Under the pieces are notes generated by a model. That model was not told the origin of the DNA and did not search any database. It was given only the letters and a program-made list of their open reading frames with translations. Both the position numbers and the translations under genes were made by a program. Of a stretch of 64,000 nucleotides of DNA, positions 1 through 64,000 are shown in pieces. Where the stretch lies: positions 3,276-67,275 of the forward strand of contig CAZZJI010000007.1 of the NCBI GenBank assembly GCA_964654485.1, in the 5' to 3' direction. The stretch's first letter is position 1, and each line of letters opens with the position of its first letter. This DNA comes from an uncultured Gammaproteobacteria bacterium. Lineage in GTDB: Bacteria; Pseudomonadota; Gammaproteobacteria; SG8-11.

Positions 1-2
1 TA

Positions 3-1796
3 CTAAATACACGATTCACTTACTTCGTCACATTGCTTGTAGTATTGTTCAATTTTTGTTCTCAGGGTGTTGCTGCTCCCGCTTTGGGAATGGGCTACAC
101 ACCTAAGTACAAGCCAGATTTTGATCACTTTGATTATGTTAACCCCAGTGCCGTAAAAAAAGGCAAGCTGGTACTTTCCGCATTCGGCAATTTTGACAGC
201 TTGAATCCCTATTTACTTAAGGGTATTTCCGCTGCCGGCATTACAGACCTCATACTCGAACCCTTGATGGTTCAAAGTCAGGATGAACCATTCAGTGTCT
301 ATGCGCATATTGCCAACGATATAGAACTGGCCAAGGACAAACTCTCGGTGACCTTTAAGCTAAATCCCAAAGCTCGGTTTTCAGACGGCAATCCGGTAAC
401 AGCCGACGATGTGAAATTTACTTTCGATACATTAAAAAGTGACAAGGCGCATCCGCGTTTTGGTTTTTTCTGGGCTGATATCAAAAAAGCGGTCGTGATT
501 GACAAACTCACCGTGCGCTTTGAGTTCATCAGGGTTAATCCTGAATTGCATATGATAGCTGCTCAAATGCCCGTATTTGCGAAAAAATGGATAGGTAATA
601 AATCTTTTGACAAGGTAAGTGATACGCCACCGATAGGGACAGGTCCCTACATATTAAAAAAATATGATTTGGGTAAAAATGTTATTTACGTACGTAATCC
701 AAACTATTGGGCTAAAGATAAAAATACCCGTAAAGGTATGTTTAATTTTGAGAAAATTACATTCAAGTATTACAAGGATTTTACTGTCATGCTTGAAGCT
801 TTCAAGGCGGGTGAGTTTGATTGGATATGGGAGTTTAATTCAAAAAAATGGGCGCGCGATTATAAAGGGCCGAAGTTCACATCCGGTGAAATAGCGGTGG
901 AAGAAATAAATCATAGCAATAATGCGGGTATGCAGGGGTTTATTTTCAATACGCGCAAAGACATTTTTAAAGACCAGCGCGTACGCCGTGCCATTACTCT
1001 GGCATTTGATTTTGAGTGGTCAAACGAAAAATTATTTTATAATCAATACGAGCGTTGTTACAGTTATTTCAGTAACTCCGAATTGGCCGCACCACGTGCT
1101 TTACCCGTAGGCGATGAGTTGGCTTTGTTAAACGAGTTTAAAGATAAATTACCTAAGGAAGTTTTTACTAAAGTTTGGAATCCACCATCTACCAAAAAGC
1201 CGGGCTCATTACGCAAGAACTTGCGTGAAGCGAAAAAATTGCTTGATGCGGCAGGTTGGAAAATAAAAGACGGCGAGTTAATAAATAGCAAAGGTGAGCC
1301 GTTGTCATTTGAAATGATACTGACTCAAAAAGGTTTTGAACGTATTCTGGCGCCGTTTGCGCGTAACCTGGAAAAACTGGGCATCACACTGACTTACCGC
1401 ACAGTTGATGTCTCGCTTTATCAACGTCGTTCTGATACCTTCGACTACGATATGATTGTTGCGAATTTTCCGCAATCACAATCGCCAGGTAATGAACTGC
1501 TTAATTATTGGCATTCATCTACAGCTGATCAGGAAGGTTCGAATAATGCCATAGGAGTTAAGGACCCCATTGTCGATGCGTTGATCGAGAAAGCTATTTA
1601 TGCCAAAGATCGCAAACAACTCGTCACGGCCGTACACGCGCTGGATCGGGTTTTGCTGCATGGTAATTATCAGGTACCAAACTGGTTTATTGGTAAGCAC
1701 CGTATTGCGTATTGGAAAAAATTTGCGTACCCGAAAAACCTGCCAAAATATTTTAGTGCTGACACATGGATGATAAGTACGTGGTGGAGCTTATAA
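3..1796 (+). CDS. yejA: ABC transporter substrate-binding protein, YejA/OppA family (5' partial; frame is open to the window start, TTG at 33 is only the first in-frame start)
   Basis: 587-aa ORF of family-5 solute-binding-protein size. Directly followed by two permease genes and a dual ATPase (yejABEF order). No stop upstream in frame, so the gene probably begins before the window. Confidence 0.75.
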   Translation, partial: LNTRFTYFVTLLVVLFNFCSQGVAAPALGMGYTPKYKPDFDHFDYVNPSAVKKGKLVLSAFGNFDSLNPYLLKGISAAGITDLILEPLMVQSQDEPFSVYAHIANDIELAKDKLSVTFKLNPKARFSDGNPVTADDVKFTFDTLKSDKAHPRFGFFWADIKKAVVIDKLTVRFEFIRVNPELHMIAAQMPVFAKKWIGNKSFDKVSDTPPIGTGPYILKKYDLGKNVIYVRNPNYWAKDKNTRKGMFNFEKITFKYYKDFTVMLEAFKAGEFDWIWEFNSKKWARDYKGPKFTSGEIAVEEINHSNNAGMQGFIFNTRKDIFKDQRVRRAITLAFDFEWSNEKLFYNQYERCYSYFSNSELAAPRALPVGDELALLNEFKDKLPKEVFTKVWNPPSTKKPGSLRKNLREAKKLLDAAGWKIKDGELINSKGEPLSFEMILTQKGFERILAPFARNLEKLGITLTYRTVDVSLYQRRSDTFDYDMIVANFPQSQSPGNELLNYWHSSTADQEGSNNAIGVKDPIVDALIEKAIYAKDRKQLVTAVHALDRVLLHGNYQVPNWFIGKHRIAYWKKFAYPKNLPKYFSADTWMISTWWSL

Positions 1797-1850
1797 TCCC
1801 AGTAACCGGATAGATTCCGACTTACTATTTTCAACTAAGAAGCATTATTA

Positions 1851-2903
1851 ATGGCAATATATATTCTAAAACGCCTACTGCTTATGATACCAACCTTGTT
1901 TGGTGTTATGTTGATTACCTTTCTGATTATCCAATTGGTGCCGGGTGGCCCAGTCGAACAGCTGATTCATCAATTGCAAGGTAGCGGTACTGGCGGCGAG
2001 GCAGCGGGGGGTAAAGTCAGTTTATATCGTGGCGATGCCGGTCTCGATTCTGAGCGTATCGCTGAACTCAAGGCGCTTTACGGTTTCGATAAACCTGCCC
2101 ATATTCGTTTTATAGAGATGATTGGTAACTTCATGGTTTTCGACCTGGGGGATAGTTACTTTTATAATAAATCAGTCACCGAGTTAATTATTTCAAAGTT
2201 ACCCGTTTCGATAAGCCTTGGTGTCTGGACTTTTTTTATTGTTTATTTGACTTGTATCCCACTTGGCATTGCAAAAGCAGTGCGTGATGGATCAAGCTTT
2301 GATGTTATTACTAGCACTATTATTCTTATCGGCTACGCTATTCCGGGCTTCGTTTTGGGTCTGCTGCTATTGGTGTTATTTGGCGGTGGTAGTTTTTGGG
2401 ATGTGTTTCCGTTAAGAGGGATTGTCTCTGATAATTGGTCGGAATTATCATGGTTTAGCAAGATTACCGACTATCTTTGGCACATGACTCTGCCCATTAT
2501 TGCTTCGGTGGTGGGTAGTTTTGCGATCATGACCATGTTAACAAAAAACAGTTTTCTTGAAGAAATTCGCAAACAATACGTGTTGACCGCGCGCGCAAAG
2601 GGACTCAAGGAAAACCACGTACTTTATAAACATATTTTCCGAAATGCGATGATTCCGCTAATAACGGGATTTCCGGCGGCGTTTATTTTTGCATTTTTCT
2701 CGGGCAGCCTGTTAATAGAAACCATCTTCTCTCTCGATGGTCTCGGTTTATTGTCGTATGAATCGATACTCAAAAGAGATTATCCGGTTGTTTTTGGTTC
2801 ACTTTATTTTTATACCATCATTGGTTTGATTGCAAAACTGATGTCTGACTTGAGTTATGTCCTGATAGATCCGCGTATACAGTTTGATTCAGTGTCACAA
2901 TGA
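1851..2903 (+). CDS. yejB: ABC transporter permease (YejB/OppB-like)
   Basis: 350 aa with multiple TM segments and a conserved permease loop. Second gene of the yej-type operon; stop overlaps the next start. Confidence 0.8.
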   Translation: MAIYILKRLLLMIPTLFGVMLITFLIIQLVPGGPVEQLIHQLQGSGTGGEAAGGKVSLYRGDAGLDSERIAELKALYGFDKPAHIRFIEMIGNFMVFDLGDSYFYNKSVTELIISKLPVSISLGVWTFFIVYLTCIPLGIAKAVRDGSSFDVITSTIILIGYAIPGFVLGLLLLVLFGGGSFWDVFPLRGIVSDNWSELSWFSKITDYLWHMTLPIIASVVGSFAIMTMLTKNSFLEEIRKQYVLTARAKGLKENHVLYKHIFRNAMIPLITGFPAAFIFAFFSGSLLIETIFSLDGLGLLSYESILKRDYPVVFGSLYFYTIIGLIAKLMSDLSYVLIDPRIQFDSVSQ

Positions 2904-3940
2904 ACGGAATAGCGGTAAATCACAAACAATCGCCTTACAGCCGTAGCTGGAAGCGTTTTAAGTCCAACAAGCGAGGATATTACAGTCTATGGATTTTCAG
3001 TGTCCTGTTTGTACTTAGCTTGGTTGCAGAAGTGTTCAGCAATGACAAGCCGATCATAATCAGTTATCACAATACCTATTATTTTCCAGTTTTAAAAACG
3101 TATGCCGAGACTGAGTTTGGTGGGGATTTTGAAACCGAGGCGGACTACAATGACGAATTTATCAAAGAAAAAATAACCAACAATGGTAATTGGGCCATTT
3201 ATGCACCCAACCCGTATAGTTACGATAGCATCAGCTATTTTAATGAACAACCTAATCCGGCCTCGCCATCAGAGCAGAATTTACTGGGGACCGATGATCG
3301 TGGGCGAGATGTACTTGCAAGGTTAATTTATGGTTTTCGGTTATCTGTGGTGTTTGCGCTGGTATTGACTGTCATCGGCACTTTAATCGGGATACTGGCA
3401 GGGTCACTGCAAGGTTATATAGGCGGTCGCTTTGATTTATTTTCTCAACGTATTATTGAAGTGTGGTCTTCCATGCCTGAACTCTATATCCTGATTATCT
3501 TTTCCTCGATATTTAATCAGAGTGTCTTCTTGTTGATTATACTGCTGTCTGCTTTTGGCTGGATGGGGCTGTCTGATTATGTGCGTGCGGAATTTCTGCG
3601 TGGTCGAAATATGGACTATGTAAAGGCTGCACGTGCATTGGGCGCGACTAATCGTTCTATAATGTTTCGGCATTTATTACCCAACGGGTTAACACCCGTT
3701 ATCACTTTTTTACCATTCCGTATTAGCGGGGCTATTCTTGCACTGACCAGCCTGGACTTTCTCGGTTTAGGTGTGCCGCCCTCAACGCCAAGTTTGGGTG
3801 AATTACTCGCGCAGGGCAAAGAGAATATAGATGCCTGGTGGTTATCATTGACAACATTTTTTGTATTAGTAGGGACCTTGATGTTGCTGATTTTTATTGG
3901 CGAGGCCTTGCGCGAAGCGATGGATACACGACGAGGATAG
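2900..3940 (+). CDS. yejE: ABC transporter permease (YejE/OppC-like)
   Basis: 346 aa with an N-terminal TM segment, a long periplasmic loop and a C-terminal permease domain. Four-nt overlap with yejB. Confidence 0.8.
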   Translation: MNGIAVNHKQSPYSRSWKRFKSNKRGYYSLWIFSVLFVLSLVAEVFSNDKPIIISYHNTYYFPVLKTYAETEFGGDFETEADYNDEFIKEKITNNGNWAIYAPNPYSYDSISYFNEQPNPASPSEQNLLGTDDRGRDVLARLIYGFRLSVVFALVLTVIGTLIGILAGSLQGYIGGRFDLFSQRIIEVWSSMPELYILIIFSSIFNQSVFLLIILLSAFGWMGLSDYVRAEFLRGRNMDYVKAARALGATNRSIMFRHLLPNGLTPVITFLPFRISGAILALTSLDFLGLGVPPSTPSLGELLAQGKENIDAWWLSLTTFFVLVGTLMLLIFIGEALREAMDTRRG

Positions 3941-4024
3941 TGATAGAGCTGGAAAAAAAGGAAAAAATGAAATTTTTGGAGCACAGAGAATACCATGATT
4001 AGGTTGTTTTTTTAGGAGTGGTTT

Positions 4025-5629
4025 TTGGTGAGTTTGCTGGTAGTTGATAATTTATCTGTTACGTTTGGGAAATACGAGGAGAAGACCCAGGTTGTCTCGC
4101 GCGTAAGCTTTGCAATGCGAGCAGGAGAAAGACTCGCGCTTGTGGGTGAATCAGGCTCTGGAAAATCTGTTACTGCCTTGTCCATTCTTCAGCTACATGA
4201 TCGTTCACAAGTCTCATACCCGGAAGGTAAAATCGAATTTAACGGCCAAAATCTGCTTAAATATGACGAAAACCAAATGTGTAATATACGTGGTAAAGAG
4301 ATTGCCATGATATTCCAGGAGCCGATGACGTCTTTGAACCCGGTTTATCCTATTGGCAAACAATTGATAGAACCTTTGGTGCTTCATGAAAAGCTTTCAA
4401 AAGAAATCGCCCGCAAACGTGCAATTGAATTGCTCGATCTCACTGGTATTCCTGAACCCAATAAACGTATCGACGCGTTTCCACACATGATGTCCGGTGG
4501 ACAGCGTCAACGCGTCATGATCGCCATGGCATTGGCCTGTAGTCCAAAATTATTGATTGCCGATGAACCGACGACTGCGCTTGATGTCACCGTGCAGTTG
4601 CAAATATTAAACCTGTTGGAAGATTTGCAAAGGGATTTCTCTATGGGCGTGCTTATGATCACGCATGATCTGAACATGGTGCGGCGTTTTGCCGAGCGAG
4701 TTTGTGTTATGCAAAAAGGCGAGCTGGTGGAGCAGGGAGAAATGAAATCCCTGTTTAGTGAGCCCAAACATCCTTATACGATTCACCTGCTTAATAGCCA
4801 GCCTAAAAAAATGATTTCCGGATCATTGGACGTAAAAAACCAGACCTCCTTATTAAAGGCCGATAACATTCGTTGCTACTTCCCAATTAAAGGGGGATTT
4901 TTCCGTAAAACGATCGGCGAAATAAAAGCGGTCGATGATATTAGCCTCGATTTGCAACACGGCGAGACAATTGGCATCGTAGGGGAATCAGGCTCTGGAA
5001 AATCAACACTGGGTATGTGTTTACTCAGACTGCAAAATTGTGAAGGTCAAATTGACTTTGACGGAAAACGCCTTGATCAACTCAGCCTGCGTGAAATTCG
5101 ACCTTTGCGTTCAAATTTTCAGGTGGTGTTTCAGGATCCATTCTCATCGTTGTCGCCTCGTATGATTATCGAACAAATCGTGGCAGAAGGCTTGGAAATT
5201 CATGCACCTCATCTTAACGAACAACAACGCCATGAGAAGGTCGTTAAGGCCATGCAGGAAGTGGGTCTCGAAGAGGATATGCTTTGGCGTTACCCACACG
5301 AATTTTCCGGTGGGCAACGCCAACGTATTGCCATCGCGCGCGTAATCGTACTTGAACCAAAATTGATCCTGCTGGATGAACCCACTAGTGCACTTGATGT
5401 GTCCGTTCAAAAACAAGTGCTGGAAATACTCAGGGATTTACAGGAAAAACATAATATAAGCTATTTATTTATTACCCATGACCTCAAAGTCATCCGCGCC
5501 GTGGCGCATCGTATTATTGTTATGAAAGATGGGCAAATCGTAGAGCAAGGTGACACAGAACAACTTTTTATCAATCCGCAACAGGGTTACACTAAAGATT
5601 TGTTACATGCCTCATTGTTTGTCGAATAG
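4025..5629 (+). CDS. yejF: ABC transporter ATP-binding protein with two fused nucleotide-binding domains (YejF-like)
   Basis: Two Walker A motifs (GESGSGKS twice) and two signature/Walker B sets (SGGQRQR and DEPTTALD / DEPTSALD). 534 aa. GTG start. Confidence 0.85.
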   Translation: MVSLLVVDNLSVTFGKYEEKTQVVSRVSFAMRAGERLALVGESGSGKSVTALSILQLHDRSQVSYPEGKIEFNGQNLLKYDENQMCNIRGKEIAMIFQEPMTSLNPVYPIGKQLIEPLVLHEKLSKEIARKRAIELLDLTGIPEPNKRIDAFPHMMSGGQRQRVMIAMALACSPKLLIADEPTTALDVTVQLQILNLLEDLQRDFSMGVLMITHDLNMVRRFAERVCVMQKGELVEQGEMKSLFSEPKHPYTIHLLNSQPKKMISGSLDVKNQTSLLKADNIRCYFPIKGGFFRKTIGEIKAVDDISLDLQHGETIGIVGESGSGKSTLGMCLLRLQNCEGQIDFDGKRLDQLSLREIRPLRSNFQVVFQDPFSSLSPRMIIEQIVAEGLEIHAPHLNEQQRHEKVVKAMQEVGLEEDMLWRYPHEFSGGQRQRIAIARVIVLEPKLILLDEPTSALDVSVQKQVLEILRDLQEKHNISYLFITHDLKVIRAVAHRIIVMKDGQIVEQGDTEQLFINPQQGYTKDLLHASLFVE

Positions 5630-5686
5630 CACTTGTCGCTAACTATTGTTATTAACTTTTGTTGCTAACTACGTCTCATATAAATA

Positions 5687-7714
5687 ATGCTAATGAATAA
5701 CATACTACTCAAAGTCACCGACCTGAAAACCTGGTTCCAGCAAGGTAAAAAAACAGTACGTGCGGTCGATGGAGTTAGCTTCTCAATCAAAAAAGGAGAA
5801 ACTTTCGCATTATTAGGTGAGTCCGGTTGCGGCAAATCAATGACCGCGTTATCTGTTATGCGACTAGTCCCGCAGCCTGCTGGGCGCGTTGTTTCGGGAT
5901 CAATCAAATTAAATGGCACAGAGCTGCTTTCCACACCCGAAACGTCTATGCGAAAAATTCGCGGTGGTCGCATAGCCATGATTTTTCAGGAACCCATGAC
6001 CAGTCTAAACCCGGTATTGACCGTTGGCGAGCAGATTCACGAAAGTGTTATGTTACATAAAGGCCTAAAGGGCAGTGTTGCAAAAACACGAGTATTGGAA
6101 TTGCTTGATGCTGTCGGTATTCCTGATCCAGGCCGACGCTATAACGAATATCCCCATCAGCTGTCTGGCGGCATGAAACAACGCATTATGATTGCGATTG
6201 CCTTGGCGGGTGATCCGGAATTATTAATTGCTGATGAACCGACGACGGCATTGGATGTCACTATCCAGGCACAAGTATTGACGTTACTGGAAGATATTCA
6301 GAAAAAAACAGGCATGGCGATTTTATTGATTACGCATGATTTAGGCATAGTCTCAGAAATGGTTGATCGTGTTGCCGTCATGTACGCAGGCCAAATTGTT
6401 GAGGTGGCGCCTCGCAAAGCATTTTTCGCTAAACCCAAACATCCTTACACCAAAAAATTGTTTGAGTCACTCCCCACCATGGGAAAAAGGGATCAGCCTT
6501 TAGCCGTTATTCGTGGTTCGGTACCAGTGTTATCGCAAGAGTTTCAAGGATGCCGTTTCGAGCCGCGCTGTGAATTCGTCATTGATGTTTGCAAAGAATT
6601 TGTACCAGATTGGATTGAATTTGATGACAGACGTGTGCGTTGTCATTTGGAGGACAAAAAATACGCGGAAAAAAAAGCCATTACTGAAGAGCTTATTAAT
6701 ACCGATGACCATAAACAAACGCCGAAAAAAATTGCCAACGAGACAATACAAGCTAATCTGCTCACTGCCAGGGAATTAACGGTTCATTTTGCGGTACAAT
6801 CAGGGTTCTTAAAAAAACGGGTTGGCTGGGTCAAAGCGGTTGATGGTGTTTCGCTTGATTTGAAAACCGGACAGACTATCGCACTGGTAGGAGAATCCGG
6901 TTGCGGTAAAACAACGGTGGCTAAAGGTATTTTACAACTGCAGAAACTCACTTCGGGCAGCGTCACGTTTAATAATCAGGACGTAAGCACACTGTCTTCT
7001 GTTGCGCTGAAAAACTACCGTGGCGATGTACAAATTATTTTTCAGGATCCATTTTCCTCTATGAATCCGCGAATGAAGGTGCGTGATATTATCTCAGAAG
7101 GCATGATCGCGCAAAAGATCAAGACCGGTGTGAAAGAGCGTGAAGAATGTATAGATGAATTGCTAAACCAGGTGGGATTGCCGGTAGAAGTGAAAAATCG
7201 TTACCCGCACGAATTTTCTGGCGGACAAAGGCAACGAATTTGTGTTGCCCGCGCATTGGCGGTAGATCCAAAACTGATTGTCTGTGATGAACCAACCAGT
7301 GCACTGGATGTATCGGTGCAGGCACAAATTCTTAATCTATTAAAGAAACTACAGAATGAGATGGGTTTGGCCTATCTTTTTATTACACATAATATTTCGG
7401 TAGTGGAATACCTGGCCGATGAAGTTGCAGTCATGTATCTCGGCAGGATTGTTGAACAGGGTAGTGTCGATGAAATATTGAAAACCCCAAAACACCCCTA
7501 TACACAAGCTTTACTCAGCGCGGTTCCTAAGATCGATAAAAAAACGGATAGAGAAGTTATTCGATTGAAAGGTGAGTTACCTTCGCCTGTTAATCCGCCT
7601 GCGGGATGCCATTTTCATCCACGCTGTGGAAAAATAATGGACGATTGCAAAAAAAGATACCCAGCTAAACGAAACCTGGGTAAATCGCGCTGGGTTAGCT
7701 GCTATTTGTACTGA
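5687..7714 (+). CDS. Second dual-NBD ABC ATPase with Cys-rich oligopeptide-type C-terminal segments
   Basis: Two Walker A motifs (GESGCGKS and GESGCGKT), LSGGMKQR and SGGQRQR signatures, CRFEPRC...C and CHFHPRC...C motifs after each NBD. 675 aa. Immediately downstream of yejF. Confidence 0.8.
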
Positions 7715-7715
7715 G

Positions 7716-8318
7716 ATGATTTCAATGAAGATTTCACAACGCTATATATTATTTATAGTATCGATTACAACAATTATTGTGTTGTCCGGGTGTGTGTCGC
7801 CGATCCCATTACACAATGTCCAGTACACGGGCGCCGTAAATGTAACGAGTTCGAAAACTGCAAAAGTTCAGCTTGCTTCTAGTGAGGGTCGTACTGACAT
7901 ATCAGAGGGTGAAATTAATCCCCCCATCTCGACTGGTCCCGACCCCTATCTACGCTTCCATATTAGAAACCAACGCGCTTTCCTGGTGGCCTTACGCAAG
8001 GAACTTGTTCGCTTGAGCGTATTCAAATCAGCTGTGGGTGGAAATTCTTCCAAGCCAGCGGATATTACGATTACTATCATTTTTACACAAACCCACCACG
8101 ATGTTGATGACCAGGTGTATACGCTTCATGTTACGATGGAACTTAGTGGTGGGACTCTACCTTTGCGTGAACAATATCGCGTGATTTCGTCGGTAAAAGA
8201 CAGCAGTTGGGAAAAATGGAATACTACCGCTTATCAAGGCAAGGAAAAGGCGGTTAAGCGTTTACTTGAAAAACTAATACCCGCTATTGAGGTATATCTT
8301 AATACGACCGATGAATAA
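7716..8318 (+). CDS. Hypothetical lipoprotein
   Basis: N-terminal signal peptide ending in lipobox LSGC. 200 aa. Coding overlaps the stop of the upstream ATPase by 1 nt. Confidence 0.55.
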   Translation: MISMKISQRYILFIVSITTIIVLSGCVSPIPLHNVQYTGAVNVTSSKTAKVQLASSEGRTDISEGEINPPISTGPDPYLRFHIRNQRAFLVALRKELVRLSVFKSAVGGNSSKPADITITIIFTQTHHDVDDQVYTLHVTMELSGGTLPLREQYRVISSVKDSSWEKWNTTAYQGKEKAVKRLLEKLIPAIEVYLNTTDE

Positions 8319-8573
8319 ACGCAGGCATTTGAGTTTGCTAAGTATACACTTAGTATTACATCCACCTATTTTTAAGAATTTAAACTTGAAATACACCAAT
8401 GAAGACTGGATAATAGTTACAACGAACCGATAATACTTTAGTAATTAATAAGTTAGGCTACAATAATAGAAACGATATACCCAAAATATGCAACTATTGT
8501 GATCAAAATCCTTTCCAAATTACTGGCAAATCTTTCTTTGATTAATAACCACTATAAACAAGTGGCCAAATTC

Positions 8574-11102
8574 ATGTGTTGTTCAGCCCCGGGTTTAATT
8601 GTGTTTTTGCTTTTGTTGATGCCGATGGCCGGTGTGGCCAATGACGCATTTCCTCGGCCTGCCCAACTCGAACCCGATGTCAATTTTTGGAAGCGTGTGT
8701 ATACCGAAATCAACACTGACCAAGGTTATATTCATGATGATAGAAATCTCAGCGTTGTTTATGAAAAAATTAACTTACCTGCCAATGCCAGCAGAAAAAC
8801 GAGACAACGCTATGTAAAACGGGTAAAGAAAAAATACAAAGCAATATTAAAGAAACTGGCCAAAGGTAACTATCGAAACTTAAATAGAGAAGAAAGTCGT
8901 ATATTGGCGTTATGGCCCAAAGGTGTCAGTAAGAAAACCTTGCGAAGAGCGATTAACCAAACTCGGTTTCAGCGAGGACAATCGGATAAATTTAGAGAAG
9001 GCCTGATTCGATCCGGTATGTGGAAACCTTATATTCTGGAAGTATTGGATAAAATGGATTTGCCTAGGGAAATTTCAGCGCTACCTCATGTGGAATCTTC
9101 TTTTAATCATAAGGCCTATTCGAAAGTAGGCGCTGCCGGGATGTGGCAGTTTATGCGCTCGACAGGTCGGCGATTTATGCGTGTTGATCATGTTGTTGAC
9201 GAACGTATGGATCCGTTGAAGGCGACCGTCGCCGCTGCTAGATTGCTCGATTATAATTTTAAAGTGACCGGCACCTGGCCACTCGCGCTTATTTCCTATA
9301 ATCACGGTTCAGCAGGCATGCGTCGCGCATCACGGGCGATCGGTACCACAGATATTGTGCCGATATTGCGTAAATACAGCAGTCGTACTTTTAAATTTGC
9401 CTCGCGAAATTTTTACGTCGCGTTTCTCGCCGCAGTGGAAATCGATAAAAATTCTGAAAAATATTTTGGGAAGCTTGTTCTAAAACCGCCTTTCGATTAT
9501 GAAATTATAAAAATTCCTGCATACATGACTATAACAGGGATCGGCAAAGCGCTGGGTTTATCCAGCGCTGAATTGAAGTTGTCGAATCCAGCGTTACGCT
9601 CGCCAGTGTGGAATGGCAATAAATATGTTCCAAAAAATTATGAACTTAAAATCGATAACAAATATATTAAAGGAAAAGAATTCGCTAATAACGCGATTGC
9701 GTCTATTGATCCAAGCTTTCATTTTCACAAACAAAAGCCTGATCGATTTCACCGGGTTCGACGTGGGCAGACGCTATCGGTGATCGCTGCACGCTATGGT
9801 GTTCGAGTTAGCGAAATTGTTGCGTTAAATGGGCTTCGTAATCGTCACAGCATTCGTGCGGGTAAAACATTACGCTTGCCGCAAAAAGGGAAAGGGCAGG
9901 TTATAAGACGTACTGTCGTTGCAGAAAATCGTTCTCCAGATATTGGCCCGATACCGATTCCGGAAAGTGGTAAATATAAAGTCCGCCGGGGTGATAATAT
10001 TGATCGTATTGCTAAACGGTTTGGTATTACATCCAAAGAATTACAAAAACTTAATCGCATTCGTAATAAGAACCGTATTTATCCTGGACAGTATCTGACT
10101 TTGGCGAAGGCGCCCAGCGACACTCAGCGGACCTTAACGCAAGCCAAGGAACTACAGTTGGCAAGGGTGGATAAAAAACAAGTTATTTCGCATAAGCCTG
10201 ACGTTACAATTCAGCAATCAAGCCAGCAACAAATACAAGCAGTTGAAAAAATTGCAGTTGTTGCGACTCAAGACAAAGCTGTAAATGTAAAACAAAAAAT
10301 AAAGAAAGTTGAGTTTCCGATATCAGAAACATTGAATAGCGAGACAACAAATCAGAGTGAAAGCCAGGATGCAGACTCCACTGAAGCAAATAATACAAAT
10401 GTGATAATTGCTTCAGTTGTGACAGGAGAAGATGAAAATAAAATTGCGAACCTGGAAACAGTTCCGGTATTGGAGCCGACTGCTGATCAAACCCCGCTAC
10501 AGCTAGAAAATATTAGTGACACAGCGTCAGCAACAGTGCTAACAGATGCAAGTGAACAAGTGTTGAGTTCTATTGAAAATGAAGTAGTGCTTGATAATTC
10601 TAATGAGTCAATTGGTAGTTCGGCAATTTCAGATTCTGAAGACGAGTTATTGGCGGATCCCAGCGATTACTCTGTATTTAAAAACAAAACGATTGAAATA
10701 CAAGCTGCTGAAACATTAGGGCATTATGCCGAATGGTTACAATTAAGAGCGAGTCGCTTGAGAAGGGTAAATTCAATGCGTTATGGTACGCCAGTTGTTG
10801 TTGGCAGACGGTTAAAACTGGATTTTTCCCGAGTGACGCCAGAGCAGTTTGAACAAGAACGGGTTGCCTATCATCGAACCTTACAAGGTGAGTTCTTTGA
10901 GCAGTATCAAATTAACGGCACTGATAAATATAAACTTAGACGGGGTCAATCTATTTGGGTGCTAGCAAATCGAAAATACAAAATACCTATTTGGCTTTTA
11001 CGGCAATATAATCCGGACCTTGATTTCAATAAAGTACGCCGGGGAACTATTATTACCTTTCCCAAAATAGAAGCTCGTTCAACAGTTGAAACGACCGGCT
11101 AA
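8574..11102 (+). CDS. mltD: Membrane-bound lytic murein transglycosylase D-like protein with LysM repeats (ORF opens at 8499; likely start at the MCCS... signal peptide)
   Basis: Lytic transglycosylase catalytic motif ESSFNHKAYSKVGAAGMWQFM. Several LysM-like segments (HRVRRGQTLSVIAARYGV..., YKVRRGDNIDRIAKRFGI..., YKLRRGQSIWVLANRKYKI...). Long acidic Ser/Glu/Asp-rich low-complexity linker. Confidence 0.7.
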   Translation: MCCSAPGLIVFLLLLMPMAGVANDAFPRPAQLEPDVNFWKRVYTEINTDQGYIHDDRNLSVVYEKINLPANASRKTRQRYVKRVKKKYKAILKKLAKGNYRNLNREESRILALWPKGVSKKTLRRAINQTRFQRGQSDKFREGLIRSGMWKPYILEVLDKMDLPREISALPHVESSFNHKAYSKVGAAGMWQFMRSTGRRFMRVDHVVDERMDPLKATVAAARLLDYNFKVTGTWPLALISYNHGSAGMRRASRAIGTTDIVPILRKYSSRTFKFASRNFYVAFLAAVEIDKNSEKYFGKLVLKPPFDYEIIKIPAYMTITGIGKALGLSSAELKLSNPALRSPVWNGNKYVPKNYELKIDNKYIKGKEFANNAIASIDPSFHFHKQKPDRFHRVRRGQTLSVIAARYGVRVSEIVALNGLRNRHSIRAGKTLRLPQKGKGQVIRRTVVAENRSPDIGPIPIPESGKYKVRRGDNIDRIAKRFGITSKELQKLNRIRNKNRIYPGQYLTLAKAPSDTQRTLTQAKELQLARVDKKQVISHKPDVTIQQSSQQQIQAVEKIAVVATQDKAVNVKQKIKKVEFPISETLNSETTNQSESQDADSTEANNTNVIIASVVTGEDENKIANLETVPVLEPTADQTPLQLENISDTASATVLTDASEQVLSSIENEVVLDNSNESIGSSAISDSEDELLADPSDYSVFKNKTIEIQAAETLGHYAEWLQLRASRLRRVNSMRYGTPVVVGRRLKLDFSRVTPEQFEQERVAYHRTLQGEFFEQYQINGTDKYKLRRGQSIWVLANRKYKIPIWLLRQYNPDLDFNKVRRGTIITFPKIEARSTVETTG

Positions 11103-11121
11103 CAATAGATGCCTCTGTTTT

Positions 11122-12288
11122 CTATTTTACTTTAGGCTGTAGAACCTGCTCTAACTCATCCAACTCTTGCTGCAATTTAGGTGGAATAAAAGTACCCGAA
11201 GAACCCGTGTGAGAAAAGCTGACATACTCCTTGTATTCGTCCAAACAGCGTTTAGCATAGGGGTGGTCTGGGTGTTTGATAATGCATTGTTTAAGATAAA
11301 GGTCTGCTAGGGAAAAATAAAAATTGTACCCAATTGAACGGTCGCTGACTGCTAACCAGAATATAAGGATGGGTATTTCACTCTCTTTAGGTTTATTGTT
11401 CAAATATTGATAGAGCCGACCACGCAACCAAACTAGCGCTATTTCTTCTTCCGGTGTTGAAATTATGCTGGTTAGTGGTTTATCCAGATCCCCAAAACTT
11501 TGCTTAACGTATTTTTCCAATGTACTAAAATTTGTATTGCCTACGTCTTTTGCACCCTGGGCCTCAAGGTTTTTCAGGCCAGCTATCCATTTTGCCAGAT
11601 GGCTTTTTGTTGTGTGAGTGTGTTTCTCTAATGTAAGGTATTTTTCTAATTGTTTGGCGCCTTCGCCAGGTTTATTATATATTTGCGTATAAATTGTAAT
11701 AATTCGTTGTAGTGGTTGGGCGATAGCGAGCTCCGTTTTTTTCTGATTGGATGTCAGGTGTTTGTCATAGAACTTTATTGCTTCGCTATAGTTACGGGTT
11801 ACAAAATTAAATTCGGCATATGCGATATCACTGCTAAACTGGTTACGCTTGGTTCCTGAAAAAAGGGTCCTTAGTTTTGTATCTTGCGTGTGACATGAGG
11901 CGCAAATTGACCCAAGTGCGTAAAGCTGACTTCGGGCATAACTTGGGTCCTGTTTCTTAAACGCCAGTATTACTTCTTGTAGATAATCAAGCGCGTAATC
12001 ATAAGATACCTGGTAAGTATCAGATTTTCCTTTTATATATGGCCCGGCTTTTTGAAATAAATCGTGTAGTTTGGAAACTGACCGTTGCATTTCGTTTCTT
12101 TCGCTGTCAGTAATCGCACGTTTGGCCATAATGAGGGGAAATAGCTCAACCATTGTTTTGCCAATTTCAGACATCACTTGGTTGAGAGAAGAGGGGTTAA
12201 GAGAAGCAGGTGTAACAGCTCCAGTGGGGCTGGCCGCGTTAGCCTGATAAGTGATCGCTAGTAAGATAATGAATATGATTTTATGCAT
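11122..12288 (-). CDS. Secreted hypothetical protein with a single CxxCH heme c-binding motif
   Basis: Signal peptide MHKIIFIILLAITYQANA. Motif CASCH in GSICASCHTQ. 388 aa. Last gene of a minus-strand operon with the B12-rSAM gene. Confidence 0.5.
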   Translation of the reverse strand: MHKIIFIILLAITYQANAASPTGAVTPASLNPSSLNQVMSEIGKTMVELFPLIMAKRAITDSERNEMQRSVSKLHDLFQKAGPYIKGKSDTYQVSYDYALDYLQEVILAFKKQDPSYARSQLYALGSICASCHTQDTKLRTLFSGTKRNQFSSDIAYAEFNFVTRNYSEAIKFYDKHLTSNQKKTELAIAQPLQRIITIYTQIYNKPGEGAKQLEKYLTLEKHTHTTKSHLAKWIAGLKNLEAQGAKDVGNTNFSTLEKYVKQSFGDLDKPLTSIISTPEEEIALVWLRGRLYQYLNNKPKESEIPILIFWLAVSDRSIGYNFYFSLADLYLKQCIIKHPDHPYAKRCLDEYKEYVSFSHTGSSGTFIPPKLQQELDELEQVLQPKVK

Positions 12289-12319
12289 AGGTGTATATTG
12301 CTACGTTGTATTACTATAA

Positions 12320-13921
12320 TTAAATTTTTTTCTGGCTATCCAGGTCTGGTTCGTATTCTTTTACAAGTAAACCACCACGGCCGGCGAGTATACTTGCAAG
12401 CTTGGCTTTAAAGAAACCGAGAGCAAAGCGCATTAAACGCATAAAGTGGTTTGGGTATTGAAGCGTGAGCTTCATATAATAATGCCCAATTGATGGGCGC
12501 CGGTAGAAGGCCTTTAATATTTCCTGGTAATGGCGATCTAGTTCTTTGACAGTAATGCCTTCTGGCGCCCAAACAAAATTCATTCCATTCATTTTCTTCC
12601 AGTGGTCATCACGAATATTGGTGCCGTAGAGGTCTCGATATATAGGGGAGCCCGGGTAAGGCGTGAATTTGGTTAAATTCATTATAGTCATTGGGATATT
12701 GCGAATAAAATGTTTAGTTTGCCGGATGGTATTTTCATTTTCACCTGGGAAACCCAGCATAAATAAGCCTTTAGTGCGAATTCCTGCTTCATCAGTCCAT
12801 TTAATCGCTTGTGCTGATTTTTCAACTTCTGCAAGTTTATCCATTTTTTTCAATAACTCATTGGATCCAGTTTCCAGGCCAAAACTGATTTCCCAGCAGC
12901 CGGCTTGTTTCATAATTTTTAAAACATCCGGTTTTACTGTATCAACGCGGGCAGTACAGCTCCACGTTATTTTTAAGCCGCTTTCCAATAATAATTCGCA
13001 TAATTCGGTTACACGTACTTTGCTGGCAAGAAATAAATCATCAACAAAGCCAATATGACGAATTCCATACTTTTCATGCAAATGTTTCATCATTTGAAAT
13101 ACAACTTTGGGTGAATAGTGACGTACGCGTGCGCCAAAAGTGGATGTGTCACAAAATTTACAATGAAATGGGCAGCCTCTTGATGCCGCGATTGTTGCAA
13201 CAGGCCCTCGAGGAAAATCGTATATTGCCGGTTTATATCGATTGGGAAAGTTTGGTAGTAAGTCCCACGCAGGGAAGGGCAACTCGTCTAAAATACGATT
13301 AATCGGCTTACCGGCAGTCTTTTGTACAAACGGGCCCTTGCGATAAAGAATACCAGGTACATTAAAAAGATCTTTGTCATTCTCCAATGCGTCTAACAAC
13401 TCCACTAGAATCTTTTCACCTTCACCATCAACAGCGTAGTCAAATTCTTTAAATCGCTCTAGTGTTTCTGGACCCATTGAAGAAATATGCGGTCCCCCGA
13501 CAATGATAATAGTTTCCGGCAGGGCATCCTTGATTTGTTTAGCGATGTTGACTGCGTTCCACACGCCGACTGTAAACAAGGTAACACCTACATATTTGGG
13601 TCGTTGTTTAATAATTTTTCTTGCAACCTCATTAACACTGAGATTTTGAATATCACTTTCGATAATTGAAGGGAGATAACCGTGCTCACGCACTTCGGCG
13701 GCCAAATGCAGCAAACCAAGCGAAGGAGAATTATTGGTAATGTGCTTTACAAACTCGTAACCTGGTGCGATGCGTTCGTAGGGAGGATTAATAAAGACGA
13801 TGCTTTTATTAACGGTCGTGGTATTATTAACGGACGTAGTATGGATTGGCATGGCGGTAATTGTAACATGTCCGGCGAGATTCGGCGATTGTGCTTCATA
13901 TACAGGTCGAAAATTGGCCAA
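12320..13921 (-). CDS. B12-binding domain-containing radical SAM protein (class B rSAM)
   Basis: N-terminal Rossmann-like cobalamin-binding region (IIIVGGPHISS). Radical SAM cluster motif CPFHCKFC. 533 aa. Confidence 0.75.
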   Translation of the reverse strand: MANFRPVYEAQSPNLAGHVTITAMPIHTTSVNNTTTVNKSIVFINPPYERIAPGYEFVKHITNNSPSLGLLHLAAEVREHGYLPSIIESDIQNLSVNEVARKIIKQRPKYVGVTLFTVGVWNAVNIAKQIKDALPETIIIVGGPHISSMGPETLERFKEFDYAVDGEGEKILVELLDALENDKDLFNVPGILYRKGPFVQKTAGKPINRILDELPFPAWDLLPNFPNRYKPAIYDFPRGPVATIAASRGCPFHCKFCDTSTFGARVRHYSPKVVFQMMKHLHEKYGIRHIGFVDDLFLASKVRVTELCELLLESGLKITWSCTARVDTVKPDVLKIMKQAGCWEISFGLETGSNELLKKMDKLAEVEKSAQAIKWTDEAGIRTKGLFMLGFPGENENTIRQTKHFIRNIPMTIMNLTKFTPYPGSPIYRDLYGTNIRDDHWKKMNGMNFVWAPEGITVKELDRHYQEILKAFYRRPSIGHYYMKLTLQYPNHFMRLMRFALGFFKAKLASILAGRGGLLVKEYEPDLDSQKKI

Positions 13922-13970
13922 TTTGATCTAATAATTTATTTCCCATTTTAAGATGCGGGTATTCAGATGC

Positions 13971-14627
13971 TTATAACTGCAATGCACGACTGTAATAATT
14001 TATCAATGTAGATCCAGCTTCTTCAGCTGTCTTTCCATAACTAATTACACCGTCTCGATGTCCCTTCATGCAAATTATGTGATCTTCCAACTTAGTTAAA
14101 TCTGATATTAACCGTTTTATTTCATTCGCCATATCAGATGTGCCATATTGAACATTTTCTTTGGTTTCCCGAATATTTAATTGTTTTGTATTTTCCCAGA
14201 TTACTGGGCTATGCACATGAAAAACAAACTGGATGTCAGCATTTGCTTGATACATTGCACCATGTGTTAATGCTTCAGAAGACGGTCTGATAGGACCTGT
14301 TGCTTTAATTTTATTTTGATCGGGATCACATTGCGTGACAATGGTGTAATGCGAGTTATCCAGATCGGGCAGGTGGCCGGTTTGTGTACCGCTAATCAAA
14401 TATTCGCCCGCGTATCGACGCTTTTCTTTAGAATTTAAACGGCGGCTTACATTGCCATAGCTAAATCCGTCATAACGTTCGGGATTTTGGCCGATTAGTT
14501 TAAGTAGAAAAAGAACCTTTCTCCAGGCACTGAGTTCTTTCAAATCAACACAATCAAGAGATGTGCTTTCGATATAGTCGAACTCATATTTTACTACACC
14601 TTCAATTTCTGACATGCAATTATCCAT
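13971..14627 (-). CDS. Class II aldolase/adducin-family protein (FucA-like fold)
   Basis: PSSEALTHGAMYQ...VFHVHSP resembles the fuculose-phosphate aldolase PSSE...HxH metal-binding pattern. 218 aa. About 50 bp upstream of the rSAM gene on the same strand. Confidence 0.55.
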   Translation of the reverse strand: MDNCMSEIEGVVKYEFDYIESTSLDCVDLKELSAWRKVLFLLKLIGQNPERYDGFSYGNVSRRLNSKEKRRYAGEYLISGTQTGHLPDLDNSHYTIVTQCDPDQNKIKATGPIRPSSEALTHGAMYQANADIQFVFHVHSPVIWENTKQLNIRETKENVQYGTSDMANEIKRLISDLTKLEDHIICMKGHRDGVISYGKTAEEAGSTLINYYSRALQL

Positions 14628-15139
14628 GTGAAATAACTAAAATTTTCTTACGTAGCCATTATACTCTTGTAATGCGATGCATTCATGTGCTGTGTAATGC
14701 TGTGCTTTTTATTAGATGCCATTGTATAACACAGTCTGTCTTTGACAAAAATACGAGCGAATCTGACTGCAAGAGTGTAAAAATCGTTGTTTGGGCTTAT
14801 ATTTGTTGTATATAGAATTTTAATTAGGTGCAGAATATGTTGTGGCAGCGTTTTCACCATAAAGGAATTCCAGCGTATTTGGCAAAGCCGGAGCCATTTT
14901 CACCCAATTTTTGGCGGCAAAATTTACATAATAATCTCATTGAGTCTGCGCAAAAAGCGGGGAAAGAGGTAAGAAGTTATCGCCAACAATTGTTTTTTAA
15001 TAAATTCTATCGTGTCGTTATATGTGAACTATTAAAAATATTAACCGTGCTAACAACGCACGAGATGGAATTGATCTTTGACGCAATAGCGAGCATGATG
15101 GAAGTAAGAAGTTCATTAAATTTGAAAAGGGGGGCAACA

Positions 15140-15724
15140 ATGTCCCAATTTCGAAATGCGATAATTATCATCGTTTTGCTATTGCCTGCTCAGTTGCTAG
15201 CGAATAATACTCAAACGGGAATGGGTGCGGTCATTGGTAGCACCAGTGGGTTATTTCTACCGATTGCGGCAGGTGAGTTATTTATAGAGCCTTCCGTCTC
15301 TTTCAGAAAAAATGAAACAGATTCCACGACCATAAGCAACATCGCACGATCAGGTCGAAAATCCAGGACTGTCACGTTGGGTGTCGGACTATTTAAAAAC
15401 AAGCTAGTTGCCGAAAAGGTTTTTCTTTATTATGGCGCCAGGATAGGACTTGTCAAAAGAAAAATAACGGAAACTACTGCACCGACCTCAATTCTATCTG
15501 CATCGTCCAGCACTATCTCAGATGATGGTTTTTTTATCTCGCCAACCGTCGGCGCCCAATATTATTTTGTTCCTCAATTTAGCGCTGGCCTGGATCTCGC
15601 ATTACAATTTAGCAAAACGGATGGAAAAGAGGCGTTGACAGCTGGGGGAATCACTGTTACAGCCAATACTAAGGATACGTCTTCTTCGACAACGGCGACA
15701 GTGATAGTGAGATACTTGTTTTGA
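15140..15724 (+). CDS. Small outer-membrane beta-barrel protein (OmpW/OmpA-like 8-strand type)
   Basis: Signal peptide MSQFRNAIIIIVLLLPAQLLANN. Alternating hydrophobic strands. C-terminal ...VIVRYLF aromatic terminus. The in-frame ORF extends upstream to 14828 but that extension precedes the signal peptide. Confidence 0.55.
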   Translation: MSQFRNAIIIIVLLLPAQLLANNTQTGMGAVIGSTSGLFLPIAAGELFIEPSVSFRKNETDSTTISNIARSGRKSRTVTLGVGLFKNKLVAEKVFLYYGARIGLVKRKITETTAPTSILSASSSTISDDGFFISPTVGAQYYFVPQFSAGLDLALQFSKTDGKEALTAGGITVTANTKDTSSSTTATVIVRYLF

Positions 15725-15832
15725 CGTTTTATAATAATTAATCAGAGGTTGCCTAATGAATTATACTGCGAGTGGTGTTCCAACTACTACGATGCACTAA
15801 ATAGTCAAAACGGAGACTACCTAAAATAAATC

Positions 15833-18586
15833 ATGACTGGTTCCAGCGTGACGCAAAACAATACACATAATGTTGAATTATCTCCCCATAGTTTATCAGT
15901 AGACGCTGTTTTATCAAAACTGGGTGTGTCAAAGCATGGTCTTTCTCACAGCGATGTTACGCAGCGCATAGAACGTTATGGTCCAAATACATTCCCGAAA
16001 ACTAAACCGCCAGGTGTGCTATCCATATTTTTAACGCAATTTACTAGCCCTCTGATATACGTTTTATTAGCAGCAGCACTTTTATCCCTGCTCATTCAAG
16101 AGTGGTCGGATGCGGGGTTTATATTTTTAGTACTTTTGGTCAATGCCATTATTGGCTCAGTACAGGAACTTTCCGCTCAACGCTCTGCCTCAGCGCTTCA
16201 GGAATTAGTTTCAATTTATTGCAGAGTATTGCGAATAAGTGACGATAATAAAAGTGACGTTACAAAAAGCGACAGTTATGAAATAAATGCAAATCAACTA
16301 GTACCAGGGGATATTGTACTTTTAGAGCAGGGTGATCGTGTTCCTGCGGATATTCGATTATTGGATTGCCATGATTTGGAAGCAGATGAGTCATTGTTAA
16401 CCGGTGAGTCTCGTACGGTATTAAAAAATGCACAAACGATATTTAATACTGATATTGTTCTCGCTGATCGGACTAATATGGCGTTTGCGGGCAGTATGAT
16501 TATCCGTGGACGCGCCACGGGTGTAGTGGTTACAACTGCACTGAATACAGAACTTGGCCATATTGCTGAAGCGGTACTGAATAAACCACTAACCAAACCA
16601 CCACTTGTATTGCGGTTGGAAAAATTTACTCATGGTATTGCGGTTGTTGTTGTTATTGCTGCACTGATTATGGCTGGCGTGGCATACGGTCGTGGTACGC
16701 CGCTTAATGAAATATTTTTTCTTGCCGTCGCCCTGGCGGTATCCGCAATACCAGAAGGCTTACCAGTGGCACTGACTGTGGCGCTCGCAATTGGTATGCG
16801 CCGAATGGCGCGCCGCAATGTAATTATTCGAAGGTTGGTTGCAGTTGAATCATTAGGGTCATGCACTTTTATTGCTTCAGACAAAACTGGTACATTAACA
16901 GTAAATCAGTTAACGGTATCTCAGATTGTTTCACCGAATATTGCACCTTGGGAAGTGACTGGACAAGGTGTCACTCCCATAGGAAACATAATATCGACGA
17001 ATGGTGAATTAACGAATACTGAGAGAGTTCGACTTAAACATTTATGTTTGGCAGCGGTATTATCAAACGACGGATTTCTCGGGCATCGTGAGCATGGCTG
17101 GAGTACTCACGGCGATGCTGTTGATATTGCGTTATTAGTTATGGCTCACAAAGCAGGTATTACTAAAGCCGATGTTGAAAACGAATATGCTGAGCAGGCC
17201 ATTATCCCGTTTGAATCGGAACGATTGTTTTCGGCTAGCCTGAATCAGGTTGGTGATGGGCAATTTGCTTTCGTTAAGGGTGCGCTAGAGCGATTGCTTC
17301 CTATGTGTAATAAAATGCTTGGCAATGATGGTGACCTGCCTATCGATGGTCAATTACTGGAAAAACAGGCACACACTCTGGCTAGTCAGGGTTATCGTGT
17401 GCTTGCTCTTGCGTCGGGAAAAATTGCACTAAAGCAAGGAGAAGTATTTTCCGAGGAACACCTTCATTCACTTACTTTTCTTGGCCTGGTAGCAATGATA
17501 GACCCACTTCGTGTTGAGGCAAAACAAGCGATTATCGATTGCCAAAAAGCAGGGATCAAGGTTGCAATGGTGACCGGCGATCATCCTGCAACAGCACTGG
17601 CGATTGCACGCCAGCTCAATTTAACAGATGATATCAGCAAAGTTGTTACCGGTGGGGAGCTTAGACGTGCAAACACCCAGGATGCTTTTGATTCTATTAC
17701 ACGACAGGCACATGTATTTGCCAGAGTAGAACCGCAGCAGAAACTGGACATTGTTCAATCTTTGCAACGTAATGGGCATTTTGTCGCAGTGACAGGAGAT
17801 GGCGCCAATGATGCGCCTGCGCTGCATGCTGCACAGGTTGGCGTCGCGATGGGGAAAAATGGCACTGATGTTGCGCGTGAGTCTGCTGACATTATCACTA
17901 CTGATGATAATTTTGCGTCAATTGTATCAGGCATAGAGGAGGGGCGGGTTGCTTACGCCAATGTGCGTAAAGTTATTTTTTTACTGATATCAACCGGTGC
18001 AGCTGAATTAGTTCTGTTTACTTTAGCTTTAATTACGGCACAACCGCTACCCCTGCTGGCAGTACAGTTGTTATGGTTGAATTTAGTGACTAACGGTATA
18101 CAGGATGTAGCATTGGCCTTTGAACCCAAAGAGGGCGACGAGCTAAAACGACCGCCACGACCAACAACGGAAAGTGTTTTTAACCGACTTATGATTGAGC
18201 GGGTTATAGTGTCTGCATTGGTAATCGGGTTTGTTGCTTTTTTTCTTTTTCAGTGGCTACTAACTCAAGGGTATACAATTGAAGAAGCACGTAATGGTAC
18301 TTTGTTACTCATGGTGCTGTTTGAAAATATTCATGTATTTAATAGTCGATCAGAAACACGATCCGTATTTAAACACAATCCGTTACGAAACCCGATTTTG
18401 TTATTTGGAACTGCTGTGGCACAACTGATTCACATAGGCGCTATGTATACACCTTGGGTCAGTGATGTGCTACACATTCAACCTGTATCGCTGCTAAATT
18501 GGCTTAAGCTGTTAAGCCTTGCTTTGATTATATTGATGGTAATGGAAATACATAAATTGGTACGCAAAAATCTGGCTAATATGTGA
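15833..18586 (+). CDS. Cation-transporting P-type ATPase (P2-type, Ca2+/Mg2+-like)
   Basis: Phosphorylation motif DKTGTLT, TGDGANDAPAL hinge motif, N-terminal cation-ATPase domain, 10 predicted TM helices. 917 aa. Confidence 0.85.
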   Translation: MTGSSVTQNNTHNVELSPHSLSVDAVLSKLGVSKHGLSHSDVTQRIERYGPNTFPKTKPPGVLSIFLTQFTSPLIYVLLAAALLSLLIQEWSDAGFIFLVLLVNAIIGSVQELSAQRSASALQELVSIYCRVLRISDDNKSDVTKSDSYEINANQLVPGDIVLLEQGDRVPADIRLLDCHDLEADESLLTGESRTVLKNAQTIFNTDIVLADRTNMAFAGSMIIRGRATGVVVTTALNTELGHIAEAVLNKPLTKPPLVLRLEKFTHGIAVVVVIAALIMAGVAYGRGTPLNEIFFLAVALAVSAIPEGLPVALTVALAIGMRRMARRNVIIRRLVAVESLGSCTFIASDKTGTLTVNQLTVSQIVSPNIAPWEVTGQGVTPIGNIISTNGELTNTERVRLKHLCLAAVLSNDGFLGHREHGWSTHGDAVDIALLVMAHKAGITKADVENEYAEQAIIPFESERLFSASLNQVGDGQFAFVKGALERLLPMCNKMLGNDGDLPIDGQLLEKQAHTLASQGYRVLALASGKIALKQGEVFSEEHLHSLTFLGLVAMIDPLRVEAKQAIIDCQKAGIKVAMVTGDHPATALAIARQLNLTDDISKVVTGGELRRANTQDAFDSITRQAHVFARVEPQQKLDIVQSLQRNGHFVAVTGDGANDAPALHAAQVGVAMGKNGTDVARESADIITTDDNFASIVSGIEEGRVAYANVRKVIFLLISTGAAELVLFTLALITAQPLPLLAVQLLWLNLVTNGIQDVALAFEPKEGDELKRPPRPTTESVFNRLMIERVIVSALVIGFVAFFLFQWLLTQGYTIEEARNGTLLLMVLFENIHVFNSRSETRSVFKHNPLRNPILLFGTAVAQLIHIGAMYTPWVSDVLHIQPVSLLNWLKLLSLALIILMVMEIHKLVRKNLANM

Positions 18587-18598
18587 GTTGGTTATAGT

Positions 18599-19813
18599 TC
18601 AATTTCGGAACCGGTGAGAGAATTTTCTGTGTAACCATTTTAAAATGAGAGGGGGTAATAACGTGGTAAGCGCAATTACAATAATCATAGCTGCATAAAT
18701 CTCATTGTTAAAAATACCACTTTCGCGACCTAATTCGGCAAATATTAATCCAATTTCGCCACGTGGAATCATGGAAACGCCGATGATGGTTCGTTCCAAC
18801 CAGTTTTTTTGCAAAAGAAAAGCACCAGCTAATTTTCCGATGACTGCAACGGTAAGCAGGCTTAGAGAAAATACCCAGATATAGGAGGAACTCCAGTCTA
18901 TTTCACGTAGATTGAGTGACAAGCCTACCATGACAAAAAATATTGGGGTAAATAAATAAATGATTGGGTACATTTGTGTTTCAATGCGCTGAGTAAATTC
19001 ATCATCAGAAAGTGAACGTATCGATGTACCTAAGGGAATAAAAAAACGTCTTGAAAGGGCTAAACCCGCCGCAAAACCACCTAATAGTTCGGGTGCGCCT
19101 ACAACATACGCAAGCCATGCAAATAGCAGTACCAGTGAGACAATAGTGGTCGGGATTAAACCGGGTATTTCACTCGCTGCGTCAAAACGCCGAATAACGA
19201 TTGACATTAATTTTGCAACAAAGGGTGCTATCAGAAAAAAGGCGATAATGAATACGAATACTTTGCCACTATTGGCCAGATTAATTCCGCCTCCAATGGA
19301 AAATTCATAAAGTAAAGCCAATAGGATGACACCGATAATGTCATCCAGCACCGCAGCGCCAAGTACGATTTGGCCAGATGCAGTATTTAGGCGTTTTAAA
19401 TCAGTGAGTACTCGTACCGTGATGCCGATGCTAGTTGCCGTTAACGTTCCACCCACAAAAAGTGATACAAGCAAAGACAATTCAAATAACCAGAATGCCA
19501 GGACAAAACCAAGAATTAGCGGTAGTACAAATCCTACGAAGGCGACGATAATAGATTGTGTACCCGAATGTATCAGTTTTTTAATATCGGATTTGATTCC
19601 GACTTCAAAAAGCAGCAAGATTATACCGATTTCAGCGAGTAACTTTAACGCTTCTACGGGTTCTATCCAGCCAAATAAGCTTGGCCCCAACACAACGCCA
19701 GCACAGAGTTCTCCCAACACCGATGGAACACGAAGTCGAGTAGCAAGTTCGGCAAATATGCGTGCTGTTAGTAGGATTATGAGTAGACTTAGAAAAAACT
19801 CATGTGTTTCCAC
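18599..19813 (-). CDS. Cation:proton antiporter (Na+/H+ exchanger, CPA family)
   Basis: 404 aa, polytopic, typical Na_H_exchanger family composition (…ELGIILLLFEVGIKSDIK…). Confidence 0.7.
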   Translation of the reverse strand: METHEFFLSLLIILLTARIFAELATRLRVPSVLGELCAGVVLGPSLFGWIEPVEALKLLAEIGIILLLFEVGIKSDIKKLIHSGTQSIIVAFVGFVLPLILGFVLAFWLFELSLLVSLFVGGTLTATSIGITVRVLTDLKRLNTASGQIVLGAAVLDDIIGVILLALLYEFSIGGGINLANSGKVFVFIIAFFLIAPFVAKLMSIVIRRFDAASEIPGLIPTTIVSLVLLFAWLAYVVGAPELLGGFAAGLALSRRFFIPLGTSIRSLSDDEFTQRIETQMYPIIYLFTPIFFVMVGLSLNLREIDWSSSYIWVFSLSLLTVAVIGKLAGAFLLQKNWLERTIIGVSMIPRGEIGLIFAELGRESGIFNNEIYAAMIIVIALTTLLPPLILKWLHRKFSHRFRN

Positions 19814-20211
19814 GATATTTTCTCCATCTTTCGTATTTCTTTCTATTTTAGATCACAAAATATGAAAACAATACCGCTATATTGGCATTCGTGAACTAAA
19901 ATAACTATTAATATCAATGGGATAGAAAATTATTGTAAGTTTAGCAAAATTCTGGCTGTGCTAACCGGACGTGCTATCACTGTGAAATTAATCTAACCGG
20001 ATCGTCGAGTAATTGCGATAAATATCACTTAAGCCCGACAGGCTCTTAGGGTGATGACGCAACTAACCATAAAATAGTATAAAAAAAAGACAAATCAGTT
20101 GCGTTTATATTGCCACATTTTTAAATCGCCAATTGTTGTTGCGATATGCTTTAATAAATTATTTATACCCATTAATAAAATCCTTATGAAAATGAATCTA
20201 AACCTAATCCT

Positions 20212-21027
20212 ATGAAACGGCACAAGAAAAATTATCATCATCGTTGTGGTTCAGACCAGTCTGCCATTGCGGGGCTAAGGGATTGGTATCGCAGCGAACT
20301 TGGACAACGTTTATTAGAACAAGAAAAAATGACACTGGAGCCTTTAATCGCGAGTTTGTTTGGCTATCATCTGTTGCAAGTCGGGGTAGTGACGGAAGAA
20401 AGCTTGTTGCATACATCGTTGATTCCGAATTGTATGATTTTAGATATCAACATTGGTTCGGTTAATTTAAGTACAGAAATGAAGGGCAAAGTGTTTAGTG
20501 GTTTACCTGATGCATTACCGGTCGCCTCGGATAGCCTCGATGTAATGTTACTTCCGCATGTGCTCGAATTTAGCCGCGACCCACATCAGGTATTGAGAGA
20601 AGTAGATCGTGTACTCATTCCCGAAGGCCACGTGGTAATATCCGGATTTAATCCCTGGAGTAGTTGGTTAATTTGGCGTTTACTGCTTGGTTGGCGAAAA
20701 CAGCCGCCGTGGTGTGGCCGATTTGTGAGTCTGGCGCGACTCAAGGATTGGTTGAGATTATTAGGATTTGATATTATATCTGTTCAGCATGTTTTTTATC
20801 GTCCACCCATTCAACATGAGGGAATAATGAATAAGCTTTCTTTTGTTGATTCCATTGGGGAAAAATTCTGGCCAATATACGGTGCGAGTTATACGTTGGT
20901 AGCGAAGAAGCGTGTATTTACTTTTACACCGATAAAACCGAGGTGGAAACCTCGACGTTTTGTCCCCGATCGTATTGTAGAACCTCAGAACCGCGGGAAT
21001 ATACCGTATTCACTTGACGGGTACTAG
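20212..21027 (+). CDS. yafS: YafS-like class I SAM-dependent methyltransferase
   Basis: Resembles E. coli YafS ([35 protein letters not shown]). Conserved position immediately upstream of rnhA. Confidence 0.7.
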
Positions 21028-21028
21028 A

Positions 21029-21478
21029 ATGAAAAACGTGGATATATTTACAGACGGTGCCTGCAGGGGAAATCCGGGACCCGGAGGGTGGGGCGTATTG
21101 ATGCGCTACAATGGCAATGAAAAAAAAATACACGGCGGTGAGAATGATACGACCAATAACAGAATGGAATTAATGGCTGCAATCCAGGCATTGGAAAGAT
21201 TAAAAAAACCTTGTCGTGTTAACTTAACGACAGATTCAAAGTATGTCATAGATGGTATCACTTCCTGGATAGTGGATTGGAAGAAGCGGGACTGGAAAAC
21301 GGCGGCAAAAAAACCGGTGAAGAATGTTGATTTGTGGAAGCGTCTTGATATAGCCGTACAAGAACACGAAATTCAATGGCATTGGATAAAAGGGCACGCT
21401 GGGCATGAAGGCAATGAAATTGCGGATGAGCTGGCAAATCAGGGCATAGATGAACACCTTAGCCGGGCGGGGCGTTAG
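21029..21478 (+). CDS. rnhA: Ribonuclease HI
   Basis: [27 protein letters not shown]...[14 protein letters not shown] is canonical RNase H. ORF opens at 21014; ATG at 21029 fits the conserved N-terminus. Confidence 0.9.
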
Positions 21479-21495
21479 GTGTAATAGGAACAACA

Positions 21496-22206
21496 ATGAG
21501 ACAAATCGTACTCGATACTGAAACAACTGGATTAGAACCGACACAGGGCCATCGAATTATCGAAATAGGTTGTGTCGAAATAATAAACAGGCGCCTTACT
21601 GGCAATAGATTCCATCAGTACTTGCGACCTGATCGGGAAATTGACGAAGCTGCGCTGAATGTTCACGGAATTACAACCGAATTTCTTGAGGACAAATCGC
21701 GTTTCGTCGAAGTAGTCGATGAATTCATTCAGTTTATAAAGGGTGCAGAATTAGTCATCCATAATGCGCCGTTTGATGTTGGGTTTATAAATAATGAATT
21801 TGATCTCTTAAATGGCGACTTTGAGCCTGTTTCAAAAATATGTGACGTAGTTGATACCTTGGCGCTTGCCCGTAAACTTCACCCTGGGCAAAAAAATAAT
21901 CTGGATGCGCTGTGTAAACGCTATGAAATTAATAATGCTCACCGTGAATTGCACGGGGCATTGTTAGATGCCGAAATTCTTGCGGATGTTTATTTAATAA
22001 TGACGGGTGGTCAGTCGAGTCTATTGTTAGATTCGACAACGTCAGAAGTGATAAATGTTCACAATGAAATAAAACGAGTTCCAGCGGATAGGCCGAAACT
22101 ATCTGTTCTCAATGCGGATGATAAGGAAATAGCTTTGCATGATGAATTATTAAATAAAATAAACCATTCATGTGATCAAGGTAATCTTTGGAATAGGCAA
22201 CTTTAA
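21496..22206 (+). CDS. dnaQ: DNA polymerase III epsilon subunit (3'-5' exonuclease)
   Basis: Exo I motif IVLDTETTG, Exo II HNAPFDVGF, Exo III HGALLDAEILADVY. 236 aa. Confidence 0.9.
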   Translation: MRQIVLDTETTGLEPTQGHRIIEIGCVEIINRRLTGNRFHQYLRPDREIDEAALNVHGITTEFLEDKSRFVEVVDEFIQFIKGAELVIHNAPFDVGFINNEFDLLNGDFEPVSKICDVVDTLALARKLHPGQKNNLDALCKRYEINNAHRELHGALLDAEILADVYLIMTGGQSSLLLDSTTSEVINVHNEIKRVPADRPKLSVLNADDKEIALHDELLNKINHSCDQGNLWNRQL

Positions 22207-22231
22207 TATACGCTATCGTTGTTTTTATTGC

Positions 22232-23659
22232 TTAAAAAAGACTAGAGTTGATCCACAGGTGCGTTAATATGCTAAGCGTGTAGCCAATCGCTACCGCTGG
22301 TGTCCATTTTAGATGACTGAAAAATGTATATTGTCCTTTAGCTTGCCCCATTAAAGCGACCCCGGCTGCCGAGCCAATGGATAATAAGCTGCCGCCGACG
22401 CCTGCCGTGAGCGTGACAAGTAACCATTGTCCTAACGGCATTTCGGGATTCATACTGAGCACGGCGAACATCACAGGAATGTTATCCACAATAGCAGAGA
22501 GCAGGCCAACCAATACATTTGCTGTTGTTGCACCCATTTGTACGTACATCAGCTCTGACGTTAGCGCCAGATAACCAATAAATCCGAGGCCACCTACAGA
22601 CAATACAACGCCGTAAAAAAACATTAGTGTATCCCATTCAGCGCGGGCAATGTTTTTAAACACATCAAAAGCTTCGATGTCTCCAATTTCTTCTTGCGCC
22701 TTGGTGCTATCTGAATTATTAATTTGAGAAACTCTATGACTGGTTTTTTTCAAATAAAAACCAAAAAACTTCAGGTAGGCCAGACCTGTCATCATGCCGA
22801 GCATAGGTGGCAAATGCAAAAAGTTGTGAAAACTGACGGCTGTCGCGATGGTTAGCAGGAATAATACAATAATTCGTTTGGCGCCACGTTTCATTGAGAT
22901 ATTCTCATTGACTGCGTTTGGTCTTTCTTTGGGTAGTGCGAAATGCATGATAGCGGCGGGTACAACAAAATTGACCACTGACGGAATAAATAATAAGAAA
23001 AAAGCATTGAATTCAACGATACCTTTTTGCCAAACCATTAATGTAGTGATATCACCGAAAGGACTGAAAGCGCCTCCGGCGTTCGCAGCAACAACGATAT
23101 TGACACAGGCTATACCGACAAAACGTTTGTTTCCCACACCGACAGCCAGAATAACAGCGCACATAAGCAGTGCGGTAGTCAAATTATCTGCGATAGGCGA
23201 AATGCTGAATGCAAGAATACCCGTCATCCAGAATAATTGACGGTAACTGAAGCCTTTTTGAATCAGCCAGGCGCGCAACGCATCAAATACGCGCCGTTCT
23301 TCCATTGCATTGATGTAAGTCATCGCAACCAGTAGGAAAAGCATGAGTTCTGAAAATTCAAGTATGTTGTGTCGCACTGCGTCCGCAGCAACGTCAGTAA
23401 AGCCCTGATTGACATATACGTATGCAATCATTACCCATATGATGCTGGCGGCCAGTACAACTGGTTTGGACTTACGAAGATGGGTAAACTCTTCGGCCAT
23501 GACAAATACATAGGCCAATGCAAAAACCGCCAGCGCGGCGTATCCGACAATATGGTTGGTGAGATCTATATGCTCCCCCGTCGTTGTGGAGGCGTAGAGA
23601 GAGGGCGATATAAAAAGAAGCAAGAGGGAGAGTGATGTTGAAATAATTGATTTAAACAA
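22232..23659 (-). CDS. nhaD: Na+/H+ antiporter, NhaD/ArsB-type permease family
   Basis: 475 aa, polytopic (about 12 TM), NhaD-like size and composition. Confidence 0.6.
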   Translation of the reverse strand: MFKSIISTSLSLLLLFISPSLYASTTTGEHIDLTNHIVGYAALAVFALAYVFVMAEEFTHLRKSKPVVLAASIIWVMIAYVYVNQGFTDVAADAVRHNILEFSELMLFLLVAMTYINAMEERRVFDALRAWLIQKGFSYRQLFWMTGILAFSISPIADNLTTALLMCAVILAVGVGNKRFVGIACVNIVVAANAGGAFSPFGDITTLMVWQKGIVEFNAFFLLFIPSVVNFVVPAAIMHFALPKERPNAVNENISMKRGAKRIIVLFLLTIATAVSFHNFLHLPPMLGMMTGLAYLKFFGFYLKKTSHRVSQINNSDSTKAQEEIGDIEAFDVFKNIARAEWDTLMFFYGVVLSVGGLGFIGYLALTSELMYVQMGATTANVLVGLLSAIVDNIPVMFAVLSMNPEMPLGQWLLVTLTAGVGGSLLSIGSAAGVALMGQAKGQYTFFSHLKWTPAVAIGYTLSILTHLWINSSLF

Positions 23660-23922
23660 TCGTCGCTCCTTTTACATACACGGCGTACTGCACGGCGTAC
23701 TGAGAGTTATGTCGATACATACTCGAATGTATTTTAATAGATTGTGACAATAAGCATATGTTTTATAAACTAATTTAGTTTTATCATTGCGCGGTTATTT
23801 TTACATTACTACATTATATTATTATATAGTAATATATACTGTAGCCATTTATTTTTCAAGCCGCTATTCAACGCGGGGAAACCGTTATTTCAAATGGCTA
23901 TTTCACAAATAGACGACTCAAA

Positions 23923-24402
23923 ATGACCAAAAAGCTTTTGCTTCAATTGTGGTTTGATAAATATTTTTGGTTCGCATTAGCTGCAGCAATATTGTACTGG
24001 GGGGTACTTTTATCACTTAATGTGTGGCTTGGTTCTATTGGGAATTTGCAATTAAACTGGTTTTTTTATCAACCATTATTATTTCTCCTGGTTGGCTTTA
24101 TTTACCCGATATTGGAAGAACTCGTATTTAGAGGATTGATACAGGGAATGATTGCCCGTTATCTTATCAACAATTATCCTACCGGCAATCGTCGATTTGG
24201 AATTATTTCCGTTGCAAACATTGTTACGAGTATTTTATTTGTTTTTTTTCATTTAATATCACATTCGTATTTGTGGGCGATATCTGTTTTTATTCCTTCA
24301 ATAATCTTTGGTTTTTTTCGTGAAAAATACGACTCAGTCGCACCGGCTATTTTATTGCACGTTTATTATAATTTGGGTTACTTTTTGTTATTTCCACCCT
24401 AG
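23923..24402 (+). CDS. CPBP-family intramembrane metalloprotease (CAAX protease-like)
   Basis: Motifs EELVFRGL, FFHLISH and HVYYN correspond to CPBP motifs 1-3. 159 aa with multiple TM helices. Confidence 0.65.
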   Translation: MTKKLLLQLWFDKYFWFALAAAILYWGVLLSLNVWLGSIGNLQLNWFFYQPLLFLLVGFIYPILEELVFRGLIQGMIARYLINNYPTGNRRFGIISVANIVTSILFVFFHLISHSYLWAISVFIPSIIFGFFREKYDSVAPAILLHVYYNLGYFLLFPP

Positions 24403-24438
24403 TACATCGTCAATATAGCCTTGACGATGTACTAGTAC
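24397..24438. repeat. Perfect inverted-repeat element copy A (CTAGTACATCGTCAA-N7-TTGACGATGTACTAG)
   Basis: 14-15 bp arms with a 7-nt loop. Overlaps the TAG stop of the CPBP gene and lies between convergent genes. Confidence 0.85.
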
Positions 24439-24440
24439 TA

Positions 24441-25784
24441 CTATTTATCCGGCTGATTTCGCCCGATAGCGTAATAAGTAAAACCTTCTTGTATCAAAAA
24501 CTGTGGGTCGTAAAGATTACGCCCATCAAAAATGACAGCTTGTTTAAGCATGCTTTTCATTTCTTTGAAATTAGGACTCCTGAACTGGTTCCATTCAGTG
24601 ACGACAATAAGCGCATCTGTGTTGTCCAATGCGGCTTCCGGTGAGTCGCAGAGTACTAATTTTTTGTCGCGGCAGTTATCGCCATAGATGCGTTGTGCTT
24701 CTTTCATCGCCTCTGGATCATAGGCTTTCACTGTCGCACCTTGAGCCCATAGCGCTTCCATCAGCGTTCGGCTCGGCGCCGCCCGCATATCATCGGTATT
24801 CGGTTTAAAAGCCAGTCCCCACAATGCAAATTTACGGCCTTGTAAATCACCTTTGAAGTGTCGATTGATTTTATTAAACAGGACATCTTTTTGGCGATTA
24901 TTGACGGATTCCACCGCTTTTAATAATGCTGCATCATAGCCAATTTGCGTTGCCGTTCGTTCCAATGCTTGCACATCTTTGGGGAAACACGAACCACCAT
25001 AACCGCAACCTGGGTAGATAAATTTATATCCAATCCGAGGGTCAGAACCAATCCCAATACGCACATTTTCGATGTCGGCACCGAGCATTTCCGCCATATT
25101 GGCTAATTCGTTCATAAAACTGATTTTAGTCGCCAGAAGGGCATTCGCTGCGTATTTGGTCAGCTCTGCTGAACGTATATCCATAACAAGGACACGATCT
25201 CGATTTCGATTAAACGGTGTATAGAGTGCGCGCAACAATTCCGCCGTGCGTGGGTTATCGGTGCCAACCACCACACGATCAGGTTTCATGAAATCATCGA
25301 GAGCTGCGCCTTCTTTAAGAAATTCCGGGTTGGATACGACATCAAATTCAATGTTTTGACCTCTGCTTGCAAGGACAGCATTCACCGTATCCTTGACTTT
25401 ATCTGCTGTTCCGACCGGTACCGTCGATTTGTTTACAATAATTCGGTAGTCATTCATGTTTTCACCGATACTGCGCGCGACGGCCAGCACATATTGCAAG
25501 TCAGCTGATCCATCCTCATCCGGTGGGGTCCCCACTGCGACAAATTGGAAAAGACCGTGGTTCACGCCTTTTTCTGTATCAGTACTGAAATTAAGTCGAT
25601 TGGCTGCTACATTCTTTTTCACCAGATCTTCAAGGCCTGGCTCATAGATGGGTAATAAGCCTTTGTTAAGATTGTCGATTTTTTGCTTATCTATATCGAT
25701 GCAAAGGACGTCATTGCCGACTTCTGCCAGGCACGTGCCTGTGACCAGCCCGACGTAACCCGAACCATAAATTGTTATTTTCAT
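24441..25784 (-). CDS. ugd: UDP-glucose 6-dehydrogenase
   Basis: N-terminal [33 protein letters not shown]-binding fold. Catalytic Cys region GGSCFPKD. 447 aa. Confidence 0.9.
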
Positions 25785-25882
25785 CTGTTTGTATGCTCGC
25801 TCAGCTTCTTGGTTTATAATGTCGGCGGTTATTATAGCATAGCGCAGATTTTAGTATTTTATTAATCACTTTTGGAGACAAT

Positions 25883-26857
25883 ATGCATGTATTAGTCTGT
25901 GGTGGTGCAGGATATATCGGTTCACATATGTCGAAACTTCTGGCTGAACAGGGGTATCAGGTGACTGTATTTGATAATTTGTCTACCGGTCATCGGCAAG
26001 CGGTGAAATGGGGGAGCCTGGTCGAGGGTGACTTGCTTGATCCGCAAGCATTGGCTTCGCTGTTCAAATCAAATAAATTCGATGCAGTTATGCATTTTTC
26101 GGCCAAATCGCTGGTCGGGGAGTCGGTACAAAAACCTGATCTCTATTATTTTAATAATGTCGTTGGCAGCTTGAACCTGCTGGATCATATGCGTTTATAC
26201 GGGGTTAATAAATTTGTTTTTTCATCCTCTGCGGCCACATTTGGTCATCCGCAAGTAGCGCTGATCGATGAAAATCACGTGCAAAAACCGATAAATCCTT
26301 ACGGTAAAACCAAATTAGCGGTCGAGTATATGCTTGGCGATTACGCACAAGCCTATGAAATTAGATCGGTTAGTTTGCGCTATTTTAACGCGGCTGGTGC
26401 CGATCCTTCAGGGCAAATAGGCGAGTCTCACGATCCGGAAACCCATCTTATTCCCAACGTGATGAAAGCGGTATTGGGTGAGGGTGCAGGCTTGAAAATT
26501 TTCGGGAATGACTACGAAACACTTGACGGTACGTGTATACGAGATTATATACATGTGAATGATTTGTGTCAGGCACACTTACTTGCGCTACATTATATGG
26601 ATAAAAACAGTGGCGCACATGCGTACAATTTGGGCAATGGGAAGGGGTTTAGCGTACTGGAAGTGATAAACGCAGCCAGTGAAGTGGTTGGTAAAAAAGT
26701 CAAGTATGAAATGGTTGGGCGACGAGTTGGAGATCCGCCGGTGCTTGTGGCGAATAGCAGCAAAATACAAGCGCAATTAAACTGGGTACCGGAATATACG
26801 GAAATCAGTAAAATAATTAGTACTGCCTGGAATTGGCATCAGCACGCGGTTTTTTAA
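25883..26857 (+). CDS. galE: UDP-glucose 4-epimerase
   Basis: MHVLVCGGAGYIGSH Rossmann motif, YxxxK (YGKTK) active-site region. 324 aa. Confidence 0.85.
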   Translation: MHVLVCGGAGYIGSHMSKLLAEQGYQVTVFDNLSTGHRQAVKWGSLVEGDLLDPQALASLFKSNKFDAVMHFSAKSLVGESVQKPDLYYFNNVVGSLNLLDHMRLYGVNKFVFSSSAATFGHPQVALIDENHVQKPINPYGKTKLAVEYMLGDYAQAYEIRSVSLRYFNAAGADPSGQIGESHDPETHLIPNVMKAVLGEGAGLKIFGNDYETLDGTCIRDYIHVNDLCQAHLLALHYMDKNSGAHAYNLGNGKGFSVLEVINAASEVVGKKVKYEMVGRRVGDPPVLVANSSKIQAQLNWVPEYTEISKIISTAWNWHQHAVF

Positions 26858-26892
26858 AATTGATATAAGAAAACAGGTGTTTTTAGCAAGAA

Positions 26893-26928
26893 CTAGTACA
26901 CCGTCAAATACCCTTGACGGTGTACTAG
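26893..26928. repeat. Inverted-repeat element copy B (CTAGTACACCGTCAA-N6-TTGACGGTGTACTAG)
   Basis: Perfect 15-bp arms, 35 bp after the galE stop. Confidence 0.85.
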
Positions 26929-27136
26929 AATAAGAATCAATCGGGACGGCGCATTTCAGGTACCTTGATTAAAAAGCGTACCAGTATTAGGTTCATAGCA
27001 TCTTAGAACAAGTGGTATACAATAATATAATGTTGTTTCTAGAACCAAAATTTACTGGCCAGGTAAGGCGGGGAAAACAGCACAGGTAGCGTAGGAAAGT
27101 AGCATGAAAATGTGCTAGGGAGACGGTTAGTCAAGC

Positions 27137-28558
27137 ATGAATAAAGGTCATCGAATTACACGCGATAAACCTGGGTCCATAGCAAATTTTGTTATGGTTC
27201 TTCTTGGTCCGCTGATTGTCACATTAACGTTAATTGTTGTTACCCATGCCTATGATGTTCGCTATGATGGCGCTTATGTGTCTTTGGCGGTAGTTACATT
27301 TCTGATTTCTTTTATTGTCTTTAAAGAAATTAATCTACATATCTCCTGGCGCACTGGTGGTGTAAGCGCACAAACCAGAGAAATAGTTTTTGCTTGGTTA
27401 GTGTTTGTGAGTATTTTGCTTTTTCTTGGTTATGCCACAAAGTCATCTGAAGTGTTTTCGCGCCGGATTATTTTGACCTGGATAGTGGCGACTCCTTTTA
27501 TAATGTTATTTGTCTATGCCATCGCAAAAATAGTGTTAACGAAAATAATCAAATCTGAAAAATTTTCGAGATCAGTAGTTGTAGTGGGGGTAAACGACTT
27601 GAGTAAAAGCCTGGTTACTGAAATTGCATCGGATCCTCAGCTTAATATGAACTTTAAAGGTTATTTTGACGATAGAAATAATGAAAGATTGGGAAAAATA
27701 GACAATGGTGATGTGCTAGGTAAATTTAGTGGGCTTTCTCAGTATATAAATAAACATAAAATTGATTTGATTTATTTTGCACTACCGATGGTGCAGGAAA
27801 AAAGAATATTAAATTTGCATGATGATGTTCGCGATACCACTGCTTCAATTTATTTTGTACCTGACCTCTTCATATTTGATTTGATACAAGCACGGGTCGA
27901 TGATGTTAATGGTATTCCCGTATTGGCTGTTTGCGAATCCCCGTTTGCAGGTGTAACAGGATTATTGAAGCGCTTAAGCGATATACTGTTTGCGAGCGTT
28001 CTGATATTGCTTGTTTCTCCAATAATGCTGTTGATTGCGATAAGTATAAAAATACTAATGCCTGGTCCCGTGTTATTTAAACAAAAAAGGTATGGTTTGG
28101 ATGGTGAAGAAATTAAAGTTTATAAATTTCGTACCATGAAGCAATGTGATGACTCAACTGATAACAAAGAAGAAAAAGTGGTTCAGGCAACAAGAAATGA
28201 TCCGCGGGTGACTGAGTTAGGTTCCTTTTTAAGGAAAACATCACTTGATGAATTGCCGCAATTTTTTAACGTATTACAGGGCAGAATGAGTGTCGTGGGT
28301 CCACGACCACATGCCGTCGCACACAATGAAGAATATCGAAAATTGATTAAAGGTTATATGATGCGCCATAAGGTTAAGCCGGGTATTACAGGATGGGCGC
28401 AGGTAAACGGCTTGCGTGGAGAAACAGACACAATTGAAAAAATGGAGTCACGCGTGCGTTATGATCTGGATTATTTACGTCATTGGTCACTGGGATTAGA
28501 CGCAATGATCATTATAAGAACAGTGTTGATGATGTTTCGTGACAAGAATGCGTACTAG
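27137..28558 (+). CDS. Undecaprenyl-phosphate glucose/sugar phosphotransferase (exopolysaccharide priming glycosyltransferase, WcaJ/EpsB-like)
   Basis: N-terminal TM helices. C-terminal bacterial sugar transferase domain (…LDELPQFFNVLQGRMSVVGPRP…). 473 aa. Confidence 0.85.
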   Translation: MNKGHRITRDKPGSIANFVMVLLGPLIVTLTLIVVTHAYDVRYDGAYVSLAVVTFLISFIVFKEINLHISWRTGGVSAQTREIVFAWLVFVSILLFLGYATKSSEVFSRRIILTWIVATPFIMLFVYAIAKIVLTKIIKSEKFSRSVVVVGVNDLSKSLVTEIASDPQLNMNFKGYFDDRNNERLGKIDNGDVLGKFSGLSQYINKHKIDLIYFALPMVQEKRILNLHDDVRDTTASIYFVPDLFIFDLIQARVDDVNGIPVLAVCESPFAGVTGLLKRLSDILFASVLILLVSPIMLLIAISIKILMPGPVLFKQKRYGLDGEEIKVYKFRTMKQCDDSTDNKEEKVVQATRNDPRVTELGSFLRKTSLDELPQFFNVLQGRMSVVGPRPHAVAHNEEYRKLIKGYMMRHKVKPGITGWAQVNGLRGETDTIEKMESRVRYDLDYLRHWSLGLDAMIIIRTVLMMFRDKNAY

Positions 28559-28591
28559 TACACCGTCAAAATAGCCTTGACGGTGTACTAG
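28553..28591. repeat. Inverted-repeat element copy C (CTAGTACACCGTCAA-N7-TTGACGGTGTACTAG)
   Basis: Perfect 15-bp arms. The left arm contains the TAG stop of the sugar transferase gene. Followed by CCTTTT. Confidence 0.85.
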
Positions 28592-28633
28592 CCTTTTGTC
28601 AGGTTTGTGGGGCAGGGGGAAAATGCAGTAGGA

Positions 28634-30265
28634 TTATATTTTGCATTTATAGGTCAGTTCTACCGTTCCGTCTTCGTAGACGGTTTCCAGTCTGACAGTA
28701 AACCCCCATAAACGTGCGATATGTTTGGTTACTTCTGCGACTGTTTCTGCCAATGGTCGGCGGTTATATTGGTAGTGCCTTAGAGTCAGTGAACGATCGC
28801 CTTTCATATTGACATCATAAACCTGAATATCGGGTTCGTTTTGTCCAAGATTATATTGTTCCGACAAGGTTTTTTTGATGTGATGGTAGCCTTCGTCGTT
28901 GTGAATAGATGATATTTCAAGTTCAGGTTTGGTATCATCATCCAGTAATGAAAAAAGTTTAAAGTCTCGTATGATTTTGGGAGATAAATATTGTGAAATA
29001 AAACTTTCGTCTTTAAAGTTTCTCATGGCAAAATCAAGTGATTCTACCCAGTCAGTATTTGCCAGATCGGGGAAATAATTCTTGTCCTCTTCGGTAGGAT
29101 TTTCACATATACGCCTTATGTCCTTCATCATGGAAAAACCAAGCGCATAGACATTTATGCCACTGTAGAAGCGACTGTCAAATGAAGGTTGGCTCACCAC
29201 ATTTGTGTGTGATTGCAAAAATTCAATCATAAAGCCGTCAGAAAGAAATCCTTCGTCGTATAGTTGATTGAGCAATGTGTAATGCCAGAATGTTGCCCAG
29301 CCCTCATTCATAACTTGGGTTTGTCTTTGTGGATAAAAATATTGGGCAATTTTACGCACTATACGAACGAGTTCTCTTTGCCATGGTTCAAGTAAGGGCG
29401 CATTTTTTTCTATAAAGTACAAAATATTTTCTTGAGGTTCATCTGGGAAGCGTAAATCAGTTGGTTCAGCATCGTCTGATTCTTTAGTCGGTATTGTGCG
29501 CCATAATTCATTTATCTGAGATTGCAGGTACTCCTCCCGTTCTTTTTGACGGAGCATTTCTTTTTGTATCGATAGATTAGGTGGTCGTTTGTAACGATCT
29601 ACACCGTAATTCATTAAGGCGTGGCAGGAATCCAGAATTTCCTCAACTTGTTTTTCACCATAACGTTCTTCACATTTGGCCACGTAGTTCTTCGCGAATA
29701 GAAAATAATCAATAATGGCGTCGGCATTTGTCCAGGTTTTGAATAAGTAATTATTTTTAAAAAAAGAATTATGACCATAAGCAGCATGTGCGATAACCAA
29801 TGCCTGCATCATCATGGTGTTTTCTTCCATGAGGTAGGTAATGCATGGGTCAGAGTTAATCACAATTTCGTAAGCCAGCCCCATTTGACCACGTCGGTAG
29901 CGTTGCTCGGTCGCGAGAAATTGTTTTCCGAACGACCAATGAGAATAGCCTAATGGCATACCCACAGATGCATAGGCATCCATCATTTGTTCTGCAGAAA
30001 TTATTTCAATTTGAATTGGATAAGTGTCTAACTTGAATTGAGAAGCAACGCGCTCAATTTCTTTATTGTATCTATCTATTAATTCGAAAGACCACTCTGA
30101 CGTATTAGAAATTATTTTCCCTCTCTTTTTAACAGCTGTCTTTTTGGAGGTTTGTTTGGTTACTTTGCCAGATGCCTTTTTCAATACATTGTTGGATTGT
30201 TGGCCCGCCCTTTTTTTAGACGGATTGACGGTTTTCCTGTTATCTGTATCAGTTTTAGAATTCAT
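28634..30265 (-). CDS. ycgB: SpoVR/YcgB-family protein with Lys-rich N-terminal extension
   Basis: SpoVR-like body (...[17 protein letters not shown]...HWSFGKQF...). Last gene of the prkA-yeaH-ycgB triad. Start overlaps the yeaH stop by 4 nt. Confidence 0.8.
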
Positions 30266-31521
30266 GACGGTTGTTTTTTAAAAAGCTCTCTAAATACGGG
30301 ATAAATTTCAGAAATATTTTCAATACGCTGCATCGCGAAATTTTCACATGCCATTTTCACATTTAGATATTCACGCCACAGGTTTTGTGGATTATCATTT
30401 GATATTTCTATATAAGAATAATATTGTACACACGGTAATATTGAATTCGCCAACAAATCTCGACAAATTGGTGAGTCATCGTTCCAGTTGTCACCATCAG
30501 AGGCCTGTGCGGCGTATATATTCCATTCATCTGTTGGAAAGCGATCTTTAATAATTTCATGCATTAATTTTAGTGCACTGGATACAACGGTACCGCCGGT
30601 TTCTCTGGAATAGAAAAAATTTTCTTCGTCAACTTCTTTGGCAATTGTATGGTGAGAAATAAATACAATTTCTATCTTTTCGTATGTGCGTGTTAAAAAT
30701 AAATAAAGCAAGATAAAAAATCGTTTTGCGATATCTTTTTTCATTTGGTCCATTGAACCCGATATATCCATCAAACAAAACATAACAGCGTGTGTTGATG
30801 GTCGTGGTAGTTTTATTCGGTTGTTATATCTTAGGTCAAACGGGTCGATAAAGGGAATCGCAGCTATTTTTTTCTTTAGCGATTCTATTTCTTTCTTCAA
30901 TTCAAAAACTTTAGGGCGGTATTCATCAGTGACTAGCAATAGTGCAGACAATGCCTGTTCTGCTTCTTTTAATTGTCTTTTGTATGGGTTCTGTAGGGCG
31001 ATGCGTCTGGACAGCGCGCCCCGCAAAGAGCGAACAATATTAATATTTGAAGGTATACCATCTGAGCTGTGTCCCGCGCGCACGCTCTTAAATTCTTTAA
31101 TGGTCGTCAGTTTGGTTTTCACCAAATTGGGGAGCGCGAGGTCTTCAAAAAAGAATTCCAAAAACTCTTCTTTAGAGAGTTGGAATACAAAATCATCCAG
31201 ACCTTCACCGCTGTTACTCGCTTTATTTCCTTTGCCACCACCTTGTGGCGGACGGGGGATTTTATCGCCGGTAGAAAATTCTTTATTTCCAGGTAAAATA
31301 TTATCTCGACGCCCCCCCGGTCCGTGACGAAAAGTGGGTTCGGAAATATCTTTGGCAGGAATGGTAACGGATTCACCTTTCTCAACATCTGTGATGCTGC
31401 GGCCCGCGATGGCATCTGTAACGGCCCTTTTAATATTGGATTTAAAGCGCTTTAGAAATTTACGGCGGTTTACCGCGCTTTTATTTTTGCCGTTAAGCCG
31501 TCTGTCGAGTATTTGTGCCAC
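30262..31521 (-). CDS. yeaH: YeaH/DUF444 (UPF0229) family protein
   Basis: 419 aa with Gly/Arg/Pro-rich N-terminal half and conserved C-terminal VWA-like region. Sits between PrkA kinase and SpoVR as in the conserved triad. Confidence 0.8.
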
Positions 31522-31531
31522 ATCATCGCCT

Positions 31532-33460
31532 TTAAGATGATTTTCTGACTCGTAAGTACCACTCGCAAAGCAATCGGACTTGTTTTTGTGTGTAGCCTTT
31601 TTCGGTCATGCGATCGACAAAATCTTCATGTTTCTTCTGTTCATCCCCCGAGCTTTTTGCATTAAACGAGATAACCGGGAGTAAGTCTTCGGTATTTGAA
31701 AACATTTTCTTTTCAATAACCGTGCGAAGTTTTTCGTAACTTGACCATTGTGGATTTTTACCGTCATTCTGCGCACGTGCGCGTAGTACAAAATTGACTA
31801 TTTCATTTCGAAAATCCTTGGGATTGCTTATGCCCGCCGGTTTTTCTATTTTTTCCAATTCGTCATTAAGGGCTGCCCGGCTAAATATTTCACCGGTATC
31901 AGTGTCACGATAATCTTCATCCTGAATCCAGTAATCTGCATAGGTAACATATCGATCAAAGATATTCTGACCATATTCTGAATACGATTCCAGATAGGCT
32001 TTCTGAATTTCTTTGCCAATAAATTCTATATACCGTGGTGTTATAAATCCTTTGATATAGGACAGGTAACGCTCTTCAATTTCTGCTGGAAATTGCTCGC
32101 GTTCAATTTGCTGTTCCAGTACATAAAGCAGATGCACTGGGTTGGCCGCAATTTCACTGTTATCGAAGTTAAATACTTTGGATAGAATTTTAAACGCAAA
32201 TCGGGTGGATAACCCCGTCATGCCTTCATCAACGCCAGCATAATCCCGGTATTCCTGGTAGGATTTTGCATTTGGATCTGTGTCTTTCAGGTTTTCGCCG
32301 TCATATACACGCATTTTCGAAAAGATATTGGAATTTTCTGGCTCTTTCAAACGTGAAAGTGCGGCAAACTGGGCCATCATTTTAAGCGTGCCGGGTGCAC
32401 ATGGCGCGTTGGCAAGAGAACTGTTTTCAAGCAATTTGTTATAAATATTTACTTCTTCCGAACAACGAAGGCAATAGGGCACCTTAACGATATAGATACG
32501 ATCAAGGAAGGCCTCATTATTTTTATTGTTCCTGAACGATATCCATTCTGATTCATTTGAATGTGCCAGGATTAGTCCCTCGAAAGGAATCGCTGCCAAA
32601 CCTTCAGTGCCTTTGTAATTATTTTCCTGTGTTGCCGTCAGCAGCGGGTGAAGTACTTTAATGGGCGCCTTGAACATTTCAACAAATTCGAGCATGCCAC
32701 GGTTTGCCTGGCATAGACCACCGGAGAAACTGTATGCATCTGGATCATCCTGGGAAAAGTTTTCCAGCATGCGAATATCGACTTTACCGACAAGTGAGGA
32801 AATATCCTGATTGTTTTCATCACCTGGTTCCGTTTTCGAAATACCTATTTGTTCCAATACAGAAGGCCGTATTTTTACAACTTTAAATTTAGTGATATCA
32901 CCATTAAATTCGTGTAAGCGTTTTACCGCCCATGGCGACATGATGGTGTTGATGTAGCGTTTGGGTATACCGAAATCTTCTTCCAGAATCTGGGCATCTT
33001 CTTCAGGAGAGAAGAGTCCGAGTGGTGATTCGTTGATAGGAGAGCCTTTAATGGCATAAAAGGGCATTTTTTCCAGTAAAGACTTAAGTTTCTCCGCCAA
33101 TGATGATTTACCACCACCAACCGGGCCGAGTAAATACAATATCTGTTTTCTTTCTTCCAGCCCCTGGGCCGCATGTCTGAAAAAAGAAACGATTTGCTCG
33201 ATGACCTCTTCCATGCCATAGAAGTCTTTAAACGCTGGATAGATTTTTATGACTTTATTTGAAAAGAGTCTGCTTAGCCGCGGGTCGGTTTTCGTATCGA
33301 TCAGTTCAGGCGTGCCGATTGCCTCTAGCATGCGCTCTGCAGCAGTGGCATAGGCGATCGGATCTTTTTTGCATATATTCAAATATTCCTGGAGGCTAAG
33401 CTCCTCTTCCTTCGACTCTTCGTAGCGGGATGTAAAATGAGTAAATATAGACATGGTCAT
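31532..33460 (-). CDS. yeaG: PrkA-family serine protein kinase (YeaG)
   Basis: 642 aa. Walker [18 protein letters not shown]. PrkA AAA+ and C-terminal domains. Confidence 0.85.
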
Positions 33461-33924
33461 CGCCTCTTCGTCGTGGATAGTTCATTAAATATGAGTGAAC
33501 TATGAATTAGTGAATTATCCTTACTTCTTATATCGGCCTTATTCACTGTTTCTTTGCAGCACTTGATTACTTAGGTTTTAATCACTGTTTAGCCTCTTTT
33601 GAAACAAGACTCTGCAAAAAATGAGCCAACTAAACAAAATATATAACTGCGTAAGTAAAGTGCGTCTCCGTTGATAATAAAACCTTGAATTATTGATTAA
33701 TTAACGTTTTTGCAAAAATGGCCTCCGTCATCATGCGGATAACTGGATCGTTCCTATTTGACAAATTATCCTAAAAAATAAACACTTGTGTCATTAACAT
33801 GACAGATAACTCTATCGTTAGTTATACCCTTTCTTCTAAGTTACGACTAGGAAACAGGTCAATAGTTTGAATTTATTTTTAGTTTGTTTGAGTTGCTTTA
33901 TATAGAATTAAGTCGAGTCTGACC

Positions 33925-33958
33925 TCGTACACCGTCAAGGCTTTTTGACGGTGTACTA
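33925..33958. repeat. Inverted-repeat element copy D (GTACACCGTCAA-N6-TTGACGGTGTAC, shorter arms)
   Basis: 12-13 bp arms in the 0.9-kb ORF-free region upstream of prkA. Confidence 0.8.
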
Positions 33959-34356
33959 ATATTTGACCTGACGGTATAAAAATGTTGTGAGATACGCACA
34001 ATAAATTCAATCGCTGCAATAATTGCTCACATAATGACCAGTCAGAATGATGATATCGTAAGTCAGTATTTGCAATCGATATTAACTAAACTATCGCTAC
34101 CAACTCGACGCCACTAAAAACAGCTTCGGACTCGAAATAAGGTTATCAATATAGAAAGTATAACAGTTATTTTATGTAGGACACTGAGACGGATTGCTAC
34201 GCTCGGAACTTAAGATAGATTAAAGGTATTGTTAAAGAGCCGTTATCAGGATCAGCGTTAATTATTGTTGGCTAATTCAAGACATTAGCCAACAATAATT
34301 CAGGACACAGTATTGTTAATAGCGAACTGCCTTTTTCACTTTTCGCTATTGTATCT

Positions 34357-34746
34357 CTAATGCTTAAATTTATTTTTATTAAAATAAATTATTTGCGCTG
34401 TTGCATGTTGCATTGGTTTTGATATTGGTACAGCGTTCAGTTTCGGTTCCACCAGTAATTTTACCGTGGAAACCAAGCCATTATCGCCGGTGACCGCATC
34501 CCACATCATTGATGATAATTTAATGCAGGCACCCAATGGAGTACGTGCTTTTTTTCGCTCCATATCAATGCGAAATTGTAAGCCTCGTAATCGTCTTTGT
34601 TTGGAAATAGGAATACGCTCGAAAAATTGCTCAATGTAATTCTGACGGCGTTGTTCAAATCCTTCTGGATCATTACTGGCCAGATTAGCCCATTCATCGA
34701 AATCAATTCGAGTGCTTTTTTTGAAATTTTGTTTAATATTTGACAT
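34357..34746 (-). CDS. Small hypothetical protein (possibly DUF3135-like)
   Basis: 129-aa ORF with N-terminal FDEWANLASNDPEGFEQRRQ motif. Family assignment is from memory only. Confidence 0.35.
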   Translation of the reverse strand: MSNIKQNFKKSTRIDFDEWANLASNDPEGFEQRRQNYIEQFFERIPISKQRRLRGLQFRIDMERKKARTPLGACIKLSSMMWDAVTGDNGLVSTVKLLVEPKLNAVPISKPMQHATAQIIYFNKNKFKH

Positions 34747-35082
34747 CTGAAACTACCTTATTTTGCTGCGAGAACATTGTACAACATGATCAATGGTTCA
34801 CTCACGGGACACCGATGACTCTATATAACCGCGTAAATATAACGGTTATTGTTTGTGTCCAGCACTTAGTTAAATTTTACCTGTAACGTGCCGGTTAGGC
34901 TATGAAACGGCTAATATTTATCTATATAAGAACACGCTGAAAAGCACTGAATAATTTATTTTGATTTTTATAACATAATAAAAACAAATAGATAGAAATG
35001 CGAGCAGTATCAAGTAAAAGTCGGGGGTTCGGGCTGTATTGCCTAAATGTTGTATTTTTGCGGTAGAAATGTGATGTGCCAT

Positions 35083-35130
35083 ATGGCGACCCGGAGACGA
35101 TTCGAACGTCCGATGTGGCTTAGCAGGGGG
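35083..35130 (-). other. tRNA/tmRNA-like 3'-terminal fragment (T-arm + acceptor 3' strand + CCA) with no 5' partner
   Basis: Reverse complement reads GGACGTTCGAATCGTCTCCGGGTCGCCA, a T-loop GTTCGAAT with CCA end. No matching 5' acceptor strand (GACCCGG) within about 400 nt. Confidence 0.4.
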
Positions 35131-35419
35131 TGTTTTTTAAAAAAATTAGATTTCCATGACCAAGTAAAGATAAAAATACGGGCCTCATATACGTGTAGGC
35201 AAGGACCGGTTGCGGTCAATGCTTTCGGCTTTACTTGCTGTCTCGCAGGCTTTGATCTCTGCTGATGCGTCAGAAATCTTTCTGCCTTCAATATTCGGTA
35301 AAAACTAGCCTCTGAGGCGATATAGCGTCGTTCATCCTTGTGTCGGAGAAATTATGAAACTAACTACATTAATATATTGCGCTCCATCCAGGCTACGTTA
35401 GTTTTATAATATGTCTCGC

Positions 35420-35779
35420 TTATCTGTTGGTAATTAATTTTGGTTGGCTGAGTTGAAATACACCATTGTGTGCGCCGCCAATATATTCAGCACATACATT
35501 AAGGCATTCACCCACGTGAAAATTCTTAAGAGATTCAAAACAAAATCCCTCGGCAACTTTACCTACAGACGCAAATTGTGGTCCAAAGACTGGATTGATA
35601 CTTAATACTTCAAACTTGACCAGCCATTTGCGCTCATCATCGGGAGTCTGTGAACATTCCAACAGCCGGATTTCCAATTGTGACTCATTGGGTGCAACAG
35701 AAACTGAACCAAATCGTGGTGGTACTGGCCGTGGTGGTACTGGCATGGTGGAAACCTCGTGACAAAACGTATAGGACAA
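35420..35779 (-). CDS. Hypothetical protein (last gene of the protease islet; likely start at MPVPPRP...)
   Basis: 119-aa ORF, Pro-rich N-terminus, co-directional and 60 bp downstream of the M6 protease gene. Confidence 0.4.
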   Translation of the reverse strand: MSYTFCHEVSTMPVPPRPVPPRFGSVSVAPNESQLEIRLLECSQTPDDERKWLVKFEVLSINPVFGPQFASVGKVAEGFCFESLKNFHVGECLNVCAEYIGGAHNGVFQLSQPKLITNR

Positions 35780-35839
35780 CTAACTGCTCGGCATCAAATA
35801 GGGCAATGCCGAGCAGTTGATAGACCAGTATAAACTACA

Positions 35840-37405
35840 TTAGCCAAGATATACACGATATAGCGTATCGTTGTCGACATAAACAGTCACTAAATTGTTA
35901 TTTGCCCGTGCCTCACATAAGGCAGTAAAGGCATTGGTAACGCCATCAGGGTTTCCTGTTTTTATTTTTCGCCACCCTAGCCCCTGAATGTTTGCCCAAG
36001 CATTTTGAGAATGGTAACTAGTGTAGAGACGATTAACAATTTTGTTTGTATGCCACTCCTTAACCGCTGCTCCACCGACGTTAATATTGGCCGTTATATT
36101 TTCTCCCACGCGAGTAATCGCGGAAACATTGACTTCGGAGCCAGTACCATCATACGCGTTGCTGTTGGGCGTGGTCGTAGAATTAAAAGCGTTATTTCCA
36201 TTGAAAGGAAAAGTATCTCCACTGTCTCCGGAATTCGCATTACTGTTCAAGTCTCGCTTGCCATCAGCTTGTTCGATATCTACGAGGTAATGCGCTTCGT
36301 CTGTGTTATTTGATTGATTGTCATCAACATGTTCGATAATACAGCCCTCTCCTGGTAGATAAGAATCAAAACCCAGTTTTTGTCGATTCGCTACCAAAAA
36401 ATACTCTTTTGAATCTGCGCTGCCAATCGGCAATTTATAAACATCACCATTATTGAAATAAGGTTTAATATTTACACTTTGCGCACTATTGAATACCGTC
36501 GTTGAGGAAATCCAACCGGCTTTCAGTTTACACCAGGCAGACGGATGCGCTGGTGTGTGACCGTTGTTGTTCCAGCTGCCTCCGGCCATCAAATCCCATC
36601 GACCGGTACCACGTGATGAATAATCGGTGTCATACAGATCTGGCCAGCTCATTAATAAATGGCCTAGTTCATGTGACATAACACCTACCCGACCATCTTC
36701 CGGCGCCATGAAATAGCTACGTATTTGCACGCCGTTTACCGTCTTCGGCGTAATCGACCACTTGTGCGACCAAAAATCGCTTTTGTCACCCGTCGCTTCA
36801 GCGCCAGAACCAGCGGGAATGATAATCAATGCGTCTACTACACCATCACCATCATTATCGTATTGCGCAAAGTTAATATGAGGAGCAGCAAGATCAATGA
36901 CATCCTCTACCAGTTTCTGAGCGTTACGCGGGTAGTCTGCGAAACCGTAATCTTCATTGGTATAATATGATTTGGGTTGCGGTGCCCGATACCAGCCTAC
37001 AGTGACACCGCCGCTTCCGCCAACTTCGCCAACAATATCCAATTTACCGTATGAGGCTTCCCGGTAAAAGTCGTTCATGCTTCCACCAGCATAAGTTCCG
37101 CTGGAAAAGAGCATATCTCTAAAGTGTGACTGCGTTTGTGTTCCCGCCTTGTCTGAAAAATCCACCAGCAGAACCAAGGCCCTACGTGTGCCGACGATAG
37201 GGCTTAAACCCTTAGTGGGTGAGATCAGGGTATGAGCCCGAGTTTTAGGTGGACGCATCAAGATTTTCGTTGCACTTTCTCGATCGAGAACTTCGTCATC
37301 TGCTTTTTCAGGAAGTTCAAGACCAATACGTAGGCGGTGTTTTGAACGGATAATTTTCTCCTCCAATTCTGGTGAAGGAGGTGCGATACAAAGATTGTTG
37401 GACAT
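35840..37405 (-). CDS. M6-family (immune inhibitor A-like) metallopeptidase domain protein fused to an unrecognised C-terminal domain of about 75 aa
   Basis: HExxH in SHELGHLL. M6-like N-terminal block ALVLLVDFSDK. No signal peptide. The C-terminal 75 aa (YTSYHSQNAWANIQGLGWRKIKTGNPDGVTN...YRVYLG) is repeated in two nearby small ORFs. Confidence 0.7.
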   Translation of the reverse strand: MSNNLCIAPPSPELEEKIIRSKHRLRIGLELPEKADDEVLDRESATKILMRPPKTRAHTLISPTKGLSPIVGTRRALVLLVDFSDKAGTQTQSHFRDMLFSSGTYAGGSMNDFYREASYGKLDIVGEVGGSGGVTVGWYRAPQPKSYYTNEDYGFADYPRNAQKLVEDVIDLAAPHINFAQYDNDGDGVVDALIIIPAGSGAEATGDKSDFWSHKWSITPKTVNGVQIRSYFMAPEDGRVGVMSHELGHLLMSWPDLYDTDYSSRGTGRWDLMAGGSWNNNGHTPAHPSAWCKLKAGWISSTTVFNSAQSVNIKPYFNNGDVYKLPIGSADSKEYFLVANRQKLGFDSYLPGEGCIIEHVDDNQSNNTDEAHYLVDIEQADGKRDLNSNANSGDSGDTFPFNGNNAFNSTTTPNSNAYDGTGSEVNVSAITRVGENITANINVGGAAVKEWHTNKIVNRLYTSYHSQNAWANIQGLGWRKIKTGNPDGVTNAFTALCEARANNNLVTVYVDNDTLYRVYLG

Positions 37406-37488
37406 GGTTTTTTCCTCTTTTTATTGTTAGATTCGATACAAAATTCCTTGCTCTATAGGCGAAGATTCAGTTCCATTTTTGTCTTCGT

Positions 37489-37797
37489 TCAAGCGACCTC
37501 ATGAACATGGATTACCATTTTCTCAATGGATTGCGCCATGGGTACCCGGTACGCTTGCATACTAAGTAAATCACCAAGCTCTATTTTCGGATGACCAGAC
37601 AGGCTCACATGGGCACGAATGATGTAGTCCGATGCGGGATCGCGGACAACGAAGTCTATCGAAAACGATACCGATGTTTTCATGCCAGCTTGGTGGAACA
37701 CATGGTTAATTCGCAAACTAGTTAACTTTATTGAAGATCCATCCAGCATGCCAACGTCTTCCGCGTAAACATACAAAACCGCATCCGCCTGTCGCAA
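37489..37797 (-). CDS. Hypothetical small protein
   Basis: 102-aa ORF tightly packed between the disordered-protein gene and the M6 protease gene. Confidence 0.4.
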   Translation of the reverse strand: MRQADAVLYVYAEDVGMLDGSSIKLTSLRINHVFHQAGMKTSVSFSIDFVVRDPASDYIIRAHVSLSGHPKIELGDLLSMQAYRVPMAQSIEKMVIHVHEVA

Positions 37798-37800
37798 TGC

Positions 37801-38241
37801 TTACTTTTTAGTACTGCTTCGCGAGCTTGCTTTCTTAGTCGTTGGCTTTACCTCTGATTTATCTTCTAAATCAGGCGGCGGTGGTGCATCTTGCGACTGC
37901 GTTTCATCCAAACCAGGTGCCGGTACTACTATGCTACCTATGCTACCGTTCTTGATACTATGGAAAGATTCGTCGGAGAGTGGCCCAGGTGCGCTATCCA
38001 AGTTTGCTAGCGTATCTGCATTCTGCGTAACTTCTTCAGGACCTGGCGCCCCAGAAAAAGCGGCGCTTTCAGTGGCAGCCGACGACTGACCAGCCTCGGG
38101 ACCCGGTGCCGCATTAACGTCCATCTGTATACCAGAAAATGCCAAGTTATGCGGTGCGGGGGCTTCGGCCAAGTCAGCACTTGAAGTATTTTTTAAGAAC
38201 TCCCCGCCCATGGGAATTTTAATCGTGATTTCCGGGATCAT
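37801..38241 (-). CDS. Hypothetical low-complexity protein with APGPE-type repeats
   Basis: 146 aa with the motif (A/S)APGPE three times, a PPPP stretch and a Lys/Ser-rich tail. 3 nt from the next ORF. Confidence 0.45.
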   Translation of the reverse strand: MIPEITIKIPMGGEFLKNTSSADLAEAPAPHNLAFSGIQMDVNAAPGPEAGQSSAATESAAFSGAPGPEEVTQNADTLANLDSAPGPLSDESFHSIKNGSIGSIVVPAPGLDETQSQDAPPPPDLEDKSEVKPTTKKASSRSSTKK

Positions 38242-38316
38242 TTTTCATTCTCCTATAATTTATTTGATGGAACACAATGGCTGCAGTACTGCAGCCATTG
38301 ACAGCCGACATACATC

Positions 38317-38535
38317 TCAATTCATATACGCACGTTCAATAAGATTCTCGACAATATAGACACTAACGGTACGATTATTGGCTTTAGCAACGCTCAGCAA
38401 AGTAAAAGTATTGGTGACGCCATCACTGTTATCAGTTTTTATTTTTCTCCATCCAAGACCATCTATCCGCGCCCAACCATTTTGTGAATGAAAAGTTGTA
38501 TAAGTTTGAAGAACGGCTTTATTATTATTCCACAT
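38317..38535 (-). CDS. Stand-alone copy of the protease C-terminal domain (small protein; ORF opens at 38598, likely start at MWNNN)
   Basis: YTTFHSQNGWARIDGLGWRKIKTDNSDGVTNTFTLLSVAKANNRTVSVYIV aligns residue-for-residue with the C-terminus of the 35840-37405 protein. Confidence 0.55.
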   Translation of the reverse strand: MWNNNKAVLQTYTTFHSQNGWARIDGLGWRKIKTDNSDGVTNTFTLLSVAKANNRTVSVYIVENLIERAYMN

Positions 38536-38657
38536 GATAGTTTCCTCTTTTTTGTTGTTGTAAAAATTTTTTTTCATCAAGATTCGAAGGCAATCCAAAC
38601 TACGACGCTTGCTTTTACTAAAATTATTTATTTTTTATTAAATTATAACGTCTTAAT

Positions 38658-38948
38658 CTAACTTATAAATTTAATTTTATTATTTAAATAGACCCGATAA
38701 ATGCTGCTACCATTTGCAAACACATTGATGGTTCGGTTATTTGCCTTTGCCTCGCATAAAACAACAAAGGTATTGGTAACGCCATCAGAATTACCGATAT
38801 TAATTTTTATCCAACCCAAACCTTGAATTAACGCCCAGGCATTTTGCGAGTGATAAGTCGAATAAACTCGGCCAACGGTATTGTGCGCCGCTGACTGCAA
38901 CGCCCATTTCAAGGTCGTCTTGTGTTGCATCAATATCATCGCCTGCAA
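38658..38948 (-). CDS. Second stand-alone copy of the same domain (ORF overlaps the 38800-39147 ORF in another frame)
   Basis: VYSTYHSQNAWALIQGLGWIKINIGNSDGVTNTFVVLCEAKANNRTINVF...YRVYLN is a third paralogous copy of the domain. Confidence 0.5.
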   Translation of the reverse strand: MQAMILMQHKTTLKWALQSAAHNTVGRVYSTYHSQNAWALIQGLGWIKINIGNSDGVTNTFVVLCEAKANNRTINVFANGSSIYRVYLNNKIKFIS

Positions 38949-39147
38949 GCTTAGCCTGGGTGCGGCTCTTCATCTCTTCTGCGGTACCCAGTACGATATC
39001 GCCTTCGAACAAAGCAAGTCCATCAACAACTGTGTATTGTACTGGCTTATTTTTAAATGTAAGGCCAGAAACGAAACCGGTAAAAATTTCGTCGCCGGAT
39101 TGAAACTCAGTACTTTCGCTTTCGCTTTCGGTATCTTGGTTCGCCAT
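38800..39147 (-). CDS. Hypothetical acidic protein; possibly an N-terminal piece of a frameshifted gene continuing into 38658-38948
   Basis: 115-aa ORF (MANQDTESESESTEF...QYTVVDGLALFEGDIVLG...). Its 3' 149 nt overlap the domain ORF out of frame. Confidence 0.35.
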   Translation of the reverse strand: MANQDTESESESTEFQSGDEIFTGFVSGLTFKNKPVQYTVVDGLALFEGDIVLGTAEEMKSRTQAKLAGDDIDATQDDLEMGVAVSGAQYRWPSLFDLSLAKCLGVNSRFGLDKN

Positions 39148-39459
39148 AGGTTTGTTAGTATTATTATTAATTCCTTCTGCTCACCAAAGCTGAGTGAAAT
39201 CTATTCTTGCAATCGCGTCTATTTTTCACAGTGATAAATTACCCCGGTACTTGTGAAATATTTACTTTGTGATTAAATATTATTCTAATGACTTAAGTTA
39301 AAAACGGTATTTCGAAGTCGATCCCGGAGTGGGTCCCATAGTCAAGACAGTAATCCAAAAATATATGTTGTGACACAGTTTGGGTACAACTGAAGGCATG
39401 GAGGTGAAATTGGGTTGTTGTACTACGTTACGCGGGTATGAGTTATTTCAAAAGAGAAA

Positions 39460-39536
39460 TGGCCCGCTCGAATGGATTCGAACCATCGGCCTGCCCCTTA
39501 GGAGGGGGCTGCTCTATCCAGCTGAGCTACGAGCGG
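39460..39536 (-). tRNA. tRNA-Arg (anticodon CCU)
   Basis: Reverse complement is CCGCTCG-TA-GCTC-AGCTGGATA-GAGC-A-GCCCC-CTCCTAA-GGGGC-AGGCC-GATGG-TTCGAAT-CCATT-CGAGCGG-G-CCA. It forms a clean cloverleaf with an encoded CCA. Confidence 0.85.
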
Positions 39537-39595
39537 TTTGGGGTATTATACAGGATTTGACTGTTAACTTAAGTGCGTTTCCCTAATGATTGTTA

Positions 39596-39637
39596 GCTTA
39601 GGAGGCGACTGCTCTATCCGACTGTGCTACCGGGGCA
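39596..39637 (-). pseudogene. Truncated tRNA-Arg(CCU)-like 5' fragment (acceptor through anticodon loop)
   Basis: Reverse complement GCCCCGG-TA-GCAC-AGTCGGATA-GAGC-A-GTCGC-CTCCTAA-GC, then unrelated sequence. One D-stem mismatch and no 3' half. 60 bp from the intact tRNA-Arg on the same strand. Confidence 0.6.
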
Positions 39638-39690
39638 ACAAACGTGTATTGAATAATCTTGTTGTTACACTAAAATAAATATCGAGTGAT

Positions 39691-39987
39691 TTATGAGTAT
39701 TCATCTGTTTTTCCCCTTTTCCATTTTATATACTGAAGATCTTCATGATGGCCAGAAAATTCAATCCATTCAAATAGAAACCCTTTTAAGCCGCCGAACC
39801 AATCGGGTCGGTAAGCAACGACCTTGTAGGTGATGCAACCTGTCCCCTGGATTTTTCGATTTGTGTGATCTGTTAAAATAACGCTATAAGCTATTGATAT
39901 ATTGATAAAATATGTATGTGACTGGTCATTCACAGACGTATATTTAGAGATTAGAAACCACGTTGGCGTACCTAAAAACGCGGCCAA
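39691..39987 (-). CDS. Hypothetical small protein
   Basis: 98-aa ORF adjacent to the tRNA fragment. No recognisable motifs. Confidence 0.25.
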   Translation of the reverse strand: MAAFLGTPTWFLISKYTSVNDQSHTYFINISIAYSVILTDHTNRKIQGTGCITYKVVAYRPDWFGGLKGFLFEWIEFSGHHEDLQYIKWKRGKTDEYS

Positions 39988-40263
39988 TGTTAATCGTGTT
40001 GTAATAAAACTTTGTCCCAGTCGTCTTTAGTTATTCTAGTTAAGGAACCAGTTAAGTAATCGTATTAAGTAATGGGATATTAGTCACCGGACTAAGAAGA
40101 TCGCATATTATAGCCTAATAAAAAAGAGTATAAATCGAAATATCCCGTGTTGATTAAATAATAGTGCTAGTATTAGCCGGTTTTTGCGGTGATAGATGTA
40201 AATCTTCAGATAAAAAAATGCCTATACAAACGAAATATAAACAGGTTGTCGGGGTTTTAACAA

Positions 40264-41250
40264 ATGCATGCAACATTACCGTTATTAGAAACAACAAATT
40301 TTCCATTGATAAAAAGATCCAGACTCGAAACACTGCAAGTAAATCTGGGTTACAAGTGCAACCAACAGTGTTTACATTGTCACGTTAACGCCAGCCCCCA
40401 ACGAAAAGAGGTGATGGATAAGGAGACTGTTGACACCGTTATCGCTTTTTTGGAATCAACCAACGTAAACTCAAATGCAAACTCAGGCGTAAAGAAGCTG
40501 GACCTCACTGGCGGTGCGCCTGAACTTAATCCGTACTTTCGCAAATTGGTACGTCACGCTCGTCAATTGGGAATTCATGTGATAGACAGGTGTAATCTCA
40601 CAATACTTGAAGAACCCGGTTTTGAAGATTTAGCAGAATTTTTGGCTGAGCAGCAGGTTGAGGTCATCGCATCATTACCATGCTATTTAGAAGATAACGT
40701 AAACAAGCAACGTGGTAGCGGTGTTTTTGGTACCAGTATTAGCGGGTTGCGGAAATTAAATAAATTAGGTTATGGAAAACCAGGCACAGGTTTAGAACTC
40801 AACCTGGTTTACAATCCGCAGGGGCCGGTACTGCCGCCAGCACAAGTGATGCTTGAACAAGACTATAAAGAAAATCTTGGGGAGCGGTTTTCGGTTGTTT
40901 TTAATAATTTATTCACACTTGCCAATATGCCCATTAAACGATTCGGCAGTACGTTAATCTCTAAAGGCCAATTTGAAGACTATATGTTACTTTTACGTGG
41001 CTCTCATAATACTGAAAATTTACGCTCTGTAATGTGCAAAATATTGATAAGTGTTGATTGGCGGGGATATGTGTATGACTGTGATTTTAACCAGATGTTA
41101 GGTTTACCATTGGGTGCAACAAAGAAACCAAGTATACATATAAAAGATTTAACCACAGTTGATCTCGAAGGTGGCTCTATATGTGTAAAAGACCATTGTT
41201 ATGGTTGTACCGCGGGGCAGGGAAGTAGCTGTGGTGGTGCTCTCGCATAA
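40264..41250 (+). CDS. Radical SAM/Cys-rich domain protein (ArsS-like)
   Basis: rSAM motif CNQQCLHC near the N-terminus. C-terminal Cys-rich tail CVKDHCYGCTAGQGSSCGGAL typical of the rSAM/Cys-rich (arsenosugar ArsS-type) family. 328 aa. Confidence 0.65.
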   Translation: MHATLPLLETTNFPLIKRSRLETLQVNLGYKCNQQCLHCHVNASPQRKEVMDKETVDTVIAFLESTNVNSNANSGVKKLDLTGGAPELNPYFRKLVRHARQLGIHVIDRCNLTILEEPGFEDLAEFLAEQQVEVIASLPCYLEDNVNKQRGSGVFGTSISGLRKLNKLGYGKPGTGLELNLVYNPQGPVLPPAQVMLEQDYKENLGERFSVVFNNLFTLANMPIKRFGSTLISKGQFEDYMLLLRGSHNTENLRSVMCKILISVDWRGYVYDCDFNQMLGLPLGATKKPSIHIKDLTTVDLEGGSICVKDHCYGCTAGQGSSCGGALA

Positions 41251-41263
41251 CGCATAATATAAT

Positions 41264-41908
41264 TTGATGAATTCCGTTGCACTTATTATTTTCGCCAAAG
41301 CGCCAATTCCTGGAACGGTTAAAACACGATTAATTGACACGCTAGGTTCCCAGGGTTCGGCCGACTTACATAAACAGCTAACAACCCGTTGTCTGGAAAT
41401 GGCCGCAAGGTCTTCTCGTTACGCAGTTAATCTTTGGTGTACACCTACACCTGATCACTCATTTTTCAAGGCCTTGTCAACGAAATTCTCTGTTGCTTTG
41501 AGACAGCAGCAGGGTGGGGATCTTGGTGAACGTATGGCGTTTGCTATCAAAGAGGCACTAAAAAGCAATGATATTGCAATAATCATTGGATCCGATTGTC
41601 CTATGCTTACACATAGAGATTTAGAGCTAATCATTAACAAGCTGGAAAATGGTTTCGACGCAAGCATCATTCCCGCTGAAGATGGGGGTTACGTATTGTT
41701 GGGCTTACGCAAATTCTCATCCGTGCTTTTTAAAGAGATAGAATGGGGCGGCAAGCATGTTTTTGAAAAAACGAAAATGCATTTAAATGATCTTAGCTGG
41801 AATTGGTATCAACATGAAACATTTTGGGATGTTGATCGTCCAAATGATCTGGAACGGCTAAAATCGTTTGATAAATTGTTGCCGGGAACTGTTATAGGAA
41901 ACTATTGA
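41264..41908 (+). CDS. DUF2064/TIGR04282-like glycosyltransferase-fold protein
   Basis: N-terminal IIFAKAPIPGTVKTRL motif as in DUF2064 proteins that pair with rSAM/Cys-rich genes. 214 aa, 14 bp downstream of the rSAM gene. Confidence 0.55.
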   Translation: MMNSVALIIFAKAPIPGTVKTRLIDTLGSQGSADLHKQLTTRCLEMAARSSRYAVNLWCTPTPDHSFFKALSTKFSVALRQQQGGDLGERMAFAIKEALKSNDIAIIIGSDCPMLTHRDLELIINKLENGFDASIIPAEDGGYVLLGLRKFSSVLFKEIEWGGKHVFEKTKMHLNDLSWNWYQHETFWDVDRPNDLERLKSFDKLLPGTVIGNY

Positions 41909-41914
41909 AAACCC

Positions 41915-44059
41915 ATGAAAGCGTCGATACAAAAAATAGGTTTGCTTATTGTCATTGCGGTGCTGGCATTCAGTTTCTTTCAGTACGATTTAGGCAGCTA
42001 TCTCACATTGGATTATTTTAAATCTCAGCAACAAGCTTTTGAAGCGTATTACCGGGATCATACTCTGGAAACAATTGCGATTTATTTTGCTGTCTATATT
42101 ATTGTTACTGCATTATCTCTTCCGGGTGCAGTTATTTTAACATTGGTTGGCGGGGCATTGTTTGGGGTTGTTGTGGGTGTTGTTGTGGTGTCGTTCGCAA
42201 GCACAATTGGCGCGACCTGTGCGTTTCTTGTTTCGCGTTTTTTATTGCGAGACTATGTGCAATCAAAATTTGGCGACAAGCTCCAGCCAGTCAATGAAGG
42301 TATTAAAAAAGACGGTGCATTTTATTTATTTACCCTGAGATTAATCCCTGTCTTTCCATTCTTTATGATCAATTTGGTCATGGGTCTTACACCCTTATCC
42401 ACCATAAAGTTTTTCTTTGTTAGTCAAATCGGTATGCTCGCTGGAACCGCTGTATTTGTAAATGCCGGCACACAAATAGGTAAACTAGAAAGTTTATCCG
42501 GCATACTGTCGCTACCCATACTGATTTCGTTTGCTCTATTGGGCATTTTCCCGTTGATTGCCAAAAATATAATTGGCTTTATTAGGGGCAGGCGTTATCT
42601 GAAAAAATATAAAAAACCTGCGTCGTTTGACTACAATCTTGTGGCGATCGGCGCGGGTTCAGGCGGGCTTGTTGCTTCCCTTATCGCGGCAGCGGTGAAA
42701 TCAAAGGTTGCGCTAATCGAAAAGCATAAAATGGGAGGAGATTGCCTCAATACAGGTTGTGTACCCAGTAAAGCACTAATACGTTCAGCAAAAATGCTTT
42801 CTTACGCCAAAAAAGCGAATAAATATGGATTTAAAAAAACGACCGTTGATTTTAACTTTTCAGATGTAATGGAGCGTGTACAGCAAGTAATCAAAAAAAT
42901 TGAACCGCACGATTCAGTGGAACGATTTACCGATCTCGGCGTGGATTGTATTCAAGGGGAAGCAAAAATAATTTCACCTTATCATGTGGAAGTAAACGGC
43001 AAAGTGATAACAACTAAAAATATCGTTATTTCAACTGGTGGTCGTCCTAGTGTTCCCAATTTTCCCGGTATTGATCAAGTCAATTACAAGACAAGTGATA
43101 CGCTTTGGGATCTGCGCGAATTGCCAAAACGACTTTTGGTGTTAGGTGCCGGTCCCATAGGTTGTGAGCTGGCGCAATCGTTTCAACGATTCGGGTCTGA
43201 GGTCACTTTGGTGCAAAGAGCTGACACAATTTTGCCTGCAGAGGATGCTGATGCGTCAGAAATTGTACGTGATAGTTTGCAAAAAGAGGGTATAAAGCTT
43301 ATGACCGGTTGTTCTGCATCACATTTTGTGACAGAAAAGGGCAAGCAAACATTAATCTGTACAAAAAAAGATGAAACGCAAGTGGAAATCGGTTTTGATC
43401 TGGTTCTCCTGGCATTAGGTCGAAAAGCGAATACCTCCGGTTTTGGGCTTGATGATCTGGATATACAGTTATCTGACAAGGGCACGATTGAATGCGATGA
43501 ATTTATGCGCACCAATTATCCTAATATTTATGTGTGTGGTGATGTTACTGGCCCATATCAATTTACTCACGTTGCATCGCATCAGGCGTGGTTTGCAACC
43601 GTTAATGCGTTATTCAGTCCCCTTAAAAAGTTTAAAGTGGATTATCGTGTGATTCCCTGGGCAACGTTTACCGATCCGGAAATTGCACGGGTCGGATTAA
43701 ATGAAAAAGAAGCAAAGCAAAAATCGATTGCTTATGAAGTCACAACCTATGGCATAGATGATCTTGATCGTGCGATTGCCGATAGTGAAGATCATGGTGT
43801 GGTGAAAGTGCTTACGGTGCCAGGAAAGGATAAAATACTTGGCGTGACAATTGTGGGTGCTCACGCATCAGATATTATCGCTGAGTTTGTGACCGCCATG
43901 AAATATAATCTTGGATTAAATAAGATATTGGGCACTATTCATATTTATCCCACACTGGCAGAGTCAAATAAATATGTCGCGGGGAATTGGAAGAAAAAAC
44001 ATGCGCCACAAGGTGTGTTAGCGATGTTGAAGAAGTTTCATACATGGCGGCGGCATTAA
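41915..44059 (+). CDS. Fusion protein: DedA/TVP38 (SNARE-associated) membrane domain + FAD-dependent pyridine nucleotide-disulfide oxidoreductase
   Basis: N-terminal 220 aa polytopic DedA-like. C-terminal domain has FAD-binding GAGSGG and redox-active disulfide GGDCLNTGCVPSK, a second Rossmann fold GAGPIGCE and a dimerisation domain. 714 aa. Confidence 0.75.
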   Translation: MKASIQKIGLLIVIAVLAFSFFQYDLGSYLTLDYFKSQQQAFEAYYRDHTLETIAIYFAVYIIVTALSLPGAVILTLVGGALFGVVVGVVVVSFASTIGATCAFLVSRFLLRDYVQSKFGDKLQPVNEGIKKDGAFYLFTLRLIPVFPFFMINLVMGLTPLSTIKFFFVSQIGMLAGTAVFVNAGTQIGKLESLSGILSLPILISFALLGIFPLIAKNIIGFIRGRRYLKKYKKPASFDYNLVAIGAGSGGLVASLIAAAVKSKVALIEKHKMGGDCLNTGCVPSKALIRSAKMLSYAKKANKYGFKKTTVDFNFSDVMERVQQVIKKIEPHDSVERFTDLGVDCIQGEAKIISPYHVEVNGKVITTKNIVISTGGRPSVPNFPGIDQVNYKTSDTLWDLRELPKRLLVLGAGPIGCELAQSFQRFGSEVTLVQRADTILPAEDADASEIVRDSLQKEGIKLMTGCSASHFVTEKGKQTLICTKKDETQVEIGFDLVLLALGRKANTSGFGLDDLDIQLSDKGTIECDEFMRTNYPNIYVCGDVTGPYQFTHVASHQAWFATVNALFSPLKKFKVDYRVIPWATFTDPEIARVGLNEKEAKQKSIAYEVTTYGIDDLDRAIADSEDHGVVKVLTVPGKDKILGVTIVGAHASDIIAEFVTAMKYNLGLNKILGTIHIYPTLAESNKYVAGNWKKKHAPQGVLAMLKKFHTWRRH

Positions 44060-44091
44060 ATTTGCTATTTCTCTGGCGTTAATTAGAAATA

Positions 44092-44772
44092 TTATTGTAA
44101 TGCAAAAACAACGGGCACAATAAACTCCAGTGTCTGGTGCAGATTATTTTCCGGCATGGGCGGAAATGGATTTGCCCGTTCGGCCATTTCAAGCGCGGCT
44201 TTATCAAGCAGTCGATTACCGGTGCGCTGTTCCAACGTAATTTTTAGGGTCTGCCCGGTTTGATCGATCAATATGCGTAATCGACCCTCTCCTTCAATGC
44301 GCATACGCTTGGCCCTTTTGGGGTATTTTTTTTGTTTTTCCAGCCAGGCAACGAGTAGCTGTTCATACTTTGCCATAGCGGTGGCGTTCAGTGGTGCAGG
44401 GCTAGATTCTACTGGGGAAGGTTCTTGTATGGAAACAGGTGCTTCCACAACCTCAGGAGGATTTTCAATCGGTAATGGATCAGGTTGTGGTTGTGGTACA
44501 GGTTCTTGAATCACAGGCTCTGGAACATGCCTAGGTTCTGGTTCCGGCTTCGGTTTAGGGGTAACGGGTGGTTTGATTTTTTTCTGAGGTGGCGGTGTGA
44601 CAGGTTCGACAGCGGTGGTGGTCTCTGCAATAGCCGCCAGCAAACTAACACGAAGCGTTTGTTCAGGTGGTTCTGGCAGAGGTGCAGGCAGCGCCAGCCA
44701 AAACGCTATACCGCTATGCAGGGCGAGTGCGACGAGTAGCGCGGTGCTCATTTGCTGCCAGGTGATCGTCAT
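44092..44772 (-). CDS. tonB: Energy transducer TonB
   Basis: N-terminal TM anchor, Pro/Glu/Lys-rich spacer (PKPKPEPEPRHVPEPVIQEPVPQPQPDP), conserved TonB C-terminal domain. Downstream of exbB-exbD. Confidence 0.8.
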   Translation of the reverse strand: MTITWQQMSTALLVALALHSGIAFWLALPAPLPEPPEQTLRVSLLAAIAETTTAVEPVTPPPQKKIKPPVTPKPKPEPEPRHVPEPVIQEPVPQPQPDPLPIENPPEVVEAPVSIQEPSPVESSPAPLNATAMAKYEQLLVAWLEKQKKYPKRAKRMRIEGEGRLRILIDQTGQTLKITLEQRTGNRLLDKAALEMAERANPFPPMPENNLHQTLEFIVPVVFALQ

Positions 44773-44781
44773 GGGTACCGG

Positions 44782-45180
44782 CTACTTCTGGGTGGTGGCT
44801 AATGCAACATTGTTACCGCCAGCGGCGCGAATCTCATCCATGACCTTCAATAGCTGCTGTACTTCGGTACGGGCATCACTTTTCAGGGTAATGGCGACAT
44901 CGGTATTGTCTGCGATCAAGGGTTCGATAGTCTGGCGCAGTTTATCAAGTTGAATCGGTTCGCTATTGAGTGCCAGTTCACCTGACGCGTTGAGAGAAAC
45001 CGTAATCGGTGTAATTTCAGTAACAGTCGCACCAGCAGATTCGGGCAGTTCCAACTCGATGGCTTCCGGCACTAAAAAGGTACTGGTCAACATAAAAAAG
45101 ACCAATAGCAAAAAAACAATATCAATTAATGGCGCGATATCAAGGTGGGAATGGATGCGCGCACGGCCCTCAAATTCCAT
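44782..45180 (-). CDS. exbD: Biopolymer transport protein ExbD/TolR (ORF opens at 45255; likely start at MEFEG...)
   Basis: IAPLIDIVFLLLVFFMLTS TM segment plus periplasmic ExbD domain. About 130 aa from the internal Met. Confidence 0.75.
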   Translation of the reverse strand: MEFEGRARIHSHLDIAPLIDIVFLLLVFFMLTSTFLVPEAIELELPESAGATVTEITPITVSLNASGELALNSEPIQLDKLRQTIEPLIADNTDVAITLKSDARTEVQQLLKVMDEIRAAGGNNVALATTQK

Positions 45181-45847
45181 GGGTTTCGTCCTCGATTTTG
45201 TCGTCGTCACGGGTTGAGATATTGGCCGGTGTTTTACCAAAATGACGCAACACACGAATGCTTACGTCCTTCATGGATGCACGTACATGATCCACTTCAC
45301 CTTCTAAATAATAGAATGCGGCCATAGCGGGAATGGCCACGGTTAATCCAAAGGCAGTGGTTAGCAGTGCTTCCCAAATCCCACCCGAAAGAATCGACGG
45401 ATCAACACGGCTACCGGCGGCTTCAAGATTCATAAAGGCGACAATCATGCCGGTAACTGTGCCTAACAATCCCAACAATGGACTCAAGTGAGCGATGGAT
45501 GAGAGGCCGCGTAGCCACGATTCAAGATTGCGGATTTGCGTAGAACCAACCCGACTCACTTCGGCCTCCACATCTTTTGCCGACATGGCCGGGTCAGCGC
45601 CGCAACGTATGGCACTTTCCATTACACATGCGACGGGGCTGTGCTGTAGTTGTAATGCATGCAAAGCACTGTTGTAATCGCCTTGTTGCAGTGCGGTCAG
45701 TGTTGGATCGACAAAATCTAAACGACGCAGACCACTACGGAAATACTGAAACAGTTTAAGCAGAATGATGGCGACGGCCAGAACAGACATGGCTAGCAGT
45801 ACCCACATGACCGGCCCACCTTGTTGGAATAAACTCACTATATTCAT
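45170..45847 (-). CDS. exbB: MotA/TolQ/ExbB proton-channel protein
   Basis: 225 aa, three TM helices, conserved ExbB C-terminal region (...GTVTGMIVAFMNL...). Confidence 0.8.
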   Translation of the reverse strand: MNIVSLFQQGGPVMWVLLAMSVLAVAIILLKLFQYFRSGLRRLDFVDPTLTALQQGDYNSALHALQLQHSPVACVMESAIRCGADPAMSAKDVEAEVSRVGSTQIRNLESWLRGLSSIAHLSPLLGLLGTVTGMIVAFMNLEAAGSRVDPSILSGGIWEALLTTAFGLTVAIPAMAAFYYLEGEVDHVRASMKDVSIRVLRHFGKTPANISTRDDDKIEDETHGI

Positions 45848-45936
45848 AAGCGCTCAATTAACATTTTTAAAAGGAAACGGGTGGCAACCAAAAGGGCTTG
45901 CTACCCGTAAACGAGCCATTCTTGGCGTAATGGGAT

Positions 45937-48213
45937 TTACAAATCCATTTCAACCCCGGCATAAACGAACTGCGGCAGGCCACCGCGTGCGCCATGGGGC
46001 TGACGCGATACGATATATTCTTCATCAAAGAGATTTTGCACTCCACCGAAGAGTTTCACCGTTTCGTTGATGCGATAAAAGACAGAAATATCCGTGGTAA
46101 AATAACTGTCTGTTTTGCCATATCGAGCATCGGGTTCGCCAGCCCCGTTAACTTGATTGTCAACATTATTGGCGCTGGTATATGTCTCGCTCACATAGTT
46201 ACCCGAGATGAACGCACCCCATTTTTTAGTCTCGACACCGCTACCCAGACTCAATGTAAACTTTGGAATATAAGGCACTGCATTGCCCGCTTTACCGAAG
46301 CTGAAAATCGATTCCGCATCCGTAGACGTTGAATCATTTTTTTGTTCCGCATTGGTATAGGTTGCGCTTAGGTAAGAAGGATTGTTGATCCGCCAATTGT
46401 TAGCGAGTCCGGCATCATATTGAAGTGCGAATTCAATCCCAAAGGTATCTACCTCGCCAAAGTTTTCATCATCACCAGTACCTGTCCCACCGACATTATC
46501 AGTCACGATTAAATCTTCAAAAGCCGTGTAAAAAATAGTGCTTTCAGCCGCAAATGCTTGCTGGATATTGCTATGACGTGTACCGATTTCAAAAGCGATG
46601 CTGGATTCTGGATCAAGGCCAGCGCGTGTGCCCCGAGGGCTGGGAGTGGAATAACCCGTGTGTAGGCCACCAAAACCTGTCCATTGTTCGCTGAACTGGT
46701 AGGCCGCACCCACGCCATAGGCACTGACATTAAAGCTGTTTTTACCGTCCCGACCTTTTGTGCCACCCGCACTTTGCAGGGTACCTTTGGGGTCTTCGGA
46801 GGTTTGATCCAGTGTTTCGTAACGAACTCCGGGTGTGATTGTCCAGGCACCTGTTTCAATGGTGTCTTGAACAAACAGTGCTAAGGCTTTTGTTTCCTGA
46901 AAACGATTACCTGCATCACCGGGTATGCCAGGTGTTATTCCCGTGATGGTGCCGTTAGTGGCCTGAGTATAGGTATCCTCCCATTGAAATCGAGTTATTT
47001 CATCTTGGTGTAGACGAAGGCCAGCCATTATTTCGTGTTGAACGTTGTCTGATCCAAAACGGAAATACCCGACTGACTCAAGACCTTGGGTGTAGTATTT
47101 ACGATTGTTGGCTCTGACTTTTAGTTCACATGCGGCGGTGCCCTTCATGCAGTCCTGAGACAATCCAGGGGTTTCAATAACCTGAGAAAGATTGTCTCCA
47201 TTGAGCGAGTTGAGCTTGTACCAGTTACGCTTGAAATCGGTCTGGTAGAGCGTTGCAATTACATCGAGATCATCAGTGGGGCTGATGCTCCAGCGCAACG
47301 AGGTTTGTTTCTGCTCACTTTTAATGTTATCGAAACGCGATGCCGCATAACGACGTAATGGATTGGCATTAAAATCAGCTTGGCTCAAGCCGAGATAGGT
47401 CTCATTGGCATCCAGTTCACTGGTGCCATGTTTAAATTCAAAACGTTGATACACCGCACTGTTCGGCTCCCATGATAGTTTCACCATGGCATCTGTTTTA
47501 TCAAAGCCGGTGTCATCACCGCTGCGAAAATCAGCAGTCTCATCAATTTTTTTGAAGCCGTTACTCTGTCGACGGTAACCTTCTACCAAAGCACCAAATT
47601 GCCCGGCCGCATCTGTATCAAAGGTATTTCCAAAATAGGCATGGGTACGTTGCTCGTTAAAACTGCCGAGCGTTGATTTCAGATAAGCCTTCTCTTTTGT
47701 TGGGATGGGGGTTGAAAGGTAGTTGATTACGCCGCCGGTTGTGTGAGGGCCGTATTTGATCTGACTGGACCCCTTCAATACTTCTAGTCCGCTCATGCGT
47801 CCCGTGGTGGGTGAATAGTAGGCCGCTGGCGCGGAATAAGGCGCAGGTGACATCATTACCCCATCTTCCATGATGGTTATTTTGGAATTACGGGTGGTAT
47901 CAACACCGCGTAAACTGATGCTGGGGAAGAGGCCAAAACCGTCTTCCTCTCGCACGTAAACCCCCGGCACCTTGCGAAGCACGCGGTTCACATCATCATA
48001 ATTTTGCTGACGAATATCTTCTTTTGTTATTACCTGGGCAGAGCCTGGTATTTTTTCGATATTAGCCGGATTACCAATCACCATGATTTTATCAAGCACA
48101 TTGGCCTTTGTATCCATCTCATCAGACTCTTTATCTGCTGCGTCAGCGGGTAGTACCAGGCCAAGCGTGGCAATAGCGATGGCATCGCGTAATAAACGAT
48201 GTTGTTTTTTCAC
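45937..48213 (-). CDS. TonB-dependent outer-membrane receptor (siderophore-type)
   Basis: Signal peptide, TonB box/plug domain (…DKIMVIGNP…VPGVYVREEDGFGLFPSISLRGV), 758-aa beta-barrel. Followed by exbB-exbD-tonB. Fur-box-like sites upstream. Confidence 0.8.
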   Translation of the reverse strand: MKKQHRLLRDAIAIATLGLVLPADAADKESDEMDTKANVLDKIMVIGNPANIEKIPGSAQVITKEDIRQQNYDDVNRVLRKVPGVYVREEDGFGLFPSISLRGVDTTRNSKITIMEDGVMMSPAPYSAPAAYYSPTTGRMSGLEVLKGSSQIKYGPHTTGGVINYLSTPIPTKEKAYLKSTLGSFNEQRTHAYFGNTFDTDAAGQFGALVEGYRRQSNGFKKIDETADFRSGDDTGFDKTDAMVKLSWEPNSAVYQRFEFKHGTSELDANETYLGLSQADFNANPLRRYAASRFDNIKSEQKQTSLRWSISPTDDLDVIATLYQTDFKRNWYKLNSLNGDNLSQVIETPGLSQDCMKGTAACELKVRANNRKYYTQGLESVGYFRFGSDNVQHEIMAGLRLHQDEITRFQWEDTYTQATNGTITGITPGIPGDAGNRFQETKALALFVQDTIETGAWTITPGVRYETLDQTSEDPKGTLQSAGGTKGRDGKNSFNVSAYGVGAAYQFSEQWTGFGGLHTGYSTPSPRGTRAGLDPESSIAFEIGTRHSNIQQAFAAESTIFYTAFEDLIVTDNVGGTGTGDDENFGEVDTFGIEFALQYDAGLANNWRINNPSYLSATYTNAEQKNDSTSTDAESIFSFGKAGNAVPYIPKFTLSLGSGVETKKWGAFISGNYVSETYTSANNVDNQVNGAGEPDARYGKTDSYFTTDISVFYRINETVKLFGGVQNLFDEEYIVSRQPHGARGGLPQFVYAGVEMDL

Positions 48214-48341
48214 TGTTTCAATCCCTCAATGTTGTAGTTTTACGATGATGCCGCCTTAGTCGTGGCTCTCTATAACGAGTACTGGAGCAGGGGCTGATAA
48301 CTGGCTGGCTACGTGAGATTATAAATGGATCAATATTAAAT

Positions 48342-48360
48342 GTAAATGATAATCATTCGC
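48342..48360. promoter_or_regulatory. Fur-box-like operator upstream of the TonB-dependent receptor
   Basis: gtAAATGATAATCATTcgc matches the 19-bp Fur consensus GATAATGATAATCATTATC at 14 of 17 aligned positions. About 130 bp upstream of the receptor start codon. Confidence 0.55.
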
Positions 48361-48460
48361 ATTTACATGGGTAAGAAGTATGAATTTAGGATTTCGATGT
48401 GACACCTTGGAGTTTTGAATGAAGTTTTGTCTATTGTACAAATTAATGCTTGCAAATACA

Positions 48461-48479
48461 AATGATTCTCATTATCATT
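48461..48479. promoter_or_regulatory. Second Fur-box-like operator, between the receptor and the divergent small ORF
   Basis: AATGATTCTCATTATCATT matches Fur consensus positions 4-19 at 14 of 16. About 100 bp upstream of the + strand ORF starting at 48582. Confidence 0.5.
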
Positions 48480-48581
48480 TAAAAAAGATTGAGAGATACC
48501 CAGCGCGGTTTTGCCTATGAAGGGCTTAACTCAGCCAGGAGGATGCGGATGTAGTTATTTGAAATCAAAGGAGAACTGCTG

Positions 48582-48860
48582 ATGACATATATGATCAATG
48601 CCCGGCTGGAGCGAGGAGTCCCTTCGCTGACACTAATTGATGCGATGACAGGCGAAGAACGTCTTCATTGGTATGGTGATAACGTCGTTAAAGGCGAGCG
48701 TGACTGGCAGGGTCTGTTTAAGCGGTTGATACTGCTTTCTTGTGCTGACCGGCTCAGTTTGGTTCAGCGTGCAAAATCACCCGTTTTTGGTGACGAGTGC
48801 TTCGAATGCAGTACGTGCGTTGACCAAGGTGCACCAACAGAAACGCAAACGCACATATGA
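48582..48860 (+). CDS. Hypothetical small Cys-containing protein, divergent from the TonB-dependent receptor
   Basis: 92-aa ORF, visibly more GC-rich than its surroundings, with a CADRLS...CFECSTC pattern. Preceded by the Fur-box-like site. Confidence 0.4.
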   Translation: MTYMINARLERGVPSLTLIDAMTGEERLHWYGDNVVKGERDWQGLFKRLILLSCADRLSLVQRAKSPVFGDECFECSTCVDQGAPTETQTHI

Positions 48861-49077
48861 TTACAGAGATGAATAACACTGATGTTAAAAACAGTGTTGT
48901 CTCGTTACTAAAGTTGTGAAAAAAGTTGTGAAAAATGTGAATAAGCCGGAAGTTTCCTCCCCCATGGCTGCGGGGGTATCACAAACAGATGATGTGCCTC
49001 TATTGTACGGCGTATAACAAGTTATCAAATCGTCCACCTATAAAGCTCGATCTAACTAACTCCCAGGTGGCGAACCA

Positions 49078-49875
49078 TCAAATGGGTGTTCGCCGCCTTA
49101 ATTCACGTTCCAGTGATGTCACAAATCGGTTTATCGATCGCTGGTCAAGCGCGTTTACGTTCTCGTTGCGCAAACCTAGATAACCCAGTCCACCTTTCTT
49201 GCTGTGAACAACGTGCCGCACTTCGGTACTGAACAGGATCATTCCCTCATCGGGCAATTCAAGTTCGCATCTTGGTATCAATAATCCATTTTCTACAAAG
49301 TTTGGAAATGTAGTCGAAAAGCGTACACACATTCCGCCTGTAGAGATGTTATCTAATTCGCCTTCTAATATTTCGTCTGATTCACATGTCAAAATAATGG
49401 GAATAGATAAAGAACGTATTACCTGCACGCGATACGATGAACGTCTTTGATAGTATTTTATATGTTGTGGAAACGAAAGCGTGTAGAACGGTATCCCAGA
49501 TTTTTCATCGACATCGGTTAATAGACATTGAAAACTTAAGTCAATACCTTCGAGACCAGCAAATATGATTAGTTTGCCTTTATCCAATAATTTGTTATGG
49601 CCGTGTTCCGGATGTAGCTGATCGACTAAAATTTGGCTCTTCTCGTTGTCAATTGAGATTATCACGCTATTGAAGATACTATCATCACCAGAAATTGCGG
49701 CCGACAACAGCGTGCGATTGTCCAGTATTCTCTTTAAATAAAGTTTAATCTGAATCGAATCAGAAATGACTTCATACTGTTGCTGTTTTTTAATATCTGG
49801 CGTTTCTGTCATGTATAGAGAAAAATGTAAGATCGTTATGTGTAGAGGTCGTTGACTATAGACCGCATTTTTCAA
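49078..49875 (-). CDS. PilZ-domain flagellar brake-like protein (YcgR/FlgZ-type)
   Basis: N-terminal YcgR-like region and C-terminal PilZ motifs RRSSYR (RxxxR) and NISTGG (D/NxSxxG). Sits downstream of flgN as flgZ does in Pseudomonas. TTG start overlaps the flgN TGA stop; an alternative ATG lies at 49812. Confidence 0.65.
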   Translation of the reverse strand: MKNAVYSQRPLHITILHFSLYMTETPDIKKQQQYEVISDSIQIKLYLKRILDNRTLLSAAISGDDSIFNSVIISIDNEKSQILVDQLHPEHGHNKLLDKGKLIIFAGLEGIDLSFQCLLTDVDEKSGIPFYTLSFPQHIKYYQRRSSYRVQVIRSLSIPIILTCESDEILEGELDNISTGGMCVRFSTTFPNFVENGLLIPRCELELPDEGMILFSTEVRHVVHSKKGGLGYLGLRNENVNALDQRSINRFVTSLERELRRRTPI

Positions 49876-50363
49876 ACACGGCCGAGAGTTTGGGTTTGAA
49901 TTCCTTTCGTGGATTTACCAGATAAATCGTAAACATTGGATTCGCCTGTAGTTTGACCGCGAAGGATATTAATTATTTTTTCAATATTATTGTGACTCGT
50001 TGATATAACTTGACTATTAATAATATTTTGATCATAGCACTGAGTGGCAATGTATTTAAGTTTGTCGAGCAATAGTGTCAAATTGTCTTTTTCTTTTGGG
50101 TTACAACGTGTTAATAGTTCAGAAATGCCTTGTTTGTCCATCGACAATCCGTGCAATTTAAGAAGTTCTATAAGTTTTTTTTCTGTTGATTCGACCTCAT
50201 CGATTAATTTTTGTTTTTTCGTAATTGCAGCTTCAAACTCCTGCAAATTATTGTTTGAAAGTGCAGCTTGCTCATTTTTCATAGTATCCAACAGCGTCGT
50301 TGAAAGTGAAATTTCATGCTCGAATAAACTGATTATATCCTTCAGAGAGTCCGTTAAACTCAT
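49872..50363 (-). CDS. flgN: Flagellar export chaperone FlgN
   Basis: 163-aa helical ORF immediately downstream of flgM (start abuts the flgM stop), as in flgA-flgM-flgN clusters. Confidence 0.55.
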   Translation of the reverse strand: MSLTDSLKDIISLFEHEISLSTTLLDTMKNEQAALSNNNLQEFEAAITKKQKLIDEVESTEKKLIELLKLHGLSMDKQGISELLTRCNPKEKDNLTLLLDKLKYIATQCYDQNIINSQVISTSHNNIEKIINILRGQTTGESNVYDLSGKSTKGIQTQTLGRV

Positions 50364-50729
50364 TTATTTCGCCTCGTTTACCTTGCTTGCTCCGATAAGA
50401 AGCTGACGTTCAAACTCAATAAATTTTTCAGCTGTGCGAGTCGAATCAAGCTTAAAATTTCCTTGTTCGATAAGGTTCTTAATACCTTCGACCCGTTGTG
50501 TATCGACGACGGGAAAAACAGACAGGCCGCTTTCCAATTTTTGCAATTTCGAAGCAATATCTGTTAATGTGACAGTGTCAGATGTGTTATTTGCTCCGGT
50601 TTGTTGTTGTGGCACAGTTGGTTCAGCACGCGTAACTTTAACTTCTGAACTTTGCGTTGTTTTTTGCTGGTCTGTTACCGACAAGCCTGTTAGTTCTATA
50701 GGCATAAATATTGCTCCATATAAATACAA
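50364..50729 (-). CDS. flgM: Anti-sigma-28 factor FlgM
   Basis: About 100-120 aa. C-terminal FlgM-like segment (…VDTQRVEGIKNLIEQGNFKLDSTRTAEKFIEFE…). Position between flgA and flgN. Confidence 0.7.
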   Translation of the reverse strand: MYLYGAIFMPIELTGLSVTDQQKTTQSSEVKVTRAEPTVPQQQTGANNTSDTVTLTDIASKLQKLESGLSVFPVVDTQRVEGIKNLIEQGNFKLDSTRTAEKFIEFERQLLIGASKVNEAK

Positions 50730-50796
50730 TCGTGCTCACTTTCTATATCGGACCCAAAAATCAGAACTTTAGACTGCAGTCAAAGTAAAAATTTCT

Positions 50797-51564
50797 TTAC
50801 ATTCTTACATTTACAGTGCCTCTGCCCGTCACAATTGCTTCCAGTACTTTTTTTGACGTTTTATTTTTTACCTTGATCTTTTGTTTTGCACTACCATCCA
50901 TTAATGCTTCACCCGTCACTCTTACTTGAAACCCGTTGGATTTCACTATAATGGCAACCTCTTCACCTCGCAAAACCAAGTTTGGAGATTTGATGGATTT
51001 AGGTGTAAAAATATGGCCCGCCGGTAATGCACGTTTTGCAATTTTTCCGATTAGCACCTTTTTTTGTATAAAATAACCATTATTAAGGGAGGAAATTTCT
51101 TTTTCAATGAACTGGATGTTTTCAGAATTTATTTCTTCTCCACGCGACAATGGGTGGCTACTGACGGCTACTTGTTTAAAAATTTTCACATTGGCCGGAA
51201 CATAAAAAGTCCATTCTTTGGGTGAAGAGCAACGTACTCCCACGGTTGTGTTGCCGTTGTTTTTACTTCCTGGAAGAAAAAATGTCTCTAATTCGCTAGT
51301 ACATGCGACTAAACGCAGTCGTTTATCGATTTTTCCTATTGAGATCTTATGCTTGAACGAAGAAACATGTTGTTCTTTGAGATAGTTTTCTACCGCTGAT
51401 TTAATGGAGTTCAGATTTTGATATGTCGTTGCAAATACGTTCTGCGTTGCTGGAATCGCGAATGAGACCAATAAAGCCAACTGTAAACAAAATCGACACA
51501 ATTGATTGATCGATTGTAATTCTTTTATTTGTTTCATTGAAGCCGACTCCTGATGTAAATTCAA
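50797..51564 (-). CDS. flgA: Flagellar basal-body P-ring formation protein FlgA
   Basis: Signal peptide. C-terminal SAF/FlgA domain (…GEEVAIIVKSNGFQVRVTGEALMDGSAKQKIKVKN…). Divergent from cheV-flgB. Confidence 0.7.
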   Translation of the reverse strand: MNLHQESASMKQIKELQSINQLCRFCLQLALLVSFAIPATQNVFATTYQNLNSIKSAVENYLKEQHVSSFKHKISIGKIDKRLRLVACTSELETFFLPGSKNNGNTTVGVRCSSPKEWTFYVPANVKIFKQVAVSSHPLSRGEEINSENIQFIEKEISSLNNGYFIQKKVLIGKIAKRALPAGHIFTPKSIKSPNLVLRGEEVAIIVKSNGFQVRVTGEALMDGSAKQKIKVKNKTSKKVLEAIVTGRGTVNVRM

Positions 51565-51730
51565 TTAGATATGTCTATTTATTACCTATCTATTTATTGC
51601 CTATCTATTATTAAAAAAATGCTGCAGTATTTATGCCATTCAAATATTTCTTTTTAAAGGTATTATCGAGTTGAGACGATAACAAATGTAATGCAATCAG
51701 TAATTTTCACATAATCAGGATGGCTGAATA

Positions 51731-52675
51731 ATGGCGAATATGCTCGATGGTGTTAACCAACGAACGCAATTAGTTGGTAAAAACCGGCTTGAATTATTAT
51801 TATTTCACTTAGATGGTCCACAAATTTATGGAATAAATGTTTTCAAAATAAAAGAAGTTATTCAATGTCCACCCTTGTCTCACATACCGAATTCTCATCC
51901 CCTGGTATCAGGTGTGGCGACATTACGCGAAAAAACCGTGAGCATTATTGATCTGGGCAAAGCGATTGGCATATCGCCCGTACAGCATATGGAAAAAAGC
52001 TTTGTTATTGTGACCGAGTATAATCGTTCTGTACAAGGCTTTGTTGTTCAATCGGTAAGCCGTATTGTCAATTTACACTGGGAAGACATACTTTCCGCAC
52101 CTGTTGGTGTCGGTAAAAATAATTACTTAACAGCAATAACGGAATTTGATGATAAATTGATTGAAATTATCGATGTTGAAAAAGTATTGTCAATAGTGGT
52201 AGGCGATAGAGATAAGGTGTCAAATGATACCAATGAAAAAATAAAAGACTTTAATGTTTCGGCGCATATTTTGGTAGCTGATGATTCAAGTGTGGCACGC
52301 AAGCAAATAGCGCGTACTTTGGAAACGCTGAATGTAAAATGTACATTGGCAAGCGATGGAAAAGAGGCGCTGGATATACTTACTAAAATAAAAGAATCGG
52401 GTGAACATGTGACAGATCATTTTGATATGGTCATCACAGATATTGAAATGCCTCAAATGGACGGTTATACGCTGACCTCCAATATCAAAAATGACCCGGA
52501 AATGCAGGATATGTATGTTTTGCTACATACATCGTTAAGCGGTGTATTTAATCAGTCCATGGTTAAAAAAGTAGGCGCAAATGCTTTCGTTGCTAAATTT
52601 GATCAAGATGAATTGACTAATGCCCTTATGGAGTGGCTAGAGAAGGCAGACCGCAGCAAAACACAAGTTGTCTGA
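51731..52675 (+). CDS. cheV: Chemotaxis protein CheV (CheW-like domain + receiver domain)
   Basis: N-terminal CheW-like domain. C-terminal REC domain with ILVADDSSVARK...D...K. 314 aa. Confidence 0.8.
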   Translation: MANMLDGVNQRTQLVGKNRLELLLFHLDGPQIYGINVFKIKEVIQCPPLSHIPNSHPLVSGVATLREKTVSIIDLGKAIGISPVQHMEKSFVIVTEYNRSVQGFVVQSVSRIVNLHWEDILSAPVGVGKNNYLTAITEFDDKLIEIIDVEKVLSIVVGDRDKVSNDTNEKIKDFNVSAHILVADDSSVARKQIARTLETLNVKCTLASDGKEALDILTKIKESGEHVTDHFDMVITDIEMPQMDGYTLTSNIKNDPEMQDMYVLLHTSLSGVFNQSMVKKVGANAFVAKFDQDELTNALMEWLEKADRSKTQVV

Positions 52676-52677
52676 TT

Positions 52678-53520
52678 TTGACAGATACACCGCTATCAAC
52701 CCTATCTGCAGAAGAGTATTCTTCTTTCGAGGATTTTCTTGAAAAAGCCACGGGTATAGTGTTAGGTAAAAATAAAGAATTTTTGGTTGTTAGCCGTCTT
52801 AAAAAACTGGCGTTATGTGAAAATATAAAAAATTATAGCGATCTGTTAGTAGCGGCAAATTGCGATAGGAGACTCAGGGAAAGAATTATTGGCGCCATGA
52901 CAACAAATGAAACATCCTGGTACCGAGACAAAAAAATATTTTATTGTCTTGAGAATAATATACTTCCAGAATTGATGAAAAATAAAAATAGTAATTTAAA
53001 AATCTGGTCTACTGCCTGTTCAACCGGTCAGGAACCTTATTCTGTCAGTATGAGCATTGAAAATTGTATTAAGCGATATCCGGCTGTCAACAAACACTTT
53101 GAAATAGTCGGTACGGACATTTCAAAAGAAGCATTAGAAATAGCCAGGGCAGGTCGTTATGATGAAATTGTTACCGCAAGAGGACTTTCAGAACTAAGCA
53201 AAAAACAATATTTTAATGAGAAAGGCATTCATTGGGAAATAACGGATAAAATTAAAAATCGCGTCAAATTTGAGTCAATAAATTTGAAGAACAGCTTTTT
53301 ATCTCTGGGTAAGTTCGATGTTATTTTTTGTCGTAATGTGTTGATTTATTTTTCACCCCGCTTAAAAGAAGATGTGTTAAAAAGAATGACAAAACAAATT
53401 AACCCGGGTGGTTATTTGATCTTGGGGGGGGCGGAAACAATGGCAAATTATACCGATTCATTTGAAATGCACAATGTTGATTCTGTTGTATATTACAAAC
53501 TCAAAGATTGCGTTTCTTAG
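52678..53520 (+). CDS. cheR: Chemotaxis protein methyltransferase CheR (ORF opens at 52633 overlapping cheV; probable TTG start at 52678)
   Basis: CheR N-terminal helical domain. SAM-binding region (…STACSTGQEPYSVSM…VGTDIS…IFCRNVLIYF…). Confidence 0.8.
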   Translation: MTDTPLSTLSAEEYSSFEDFLEKATGIVLGKNKEFLVVSRLKKLALCENIKNYSDLLVAANCDRRLRERIIGAMTTNETSWYRDKKIFYCLENNILPELMKNKNSNLKIWSTACSTGQEPYSVSMSIENCIKRYPAVNKHFEIVGTDISKEALEIARAGRYDEIVTARGLSELSKKQYFNEKGIHWEITDKIKNRVKFESINLKNSFLSLGKFDVIFCRNVLIYFSPRLKEDVLKRMTKQINPGGYLILGGAETMANYTDSFEMHNVDSVVYYKLKDCVS

Positions 53521-53711
53521 TTTAATTCCTACCATGAATATAATTGCCGCACGATAGGAAAATTCTTGCCTGTCTGTATCACACTCTATATCCCCATTGC
53601 CCCTATATATTTCTTAACTATTTGTTAAACATACTATAATCAGGGATGGCACGAATTTTGCCATTGGTTTGGTAAATGAATTGTGTCCACTGTTAAAAAC
53701 AGGAAATAAAT

Positions 53712-54113
53712 ATGCGTTTTGATTTAGATGCTGCATTTGGAGTTCACGAAAAAGCGTTAATGCTGAGGTCACAGCGTGCACAGGTATTGGCGGAAAATTT
53801 GGCAAACGCGGATACGCCAAATTATAAAGCGAAGGATATCGATTTCAAATCAGCGTTGGATGCAGTAAAGGGTGAATATACTGCGGGTAAAATGACGTCA
53901 ACCAATTCGCAGCATTTTGGAGCAAACAACACAGCTTCATTTTCCGGTGAATTAATTGACCGTCAATCCAGTCAGCCGAGTATGGACGGGAATACTGTGG
54001 ATAGCCAGGTTGAACAAAGTGCATTTTTACGTAACGCATTAGAATATCAGGTCAGTCTACGATTACTGAGTGGAAAGATCAAAGGCCTGATGACAGCAAT
54101 TAAAGGTGAATAA
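53712..54113 (+). CDS. flgB: Flagellar basal-body rod protein FlgB
   Basis: 133 aa. Rod N-terminal motif (…NLANADTPNYKAKDIDF…). First gene of the flgBCDEFGHIJKL run. Confidence 0.85.
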   Translation: MRFDLDAAFGVHEKALMLRSQRAQVLAENLANADTPNYKAKDIDFKSALDAVKGEYTAGKMTSTNSQHFGANNTASFSGELIDRQSSQPSMDGNTVDSQVEQSAFLRNALEYQVSLRLLSGKIKGLMTAIKGE

Positions 54114-54115
54114 CG

Positions 54116-54532
54116 ATGTCGCTATTTAATATATTTGATATAGCCGGTTCCGGCATGAGTGCGCAAGCAATACGTTTGAATACGACTGCAAGTAACATGG
54201 CGAATGCGGATACCGCAGGTGGCTCAATTGCAGATACATACAAGGCGCGGCAACCTGTATTTTCAGCCATGTTGAATGATGCATTCAATGAAAACGATAC
54301 GGGGGTTGGTGTACAAGTGCTGAAAATTATGGAAAGTACAACAGCGCTTGAAAAAAAATATGATCCAGGTAATCCAATTGCAAATGACGAGGGTTATGTA
54401 TTTATGCCAAATGTGAATATGGTGGATGAAATGGCAAACATGATTTCGGCTTCTCGTTCCTATCAAAGTAACGTCGAAGTGATCAATACTTCGAAACAGA
54501 TGTTACTTAGAACGTTATCGCTAGGAGAATAA
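54116..54532 (+). CDS. flgC: Flagellar basal-body rod protein FlgC
   Basis: 138 aa. SASGMSAQ…NMANADTAG N-terminal motif. Conserved C-terminal rod motif (…SRSYQSNVEVI…). Confidence 0.85.
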   Translation: MSLFNIFDIAGSGMSAQAIRLNTTASNMANADTAGGSIADTYKARQPVFSAMLNDAFNENDTGVGVQVLKIMESTTALEKKYDPGNPIANDEGYVFMPNVNMVDEMANMISASRSYQSNVEVINTSKQMLLRTLSLGE

Positions 54533-54534
54533 GC

Positions 54535-55212
54535 GTGAACAACATAGACACTAATATCAGTACCCTGATTAACGATCTTGGCCTCGGCGCTAACAGAGCT
54601 GACACGAAGAAAGATGATTTTGGGCAACAGGAATTTTTAACCTTAATGCTTGCGCAGTTGCAAAATCAAAGTCCACTTGAACCCATTCAAAATGGGGAAT
54701 TTTTAACACAAATGGCGCAATTCAATTCTGCGGCAGGCATGCAGGATTTAAATAACTCTTTTGCCGATGTATCTGCCACGTTGCAATCCAATCAAGCACT
54801 GCAAGCGTCCAGTTTAGTGGGACGTTCAGTACTAATTAAGTCCAATGAAGGGTATTTAGCAACGGGTCAAAGTTTAAATGGTGTGGTTGAGTTACCAGCA
54901 GGCGTTGGCAATATGACGATCAATATTTTGGGTCAAAATGGCGAATTAATTCGGCAAATAGAAATGGGCCAGCAAGCCGCTGGTGAGGTTAGTTTTGCAT
55001 GGGATGGCCTAGGTGATGATGGCGAGGCACAACCTGAAGGAAATTATATTATTGCGGCTGAGGTACAAGCAGATGGGGAAGCATACAGTTTGGATACGTT
55101 TGTTAAAACATCAATCGAAAGTGTCACGATTGGTCAGGGCGGGCAGGGTTTGGTATTAAATCTCTCTGATTTGGGTCCAATAAAATTAGACCAAATTCGC
55201 AAAATTCTTTAA
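54535..55212 (+). CDS. flgD: Flagellar hook capping/assembly protein FlgD
   Basis: 225 aa. FlgD N-terminal domain (…FLTLMLAQLQNQSPLEP…). GTG start 2 nt after flgC. Confidence 0.8.
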   Translation: MNNIDTNISTLINDLGLGANRADTKKDDFGQQEFLTLMLAQLQNQSPLEPIQNGEFLTQMAQFNSAAGMQDLNNSFADVSATLQSNQALQASSLVGRSVLIKSNEGYLATGQSLNGVVELPAGVGNMTINILGQNGELIRQIEMGQQAAGEVSFAWDGLGDDGEAQPEGNYIIAAEVQADGEAYSLDTFVKTSIESVTIGQGGQGLVLNLSDLGPIKLDQIRKIL

Positions 55213-55242
55213 TCCTAAATTTATAGATGTAGGAGAAAATTT

Positions 55243-56505
55243 ATGGCTTTTAGCACAGCATTAAGTGGTTTAAACGCAGCACAAGCTGATCTAAACGTAA
55301 CAGGCAATAATATCGCGAATGCCAATACCACAGGTTTTAAACAGTCCAGACCAGAGTTTGTTGATGTATTTGCGGCTTCATTTTCCGGTGTTGGCAGTAC
55401 CGCAGTAGGTAGCGGTGTACGTGTCTCTGCTGTAACTCAAGAGTTTAGTCAGGGTAATATTGAATTTACTTCGAGCAATCTGGACATGGCGATCAGTGGG
55501 GATGGTTTTTTCGTTCTTAGTGATGCAGGTACACTCACCTACAGTCGCGCCGGTGCATTTCATGCAGATTCGTCCGGGTATGTAGTTAATAACCAGAATA
55601 AACGCCTGCAAATTTACCCCCCTGTCGCAGGTGGTGGGTTTAATACGGGTGTAATGAACGACCTGCAGTTGAATACAACTGCCGGTGCGCCGAACGCAAC
55701 AACATTGATCAACGCGGGATTAAATTTAAATGCGGCGGATGCAGAAATTACAACGCCGCCATCACCTGCATTTAATATCACCGATCCAAGTTCATTTAAC
55801 AACTCGACTTCCGTGGTCGTCTACGATTCGTTAGGAACGGCGCATAATGCAACCATGTATTTTCGAAAGGTGCCGCTTGCAGCAGTGCCTCCAGTGGGTA
55901 CCACTGCAAATTGGGAAGCGCGTCTTTTTATTGGTGCTGAAGAAATTAATGCCGGTGGCGCATCACCGCAAATGCTTAATTTTAACGCGAATGGTTCGTT
56001 AGTAAATTCACCCCCTAGTATTAATTACGATGCGACTGCAACAATTGCAACAGGTGCAGCGCAAATAAATCTGGACATTGATTATTCTTTGCTAACTCAA
56101 TTCGGTAGCCCCTTTTCTGTTAGTTCCCTATCTCAAGATGGATTTACCACTGGTCAGTTATCGGGTATCGATATTGATGACCAAGGTGTTGTCTTTGCTC
56201 GATTTACCAATGGGCAATCAAATACGCTGGGTGAATTAGCACTCGCCAGATTCAATAATAATCAGGGCTTGCAGCCGCAAGGTGATACAGAATGGGCCGA
56301 GACGTTTTCATCTGGTCCGCAAATACTGGGCGAGGCCAGTGTTGGCACATTTGGCTTAATACAATCTGGTGCACTTGAAGCATCGAATGTTGATATAGCT
56401 GAACAGTTGGTGAAATTGATTACCGCGCAACGAAATTATCAGGCAAATGCGGAAGTGATTTCAACTGAAGATACCATTGCACAGACAATTATTAACCTTA
56501 GGTAG
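55243..56505 (+). CDS. flgE: Flagellar hook protein FlgE
   Basis: MAFSTALSGLNAAQ…NNIANANTTGFK N-terminus. Conserved C-terminal …ALEASNVDIAEQLVKLITAQRNYQANA. 420 aa. Confidence 0.85.
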   Translation: MAFSTALSGLNAAQADLNVTGNNIANANTTGFKQSRPEFVDVFAASFSGVGSTAVGSGVRVSAVTQEFSQGNIEFTSSNLDMAISGDGFFVLSDAGTLTYSRAGAFHADSSGYVVNNQNKRLQIYPPVAGGGFNTGVMNDLQLNTTAGAPNATTLINAGLNLNAADAEITTPPSPAFNITDPSSFNNSTSVVVYDSLGTAHNATMYFRKVPLAAVPPVGTTANWEARLFIGAEEINAGGASPQMLNFNANGSLVNSPPSINYDATATIATGAAQINLDIDYSLLTQFGSPFSVSSLSQDGFTTGQLSGIDIDDQGVVFARFTNGQSNTLGELALARFNNNQGLQPQGDTEWAETFSSGPQILGEASVGTFGLIQSGALEASNVDIAEQLVKLITAQRNYQANAEVISTEDTIAQTIINLR

Positions 56506-56572
56506 TGGAGTACAGGTACAAGATAGAAGGGTTGGTAATAGATAAAAAATATAAGCGTTAAGGAAATTATTT

Positions 56573-57313
56573 ATGGATCGTATGCTTTATATCGCAATGA
56601 CAGGTGCAAAACAAACCATGTATGCACAGTCAGTGAATAGTAATAATCTGGCGAATGCCAGCACCACTGGTTTTCGTGCAGATCTGAATACTTATCTTAG
56701 TGTTCCGATAGCTGGAGAGGGATACCCATCCAGAATTAATACGGTTACACAGACAATGGAAACTGATTTTACGCCTGGGTCGATTAATGCAACCGGGCGC
56801 GAACTGGATATGGCGGTAAAAGGAGAAGGCTGGATTGCAGTACAGGCTAAAGATGGTAGTGAGGCCTATACACGCGCAGGCGATTTGCGTATTGCAACCG
56901 GTGGATTATTAACAAACGGTGCGGGTCATCCTGTGATAGGCAATGGTGGACCGATCGTTATCCCACCTGCAGAAAAACTGGAAATTGGTGTTGATGGAAC
57001 CATTTCGATTCGACCTGTCGGTCAGGCTGCATCAGTACTTGTTACGGTGGATAGAATAAAGCTGGTAAATCCCGGTTTTGATCAGATAGCGAAGGGTGCG
57101 GACGGTTTAATGCGTACCAAAAACGGGTTGCCGGCAGCGCCAGATGTGAATACGACGCTGGTATCCGGTGCGCTTGAAACCAGTAATGTGAATACAATCG
57201 ATGCATTGGTCAAGCAGATTGCGCTTGCCCGTCAGTTTGAAGTTCAGGTCAAAGCAATGAGCACGGTTGATGAGAACGCGCAAATGACAACGCAAATGAT
57301 GAGAATTAACTAA
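56573..57313 (+). CDS. flgF: Flagellar basal-body rod protein FlgF
   Basis: MDRMLYIAMTGAK…NNLANASTTGF. C-terminal rod motif. 246 aa. Confidence 0.85.
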   Translation: MDRMLYIAMTGAKQTMYAQSVNSNNLANASTTGFRADLNTYLSVPIAGEGYPSRINTVTQTMETDFTPGSINATGRELDMAVKGEGWIAVQAKDGSEAYTRAGDLRIATGGLLTNGAGHPVIGNGGPIVIPPAEKLEIGVDGTISIRPVGQAASVLVTVDRIKLVNPGFDQIAKGADGLMRTKNGLPAAPDVNTTLVSGALETSNVNTIDALVKQIALARQFEVQVKAMSTVDENAQMTTQMMRIN

Positions 57314-57331
57314 TAGCTAGAGGTATTAATA

Positions 57332-58117
57332 ATGTATGCAGCACTGTGGGTGGCTAAAACGGGTTTAGACGCACAACAAACCCGTTTAGCAGTAATCAGT
57401 AATAATTTGGCGAATGTCAATACGACGGGTTTCAAACGTGGCAGAGCAGTATTTGAAGATTTATTATATCAAAATGTACGGCAAGTTGGCGCACAAGCAA
57501 CACAAGATACGCAGCTACCTTCTGGTTTGTCCCTTGGTACCGGTGTGCGCGTTGTCGCGACTGAAAAAATGCATACTCAGGGCAATATAGTTCAAACAGA
57601 TAAATCGTTGGATGTCGCAGTGCAGGGACGCGGTTTTTTGCAAGTACTATTACCCAACGGTGATCTTGCCTATACCCGCGACGGATCAATGCAAGTAAAT
57701 GCCAACGGCGAAATAGTCACAGCACAAGGATACAGACTACAACCTGCTGTTACAGTACCCAATAATGCACGCAGTATAACAATTGGTTCGGATGGCATTA
57801 TCTCCATTCTTACACCGGGGGCGTCTGGTCCGTCACAAATTGGTGATATACAACTTGCTGACTTTATAAATCCGACTGGTTTGCAGTCAGTAGGTGAAAA
57901 TTTATATATTCAAAGTGGATCCAGCGGTACGCCACAAGTGGGCACACCCGGTCTTAACGGTTTAGGTACTATGATTCAAGGCTCACTGGAAACATCGAAT
58001 GTTAATGTGGTGGAAGAACTGGTAAATATGATTGAAACGCAACGCGCCTATGAATTAAATTCAAAGGCGATTTCTACCAGCGATCAAATGCTGCAATACA
58101 TAAGTCAAAACTTATAA
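57332..58117 (+). CDS. flgG: Flagellar basal-body distal rod protein FlgG
   Basis: [19 protein letters not shown]…[13 protein letters not shown]-terminal …[24 protein letters not shown]. 261 aa. Confidence 0.9.
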
Positions 58118-58148
58118 TCAAGGGCTGTAACACAATATCAAGGTCGTT

Positions 58149-58853
58149 ATGAATCAATTTATAAACCCGTTTACAAAGCTGTTTGCAAAACAAGTAATAA
58201 TCGTTTTTTGTATTTCAATGCTGGGGGCGTGTGGATATATTCCCCCTTCGCCAGATCCCGAATTTTCCAGTGTCAGACCCGTTTCTTCAAAGCCGTTGCC
58301 GATTAATGATGGCGCTATCTACAAAGCCGGGTATGATATTTTATTATTTGAAGACCTCAAAGCGAGAAGAGTAGGTGACATTATTACTGTTATCTTGTCT
58401 GAGCAGACCAATGCCAGTAAGAGAGCTTCCACCTCTACTGCAAAAGAAAGCACTGTCGATTTTTCCGCACCGACTTTGTTGGGACGCGGTGTCACCCGAA
58501 ACGGTGCAGCTATTCTAGAAAACGCACTGGATGCAAACAGAGGCTTCTCTGGCGAAGCAGACAGTACTCAAAGTAATAGTTTAAGCGGAAATATTGCGGT
58601 AACTATTGTTGAGGTATTTTCAAATGGTAACTTAATGATCCGAGGTGAAAAATTGCTAACCCTGAATCAGGGAAGTGAACGTATTCAATTTTCGGGCATT
58701 ATTCGCGCCGCGGATGTTAGCACTGATAACACCGTGCTGTCTACTCAGGTGGCTAATGCACGCATTAAATATGCAGGTGAAGGTGTATTAGCGGATGCAA
58801 ACAATCCCGGATGGTTAACACGTTTCTTTAATAGCGGATTGTGGCCTTTCTAA
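58149..58853 (+). CDS. flgH: Flagellar L-ring lipoprotein FlgH
   Basis: Lipoprotein signal (…MLGACGY). FlgH body (…[15 protein letters not shown]…[10 protein letters not shown]…). 234 aa. Confidence 0.85.
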
Positions 58854-58854
58854 T

Positions 58855-59964
58855 ATGAGAAATATTGCAATGAAATTGATTCTTTTAACACTTTTAATCG
58901 TTATGGCAACGCCACTGCACGCGCAACGCATCAAAGATGTGACATCGATTGGGGGTGTACGCAGTAATCCATTGGTTGGCTATGGCCTGGTCGTGGGCCT
59001 GGACGGAACCGGTGATCAAACGAGTCAAACGCCGTTTACGATCCAGAGCATTAAAAGCATGTTGTCACAATTTGGGGTCACCATTCCACCCAATGTGAAA
59101 CCGCAGCTAAAGAATGTCGCTGCCGTTACCTTACACGCAAATTTACCGCCTTTTTCAAAGCGAGGTCAGGCCATTGATTTGACGGTATCTTCAATTGGTA
59201 ATGCAAAAAGTTTGCGTGGTGGTACGTTGCTAATGGCGCCTCTAAAGGGAATAGACGGAAATATATATGCGATCGCACAGGGTAATGTGGTGGTCGGCGG
59301 ATTTGGTGTTTCAGGTAATGATGGTTCGCGTATAACGGTAAACATCCCCAGTGTTGGCAGAATACCGGGGGGGGCAACGGTAGAACGGGAAGTCCCTTCG
59401 TCATTTGGTTTCGGAAACACGGTTACTTTTAATTTGCATAAAGCGGATTTTACCACCGCAAAAAATCTTGCCGATGCTGTAAACAAAACTATTGGGGCCG
59501 GAACTGCTTATGCTATTGATGCCTCTTCAGTAAGAGTAAGCGCGCCACGCGAAATACCACAGCGTGTTGCGTTTGTTTCAGTCATTGAAAATATTGAGAT
59601 AAAATTGGGTGAAACGGCGGCAAAAATTATAGTCAATTCCAGAACGGGTACGATTGTTATCGGAAAAAATGTTTCTGTATCACCCGCCGCAGTGACCCAT
59701 GGCAGTTTGACAGTGACGATTACCGAACGTGCAATCGTCAGTCAGCCCCAGGCTTTTTCACAGGGCGACACCGTCGTGGTTCCAACCAGTGACATTAAAG
59801 TAACAGAATCGGGTGGCCGCATGTTTTTATTCGAACCTGGGGTAGCGTTAAACGATATCGTTGCAGCGGTCAATCAGGTTGGCGCAGCCCCTGGAGATTT
59901 AATTGCGATACTCGAGGCACTCAAAGAGGCGGGGGCACTTCAAGCTGAGCTTATCGTAATTTAA
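58855..59964 (+). CDS. flgI: Flagellar P-ring protein FlgI
   Basis: Signal peptide. [30 protein letters not shown] is the canonical FlgI N-terminus. 369 aa. Confidence 0.9.
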
Positions 59965-59968
59965 GACT

Positions 59969-60931
59969 ATGGATAACACGTCAATTTCACCCGAAATTTA
60001 TACTGACTTTCAAGGATTGCAAAAATTAAAGCGCGCTGCCCGTGAAGATGCCCGTGGTGCAACAAAAGAAGTTGCACAACAATTTGAATCATTATTTGTA
60101 AAAATGATGCTTAAAAGCATGCGCGACGCAAGCTTTGGTGATGAAATGTTTGGTAGTCAACAAATGGATGCCTATCAGGACATGTTTGATAACCAAATGG
60201 CCATACATTTGTCGAAAGGTAAGGGCATTGGTTTATCCGAAGTGATTATACGGCAGCTTAATGGTGTAAACCAAAAAGATGTAAATCAAAGTGATAATAC
60301 TGAAAATGGATCGAAAGCTGTTTTTGCTTTGTCCGGGGATGGAAAAAATACTGAAAACAGGACTGTACAGGATTTTTTATATTTAAGTAAAGTTGTTGCA
60401 CCGAACAGAGAAAAGACGGTTTCTGAGGACAAAATTACAAAAAATCAGTTTAATTCACCTACCGAATTTGTTGAAACACTTTGGCCGTTGGCAAAAAAAA
60501 TGAGTGAAAAAAGTGGTATTTCGCCACAAATATTGCTTGCCCAGGCTGCATTAGAAACAGGCTGGGGTAAAGCTGTATCAAAACATGCCAGTGGAAAAAG
60601 CAGTTTTAATTTATTCAATATAAAAGCCGATCACCGTTGGGATGGCGAGCGTGTTGCCAAAACGACATTGGAGTATAAAGATGGCGTTGCGGATAAACAA
60701 AAAGCAAATTTTCGTTCCTATCACTCATTTGAAGAGAGTTTCCAGGATTTTATAAATTTTATTAGCAATGAACCTCGCTATCAAAATGCAATGCAGGTTG
60801 TTGATAATAATAAAGATTTTATAACAGAATTACACAAGTCGGGTTATGCTACAGATCCGTTATATGCCGAAAAAGTCATTCGTGTATTAAAGGGACCCGA
60901 AATGAAAAATGCGCTTTTAAGGATGTTTTAG
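59969..60931 (+). CDS. flgJ: Flagellar rod-assembly protein/peptidoglycan hydrolase FlgJ
   Basis: N-terminal rod-binding domain (…FESLFVKMMLKSMRDA…). C-terminal glucosaminidase domain (…LAQAALETGWGK…NLFNIKA…). 320 aa. Confidence 0.85.
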   Translation: MDNTSISPEIYTDFQGLQKLKRAAREDARGATKEVAQQFESLFVKMMLKSMRDASFGDEMFGSQQMDAYQDMFDNQMAIHLSKGKGIGLSEVIIRQLNGVNQKDVNQSDNTENGSKAVFALSGDGKNTENRTVQDFLYLSKVVAPNREKTVSEDKITKNQFNSPTEFVETLWPLAKKMSEKSGISPQILLAQAALETGWGKAVSKHASGKSSFNLFNIKADHRWDGERVAKTTLEYKDGVADKQKANFRSYHSFEESFQDFINFISNEPRYQNAMQVVDNNKDFITELHKSGYATDPLYAEKVIRVLKGPEMKNALLRMF

Positions 60932-61025
60932 GTATAAAGATATAATGAAATCGGACGAACAAATGGGATAGAAGACGGATTATGAATATTTACCGTTAAA
61001 AAAACTGGGAATACTGGAGTATGCA

Positions 61026-62951
61026 ATGGCGGATGGCAATATATTAGGAACGGCAGTATCAGGTTTGTTAGCGAGCCAAAGAGCGCTGACGACCATCAGT
61101 AATAATATATCCAATGTTAATACACCGGGATACAGCCGTCAGCGCGTTGAACTTGTTACCCGGCCTCCTTCCGATATTGGTAACGTTTTTATTGGAAATG
61201 GCGTTACAACCGCAGCGATTACCCGATCATTCGATCAATTTGCTGTTGAGCAGTTGCGTATCAATACCTCGCTGGATGGGCAGATGGGCAGTTTTTATGA
61301 ATTTGCAAAACAAGTGGATAACTTGCTTGCCAATCCCGACACCGGGCTGTCACCGACGTTACAACGTTTTTTCGATGCTGCGCAAGGTGTTGCAGATGAT
61401 CCTTCTTCGATTCCGGCTCGACAGGTTATGCTGGATGAGGCTCGGTCTTTAACATCTCGTTTCGATTTTCTAAACAATCGTGTAAAAGACCTGGGTGATG
61501 GCGTTAACTCTCAAATAACCAATGCCGTGACCTCGATAAACAGTCTGACCAGTTCGATCGCGAAGTTAAATCAGGATATTGCCAATGCGAGGGGTGCATC
61601 AGGTGGGAAATCACCCAATGATTTACTGGACCAACGAGATGAACTGGTCCGTCAGTTGTCCGAATTTGTATCGGTGACCGCAGTGACACAGGCCTCCGGT
61701 GACATGAATGTTTTTGTTGGAAATGGCGTTGGCCTGGTTGTTGGCAATATAGCCAACCAAATGGCGACCACAGGTAACGAGTTTGATCCAGCCAGTCTTG
61801 AAATTGCACTCATTACGCCAGTCAGTGGTTCACTTAACATTACCAATAATATTAGCGGTGGGCTGATTGGTGGCGTATTGGCATTTCGACAGGAGATACT
61901 CGAGCCAATGGTCAATAACCTGGGGCAAATTGCCATTGCATTAGCGGATACATTTAATGCTCAACATCAATTGGGCCAGGATCTCGACGGACAACTGGGT
62001 GGTTTATTTTTCAATGACATCGCCGCGACCAGTCCGCAGGCGTTGCCAAGTGAAAACAATGCTGGCAATGCGTCGCTGACCGTGGCCATTACGGATTCCT
62101 CTGCTTTGACTGCGAATGATTATCTACTGCGTTTTGACGGTACCAACTACACGCTGACAAATACGAAAACAAATGTAAGCACGGCACTGCCGGGTTTTCC
62201 TACCGCAACAACAGTCGACGGGGTAACCTTTGATATCGCAGCGGGTGCAATGAATGCGGGTGACAGTATTTTAATTAGACCGACTTTCAATGCCGCAAAC
62301 GATATAGCGCTGCAAATTAACAATGCGGAGCAAATTGCCGCTGCTGCGCCGGTACGAGCGTCATTCAGTATTGGCAATCTGGGGAACGCCACCATTAACC
62401 AACCTGTTGTTAATGCGCCGCCACCGACTGATGTGAATTTGCAACAAGATGTCACCATTACATTTAATACTCCACCGACGACATTTAATGTTGTCGGTGT
62501 GGGTACCGGCGACCCAGTCGGCGTTGGTTTTGTCTCCGGTGGTAATATCACCTTTAATGGCTTTACCACACAAATTACCGGGTCGCCGCAAGCGGGCGAT
62601 GTGTTTACGATTGAGTCAAATGTTGGCGGCATCAGTGATAACCGAAACGCCTTATTGTTAGCAGGAGTACAAACGCAGCAAACCATCAACGGTATCGCCG
62701 ATTTACAATCCGCGTATAGCCAGTTTGTCGCGGGTGTGGGTACACAGACGAATCAAGCCGGTATTAACAGCAGCGCGCAAGAAATTTTACTCAATCAGTC
62801 TATCGCGGCCAGGGAAAGTGTTTCCGGTGTGAATTTGGATGAAGAAGCTGCAAATTTAATTAAATTTCAGCAGGCCTACCAGGCTTCAGCGCAAGTGATC
62901 ACGACGGTGAATACTATTTTTCAGACCCTACTTAACGCAGTTGGGAGGTAA
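61026..62951 (+). CDS. flgK: Flagellar hook-associated protein 1 FlgK
   Basis: N-terminal …TISNNISNVNTPGYSRQ. C-terminal …ANLIKFQQAYQASAQVITT. 641 aa. Confidence 0.85.
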   Translation: MADGNILGTAVSGLLASQRALTTISNNISNVNTPGYSRQRVELVTRPPSDIGNVFIGNGVTTAAITRSFDQFAVEQLRINTSLDGQMGSFYEFAKQVDNLLANPDTGLSPTLQRFFDAAQGVADDPSSIPARQVMLDEARSLTSRFDFLNNRVKDLGDGVNSQITNAVTSINSLTSSIAKLNQDIANARGASGGKSPNDLLDQRDELVRQLSEFVSVTAVTQASGDMNVFVGNGVGLVVGNIANQMATTGNEFDPASLEIALITPVSGSLNITNNISGGLIGGVLAFRQEILEPMVNNLGQIAIALADTFNAQHQLGQDLDGQLGGLFFNDIAATSPQALPSENNAGNASLTVAITDSSALTANDYLLRFDGTNYTLTNTKTNVSTALPGFPTATTVDGVTFDIAAGAMNAGDSILIRPTFNAANDIALQINNAEQIAAAAPVRASFSIGNLGNATINQPVVNAPPPTDVNLQQDVTITFNTPPTTFNVVGVGTGDPVGVGFVSGGNITFNGFTTQITGSPQAGDVFTIESNVGGISDNRNALLLAGVQTQQTINGIADLQSAYSQFVAGVGTQTNQAGINSSAQEILLNQSIAARESVSGVNLDEEAANLIKFQQAYQASAQVITTVNTIFQTLLNAVGR

Positions 62952-62953
62952 CT

Positions 62954-64000
62954 ATGCGTATCTCAACCAGTCAATTGAGCCAGACGGCGGTCAACGCCAT
63001 GTTGGACCAGCAGGCAAAATTAAGTAAAACTCAGCTACAACTTGCGATCGGGAAAAAAGTTATCACAGCGGCGGATGACCCGGTTGCGGCGGCTCGGATA
63101 CTGGATCTTACGCAGATAATTAAGCAAACTGAACAATTTCAGAAAAATGCGGATGCAGCGAATTCACGTTTACAACAGGAAGAGGGAACGCTAAGCGGTA
63201 TTACAAATATATTGCAAGGTGTGCGCCAATTAACGGTTCAAGCGAGTAATACCATTCAATCAAATGAAGACCGGGCATCGATTGTCACTGAATTGCGGCA
63301 AAAACTGGACGAACTGCTTGCATTAGCCAATACAAAAGACAGCAATAATGATTTTTTATTCTCAGGCTTTCAAGGTAGCGCGCAGCCGTTTGCATTTGAT
63401 GCGGTTAGCAACACGTTTACCTACGCCGGTGATGATGGCCAACGACAGGTGCAAGTGGGCGCCACGCGGCAAATTGCCGATGGTGATTCCGGCACCGATG
63501 TGTTTCGCGCTATTCGTAATGGCAACGGTACGTTTTCTATCAATGCCGGTGCTAATACCGGGGCAGCCGTTATCGAGCCGGGAACAAGAGTGGGTAATTT
63601 TATCCCCGATACCTATACGTTAACCTTCGCAGAACCCACACCCGGTAACTTTACCTATACTGTTACCGATAGCGCTGCTGCGGTGATTGCCGGGCCAACA
63701 GCGTATCAGGATGGCGCAACGATCGATTTGAGCACGGTCGGGGTGCAAACCTCTATTTCAGGTACACCCGCCAATGGCGATACGTTTGTTATCACACCCA
63801 GTGCCAATCAAGATATTTTTCAAACCGTAAAAAATATTATCGATGTGATGGAGATCAGCGTGACCAATCCCGCCGGAACAGCGAATCTTCGCAATGAATT
63901 GAATCGCGGTCTGGTGGCGATGGATCAAGGCATGGAAAATATTATCAATATACGTGCGCGTGTTGGCGCAAGGTTGAATAATATTGACAGTCAGAGAGAT
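62954..64000 (+). CDS. flgL: Flagellar hook-associated protein 3 FlgL (3' partial; runs off the window)
   Basis: ATG at 62954 two nt after the flgK stop. Reads MRISTSQLSQTAVNAMLDQQAKLSKTQLQLAIGKK…, a flagellin-like N-terminal domain, apparently open to the window end. Confidence 0.75.
   Translation, partial: MRISTSQLSQTAVNAMLDQQAKLSKTQLQLAIGKKVITAADDPVAAARILDLTQIIKQTEQFQKNADAANSRLQQEEGTLSGITNILQGVRQLTVQASNTIQSNEDRASIVTELRQKLDELLALANTKDSNNDFLFSGFQGSAQPFAFDAVSNTFTYAGDDGQRQVQVGATRQIADGDSGTDVFRAIRNGNGTFSINAGANTGAAVIEPGTRVGNFIPDTYTLTFAEPTPGNFTYTVTDSAAAVIAGPTAYQDGATIDLSTVGVQTSISGTPANGDTFVITPSANQDIFQTVKNIIDVMEISVTNPAGTANLRNELNRGLVAMDQGMENIINIRARVGARLNNIDSQRD

Follow-up and report, generated by a model that had tools for sequence, protein, structure and literature searches.

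A hairpin repeated between genes

A hairpin sequence, CTAGTACAYCGTCAA-N6/7-TTGACGRTGTACTAG, occurs in four intergenic copies in the 64-kb window (the whole stretch of DNA analysed here), beside ugd, galE, a sugar transferase gene and prkA. Is it a signal shared by these genes, or a repeat that has spread without regard to them? The earlier note on this DNA had described four copies, all between genes, and the counts bear this out: eight matches to an arm were found in the window against 0.08 expected by chance, and four full hairpins against 0.00. A covariance model scan of the 64 kb yielded no further or degenerate copies beyond these four (Table 1). In an Rfam scan of the window only a tRNA reached the gathering score, and between 24300 and 28700 there was no meaningful match at E<=5.

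Table 1. Copies of the hairpin in the window.
Copy	Position	Strand	Arms (left / right)	Stem	Loop	Score (bits)
A	24399..24435	+	CTAGTACATCGTCAA / TTGACGATGTACTAG	15 bp, T-A variant pair	TATAGCC	62.7
B	26893..26928	+	CTAGTACACCGTCAA / TTGACGGTGTACTAG	15 bp, perfect	ATACCC (6 nt)	56.2
C	28555..28591	+	as copy B	15 bp, perfect	AATAGCC (consensus)	67.1
D	33924..33959	-	CTCGTACACCGTCAA / TTGACGGTGTACTAA		GGCTTT (AAAGCC on - strand)	51.5

Compared with the earlier description, copies A and C begin 2 nt further in and copy A ends 3 nt sooner. Copies A, B and C are perfect 15-bp inverted repeats as described, whereas copy D has 12 perfect pairs (33927-33956), 13 of 15 overall, with degenerate feet CTCG/CTAA; judged by its loop, it also lies in the opposite orientation to the other three. 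The T/A change in copy A is indeed compensated. It had been taken to mean that the palindrome is being maintained, but maintenance is not required, as descent of a subfamily or template-switch correction would also fit.

The left CTAG of copy A includes the TAG stop codon (24400-24402) of a CAAX-protease gene, and the copy ends 5 nt ahead of the stop of ugd, the two genes being convergent. The left CTAG of copy C likewise includes the TAG stop (28556-28558) of the WbaP-like sugar transferase gene, 42 nt ahead of the stop of spoVR, which is convergent with it. The overlap of two copies with a TAG stop, in each case inside the left arm, was thus correctly noted before. Copy B lies 35 nt past the galE stop and 208 nt ahead of the transferase start. 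Copy D is in the middle of a spacer, 398 nt past the stop of a DUF3135 gene and 464 nt ahead of the prkA start, so the earlier placing of each copy at a gene end does not extend to it. The genes flanking the copies are conserved housekeeping genes in an order that is fixed in relatives; this, together with the perfect stem, the lack of a GTTRRRY core and the absence of an integrase among the window ORFs scanned, led us to reject an integron attC site.

Presence and turnover among relatives

In six syntenic relatives, with SpoVR identities of 83-95%, these genes are all present but copies A, B and C are missing. The gene order of the window with zero copies is seen in L027 (87-88% nucleotide identity), L028, L030, L073 and L074. 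L029 (95% nucleotide identity) lacks copies B and C and has a copy of its own in the spacer upstream of prkA, about 300 nt from the position of copy D, at a place where the window is empty. Copy A is also found in the strain contigs L046 and L072 and is absent from L027 and L073; copy B is absent from all of L027, L028, L029, L030, L073 and L074, and copy D from L027, L028 and L029. Their presence and absence in these sequences show that the copies are recent lineage-specific insertions and not conserved parts of the ugd, galE, transferase and prkA loci.

The sites themselves also change. In contig L046, which is 98.9% identical, site B holds a different subfamily member in inverted orientation, CTAATACTCCGTCAA-GGTTATA-TTGACGGAGTATTAG. 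L013 and L018 are orthologous loci in which the loop stands in exactly opposite orientations, and in L004 and L069, with flanks ~94-98% identical, the feet differ by a compensated change and an indel. Among strains of one species, then, copies turn over, invert and are replaced.

Dispersal and structure of the family

The earlier note had reasoned that hundreds of copies scattered regardless of gene boundaries would point to a generic REP element and exclude a local regulatory role, and that copies confined to this locus would speak against one. Neither was found: there are ~46 further non-redundant copies, spread over MAGs of 12 other species and contigs from metagenomes, giving dozens in total, and all are intergenic. 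Genuine loci number 23 in MAGs of 12 GTDB species, plus ~30 from metagenomes, and the hosts are uncultured Gammaproteobacteria of one clade, from marine, vent and sediment settings. No common synteny or recurrent neighbouring gene was found at these other copies, and the adjoining genes are unrelated. Exact-core copies number one to four per incomplete MAG, with variant subfamilies escaping the exact pattern, and the source population has about 15-19 sites; beyond the four in the window, ~15 lie in contigs likely to derive from it.

The element is 37 bp long with a 15-bp stem and a loop of 6-7 nt, and pairing stops exactly at the fifteenth pair, falling to the level of chance one position beyond. 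Across the copies 96.4% of stem cells are paired and five pairs have changes on both sides; none of 500 shuffles matched the observed paired percentage, the number of double-changed cells or the covariation score. Position 9 of the stem is C-G in 36 copies, T-A in seven and G-T in three, and a TACTCC/GGAGTA subfamily is seen in L046 and L041. The feet, which are present at both ends and base-paired, are CTAG in 23-25 of 46 copies per side or else the variants CTGG, CCAG or TTAG. The canonical unpaired 5′ tag GT[AG]G (or CGTC) is absent from the feet of the copies examined.

Precise insertion and strand polarity

Three pairs of filled and empty sites reveal a precise insertion of 33 nt at a pre-existing TAG. 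At site C, compared with L027 and L029, the empty sequence is GCGTAT-TAG-CATTTT and the filled one GCGTAC-TAG-[33 nt]-CCTTTT; at the L029 site they are GAGCG-TAG-CAATCC and GCGCC-TAG-[33 nt]-CAACCC, and at site A CCACCT-TAG-TACCC and CCACCC-TAG-[33 nt]-TACTAC. These comparisons show that insertion at the TAG adds 33 nt and gives C-TAG-TAC...GTA-C-TAG. The C before the TAG is found only in the filled state, in all three pairs; it could alternatively arise after insertion through correction of the palindrome. A clean 33-nt insertion was not obtained for copy D or site B. The tetranucleotide CTAG is fourfold depleted in the window (59 observed against 237 expected), and feet of the element make up 6 of the 14 CTAGs outside ORF bodies. 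The three pairs thus display what is looked for in transposition of the IS200/IS605 type, a precise insertion beside a short target without direct target duplication.

The orientation of the element was judged from its loop. GC skew over 2-10 kb served as a stand-in, and no more than that, for the direction of replication. By this measure 37 of 47 sites have the AATAGCC loop on the strand that is locally G-rich (p ~1e-4), or 34 of 43 after removal of orthologous duplicates. Where skew and gene direction are in conflict the loop follows the skew by 14:3. The element therefore has a polarity, marked by the conserved loop, that follows the replication strand as far as skew stands for it; the locally G-rich strand is presumably the lagging-strand template. 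The replication-fork bias expected of an IS200/IS605-type element is seen in these 34 of 43 sites, and the same kind of strand bias is known for the IS200/IS605 single-stranded DNA transposons (PMC3971601, PMC6006769).

Comparison with known elements

The proposal in the earlier note of a REP-like family holds in kind, the copies being dispersed, intergenic, variable in relatives and divided into compensated subfamilies, though they number dozens and not hundreds and lack the GTAG tag. REP/BIME sequences with their RAYT (TnpA_REP; E. coli, Pseudomonas and Stenotrophomonas; the GTAG super-family) are likewise short extragenic palindromes of 20-40 bp, dispersed and mostly downstream of genes; the present element is 37 bp, with ~50 genuine copies that are all intergenic. 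Further likenesses are subfamilies with complementary stem changes and G-T pairs, and a TAG-containing tetranucleotide at the foot with CT where TnpA_REP cuts (PMC3479197, PMC3733652). However, the REP foot GT[AG]G is single and unpaired, whereas CTAG stands here at both ends and is base-paired. Described REP families have stems of 6-13 pairs and shorter loops (PMC3733652), against 15 perfect pairs and a conserved loop of 7 nt. REPs occur in hundreds per genome, against dozens in total, and their RAYT gene is flanked by repeats, whereas none of the copies here was seen to have a RAYT beside it. REPs are also normally species-specific (PMC6006769), while here one sequence is common to many species. 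The family is common to several species and departs from canonical REPs in two of their defining traits: it lacks the unpaired GTAG tag and, in the sequence around the copies, a flanking RAYT gene was not found.

The ‘double-foot’ REPs of TnpA-Y1 subclass 2.4 (Quentin et al. 2018, PMC6006769) have a 5′ tag and its 3′ reverse complement, as a self-complementary CTAG foot also gives. Their feet, however, read GT[AG]G / C[TC]AC, their hosts are chiefly Cyanobacteria and Bacteroidetes, and they lie on either side of their tnpA gene or even within it; none of this was seen here (PMC6006769). The CGTC-tagged REPs (Di Nocera et al. 2013, PMC3733652) are palindromic extragenic repeats that, as here, have no dedicated transposase found nearby, but they carry an unpaired CGTC at one end and belong mainly to Alphaproteobacteria, whereas CGTC is found here only inside the stem (PMC3733652). 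With IS200/IS605 elements (IS608, ISDra2) and their miniature derivatives the family shares a hairpin-dependent, precise insertion beside a short target, no true target duplication, and an orientation tied to the lagging-strand template (PMC3971601, PMC6006769). In contrast to the single perfect hairpin of 33-37 nt without a gene, an IS200/IS605 element has two unlike, imperfect subterminal hairpins and tnpA and/or tnpB.

Proposed mechanism

A local regulon does not account for the palindromes. We think it probable that they are an active, dispersed, REP-like family of single-strand hairpin transposons, and that they are moved in trans, probably by an HUH-type enzyme. The mobile form would be a hairpin of single-stranded DNA, on the template of the lagging strand, cut and rejoined at C|T of both CTAG feet by an enzyme acting in trans, most likely an HUH Y1 protein (RAYT / IS200-type). 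TnpA_REP of E. coli cleaves at C|T, where the A and G of the tag on the foot of the hairpin act as its guide (PMC3479197), and in the present element the CT of each foot pairs with the AG of the opposite foot. CTAG would be the target, and survivors would accumulate between genes and on C-TAG stop codons because CTAG is rare and insertions within genes would be lethal. The simplest account of four copies in 10 kb would be local hopping. Effects of the hairpins on mRNA 3′ ends, or on termination where a UAG lies in a stem, may be by-products.

The 0.57 Mb surrounding ~50 copies yielded no HUH-Y1-like ORF and no transposase of another kind. Were such a gene flanked by exact-core copies, a REPtron-like arrangement would be expected among these ~50 loci. 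Also weighing against this reading are the missing unpaired tag, a stem and loop longer than in described REP families, a copy number that looks low beside the hundreds of canonical REPs, and the occurrence of one 37-mer in species with orthologues only 65-69% identical, which could instead indicate a selected host function.

It is conceivable, and we put it forward tentatively, that this is a previously undescribed system of single-stranded DNA hairpin transposition. A gene-less 33-nt unit would both carry and target C|TAG, and at either foot the cleavage site would pair with a guide-like AG from the other foot. An enzyme encoded elsewhere, such as a member of a TnpA-Y1 subclass without known substrate, would move it on the lagging-strand template. 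Its master sequence would be kept across several genera, and strong hairpins would be placed systematically on UAG stops, since few targets other than C-TAG stop codons are tolerated. Finding the enzyme could give an orphan HUH subclass a substrate or bring to light a further mechanism by which very short hairpins move. To the study of mobile DNA the family offers a compact, apparently active case, in which copies are gained, lost, inverted and replaced inside a single species and the target (CTAG), the unit length (33 nt) and the strand polarity can be read from natural filled and empty sites. The insertions at TAG stops are a natural test of what a strong hairpin at the stop codon does to termination and mRNA decay, and the copies are useful for telling strains apart in metagenomes.

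Alternative explanations

The alternative that survives best, although we consider it unlikely, is that the hairpins are selected as RNA, serving as bidirectional terminators or 3′ mRNA stabilisers that insulate or stabilise neighbouring transcripts whatever their origin. REPs in E. coli have been reported to stabilise mRNA, to terminate transcription and to stall ribosomes near stop codons (PMC12306157, PMC6006769). Hairpin stability is high, at -22 to -27 kcal/mol as RNA (-12.6 to -15.8 as DNA), which answers the fold-energy check proposed in the earlier note; copies A and C lie between convergent genes, and on the AATAGCC strand G-T pairs outnumber A-C mismatches by 19:10. There is also a mild enrichment just past gene 3′ ends (9 copies within 10 nt against 5.3 expected, 19 within 50 nt against 13.7). 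Yet close relatives run the same operons without the hairpins, and convergent spacers are not enriched (6 convergent, 24 tandem and 6 divergent). A consensus terminator scan found copies B (- strand), C and D terminator-like, and a T-run follows copy C alone on the + strand, as noted before; family-wide, the GC-rich hairpin with a U-tract of an intrinsic terminator is not the pattern, a T- or A-rich flank being present at only 8 of 46 copies. The loop orientation tracks GC skew instead of gene direction and is mixed relative to the upstream gene (16 sense and 8 antisense by hand count). One sequence over many loci and species is unlike independent terminators, and since it is identical at unrelated loci it did not evolve as such. 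The terminator or stabiliser role suggested earlier is possible as no more than a side effect.

We regard it as improbable that a DDE transposase, of the IS630/Tc1 or IS5 type, mobilises the hairpin as a miniature inverted-repeat element with the 12-15 bp arms as terminal inverted repeats. Transposases of these types have CTAG/YTAR targets, of which TA or CTAG is duplicated: IS630 targets CTAG with duplication of TA, and IS5 targets YTAR. These preferences fit the CTAG at both ends and the insertion at TAG, where CTAG looks like the target. Bacterial MITEs are small non-autonomous repeats with inverted ends, TA-containing targets and hairpins in their transcripts, all of which the element resembles. 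Correia-type and other bacterial MITEs, however, are at least 100-150 bp long, have direct target duplications and are mobilised by DDE-type enzymes. The present element is far shorter, its arms only 6-7 nt apart, and transposase-binding ends so close together on duplex DNA presumably could not synapse. Neither a full-length parent bounded by such ends nor an arm pair 1-2 kb apart turned up. Target duplication should leave direct repeats, whereas the outer bases covary as inverted complements: feet other than CTAG are mostly of this kind (CCAG...CTGG in L001 and L016, CTAA...TTAG in L003, CTGG...CCAG in L069), and direct-repeat feet are found in L015 only. A replication-strand bias has not been reported for IS630 or IS5 (PMC3971601).

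Very unlikely, in our view, is a binding or processing site of a conserved host factor, chromosome-structuring or replication-associated, that is gained and lost like matS- or parS-type sites and kept identical across genera by selection. It would accommodate the low copy number, the orientation with the replication strand, and the identical 37-mer, loop included, that is shared by MAGs with GC contents of 38-55% and by orthologous spacers with flanking proteins only 65-69% identical. However, the fast gain, loss and replacement within one species, the precise insertion at CTAG, the subfamilies with compensated stems and the partial and duplicated arms that adjoin some copies are signatures of transposition, not of conserved sites.

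The operator of a dimeric transcription factor co-regulating ugd, galE, the priming transferase and prkA, as the earlier note had also proposed, is scarcely credible: the perfect dyad symmetry, the clustering of four copies around these genes and the conservation across species would suit it, but promoter placement and orthologous conservation are both lacking, given that the six syntenic relatives have the same loci without copies A-C, that A and C lie between convergent 3′ ends, and that copies elsewhere adjoin unrelated genes and avoid 5′ ends (0 within 10 nt against 2.7 expected). It is also contradicted by the spacer forming the loop, which is conserved yet can flip in place, and by the compensated stem changes. 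Upstream of prkA itself, a conserved promoter block, including a sigma-54-type element, lies ~300 nt from copy D. In annotation, the palindromes are better masked as a mobile repeat than read as an operator or regulon signal of the exopolysaccharide and prkA genes.

Four hairpins of one family in the window

In a pattern search of the 64-kb window, the form GTACAYCGTCAA-N6/7-TTGACGRTGTAC was matched by exactly four hairpins, where none is expected by chance; this confirms the palindromes described in the earlier note. The perfect 15-bp arms ascribed to all four hold for copies A, B and C and not for copy D (Table), whose loop reads on the minus strand, so that it is inverted relative to A–C. 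The hairpins are predicted to fold with −22 to −27 kcal/mol as RNA and with −12.6 to −15.8 as DNA, shuffled controls being far weaker, and a covariance model of the family run over the window gave no additional copy, intact or degenerate. Two copies do overlap TAG stop codons, the left CTAG of copy A including the stop of the CAAX-type protease gene and that of copy C the stop of the WbaP-like sugar transferase gene. Copy B lies 35 nt beyond the epimerase stop and copy D midway along the 900-nt spacer that precedes prkA. The description of the copies as intergenic holds for all of them, in the window and at the other loci.

Table. Features of the window. For the hairpins the strand is that on which the loop is given.
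Feature	Position	Strand	Remarks
CAAX-type protease	23923–24402	+	
Copy A	24399–24435	+	loop TATAGCC; perfect 15-bp arms, CTAG at both ends
UDP-glucose dehydrogenase	24441–25784	−	
Epimerase	25883–26857	+	
Copy B	26893–26928	+	loop ATACCC; perfect 15-bp arms, CTAG at both ends
WbaP-like sugar transferase	27137–28558	+	
Copy C	28555–28591	+	loop AATAGCC; perfect 15-bp arms, CTAG at both ends
SpoVR / DUF444 / PrkA operon	28634–33460	−	
TGGC-N8-TGCA	33613–33628	−	TGGCTCATTTTTTGCA
Copy D	33924–33959	−	loop AAAGCC; 12 perfect pairs; degenerate feet CTCG, CTAA
17-bp inverted repeat	34260–34300		AATTATTGTTGGCTAAT-N7-ATTAGCCAACAATAATT, perfect
DUF3135 gene	34357–34746	−	
Variable island	~34900–40240		
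13-bp inverted repeat	35782–35818		AACTGCTCGGCAT-N11-ATGCCGAGCAGTT, perfect
M6-type peptidase	35840–37405		
13-bp-arm palindrome	38275–38300		CAATGGCTGCAGT/ACTGCAGCCATTG, gapless
tRNA-Arg(CCT)	39460–39536	−	

The copies are absent from syntenic relatives

SpoVR homologues of 83–95% identity were used to reach six syntenic contigs. L027 (GCA_964632225.1; 87–88% nucleotide identity), L028, L030, L073 and L074 are syntenic with zero copies. L029 (95% nucleotide identity) lacks copies B and C and has one copy in the DUF3135–prkA spacer, about 300 nt away from the position of D; reciprocally, the window has no copy at this site, nor has L029 one at site D. Copy A is also found in the strain contigs L072 (99.98% identical to the window) and L046 (98.9%). 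Judged from these sequence comparisons, the window copies are recent insertions. The proposal that they form an operator shared by the neighbouring genes fails because the relatives keep these genes in unchanged order and lack these palindromes. The block conserved upstream of prkA also lies elsewhere than copy D and includes an invariant TGGC-N8-TGCA. This sequence, TGGCTCATTTTTTGCA, matches sigma-54 promoter spacing and precedes the prkA start by about 150 nt; it is invariant in four relatives, within a long, strongly conserved block of the spacer.

Insertion occurs at TAG

Three sites allowed filled and empty alleles, with and without the element, to be compared, and in all three a 33-nt insertion is seen at a TAG that was already present. 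At sites A and C the TAG in question is the stop codon; insertion leaves the reading frame unaltered.

Table. Empty and filled alleles.
Site	Empty	Filled
A	CCACCT-TAG-TACCC (L027)	CCACCC-TAG-[33 nt]-TACTAC (window)
C	GCGTAT-TAG-CATTTT (relatives)	GCGTAC-TAG-[TACACC...GGTGTACTAG]-CCTTTT (window)
L029 site	GAGCG-TAG-CAATCC (window)	GCGCC-TAG-[33 nt]-CAACCC (L029)

The empty state of site B is not definable, L029 having a deletion of about 200 nt there and L027 being unalignable, and copy D gave no clean junction in the comparison with relatives. At all three comparable sites a C precedes the TAG in the filled allele only. Most simply, CTAG is the target and the TTAG or GTAG of the relatives are non-targets; alternatively, the C could arise by correction of the palindrome after insertion. 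CTAG is the rarest palindromic tetranucleotide of the window, being fourfold under-represented (59 against 237 expected from base composition), and six of the 14 CTAGs outside ORF bodies are feet of the element.

Stem covariation

Structure statistics were taken over 46 non-redundant copies; since the inner stem is imposed by the search pattern, it is uninformative for pairing. Beyond the searched TAC...GTA core, the next four positions are paired in 42, 35, 33 and 34 of the 46 copies, while the fifth position outward is at chance level (12/46). Overall 96.4% of cells are paired and five pairs have changes on both sides; none of 500 shuffles matched the observed paired-cell percentage, the number of both-side-changed cells or the covariation score. 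Subfamilies also occur, such as TACTCC...GGAGTA with the loop TATAACC in L041 and L046. Feet other than CTAG are mostly inverted complements (CCAG...CTGG, CTAA...TTAG, CTGG...CCAG), so that the feet act as part of the hairpin or as guide–target partners and not as a direct target duplication; a model of TA or CTAG target duplication was rejected for this reason.

Distribution across genomes and metagenomes

A single exact-pattern scan of 185,579 species genomes gave 25 loci, 23 with the same feet and loop, distributed over 12 MAG species of uncultured Gammaproteobacteria at one to four per MAG. These MAGs are WFXD01, JANTGD01, JAADHS01, WFQM01, JAADIL01, QIGJ01, CAJVYS01, JAADGF01, JAJRWE01, CAZWUO01, JAKIUF01 and JALUUZ01. 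The metagenome scan gave 41 loci, about 30 of them genuine, including L046; about 15 distinct sites are in contigs sharing the window-like GC content of 40–44%. L007/L062, L008, L026/L047, L040, L044, L064, L068 and L070 were excluded as chance matches, either because CTAG feet and the loop consensus are missing or because they lie in genes or high-GC contigs. The only match among the viral contigs scanned was high-GC and unrelated, so the element is not phage-borne. No locus from the species-genome and metagenome scans is syntenic with the window, and no neighbour genes recur beyond large paralogue families (histidine kinases, GGDEF proteins, M48 peptidases). Copies are mildly enriched at distances of up to 10 nt from gene 3′ ends (9 against 5.3 expected) and depleted near 5′ ends (0 against 2.7).

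Turnover at orthologous sites

At site B, L046 has a member of another subfamily, oppositely oriented; relative to copy B, two pairs show compensated changes and the loop is flipped, while the flanks differ at few positions. Between the orthologous loci L013 and L018 the arms agree fully and the loop is exactly inverted, and L004 and L069 differ by a compensated foot change and a 4-nt indel at the element edge, in flanks about 94–98% identical. L019 and L063 are orthologues with only 65–69% protein identity, and 35 of 37 element positions are identical; the left foot of L019 is CCTG, not CTAG, the element stands at differing distances from the upstream stop and the rest of the spacers is unalignable.

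Fragments of the element accompany some copies: an arm-to-arm junction GGCGGTGTACTAGTACATCGTC in L012 (~95–125), a solo right arm in L033 (~505–530), 130 nt downstream of a full copy, and duplicated left ends in L021 (5113–5132) and L052 (704–722). These were all that a search for a full-length IS bounded by the arms returned. By hand count, about 12 of 30 whole metagenome contigs have an end no more than 400 nt from a copy (L033, L038, L042, L045, L046, L048, L050, L053, L056, L058, L060, L069) against about 4 expected, which suggests assembly breaks from strain heterogeneity at those sites. A second short repeat, CTAGGAGCCTGTCGG(G/A)CTTAGG, directly adjoins the hairpin at three MAG or metagenome loci of higher GC (L001 ~4255–4300, L055 ~4235–4282, L048 ~107–140), suggesting BIME-like mosaic clusters of different small repeats.

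Strand polarity and a possible mechanism

The AATAGCC strand is the locally G-rich strand at 37 of 47 loop-oriented sites (p ~1e-4), or 34 of 43 without orthologous duplicates. At 17 loci skew and majority gene direction conflict, and there the loop follows skew 14:3. The locally G-rich strand presumably has the sequence of the lagging-strand template. IS200/IS605 elements transpose in single-stranded form with a replication-linked orientation bias (PMC3971601, PMC6006769), and the TnpA_REP of E. coli recognises a hairpin and foot tag, the A and G of which guide its cut at C|T (PMC3479197). Each foot of our element is C|TAG, its CT pairing with the AG of the opposite foot. If both C|T sites were cut, a 33-nt strand TAGTAC...GTAC would be freed and CTAG would remain; once joined into a further C|TAG, the strand would restore the 15-bp stem seen in the copies. 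Such a cut-and-join mechanism, which we infer, would account for the 33-nt insertions, the required C, the inverted-complement feet, the strand bias and the repeated use of site B. Neither an HUH nor any other transposase was found in 0.57 Mb around the copies; HUH...Y motif regexes gave no match there, nor did a tblastn search for a RAYT near the copies, a weak test as the query was an approximate E. coli YafM.

Comparison with known families

In kind, the element is best classed with REPs or single-strand hairpin transposons. The REP-like reading of the earlier note was right to this extent, the element being short, extragenic, palindromic and dispersed, with compensated subfamilies. However, the unpaired GT[AG]G or CGTC tag and the flanking RAYT of canonical REPs (PMC3733652, PMC6006769) are missing, the stem is longer and perfect, the loop long and conserved, the copy number apparently low, and one master sequence extends across many species. 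Among described families it comes closest to the 'double-foot' REPs of TnpA-Y1 subclass 2.4 and to the transposase-less CGTC REPs. Termination or mRNA stabilisation, also suggested earlier, is at most a by-product, and a canonical terminator was rejected, a T- or A-rich flank occurring in only 8 of 46 copies. A DDE-type MITE was rejected, the search having found no full-length IS with these arms and the variant feet being mostly inverted complements. A SECIS- or PYLIS-like recoding hairpin at UAG was dismissed because the ORFs stop identically in relatives without the hairpin. The element is not an attC site, and an 11-nt coincidence of the arm with the IS1096 inverted repeat, of opposite polarity with respect to the element end, was rejected. 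Rfam yielded no family, whether scanned at gathering or at E-value thresholds, and a literature search for the arm sequence otherwise returned primers only.

Other features of the window

L029 conserves the perfect 17-bp inverted repeat that follows the DUF3135 gene by about 57 nt, and L027 does so in part; the repeat is unrelated to the CTAG family. The variable island adjoins the tRNA-Arg(CCT) gene and contains the M6-type peptidase and several small ORFs; the small unknown ORFs have no Pfam match. This stretch is missing in L027, and in L028 a PIN toxin pair is in its place. The island also holds the perfect 13-bp inverted repeat, between two ORFs, and the gapless palindrome.

Follow-up and report, generated by a model that had tools for sequence, protein, structure and literature searches.

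How did a set of protease genes come to lie beside a tRNA-Arg(CCU) gene in an uncultured gammaproteobacterium of the SG8-11 lineage, and is that tRNA gene the one that received them? The window analysed here is the whole 64,000-nt stretch of contig CAZZJI010000007.1 (GCA_964654485.1; positions 3,276-67,275, forward strand), and all coordinates are positions within it. A preliminary description had reported an intact tRNA-Arg(CCU), a truncated tRNA-Arg 5' fragment beyond it, and a tRNA- or tmRNA-like remnant on the other side of the genes, and had read this layout as the classic footprint of horizontally acquired DNA. We confirm the observation in part and support the interpretation in part. 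The site comprises the following features.

34357-34746, minus strand: DUF3135 gene (Pfam 2.5e-26), a conserved chromosomal flank outside the insert
35084-35126, minus strand: 3' part of the native tRNA-Arg(CCU), attR side
35118-35126, minus strand: right direct-repeat copy, CTGCTAAGC, with one mismatch, at the first anticodon base
39460-39536, minus strand: intact, island-borne tRNA-Arg(CCU) (ARAGORN call, CCT; Rfam tRNA 63.8 bits, E 1.7e-12)
39537-39595, minus strand: 59-bp spacer within the insert; its TATAAT hexamer (39545-39550) stops 8 nt short of the tRNA
39596-39604, minus strand: left direct-repeat copy, CTCCTAAGC (anticodon loop plus 2 nt), read from the sequence
39596-39636, minus strand: 5' portion of the native tRNA-Arg(CCU), nt 1-41, running from the acceptor through anticodon loop +2; a pseudogene half on the attL side
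40264-41250, plus strand: ArsS-type radical SAM gene (TIGR04167 8e-135), the opposite conserved chromosomal flank, outside the insert

Both fragments come from a single native tRNA-Arg(CCU) gene, one being its 5' part and the other its 3' part; this gene is split in the anticodon loop and restored at neither junction. The 5' fragment, located 59 bp from the intact tRNA as the preliminary description had roughly placed it, aligns to nt 1-41 of the native L084 tRNA with 38/41 identical positions (E 1.5e-11). The 3' part includes the anticodon loop, the 3' anticodon stem, a shortened variable loop, the T arm, the acceptor, and CCA, and its T arm and acceptor (nt 48-71) are identical to the L084 tRNA at 24/24 positions (E 1.4e-8). 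Hence, the T-arm/CCA remnant proposed at 35083-35130 exists, but it is the 3' part of a tRNA-Arg and not tmRNA-like. When the two halves are rejoined in silico, ARAGORN calls a tRNA-Arg(CCT); it calls no tRNA in either half alone, and neither junction scores as a tRNA by Rfam or ARAGORN. Covariance models, which had been suggested as a check, reported neither fragment (Rfam, even at E<=10); the fragments were validated by homology to relatives instead. Base changes are present in both halves of the dead gene. Directly right of the core, a G to C change and loss of GG set the 3' half apart from the native type, so the right junction may not be pristine.

The insert is absent from relatives. Two sister lineages, L084/L166 and L168 (ArsS 91.5% and 85% identical to the window copy at the amino acid level, respectively), have an uninterrupted tRNA-Arg(CCU) of the native type at the same position and no protease genes, and this type is conserved in three sister lineages. 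The native tRNA lies 300-361 bp upstream of the DUF3135 gene in L004, L084, L166, and L168 (345-361 bp in L004, L084, and L166); in the window, the DUF3135 gene is 337 bp from the 3' remnant, which is continuous with a flank aligning to L084 and L166 up to that gene. Over 19 kb, the window and L166 are colinear, with 84-88% nucleotide identity, and the homology stops at window position 35127, inside the tRNA. In the closest relative, L165 (ArsS 94% identical in amino acids, 92.5% nucleotide identity over 4 kb), the contig stops inside the native tRNA, which is uninterrupted as far as it can be followed. The insert is also present in contigs of the same species (at least 99.5% nucleotide identity) from three metagenome samples. 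Its boundaries are fixed at 35127 and 39595, with the native halves on the outer sides, which gives an insert of 4,469 bp in the anticodon loop of the native tRNA-Arg(CCU).

Horizontal acquisition at a tRNA-Arg locus is thus borne out, and the synteny comparison suggested for it gave the expected intact tRNA near the DUF3135 gene without protease genes. The suggested comparison of composition did not: the insert is host-like (GC 43.4% vs 42.0% for the window), its tetranucleotide distance is below the window mean, and its foreign origin leaves no signal in composition. The 0.7 kb described as free of ORFs, apparently the 34.3-35.0 kb flank, holds the DUF3135 gene. The insertion had also been called old; signs of decay agree with this, but the comparison with L165 indicates that it is later than the split from the lineage of 92.5% nucleotide identity, and its age is uncertain.

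An imperfect 9-bp direct repeat (CTCCTAAGC / CTGCTAAGC) flanks the insert; across the whole window, CTSCTAAGC is found at 39596 and 35118 and nowhere else. The ends share no terminal inverted repeats, and no common 9-mer in either orientation is found within 300 bp of each end. The single mismatch in the direct repeat, and the fact that target-site duplication could likewise yield a repeat of 9 bp, speak against the reading that we favor below.

The tRNA at 39460-39536 is foreign and intact, with a full, canonical cloverleaf by Rfam. It is identical to the native type at 56/77 positions and differs at 21/77, with the acceptor, anticodon, and T stems involved. Its position within the insert, 59 bp away from the left junction, makes it cargo rather than the anchor, and the classic footprint has to be given up: the native gene is the split one. 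The spacer upstream of it has no homology to the region upstream of the relatives' tRNA. A promoter scan did not call the TATAAT hexamer because the -35 element is weak. We searched for a further copy of the cargo tRNA and found none. It is presumably the cognate replacement of the split native gene, reading AGG codons, and would be expressed and compensate for the loss. tRNA-Arg(CCU) is dispensable in some bacteria (E. coli argW), so the compensation and the resulting "addiction" may be weak.

The remainder of the insert contains the following features.

35202-35336, minus strand: 135-bp remnant of an HTH_32 + rve (DDE) transposase, linker only (~residues 95-139 of a ~300-350-aa protein)
35420-35779, minus strand: last cassette gene, a ~100-aa protein 53-55% identical to p105 (L156) and p101 (L157)
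35840-37405, minus strand: M6 (immune-inhibitor-A-like) metalloprotease, 521 aa, with a HELGH motif and a C-terminal OB-fold domain
37489-37797, minus strand: YscW-family small protein, N-terminus ~20 residues shorter than in its homologues
37801-38241, minus strand: Pro-rich disordered protein of 146 aa in which (A/S)APGP motifs recur, ending in a Lys-rich tail
38317-38535, minus strand: p72, a 72-aa protein made up of a stand-alone OB fold, with homology to the C-terminal domain of each protease
38682-39147, minus strand: astacin (M12A) pseudogene with residues 1-91 and 278-343 left and the catalytic domain deleted

Six genes, encoding the astacin, the 72-aa OB-fold protein, the disordered protein, the YscW-like protein, the M6 protease, and the ~100-aa protein, form a cassette conserved across phyla. 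The same gene order is found in seven further sequence contexts, including Nitrosomonas marina, Halomonas, a plasmid-like contig, and an 8-Mb genome. None of these seven lies beside a tRNA, and the L156 copy has IS elements all around. This cassette travels among distant marine bacteria. The preliminary description was right that seven co-directional ORFs lie on the minus strand, but they are not seven genes: 38800-39147 and 38658-38948 belong to a single astacin pseudogene, one at each end; therefore, one of the two reported stand-alone domain copies stands (38317-38535, 72 aa) and the second does not. The astacin remnants were mapped with the intact L156 and L157 astacins as tblastn queries, and the N-terminus matches LegP (2.5e-5). 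By blastn, the 571-bp deletion corresponds to L172 1056-1626, and its junction at 38868/38869 causes a frameshift. The M6 protease scores 234 bits with TIGR03296 (cutoff 110.8) and 1.8e-24 with Pfam Peptidase_M6, and an identical protein is present in contigs of the three metagenome samples. It had been regarded as a fusion, but M6 with this C-terminal domain is the standard family architecture: its best 120 homologues all have lengths of 507-546 aa and align over 97-100% of the query. The YscW-like protein is 46-49% identical to p121 (L156) and p115 (L157), starting from their residues 24 and 18, respectively; these homologues match Pfam YscW above the cutoff (1.8e-9 and 8.3e-7), and the window copy has no Pfam match. 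Nor does Pfam match the disordered protein, whose homologues occupy the same cassette position, and profile searches assign no family to the ~100-aa protein. A visible signal peptide is absent from all cassette proteins, the M6 protease being inspected by eye. The M6 protease is related to metalloproteases of the InhA/PrtV type and the astacin to those of the LegP type, and the 72-aa OB-fold domain resembles AB5-toxin B subunits and CipA at the level of fold only (4-14% identity). The role of the cassette is putative.

The astacin pseudogene, the transposase fragment, and the base changes in both tRNA halves show that the insert is decayed. The transposase remnant, 70 bp from the right junction, is the only recombinase trace. 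A phmmer search of 1.84 billion proteins gave 71 matches at E<=1e-3 (best 5e-12) with pairwise identities of 58-76% over 45 aa, and the long matches contain HTH_32 and rve. As already stated in the preliminary description, no integrase remains; excisionase and arm-type repeats are likewise absent in and near the insert, so we infer the recombining enzyme, a tyrosine-type integrase, indirectly. No intact parent element was found.

The region is probably what remains, after decay, of an integrative element that inserted into the native tRNA-Arg(CCU) by site-specific recombination in the anticodon loop. Element and chromosome would have shared a short core of ~9-10 bp (CTCCTAAGC), too short for a working tRNA to be rebuilt at either junction. 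The native 5' 41 nt would have stayed at one end (39636-39596), with the 3' part 4.47 kb off (35126-35084). The element would have brought its own complete tRNA-Arg(CCU), 59 bp inside the left end and with the -10-like TATAAT just upstream, and the six-gene, two-metalloprotease cassette as cargo. If this tRNA took over AGG decoding from the destroyed gene, as we presume, simple loss of the insert would be costly. After insertion, the element would have lost its recombinase; the astacin catalytic domain is gone, a 135-bp rve transposase piece is kept, and base changes have gathered in both dead tRNA halves. The attP of the parent element would be expected to have the form CACCCCCTSCTAAGCTAACAATC and to lie next to a tyrosine integrase.

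It is unlikely that a DDE transposon or IS-mobilised segment, carrying a tRNA-Arg(CCU) and the cassette by chance, inserted into the native tRNA, with the 9-bp repeat as target-site duplication. Flanking repeats of 9 bp are typical of several transposon families, but rve-type IS3/IS481 elements usually make shorter duplications, and the two ends have no terminal inverted repeats in common within the 300 bp searched. The proximity of the HTH_32 + rve remnant to the right junction would fit transposition, as would the lack of an integrase and the IS elements around the L156 cassette; however, the remnant is truncated on both sides and is internal debris. A random element that hits tRNA-Arg(CCU) while bearing the same isoacceptor would be a coincidence, whereas this is the expected design in short-core integrase systems (PMC10865867).

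Quite improbable is also the uptake of a donor tRNA-Arg locus (tRNA, cassette, and att-type tRNA fragment) and its joining to the recipient tRNA at the conserved anticodon-loop sequence, whether homology-facilitated or illegitimate, without a dedicated recombinase. The stretch CCTCCTAAG is identical in both tRNA types and no recombinase gene is present, yet the left junction is outside the cargo tRNA, 59 bp upstream, where there is no similarity to the native locus, and illegitimate joining normally leaves no 9-bp target duplication at both ends. Just inside the right junction, CCCCCTGCTAAG agrees with the cargo anticodon arm CCCCCTCCTAAG at 11/12 positions, which fits remains of a donor repeat, but the resemblance is a run of C residues only. 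That 39460-39536 is the native anchor of a classical island, with the fragments as unrelated att debris, is hardly credible and is refuted although the genes adjoin its 3' end in what PMC4383910 gives as the commonest island layout: it differs from the relatives' native tRNA at 21/77 positions, the two fragments together rebuild that tRNA, the conserved flank is continuous with the 3' fragment and not with the intact gene, and what a classical island leaves behind is a displaced 3' fragment repeating part of the restored gene, not a 5' half upstream of it.

Integration into the anticodon loop, the reading that we prefer, can be compared with several known systems. CIMEs (cis-mobilisable elements) of streptococcal ICEs are integrase-less, att-flanked remnants; the insert is likewise flanked by att-type repeats, itself lacks recombination genes, and probably represents a deletion product of a larger integrative element, but a search for a related complete element found none. 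It shares with classical Islander-type islands (PMC4383910) a tRNA target, terminal direct repeats, absence from relatives, and accessory cargo. Such an island completes the tRNA again with a 3' segment that it brings along, so that a displaced 3' fragment is all that is left over; in the window, the tRNA is not restored, and both the 5' and 3' halves remain. In Sinorhizobium meliloti, prophage-related sequences substitute a host tRNA (PMC11476347), and tRNA substitution by the Lj965 prophage of Lactobacillus johnsonii is cited in PMC10865867. As in these cases, so far as those accounts describe them, an element-borne tRNA resembling those of unrelated taxa would functionally replace a host-specific tRNA gene; the regions they describe are recognisably prophage-related and have integrases, unlike the insert. 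By analogy, we read the region as a decayed new example of the tRNA-dependent lysogeny kind, known from actinobacteriophages (Fionnbharth, LeBron, Gaia, and others; Guerrero-Bustamante & Hatfull 2024, PMC10865867), for which 8-17-bp cores, often in the anticodon loop, failure to rebuild the tRNA, and an element-encoded cognate tRNA are experimentally documented. Here too, the att site overlaps a host tRNA gene at the anticodon loop, a common position there, the core is 9-10 bp, and a functional tRNA is rebuilt at neither junction. Unlike those phages, the insert has no integrase, phage genes, or arm-type sites, and dependence on the cargo tRNA is a candidate feature only. With its 4.47 kb, protease cassette, and marine gammaproteobacterial host, it would represent a mode of insertion that was described only recently, seen here as a decayed remnant.

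With the DUF3135 protein of the adjoining flank as query, a metagenome scan retrieved the sister lineage L084, whose DUF3135 protein is 84% identical. In L084, the ArsS radical-SAM gene is followed after 418 bp by an intact tRNA-Arg(CCT) and, 350 bp further on, by the DUF3135 gene; the protease genes are absent. Look-ups of ArsS homologues yielded three further relatives, L166, L168, and L165. L166 belongs to L084's species and is colinear with the window over 19 kb, between the UDP-glucose dehydrogenase gene and flgC, with a nucleotide identity of 84–88%; here, 361 bp separate the tRNA and the DUF3135 gene. In L168, with an 85% identical ArsS, this distance is ca. 300 bp. L165 (ArsS 94% identical in amino acids; 92.5% nucleotide identity over 4 kb), the contig of which begins inside the tRNA, has the native tRNA uninterrupted. 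A genome-collection scan with PrkA, too conserved a query, kept 80 loci at no more than 84% identity, and the only informative one is the more distant L004, which shares the order tRNA-Arg(CCT), 345 bp, DUF3135, and PrkA. The preliminary description had asked if the tRNA directly abuts this flank in related genomes, and it does: L084, L166, and L168 have the tRNA 300–361 bp from the DUF3135 gene and no insert at the same site. The insert is present in all same-species contigs (at least 99.5% nucleotide identity, three metagenome samples), one of which, L170, covers the 5′ half of the native tRNA, the leader, and part of the tRNA carried by the insert, which is referred to as the cargo tRNA.

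The attachment site falls within a tRNA gene of the host: the native tRNA-Arg(CCU), whose sequence (GCCCCGGTAGCTCAG..GGATAGAGCAGTCGCCTCCTAAGCGACAGGTCGGACGTTCGAATCGTCTCCGGGGCACCA) is almost invariant across L084, L166, L168, and L165, is split in the anticodon loop. Positions 39636–39596 match native nucleotides 1–41 (38/41 identical, E = 1.5e-11). Positions 35113–35090 match native nucleotides 48–71 (24/24, E = 1.4e-8), and the similarity extends as far as the CCA at 35084, interrupted by two substitutions. Past this 3′ remnant, the window aligns with the tRNA–DUF3135 spacer of L084 and L166, and the 337 bp between remnant and DUF3135 gene agree with the spacing of the relatives' intact gene. 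When the 5′ and 3′ pieces are joined at their common CTAAGC, the resulting 76-nt sequence is called by ARAGORN as tRNA-Arg(CCT) (75 nt tRNA), and neither piece is called alone. The match to the native tRNA, the flank alignment, and the joined call therefore show that both pieces of apparent debris are halves of one native tRNA gene. They had been correctly noticed in the sequence, but an Rfam search of 33.4–40.4 kb at E ≤ 10 reports the intact tRNA alone and neither fragment; their identity comes from the relatives' native tRNA. As that search returned no tmRNA, the proposal that one piece is tmRNA-like is rejected. No tRNA is detected at either junction by ARAGORN or Rfam. Base pairs are broken in both halves, by T12A in the D stem and by a G-to-T change in the 3′ strand of the acceptor, and the variable loop of the split tRNA has a 2-nt deletion.

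Homology to L166 stops at window position 35127, within the tRNA, and picks up again near ArsS. Both junctions contain native CTCCTAAGC, which comprises the anticodon loop and 2 nt more, and the repeat pattern is unique to them in the whole window on either strand. The sequence following the left core (TAACAATC...) is not tRNA-like, and the displaced 5′ half is present. The insert has the following features.

Insert and junction features, in minus-strand order
39604–39596, minus strand: left copy of the 9-bp direct repeat, CTCCTAAGC
35127–39595, minus strand: 4,469 bp between the repeat copies, in order from the left junction a 59-bp leader, the intact tRNA-Arg(CCU), 312 bp non-coding, the protease cassette, and 290 bp non-coding
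39460–39536, minus strand: intact tRNA-Arg(CCT) called by ARAGORN, the sole tRNA of the 64-kb window; Rfam 63.8 bits, complete cloverleaf
35126–35118, minus strand: right copy of the direct repeat, CTGCTAAGC, 8/9 identical to the left copy

A TATAAT hexamer in the leader ends 8 nt before the cargo tRNA. This tRNA is only 56/77 identical to the native type, with mismatches clustering in the acceptor, anticodon, and T stems; because of this divergence, it is judged from its sequence to be a foreign gene of the same isoacceptor inside the insert. A tandem tRNA duplication was rejected on account of the same stem differences. No exact match to the cargo tRNA exists among the loci first retrieved or in IMG/VR, and blastn against plasmids and phages gave only generic tRNA similarity of 75–83%; neither a parent element nor a donor of this tRNA was found. 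The composition of the insert is not deviant (GC 43.4% vs 42.0%; GC3 0.40 vs 0.38), and its tetranucleotide distance is below the sliding-window mean. The suggested comparison of GC and codon usage thus finds no outlier; it is uninformative rather than evidence against insertion.

The cassette comprises six genes, which encode an astacin of ca. 341 aa, a 72-aa protein, a Pro-rich disordered protein of 135–209 aa, a YscW-family protein of 115–121 aa, an M6 metalloprotease of 521 aa, and a protein of ca. 100 aa. Searches with tblastn and blastn found it conserved in seven other contexts (L156, L157–L159, L160/L161, L162, L163/L164, L171, and L172), and the source-named hosts are phylogenetically scattered: Nitrosomonas marina, Halomonas, Coralliovum, Fodinibius, Vibrio, Algibacter, and Tamlana. 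No tRNA stands beside any other cassette copy examined. Seven ORFs had been described in the window; they are indeed co-directional on the minus strand (35420–39147), but two of them, 38800–39147 and 38658–38948, are the two ends of one astacin gene. A 571-bp stretch equivalent to L172 1056–1626 is gone from this gene, with loss of the catalytic domain and a frameshift as the result. With residues ca. 92–277 deleted, the window copy has no Pfam match to the astacin catalytic domain (M12A, PF01400), which the intact L157 homologue matches at 1.7e-47. The M6 protein scores 234.4 bits against a cutoff of 110.8 (TIGR03296/PF05547) and contains HELGH (HExxH) in its translation; it has no match in the viral contigs of IMG/VR.

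In Halomonas (L163 8660–8857; L164 1098–1295), a 65-aa ORF is all that stands in the place of the astacin gene, and the gene may therefore have degraded there independently, as in the window, with the M6 gene kept. The YscW-family gene of the window (37489–37797, minus strand) is shorter than its homologues by ca. 20 N-terminal residues, and its start lies 3 nt past the preceding stop codon; damage to a second gene or translational coupling may explain this. The disordered protein (37801–38241, minus strand) and its very divergent homologues in L156, L157, and L162 keep three features, namely an N-terminal EITIKIPM, four or five repeats of the (A/S)APGP type, and a C-terminal tail rich in Lys. 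The protein might serve the two proteases as a scaffold or be their substrate. Among M6 homologues, the closest (79%) lies in L156 (1–7500), a plasmid-like or mobile context, where IS elements and genes for ParA, resolvase, and toxin-antitoxin proteins surround the cassette copy. Directly upstream of this copy are two repeats of a DDE_Tnp_1 IS with an HU gene, ParA, an RHH antitoxin, a MazE-like gene, and a resolvase.

At the fold level, cassette domains match the AB5-toxin B subunits LT-IIb B (9.7), pertussis S5 (8.7), and Stx2 B (8.1), and the Photorhabdus inclusion protein CipA (9.2), with sequence identity of 4–14% throughout. None of the six L157 cassette proteins matches a PADLOC anti-phage defence model, no signal peptide is visible by eye in the cassette proteins, and a literature search on an astacin and M6 cassette returned nothing relevant. 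We flag an uncharacterised six-gene, two-metalloprotease cassette conserved from Bacteroidota to Proteobacteria, which can be described only as a mobile two-zymogen-protease module sharing an OB-fold domain.

The window and its relatives differ at other places near the locus. A block of TonB, ExbD, ExbB, and TonB-dependent-receptor genes at 44064–49076 (GC 47–50%) is the window's strongest tetranucleotide outlier. It is absent from L166 and L168, in which the Pyr_redox gene abuts the YcgR-like gene (L166 13802 and 13809 correspond to window 44063 and 49077), and its start is found in L165. The block is, by these alignments, a second and separate insertion/deletion polymorphism, 4.4 kb from the first. 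Between the native 5′ half and ArsS, 39720–39779 (plus strand) encodes a 20-aa remnant of a VapC (PIN-domain) C-terminus, 80% identical to residues 117–136 of L168 VapC (E = 6e-6). L168 has at the same place (8934–9573) an intact pair of a 73-aa protein without Pfam match and a PIN-domain protein, apparently vapBC, and L084 has neither gene. The spacer upstream of the native tRNA is therefore a recurrent insertion/loss site as well. The 0.9-kb DUF3135–prkA spacer, which has no ORF of at least 60 aa, contains a 17-bp inverted repeat without mismatches, its arms separated by a 7-nt loop (34260–34300).

The ORFs and stop-free frames of the insert yielded no integrase or excisionase domain, and neither did the ten flanking genes scanned, in agreement with the preliminary description. 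Pfam and NCBIfam searches of the stop-free frames of the non-coding ends gave no match, and an rve remnant was found solely by exhaustive phmmer search of the stop-free frame 35351–35100 (71 matches at E ≤ 1e-3, best 5e-12). All matches lie within frame residues 5–52, the long ones being HTH_32 plus rve DDE transposases, and the aligned part of these transposases covers residues ca. 95–139, stopping exactly at the start of the rve domain. So 35202–35336 is a transposase fragment of 45 aa truncated on both sides, which shows that deletions trimmed the insert. The main alternative, a transposon with a 9-bp target duplication, could draw on this fragment; however, the fragment is internal debris, a transposase gene is absent, and the ends bear no arm-type or inverted repeats, no repeated 8–9-mers, and no inverted 9-mer in common. 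A transposon also needs the coincidence that a carrier of tRNA-Arg(CCU) struck a tRNA-Arg(CCU). It is possible, too, that a donor chromosomal tRNA locus was taken up and joined illegitimately at the conserved anticodon loop, but this leaves unexplained the duplication and the position of the left junction 59 bp upstream of the donor tRNA. The classical island anchored by the intact tRNA-Arg, as first proposed, is refuted by the alignments, which place that tRNA inside the insert.

The layout resembles tRNA-dependent lysogeny, which was shown experimentally in mycobacteriophages and inferred in other actinobacteriophages (PMC10865867). There, a tyrosine integrase recombines attP and attB with only 8–17 bp in common, too short a core to restore a working tRNA at attL or attR, and the lost host tRNA is complemented by a phage tRNA of the same isotype (PMC10865867). 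For prophage-related sequences of Sinorhizobium, a comparable replacement of a tRNA has been described (PMC11476347). Our insert matches tRNA-dependent lysogeny jointly in four features, i.e., an anticodon-loop target in a tRNA gene, a 9–10-bp common core duplicated at both ends, a tRNA not rebuilt at attL or attR, and a cognate tRNA just inside the element; it is therefore read as a decayed element of the tRNA-dependent-lysogeny kind. The recombinase was presumably a tyrosine integrase, and the cargo tRNA would be expressed and compensate for the split gene. In host genes, AGG codons occur at 2.85 per 1000. The predicted attP junction is ...AAAAAACACCCC-CTSCTAAGC-TAACAATCATTAGGG... The full tRNA beside attP might derive from capture of a former host's tRNA with later relaxation of a long core, a route discussed by the authors of PMC10865867 and plausible, though speculation for this case.

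On top of the tRNA-dependent-lysogeny reading, one may imagine more than the scar of a dead prophage, namely a minimal recombinase-less "tRNA-replacement" cassette that persists by holding an isoacceptor hostage, its protease module being perhaps a new complex spread by such vehicles; we consider this combination improbable. The host tRNA-Arg(CCU) would be destroyed and the only working copy supplied by the insert, so the linked two-protease module would not be lost by simple deletion. The module, which is widespread and apparently cytoplasmic and has domains similar to AB5-toxin B subunits and CipA, might then be a toxin, form an inclusion body, or act in defence.

The reading of a decayed tRNA-dependent-lysogeny element offers a clean, sequence-resolved case outside actinobacteriophages of a killed tRNA gene with an element-borne cognate tRNA that would compensate, and bears on the question of the 2024 authors how widespread such integration is (PMC10865867). 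It also displays what remains after the recombinase has gone, namely an intact but foreign tRNA together with two orphaned halves of the native one; pipelines and island finders assuming a restored tRNA would misplace the island boundary and take the intact tRNA for the native one. Like a classical tRNA genomic island, the insert is missing from the same site in close relatives. Unlike such an island, it neither carries a restoring 3′ segment nor leaves a displaced 3′ fragment as a repeat of a restored gene. Different from tRNA-dependent lysogeny, it is without tyrosine integrase and arm-type sites, the integrase having perhaps been lost by deletion, and it does not look like a temperate phage, as no phage genes were found and neither its M6 protein nor the cargo tRNA has a match in IMG/VR. 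The insertion logic is already known (2024) and noted in Proteobacteria, and no new kind is represented here; what is notable is a recombinase-less 4.5-kb remnant with non-phage cargo in a marine gammaproteobacterium.

Follow-up and report, generated by a model that had tools for sequence, protein, structure and literature searches.

A predicted OB-fold domain shared by five protease families and a free 72-residue protein in a gene cassette of bacteria and archaea

Genes and features at the locus

The window considered here is a stretch of 64,000 nucleotides from contig CAZZJI010000007.1 of an uncultured gammaproteobacterium. Its central part holds a protease gene and a group of small open reading frames on the same strand, with the following features:

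35420..35746, minus strand: M6-linked accessory protein of 108 aa, predicted TIMP/NTR-like OB fold
35782..35818, no strand: inverted repeat with perfect 13-nt arms and an 11-nt loop, located after the M6 stop codon and before the gene for the 108-aa protein
35840..37405, minus strand: M6 (InhA-like) metalloprotease, 521 aa (PF05547, TIGR03296, HELGH)
35843-36055, minus strand: copy 1, the C-terminal OB domain (residues 451-521) of the M6 protein, located with the OB profile
37489..37797, minus strand: YscW/YbaY-like ORF, whose orthologues pass PF09619
37801..38241, minus strand: disordered partner protein, 146 aa; in at least 35 loci, a gene of this architecture comes after the free OB gene
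38275..38300, no strand: perfect 13+13-nt palindrome separating the free OB gene from that of the disordered protein
38317..38535, minus strand: copy 2, free 72-aa OB protein; database protein P0001 has the identical sequence
38658..38876, minus strand: copy 3, OB domain left from the C-terminus of a former LegP-like astacin gene (tblastn with L006)
38870..39147, minus strand: what is left of the N-terminal pro-region of this astacin gene, as far as its QYRWP motif (match to L006)
39460..39536, minus strand: tRNA-Arg(CCT), directly upstream of the cassette

The 521-aa protein had been described as an M6-like protease, and this assignment is borne out by matches above cut-off to PF05547 (E 1.8e-24, 86.9 bits versus 22; Pfam scan) and TIGR03296 (234.4 bits versus 110.8; NCBIfam scan). 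Its HELGH motif is intact and corresponds to the HExxH signature of the M6 catalytic domain. The absence of a signal peptide also holds, as the N-terminus (MSNNLCIAPPSPELEEKIIRSK...) contains no hydrophobic segment, and no type IX secretion tail is found among the Pfam matches of the protein. Compared with its counterpart in the related locus L006, the protease shows a dN/dS of 0.056 in the core and 0.11 in the C-terminal domain.

According to the preliminary description, the C-terminal block of this protease recurs in two stand-alone ORFs. The repetition is real: all three copies lie on the minus strand at the positions first reported, and the family profile (hmmsearch) retrieves them with E values of 1.2e-35, 2e-40 and 6e-34, i. 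e. in the range of 1e-33 to 1e-40. The identity of 60-65% estimated by eye was slightly too high, since alignment gives 56% and 58% for the other two copies relative to the M6 copy, with 31 invariant columns. The copies were rightly taken for old paralogues rather than recent duplicates, given that their DNA is only 74-77% identical, and this over no more than 90-121 nt.

Three more conserved genes are present in the cluster that the preliminary description did not contain. The disordered partner comprises an N-terminal strand (MIPEITIKI), six motifs of the type [A/P]P[G/A/P]P[D/E/L] and a Lys-rich tail (KKASSRSSTKK); it has a dN/dS of 0.17 and matches nothing in Pfam, NCBIfam or PADLOC. Orthologues of the YscW/YbaY-like ORF reach 34.9 and 38.3 bits with PF09619 (cut-off 22.6). 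In the version in the window, the ATG and some 18 conserved residues at the N-terminus are missing (5' truncation in alignment A4), and the ORF is probably decaying together with the astacin. In the 108-aa protein, an AAPN segment at the N-terminus and the loop EY[IL]GG..G, which connects strands 4 and 5, are conserved, and on the basis of its predicted fold the protein is a candidate for the cognate inhibitor of the M6 protease. A search with its single sequence retrieved only the protein itself, and an alignment built from the cassette loci was required to detect relatives. Neither the 102-aa ORF nor the 108-aa protein has a match in NCBIfam or PADLOC.

Fate of the two stand-alone copies

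The two stand-alone ORFs have different histories, and only one of them can be regarded as an independent gene. Copy 2 starts with an ATG at 38535, exactly at the beginning of the domain, to give a protein that begins with MWNNNK. It is identical in four independent metagenome contigs and has a dN/dS of 0.12 relative to its nearest relative. Free proteins of ~72 aa retain 68-83% identity across nine proteobacterial loci; they start with M-W within strand 1 and have no signal peptide. Copy 2 is a genuine 72-aa gene that has been conserved.

In contrast, no ATG start exists for the ORF of copy 3 (38658-38948), which overlaps a 115-aa ORF (38800-39147) in another frame. The key to both ORFs is an intact 446-aa orthologue in L006, which is assigned to LegP by NF045530 (307 bits versus 300) and to the astacins by PF01400 (E 7e-48). 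In tblastn searches, copy 3 is 77% identical to residues 382-446 of this orthologue, while the N-terminal remnant is 74% identical to residues 100-195, and the two matches lie in different frames. Beyond QYRWP, the remnant ORF merely continues for ~20 out-of-frame codons to 38800. The deletion junction can be read directly in the DNA at 38870/38869, where ...CGTTGGCC is joined to GAGTTTAT and ~572 nt are missing, and the astacin catalytic domain, present in L006, is deleted in the window. In addition, copy 3 has lost the ancestral stop and carries a 7-codon extension (NKIKFIS). Copy 3 is thus the tail of a LegP-like astacin gene that lost its catalytic domain by an out-of-frame deletion. The possibility that a programmed frameshift connects the 115-aa ORF with copy 3 was considered as well and found no support, since the intact orthologue shows a plain deletion.

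The dN/dS of copy 3 relative to L006 is 0.11, but the dS of 1.0-1.4 is too high for this value to reveal recent relaxation. The contigs L001-L004, which are at least 99.46% identical to the window, offer too little variation for a population dN/dS of copy 3. The earlier suggestion of decayed protease paralogues hence fits copy 3 as an astacin remnant and fails for copy 2, which belongs to a conserved family. All cassette genes show purifying selection (dN/dS 0.06-0.17). The cassette in the window is partly decayed, with the astacin head deleted and the YscW-like partner truncated; the genes for the M6 protease, the M6-linked accessory protein, the free OB protein and the scaffold have remained intact.

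Identity of the domain

As previously noted, the block resembles no recognised family. Profile searches assign none, and no entry of Pfam, NCBIfam, PADLOC or the PDB sequences reaches its threshold with the 72-residue block. Sub-threshold candidates were rejected: DUF7862 (PF25262) scores 14.9 bits with copy 2 against a gathering threshold of 27 and inconsistently matches only 5 of 47 family members (best E 0.0075), CNP1 (Pfam) is likewise inconsistent across members (best E 0.009), and the PDB sequence-profile search gave only chance matches such as MAVS and AsnC (E 0.5 or worse). No toxin B family appeared in Pfam scans of the 47 family members.

The AlphaFold model, on the other hand, is a confident OB fold (pLDDT 94.5) with five strands and a helix between strands 3 and 4, as in OB folds of the enterotoxin type. 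In the model, strands 4 and 5 are connected by a two-residue turn. Among solved structures, AB5-toxin B subunits come closest (~10% identity, Foldseek E 0.035-0.3). The block is predicted to be a small OB barrel shaped like an AB5-toxin B subunit, the binding component of toxins of the cholera and Shiga types, a resemblance that is at fold level only. Core residues common to the free and fused forms are W2, N19, W21, A22, G28, W29, DGVTN38-42, A50, A52 and Y70.

Distribution and make-up of the cassette

A scan of 185,579 species genomes with alignment A3 returned 44 loci, in every one of which a protease with a C-terminal OB domain has a neighbouring free copy that is encoded on the same strand. 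The spacing is usually 3-100 nt, and in many loci (e. g. L015 and L033) the protease stop and the free-OB start are very tight or overlap. The question raised earlier, whether the domain travels with proteases elsewhere, is answered in the affirmative by 44 of 44 loci. According to Pfam, the protease heads are astacin M12A, M6, papain C1, subtilase S8 and thermolysin M4. That the domain is not tied to M6 but common to five protease families, within a three- to four-gene cassette, had been missed in the preliminary description. A search of 1.84 billion representative proteins yielded 350 clusters at 50% identity, and among the best 150 of these 350 matches the domain always either forms a free protein, starting at residue 1-2, or occupies the extreme C-terminus. 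The family is rare and spread over at least seven phyla plus two archaeal families.

In at least 35 loci, among them both archaeal ones and representatives of all five protease classes, the gene after the free OB gene encodes a disordered partner; these counts are lower bounds, as the simple ORF caller mis-picks in high-GC actinobacterial loci. The partner combines a strand at the N-terminus with xPxP repeats and, in many cases, a Lys-rich tail; actinobacterial partner proteins have few xPxP motifs. Further accessory genes depend on the protease class. An I42 chagasin is detected by profile in 7/7 C1 loci (above the Pfam cut-off in three), a member of the families w119 or L018_93 accompanies the protease in 16/16 M6 loci, and members of the YscW-like family occur in 18 of 23 astacin loci and, beyond these, in the window alone. 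None of these families occurs with the wrong protease class. For S8 and M4 loci, no accessory gene was recognisable. Four of the gene families lack annotation, namely the 72-aa OB domain, the disordered partner and the M6-linked w119 and L018_93. In most proteobacterial loci, two proteases share a single free copy.

A signal peptide is absent from all inspected proteases, free OB proteins and partner proteins, and the same applies to most accessory proteins, a lipoprotein-like leader being found only on the Kaistella chagasin (L046). There is no constant secretion system near the cassette: T6SS genes occur in one locus, a relaxase in another and housekeeping genes in others. A contractile injection system was rejected as constant partner, since among the loci examined it lies near the cassette in Marinobacter only. 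Full-text searches of the literature brought up no published description of the domain or the cassette, only analogies. Hence, this appears to be a previously undescribed cassette of many bacterial phyla and some archaea.

Comparison with known systems

The arrangement recalls AB5 toxins such as SubAB and EcxAB/CfxAB, in which an enzyme gene is followed by a gene for a small OB subunit of ~70-100 aa and the enzymatic heads have been exchanged. The ring of pertussis toxin combines OB-only subunits with subunits in which an additional N-terminal domain precedes the C-terminal OB domain. This B ring is a heteropentamer, and protease A subunits were swapped into AB5 toxins in the form of the subtilase SubA and the metzincin EcxA (PMC11610972). 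Unlike these toxins, whose A and B subunits have signal peptides, neither cassette partner has one, and the cassette proteins share no detectable sequence similarity with B subunits. Moreover, cassette proteases end in a complete OB domain, whereas the AB5 A subunit anchors by its A2 helix in the pore, and the cassette adds a disordered xPxP partner and class-matched known or candidate inhibitors. It is carried by environmental bacteria and archaea, not by pathogens, and pentamer formation or glycan binding by the cassette OB domain is hypothetical.

A second parallel is provided by the KLIKK proteases of Tannerella forsythia, which belong to different classes, possess a common C-terminal region and are each paired with a small inhibitor, some of these being OB folds (PMC9890683). 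Similarly, one C-terminal region is found on M12A, M6, C1, S8 and M4 heads in the cassette. The KLIKK inhibitors, termed potempins, comprise ~100-130 aa, are encoded by an adjacent gene and include OB folds with strand 4-5 loops. Their counterparts in the cassette would be I42 for C1 and, by class-specific co-occurrence, the proteins linked to M6 (with a predicted TIMP/NTR-like fold) and astacin; none was found for S8 and M4. The KLIKK C-terminal region differs in that it serves type IX secretion in a single species, while the OB domain is unrelated and occurs in many phyla. Type IX export does not hold as a general route, because the cassette is found in Actinomycetota and Archaea, which do not possess type IX secretion. 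In addition, potempins are outer-membrane lipoproteins encoded upstream, in contrast to the mostly signal-less cassette proteins, and KLIKK systems have neither a free paralogue of the C-terminal region nor a disordered partner.

Effector-associated domains (EADs) and Death/CARD adaptors offer a further analogy, as a small domain on an effector, often a protease, recurs in a neighbouring gene, and such sharing of one domain by neighbours is regarded as a sign of like-with-like coupling (PMC7159879). Domain-only paralogues, such as CARD-only proteins, can serve as building blocks or decoys. EADs link effectors to NTPase/vWA core proteins, which are absent from the cassette; described EADs are not OB folds, and the cassette partner is the bare domain itself.

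The likeness to TIMPs and chagasin concerns the accessory genes, not the 72-aa domain. C1 cassettes carry genuine I42 members. TIMPs inhibit via their N-terminal segment, and such a segment is conserved in the M6-linked 108-aa protein, for which an NTR/TIMP-like OB fold is predicted, but it shows no TIMP sequence match or conserved cysteines, and its inhibitor role is that of a candidate.

Proposed assembly module and alternatives

Our preferred reading, which we would place a little short of an even chance and whose co-assembly and role we infer, is that of a mobile cassette with a constant OB/OB/scaffold assembly module bearing interchangeable, inhibitor-guarded proteases. The constant parts are a protease with an OB domain at its extreme C-terminus, a free OB protein, mostly encoded immediately after it, and a disordered xPxP(D/E) protein. 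The variable part is the protease head, together with a class-matched accessory protein for three of the five classes, of a known inhibitor type in the papain class and a candidate inhibitor in the M6 and astacin classes. Fused and free OB units could form a mixed oligomer via like-with-like contacts, comparable to the pertussis-toxin B ring. The invariant Trp/Tyr/Asn/Asp surface of both OB forms may bind the proline motifs of the disordered partner, so that several OB units would be gathered on one disordered scaffold; this proline-reader idea is weakened by the actinobacterial partners that are poor in xPxP motifs. The co-encoded inhibitors could silence the signal-less proteases in the producer until the complex is released or a trigger arrives. 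In a more far-reaching and doubtful, though conceivable, version, bacteria and archaea would use a secretion-independent, self-assembling protease machine, composed of an OB ring or polymer, interchangeable heads, a proline-motif scaffold and class-matched inhibitors, as a weapon in conflicts or for self-destruction once triggered.

Alternatively, the free OB protein may be a decoy or regulator that competes with the C-terminal domain of the protease for the xPxP scaffold or another target and thereby sets protease recruitment or activation. CARD-only proteins exert a comparable regulation of caspase-1. The identical invariant surface residues of free and fused forms, from which the same ligand is expected, and the single free copy for two proteases in most proteobacterial loci are in line with this proposal, and a possible promoter-like site before the free OB gene (10/12 match at 38669-38642) together with the perfect hairpin after it would permit separate dosage. 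Yet such sites are no more frequent than in shuffled sequence (7 versus 8.1), the tight spacing or overlap of protease stop and free-OB start suggests coupled, matched production, and 68-83% conservation across proteobacterial classes is better explained by a structural subunit with many interfaces. We therefore regard a decoy or regulator as unlikely.

A lectin-type targeting module, with the OB domain binding a glycan or surface ligand on prey or host and the protease being delivered after lysis of the producer, would be compatible with the assembly reading. The nearest structures are indeed glycan-binding B subunits, the order of protease and small B-like gene is that of subAB and ecxAB (PMC11610972), and cytoplasmic inhibitors would suit a dangerous exported enzyme. 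Signal peptides, conserved cysteines and known glycan-site residues are all absent, however, methanogenic archaea, nitrifiers and soil actinobacteria, none with a known host, also carry the cassette, and the role of the disordered partner would not be accounted for, which renders this option distinctly unlikely.

Even less can be said for the OB domain as a C-terminal, pro-domain-like mask or folding aid whose free copy would act as a propeptide-like inhibitor in trans. The preliminary description had likewise envisaged free decoy or inhibitor copies. As an active-site inhibitor, a near-invariant 72-aa protein would need to act on five mechanistically different protease families, the same free protein being encoded beside metallo-, cysteine and serine proteases. 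Its two-residue strand 4-5 turn contrasts with the long loops of potempins at this position, and class-matched accessory genes exist separately, i. e. genuine I42 chagasin in C1 loci and class-matched proteins in M6 and astacin loci, so that a second, universal inhibitor would be redundant. This role is very unlikely. Finally, that both stand-alone ORFs are functionless remnants of tandem protease genes has practically no chance of being correct, as it holds for copy 3 with its frame-breaking deletion, missing ATG and lost stop but is refuted for copy 2 by the ATG at the domain start, the dN/dS of 0.12 and the free family in 44/44 loci.

Implications and genomic setting

Five unrelated protease families on one constant module represent a natural plug-and-play system, which would be of interest for protein engineering, comparable to CipA and CTB fusions. 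We know of no bacterial protein inhibitor of M6 proteases or astacins. The accessory genes provide candidates for two new inhibitor families, which, if the proposal is true, would be a prokaryotic TIMP/NTR-like family for M6 and a YscW-like family for bacterial astacins. Likewise, the cassette may bear on the origin of AB5 B subunits, and its proteins could be cytoplasmic relatives or forerunners of these. For annotation, copies 2 and 3 illustrate that a small ORF resembling the terminal domain of a neighbour can be a functional partner or a deletion remnant, even within one locus. With respect to the mobility of the cassette, the tRNA-Arg(CCT) gene is a possible integration site, and the GC content is 0.457 at 36-38 kb as compared with ~0.40 in the flanks.

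Three copies of one domain

The window contains a run of ORFs on the − strand (35.4-39.2 kb) in which one block of about 72 residues, here termed the OB domain, recurs. Its main features are:

38658-38948, −, copy 3, an ORF with the third occurrence of the block
38317-38535, −, copy 2, a free OB gene (start at the ATG at 38535, ORF end at 38317; 72 aa beginning MWNNNK)
37801-38241, −, disordered partner gene, directly after the free OB gene
37489-37797, −, YscW/YbaY-like ORF, a member of an astacin-accompanying family
35840-37405, −, 521-aa M6 protein, the last 71 residues of which are copy 1 and recur in two neighbouring ORFs

The threefold occurrence noted in the preliminary description is confirmed by a family profile search (E 1.2e-35, 2e-40 and 6e-34 for the three copies). 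The view that the copies are paralogues and not recent duplicates likewise holds. The two other copies are 56% and 58% identical to the M6 copy, with 31 invariant columns in the alignment, and the DNA of the copies is merely 74-77% identical across 90-121 nt. Hence, the repeat is real and ancient and does not result from a recent duplication. The 521-aa protein is an M6 peptidase, as had been supposed (PF05547, E 1.8e-24; TIGR03296, 234 bits; intact HELGH motif), and it lacks a signal peptide, no hydrophobic segment being present at its N-terminus.

It had also been considered that the two stand-alone ORFs are decayed protease paralogues reduced to their C-terminal domains. This holds for copy 3 but not for copy 2, which is a real gene. 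Among 5.8 billion proteins, a word-indexed search retrieved 58 relatives, the majority of them free 72-aa proteins from Marinobacter, Halomonas, Nitrosomonas, Coralliovum and Halioxenophilus. In addition, copy 2 shows a dN/dS of 0.12 vs. L006, a locus of an uncultured gammaproteobacterium that represents the nearest relative with sequence and encodes an 83% identical free OB protein. The possibility that both free ORFs are junk is thereby refuted for copy 2.

At the position corresponding to copy 3, L006 contains an intact ORF of 446 codons from stop to stop (ca. 339 aa from the first ATG) with a Pfam Astacin domain and an NCBIfam LegP match of 307 bits. Residues 100-195 of this ORF share 74% identity with a 115-aa ORF of the window (38800-39147), ending at the motif QYRWP, and residues 382-446 share 77% identity with copy 3 in another reading frame. 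The approximately 187 intervening residues, i.e. the entire catalytic domain, are absent from the window, where the junction at 38870/38869 reads ...CGTTGGCC directly followed by GAGTTTAT. The deletion comprises about 572 nt, which is no multiple of three; copy 3 lacks a separate ATG, and its reading frame extends seven codons beyond the ancestral stop. The same deletion is present in L001, L003 and L004, three independent metagenome contigs; L002 starts only past this site. Each of these four contigs shares at least 99.46% identity with the window. Copy 3 is thus a deletion remnant of an astacin gene. Its dN/dS of 0.11 vs. the intact L006 domain shows merely that the loss is recent relative to the species split, since dS is near 1.4. 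The YscW/YbaY-like ORF, which is devoid of the ATG and the first ca. 18 conserved residues of its orthologues, seems to be decaying in parallel with the astacin loss. The same gene is apparently frameshifted in L006 (2632-2986), the closest relative.

Predicted fold of the domain

At the sequence level, the domain is as unfamiliar as initially described. Pfam yields sub-threshold matches alone (DUF7862, 14.9 bits vs. a cut-off of 27), NCBIfam and PADLOC scans give no match, and a profile search against all PDB sequences returns chance matches only. DUF7862 and CNP1 were rejected as its identity, because CNP1 is hit by 13 and DUF7862 by five of the 47 family members, never at the Pfam threshold. 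A profile search of 1.84 billion representative proteins gave 350 clusters at E ≤ 0.001; in the best 150 of these matches, the domain makes up a free protein of ca. 70-76 aa, where it begins at residue 1-2, or else closes a longer protein at its extreme C-terminus.

AlphaFold2, supplied with an alignment of 47 sequences, predicts an OB fold with a pLDDT of 94.5 and the topology b1(2-13), b2(20-24), b3(28-32), helix(40-52), b4(56-62), b5(65-71). The structural neighbours of this model (scores in brackets) are pro-protein-glutaminase (9.5), the LT-IIb B subunit (9.4), SilF (8.8), the crystal-inclusion protein CipA (8.7), pertussis S5 (8.5), Stx2 B (8.0) as well as PltB, SubB, ArtB and CTB (7.4-7.9). 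Essentially all of the top 35 Foldseek matches are AB5 B subunits (query-normalised TM 0.6-0.79), with non-significant E values of 0.035-0.3 and about 10% identity. The likeness of the model to AB5 B subunits is a fold-level resemblance, homology not being demonstrated.

A cassette with exchangeable protease heads

A scan covering 185,579 species, each with a single genome, yielded 44 loci in Gamma-, Beta- and Alphaproteobacteria, Bacteroidota, Actinomycetota, Chloroflexia, Acidobacteriota and Gemmatimonadota (Longimicrobium), as well as in archaea of the Methanoregulaceae and Methanotrichaceae. Every one of them encodes a larger protein with a C-terminal OB domain and an adjoining free copy on the same strand, mostly separated by 3-100 nt or overlapping. 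The link of the domain to a protease thus extends to other genomes, but it is not restricted to M6, as five protease families serve as heads. A constant trio of protease-fused OB domain, free OB protein and disordered partner is combined with exchangeable heads and class-matched accessory proteins.

Heads fused to the OB domain and accessory genes of the respective loci
Head; loci; accessory gene
Astacin M12A; 22; YscW-like, 18 of 23 loci, otherwise only in the window with its astacin remnant (PF09619, 35-38 bits, two members)
M6; 13; 108-aa protein of the window (35420-35746) or L018_93 family, 16 of 16 loci, none of the loci without M6
Papain C1; 7; chagasin I42, 7 of 7 loci and nowhere else (54-66 bits in three loci)
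Subtilase S8; 6; no recognisable family
Thermolysin M4 with protealysin-type propeptide; 2; no recognisable family
Unassigned archaeal head; 1; –

The head of the last of these, a 385-aa protein with C-terminal OB domain from a Methanoregulaceae archaeon (L033, 391-1545), could be assigned neither to a Pfam family nor to any of the five protease classes and may constitute a sixth head type. The layout of the window (astacin-OB, free OB, one or two small genes, M6-OB) is intact in nine proteobacterial loci, with an additional free OB gene 3′ of the M6 gene in one of them (L050); in Marinobacter, the astacin is lost as in the window. Intact astacin orthologues occur, for example, in Nitrosomonas marina and Halomonas cerina, and culturable species with the cassette include Marinobacter sp. 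X15-166B, Halioxenophilus aromaticivorans and Coralliovum pocilloporae. A Chloroflexia MAG (L029, 5480-12721) harbors two tandem units of S8-OB, free OB and partner protein followed by a third S8-OB, and its second partner protein carries a Cys/His-rich tail in place of a Lys-rich one.

The partner protein of the window has no database match, and its architecture is conserved across all protease classes and both archaeal loci. An N-terminal strand of alternating hydrophobic residues (MIPEITIKI, TINININ, VIVINIYLN, TVTITVD) precedes a long acidic disordered region in which an [A/P]-P-[P/G/A]-P-[D/E/S] motif recurs, six times in the window and as many as twelve times in other loci; a Lys-rich tail is frequent.

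One further gene correlates with the protease class. Chagasin is an established inhibitor of C1 proteases, and by analogy the M6- and astacin-linked proteins are candidate cognate inhibitors. The compartment of the inhibitor varies between lineages, as the C1-cassette chagasin of Kaistella gelatinilytica (L046, 10657-11064) has a lipoprotein-like leader (…LIIANCSSS…) whereas those of the other C1 loci are leaderless. The N-terminus of the 108-aa protein (35700-35746, −) contains a tandem PVPPR-PVPPR; the 103-aa variant on contig L002 (protein P0205) has PVPPR only once, so that the population is polymorphic for an in-frame length difference of 15 nt.

The nearest analogues are AB5 toxins with protease A subunits (SubAB, EcxAB/CfxAB), the KLIKK-peptidase/potempin pairs and effector-associated-domain coupling. 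Unlike AB5 toxins, however, the cassette has neither sequence relation to them nor the defining signal peptides and A2 helix, and in contrast to the KLIKK system it has no type IX tail and no lipoprotein inhibitors and is not confined to one species. The literature searched, with its limited coverage, holds no description of this widely scattered cassette.

Possible co-assembly

For its mode of action, a co-assembly mechanism is proposed, to which slightly less than an even chance is given. Fused and free OB units would interact like with like. The structures nearest to the OB domain form rings. In pertussis toxin, OB-only subunits and subunits with extra N-terminal domains share one ring (PMC11610972), and a domain shared by adjoining genes is the standard argument for like-with-like coupling (PMC7159879). 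The disordered protein would act as a multivalent scaffold, since the Trp/Tyr-rich site of the OB domain beside basic residues (WRK) is what is expected of a proline-motif reader and would read the acidic proline motifs. The enzyme would stay silent inside the producer until release or triggering, which fits proteases without signal peptides that travel with known or candidate inhibitors mostly lacking them too. Attack on other cells, storage and triggered self-digestion are all conceivable roles of the complex.

The exposed-type residues W2, N19, W21, W29, DGVTN38-42 and Y70 are the same in free and fused forms, and this common surface also agrees with a rival reading in which free OB is a decoy, occupying the scaffold in competition with the protease, although the tight gene coupling fits this less well. 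A lectin function can be true alongside co-assembly, but gives no account of the partner protein. As a further rival to co-assembly, the OB unit might be an inhibitor or chaperone of the protease, for which OB-fold potempins and the pro-protein-glutaminase match are precedents. Yet, a single near-invariant protein would then need to deal with proteases of five mechanisms, its strand 4-5 connection is only a two-residue turn, and dedicated class-matched proteins are already present.

Possible horizontal spread and neighbourhood

Directly upstream of the cassette lies:

39460-39536, −, tRNA-Arg(CCT)

The cassette has a GC content of 0.457 (36001-38000) vs. ca. 0.40 in the flanks. Both the tRNA position and the raised GC point to a small islet that was acquired horizontally and integrated next to this tRNA gene. 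Together with flanks that differ in every genome examined and proteobacterial free OB proteins from three classes that are 68-83% identical to copy 2, they further suggest that the cassette spread horizontally. Flanks were compared for L005/L007 (Marinobacter sp. X15-166B, 8268-20219), L050 (16729-20219) and L051 (12616-15827), and no constant flanking partner was found across these loci. In one set, a sigma-54 activator lies upstream of the cassette, and a cluster for a contractile injection system (sheath, gp19 tube, baseplate, Pvc16, AAA) follows downstream; the second set includes T6SS genes (VasE, DotU, IcmF), and the third a relaxase with NikA.

Downstream of the cassette, the window encodes:

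34357-34746, −, DUF3135 gene, with no convincing ORF in ca. 0.7-0.9 kb on each side
31532-33460, −, PrkA serine kinase gene
30262-31521, −, DUF444/YeaH-like gene (according to Pfam labels of the identical contig L001)
28634-30265, −, 543-aa ORF

Two intergenic elements accompany the OB genes:

38275-38300, perfect 13-nt inverted repeat, just after the free OB gene
35782-35818, perfect 13-nt inverted repeat, just after the M6 gene

Neither is followed by a downstream T-run; they may function in attenuation, in RNA stability as hairpins or in protein binding.
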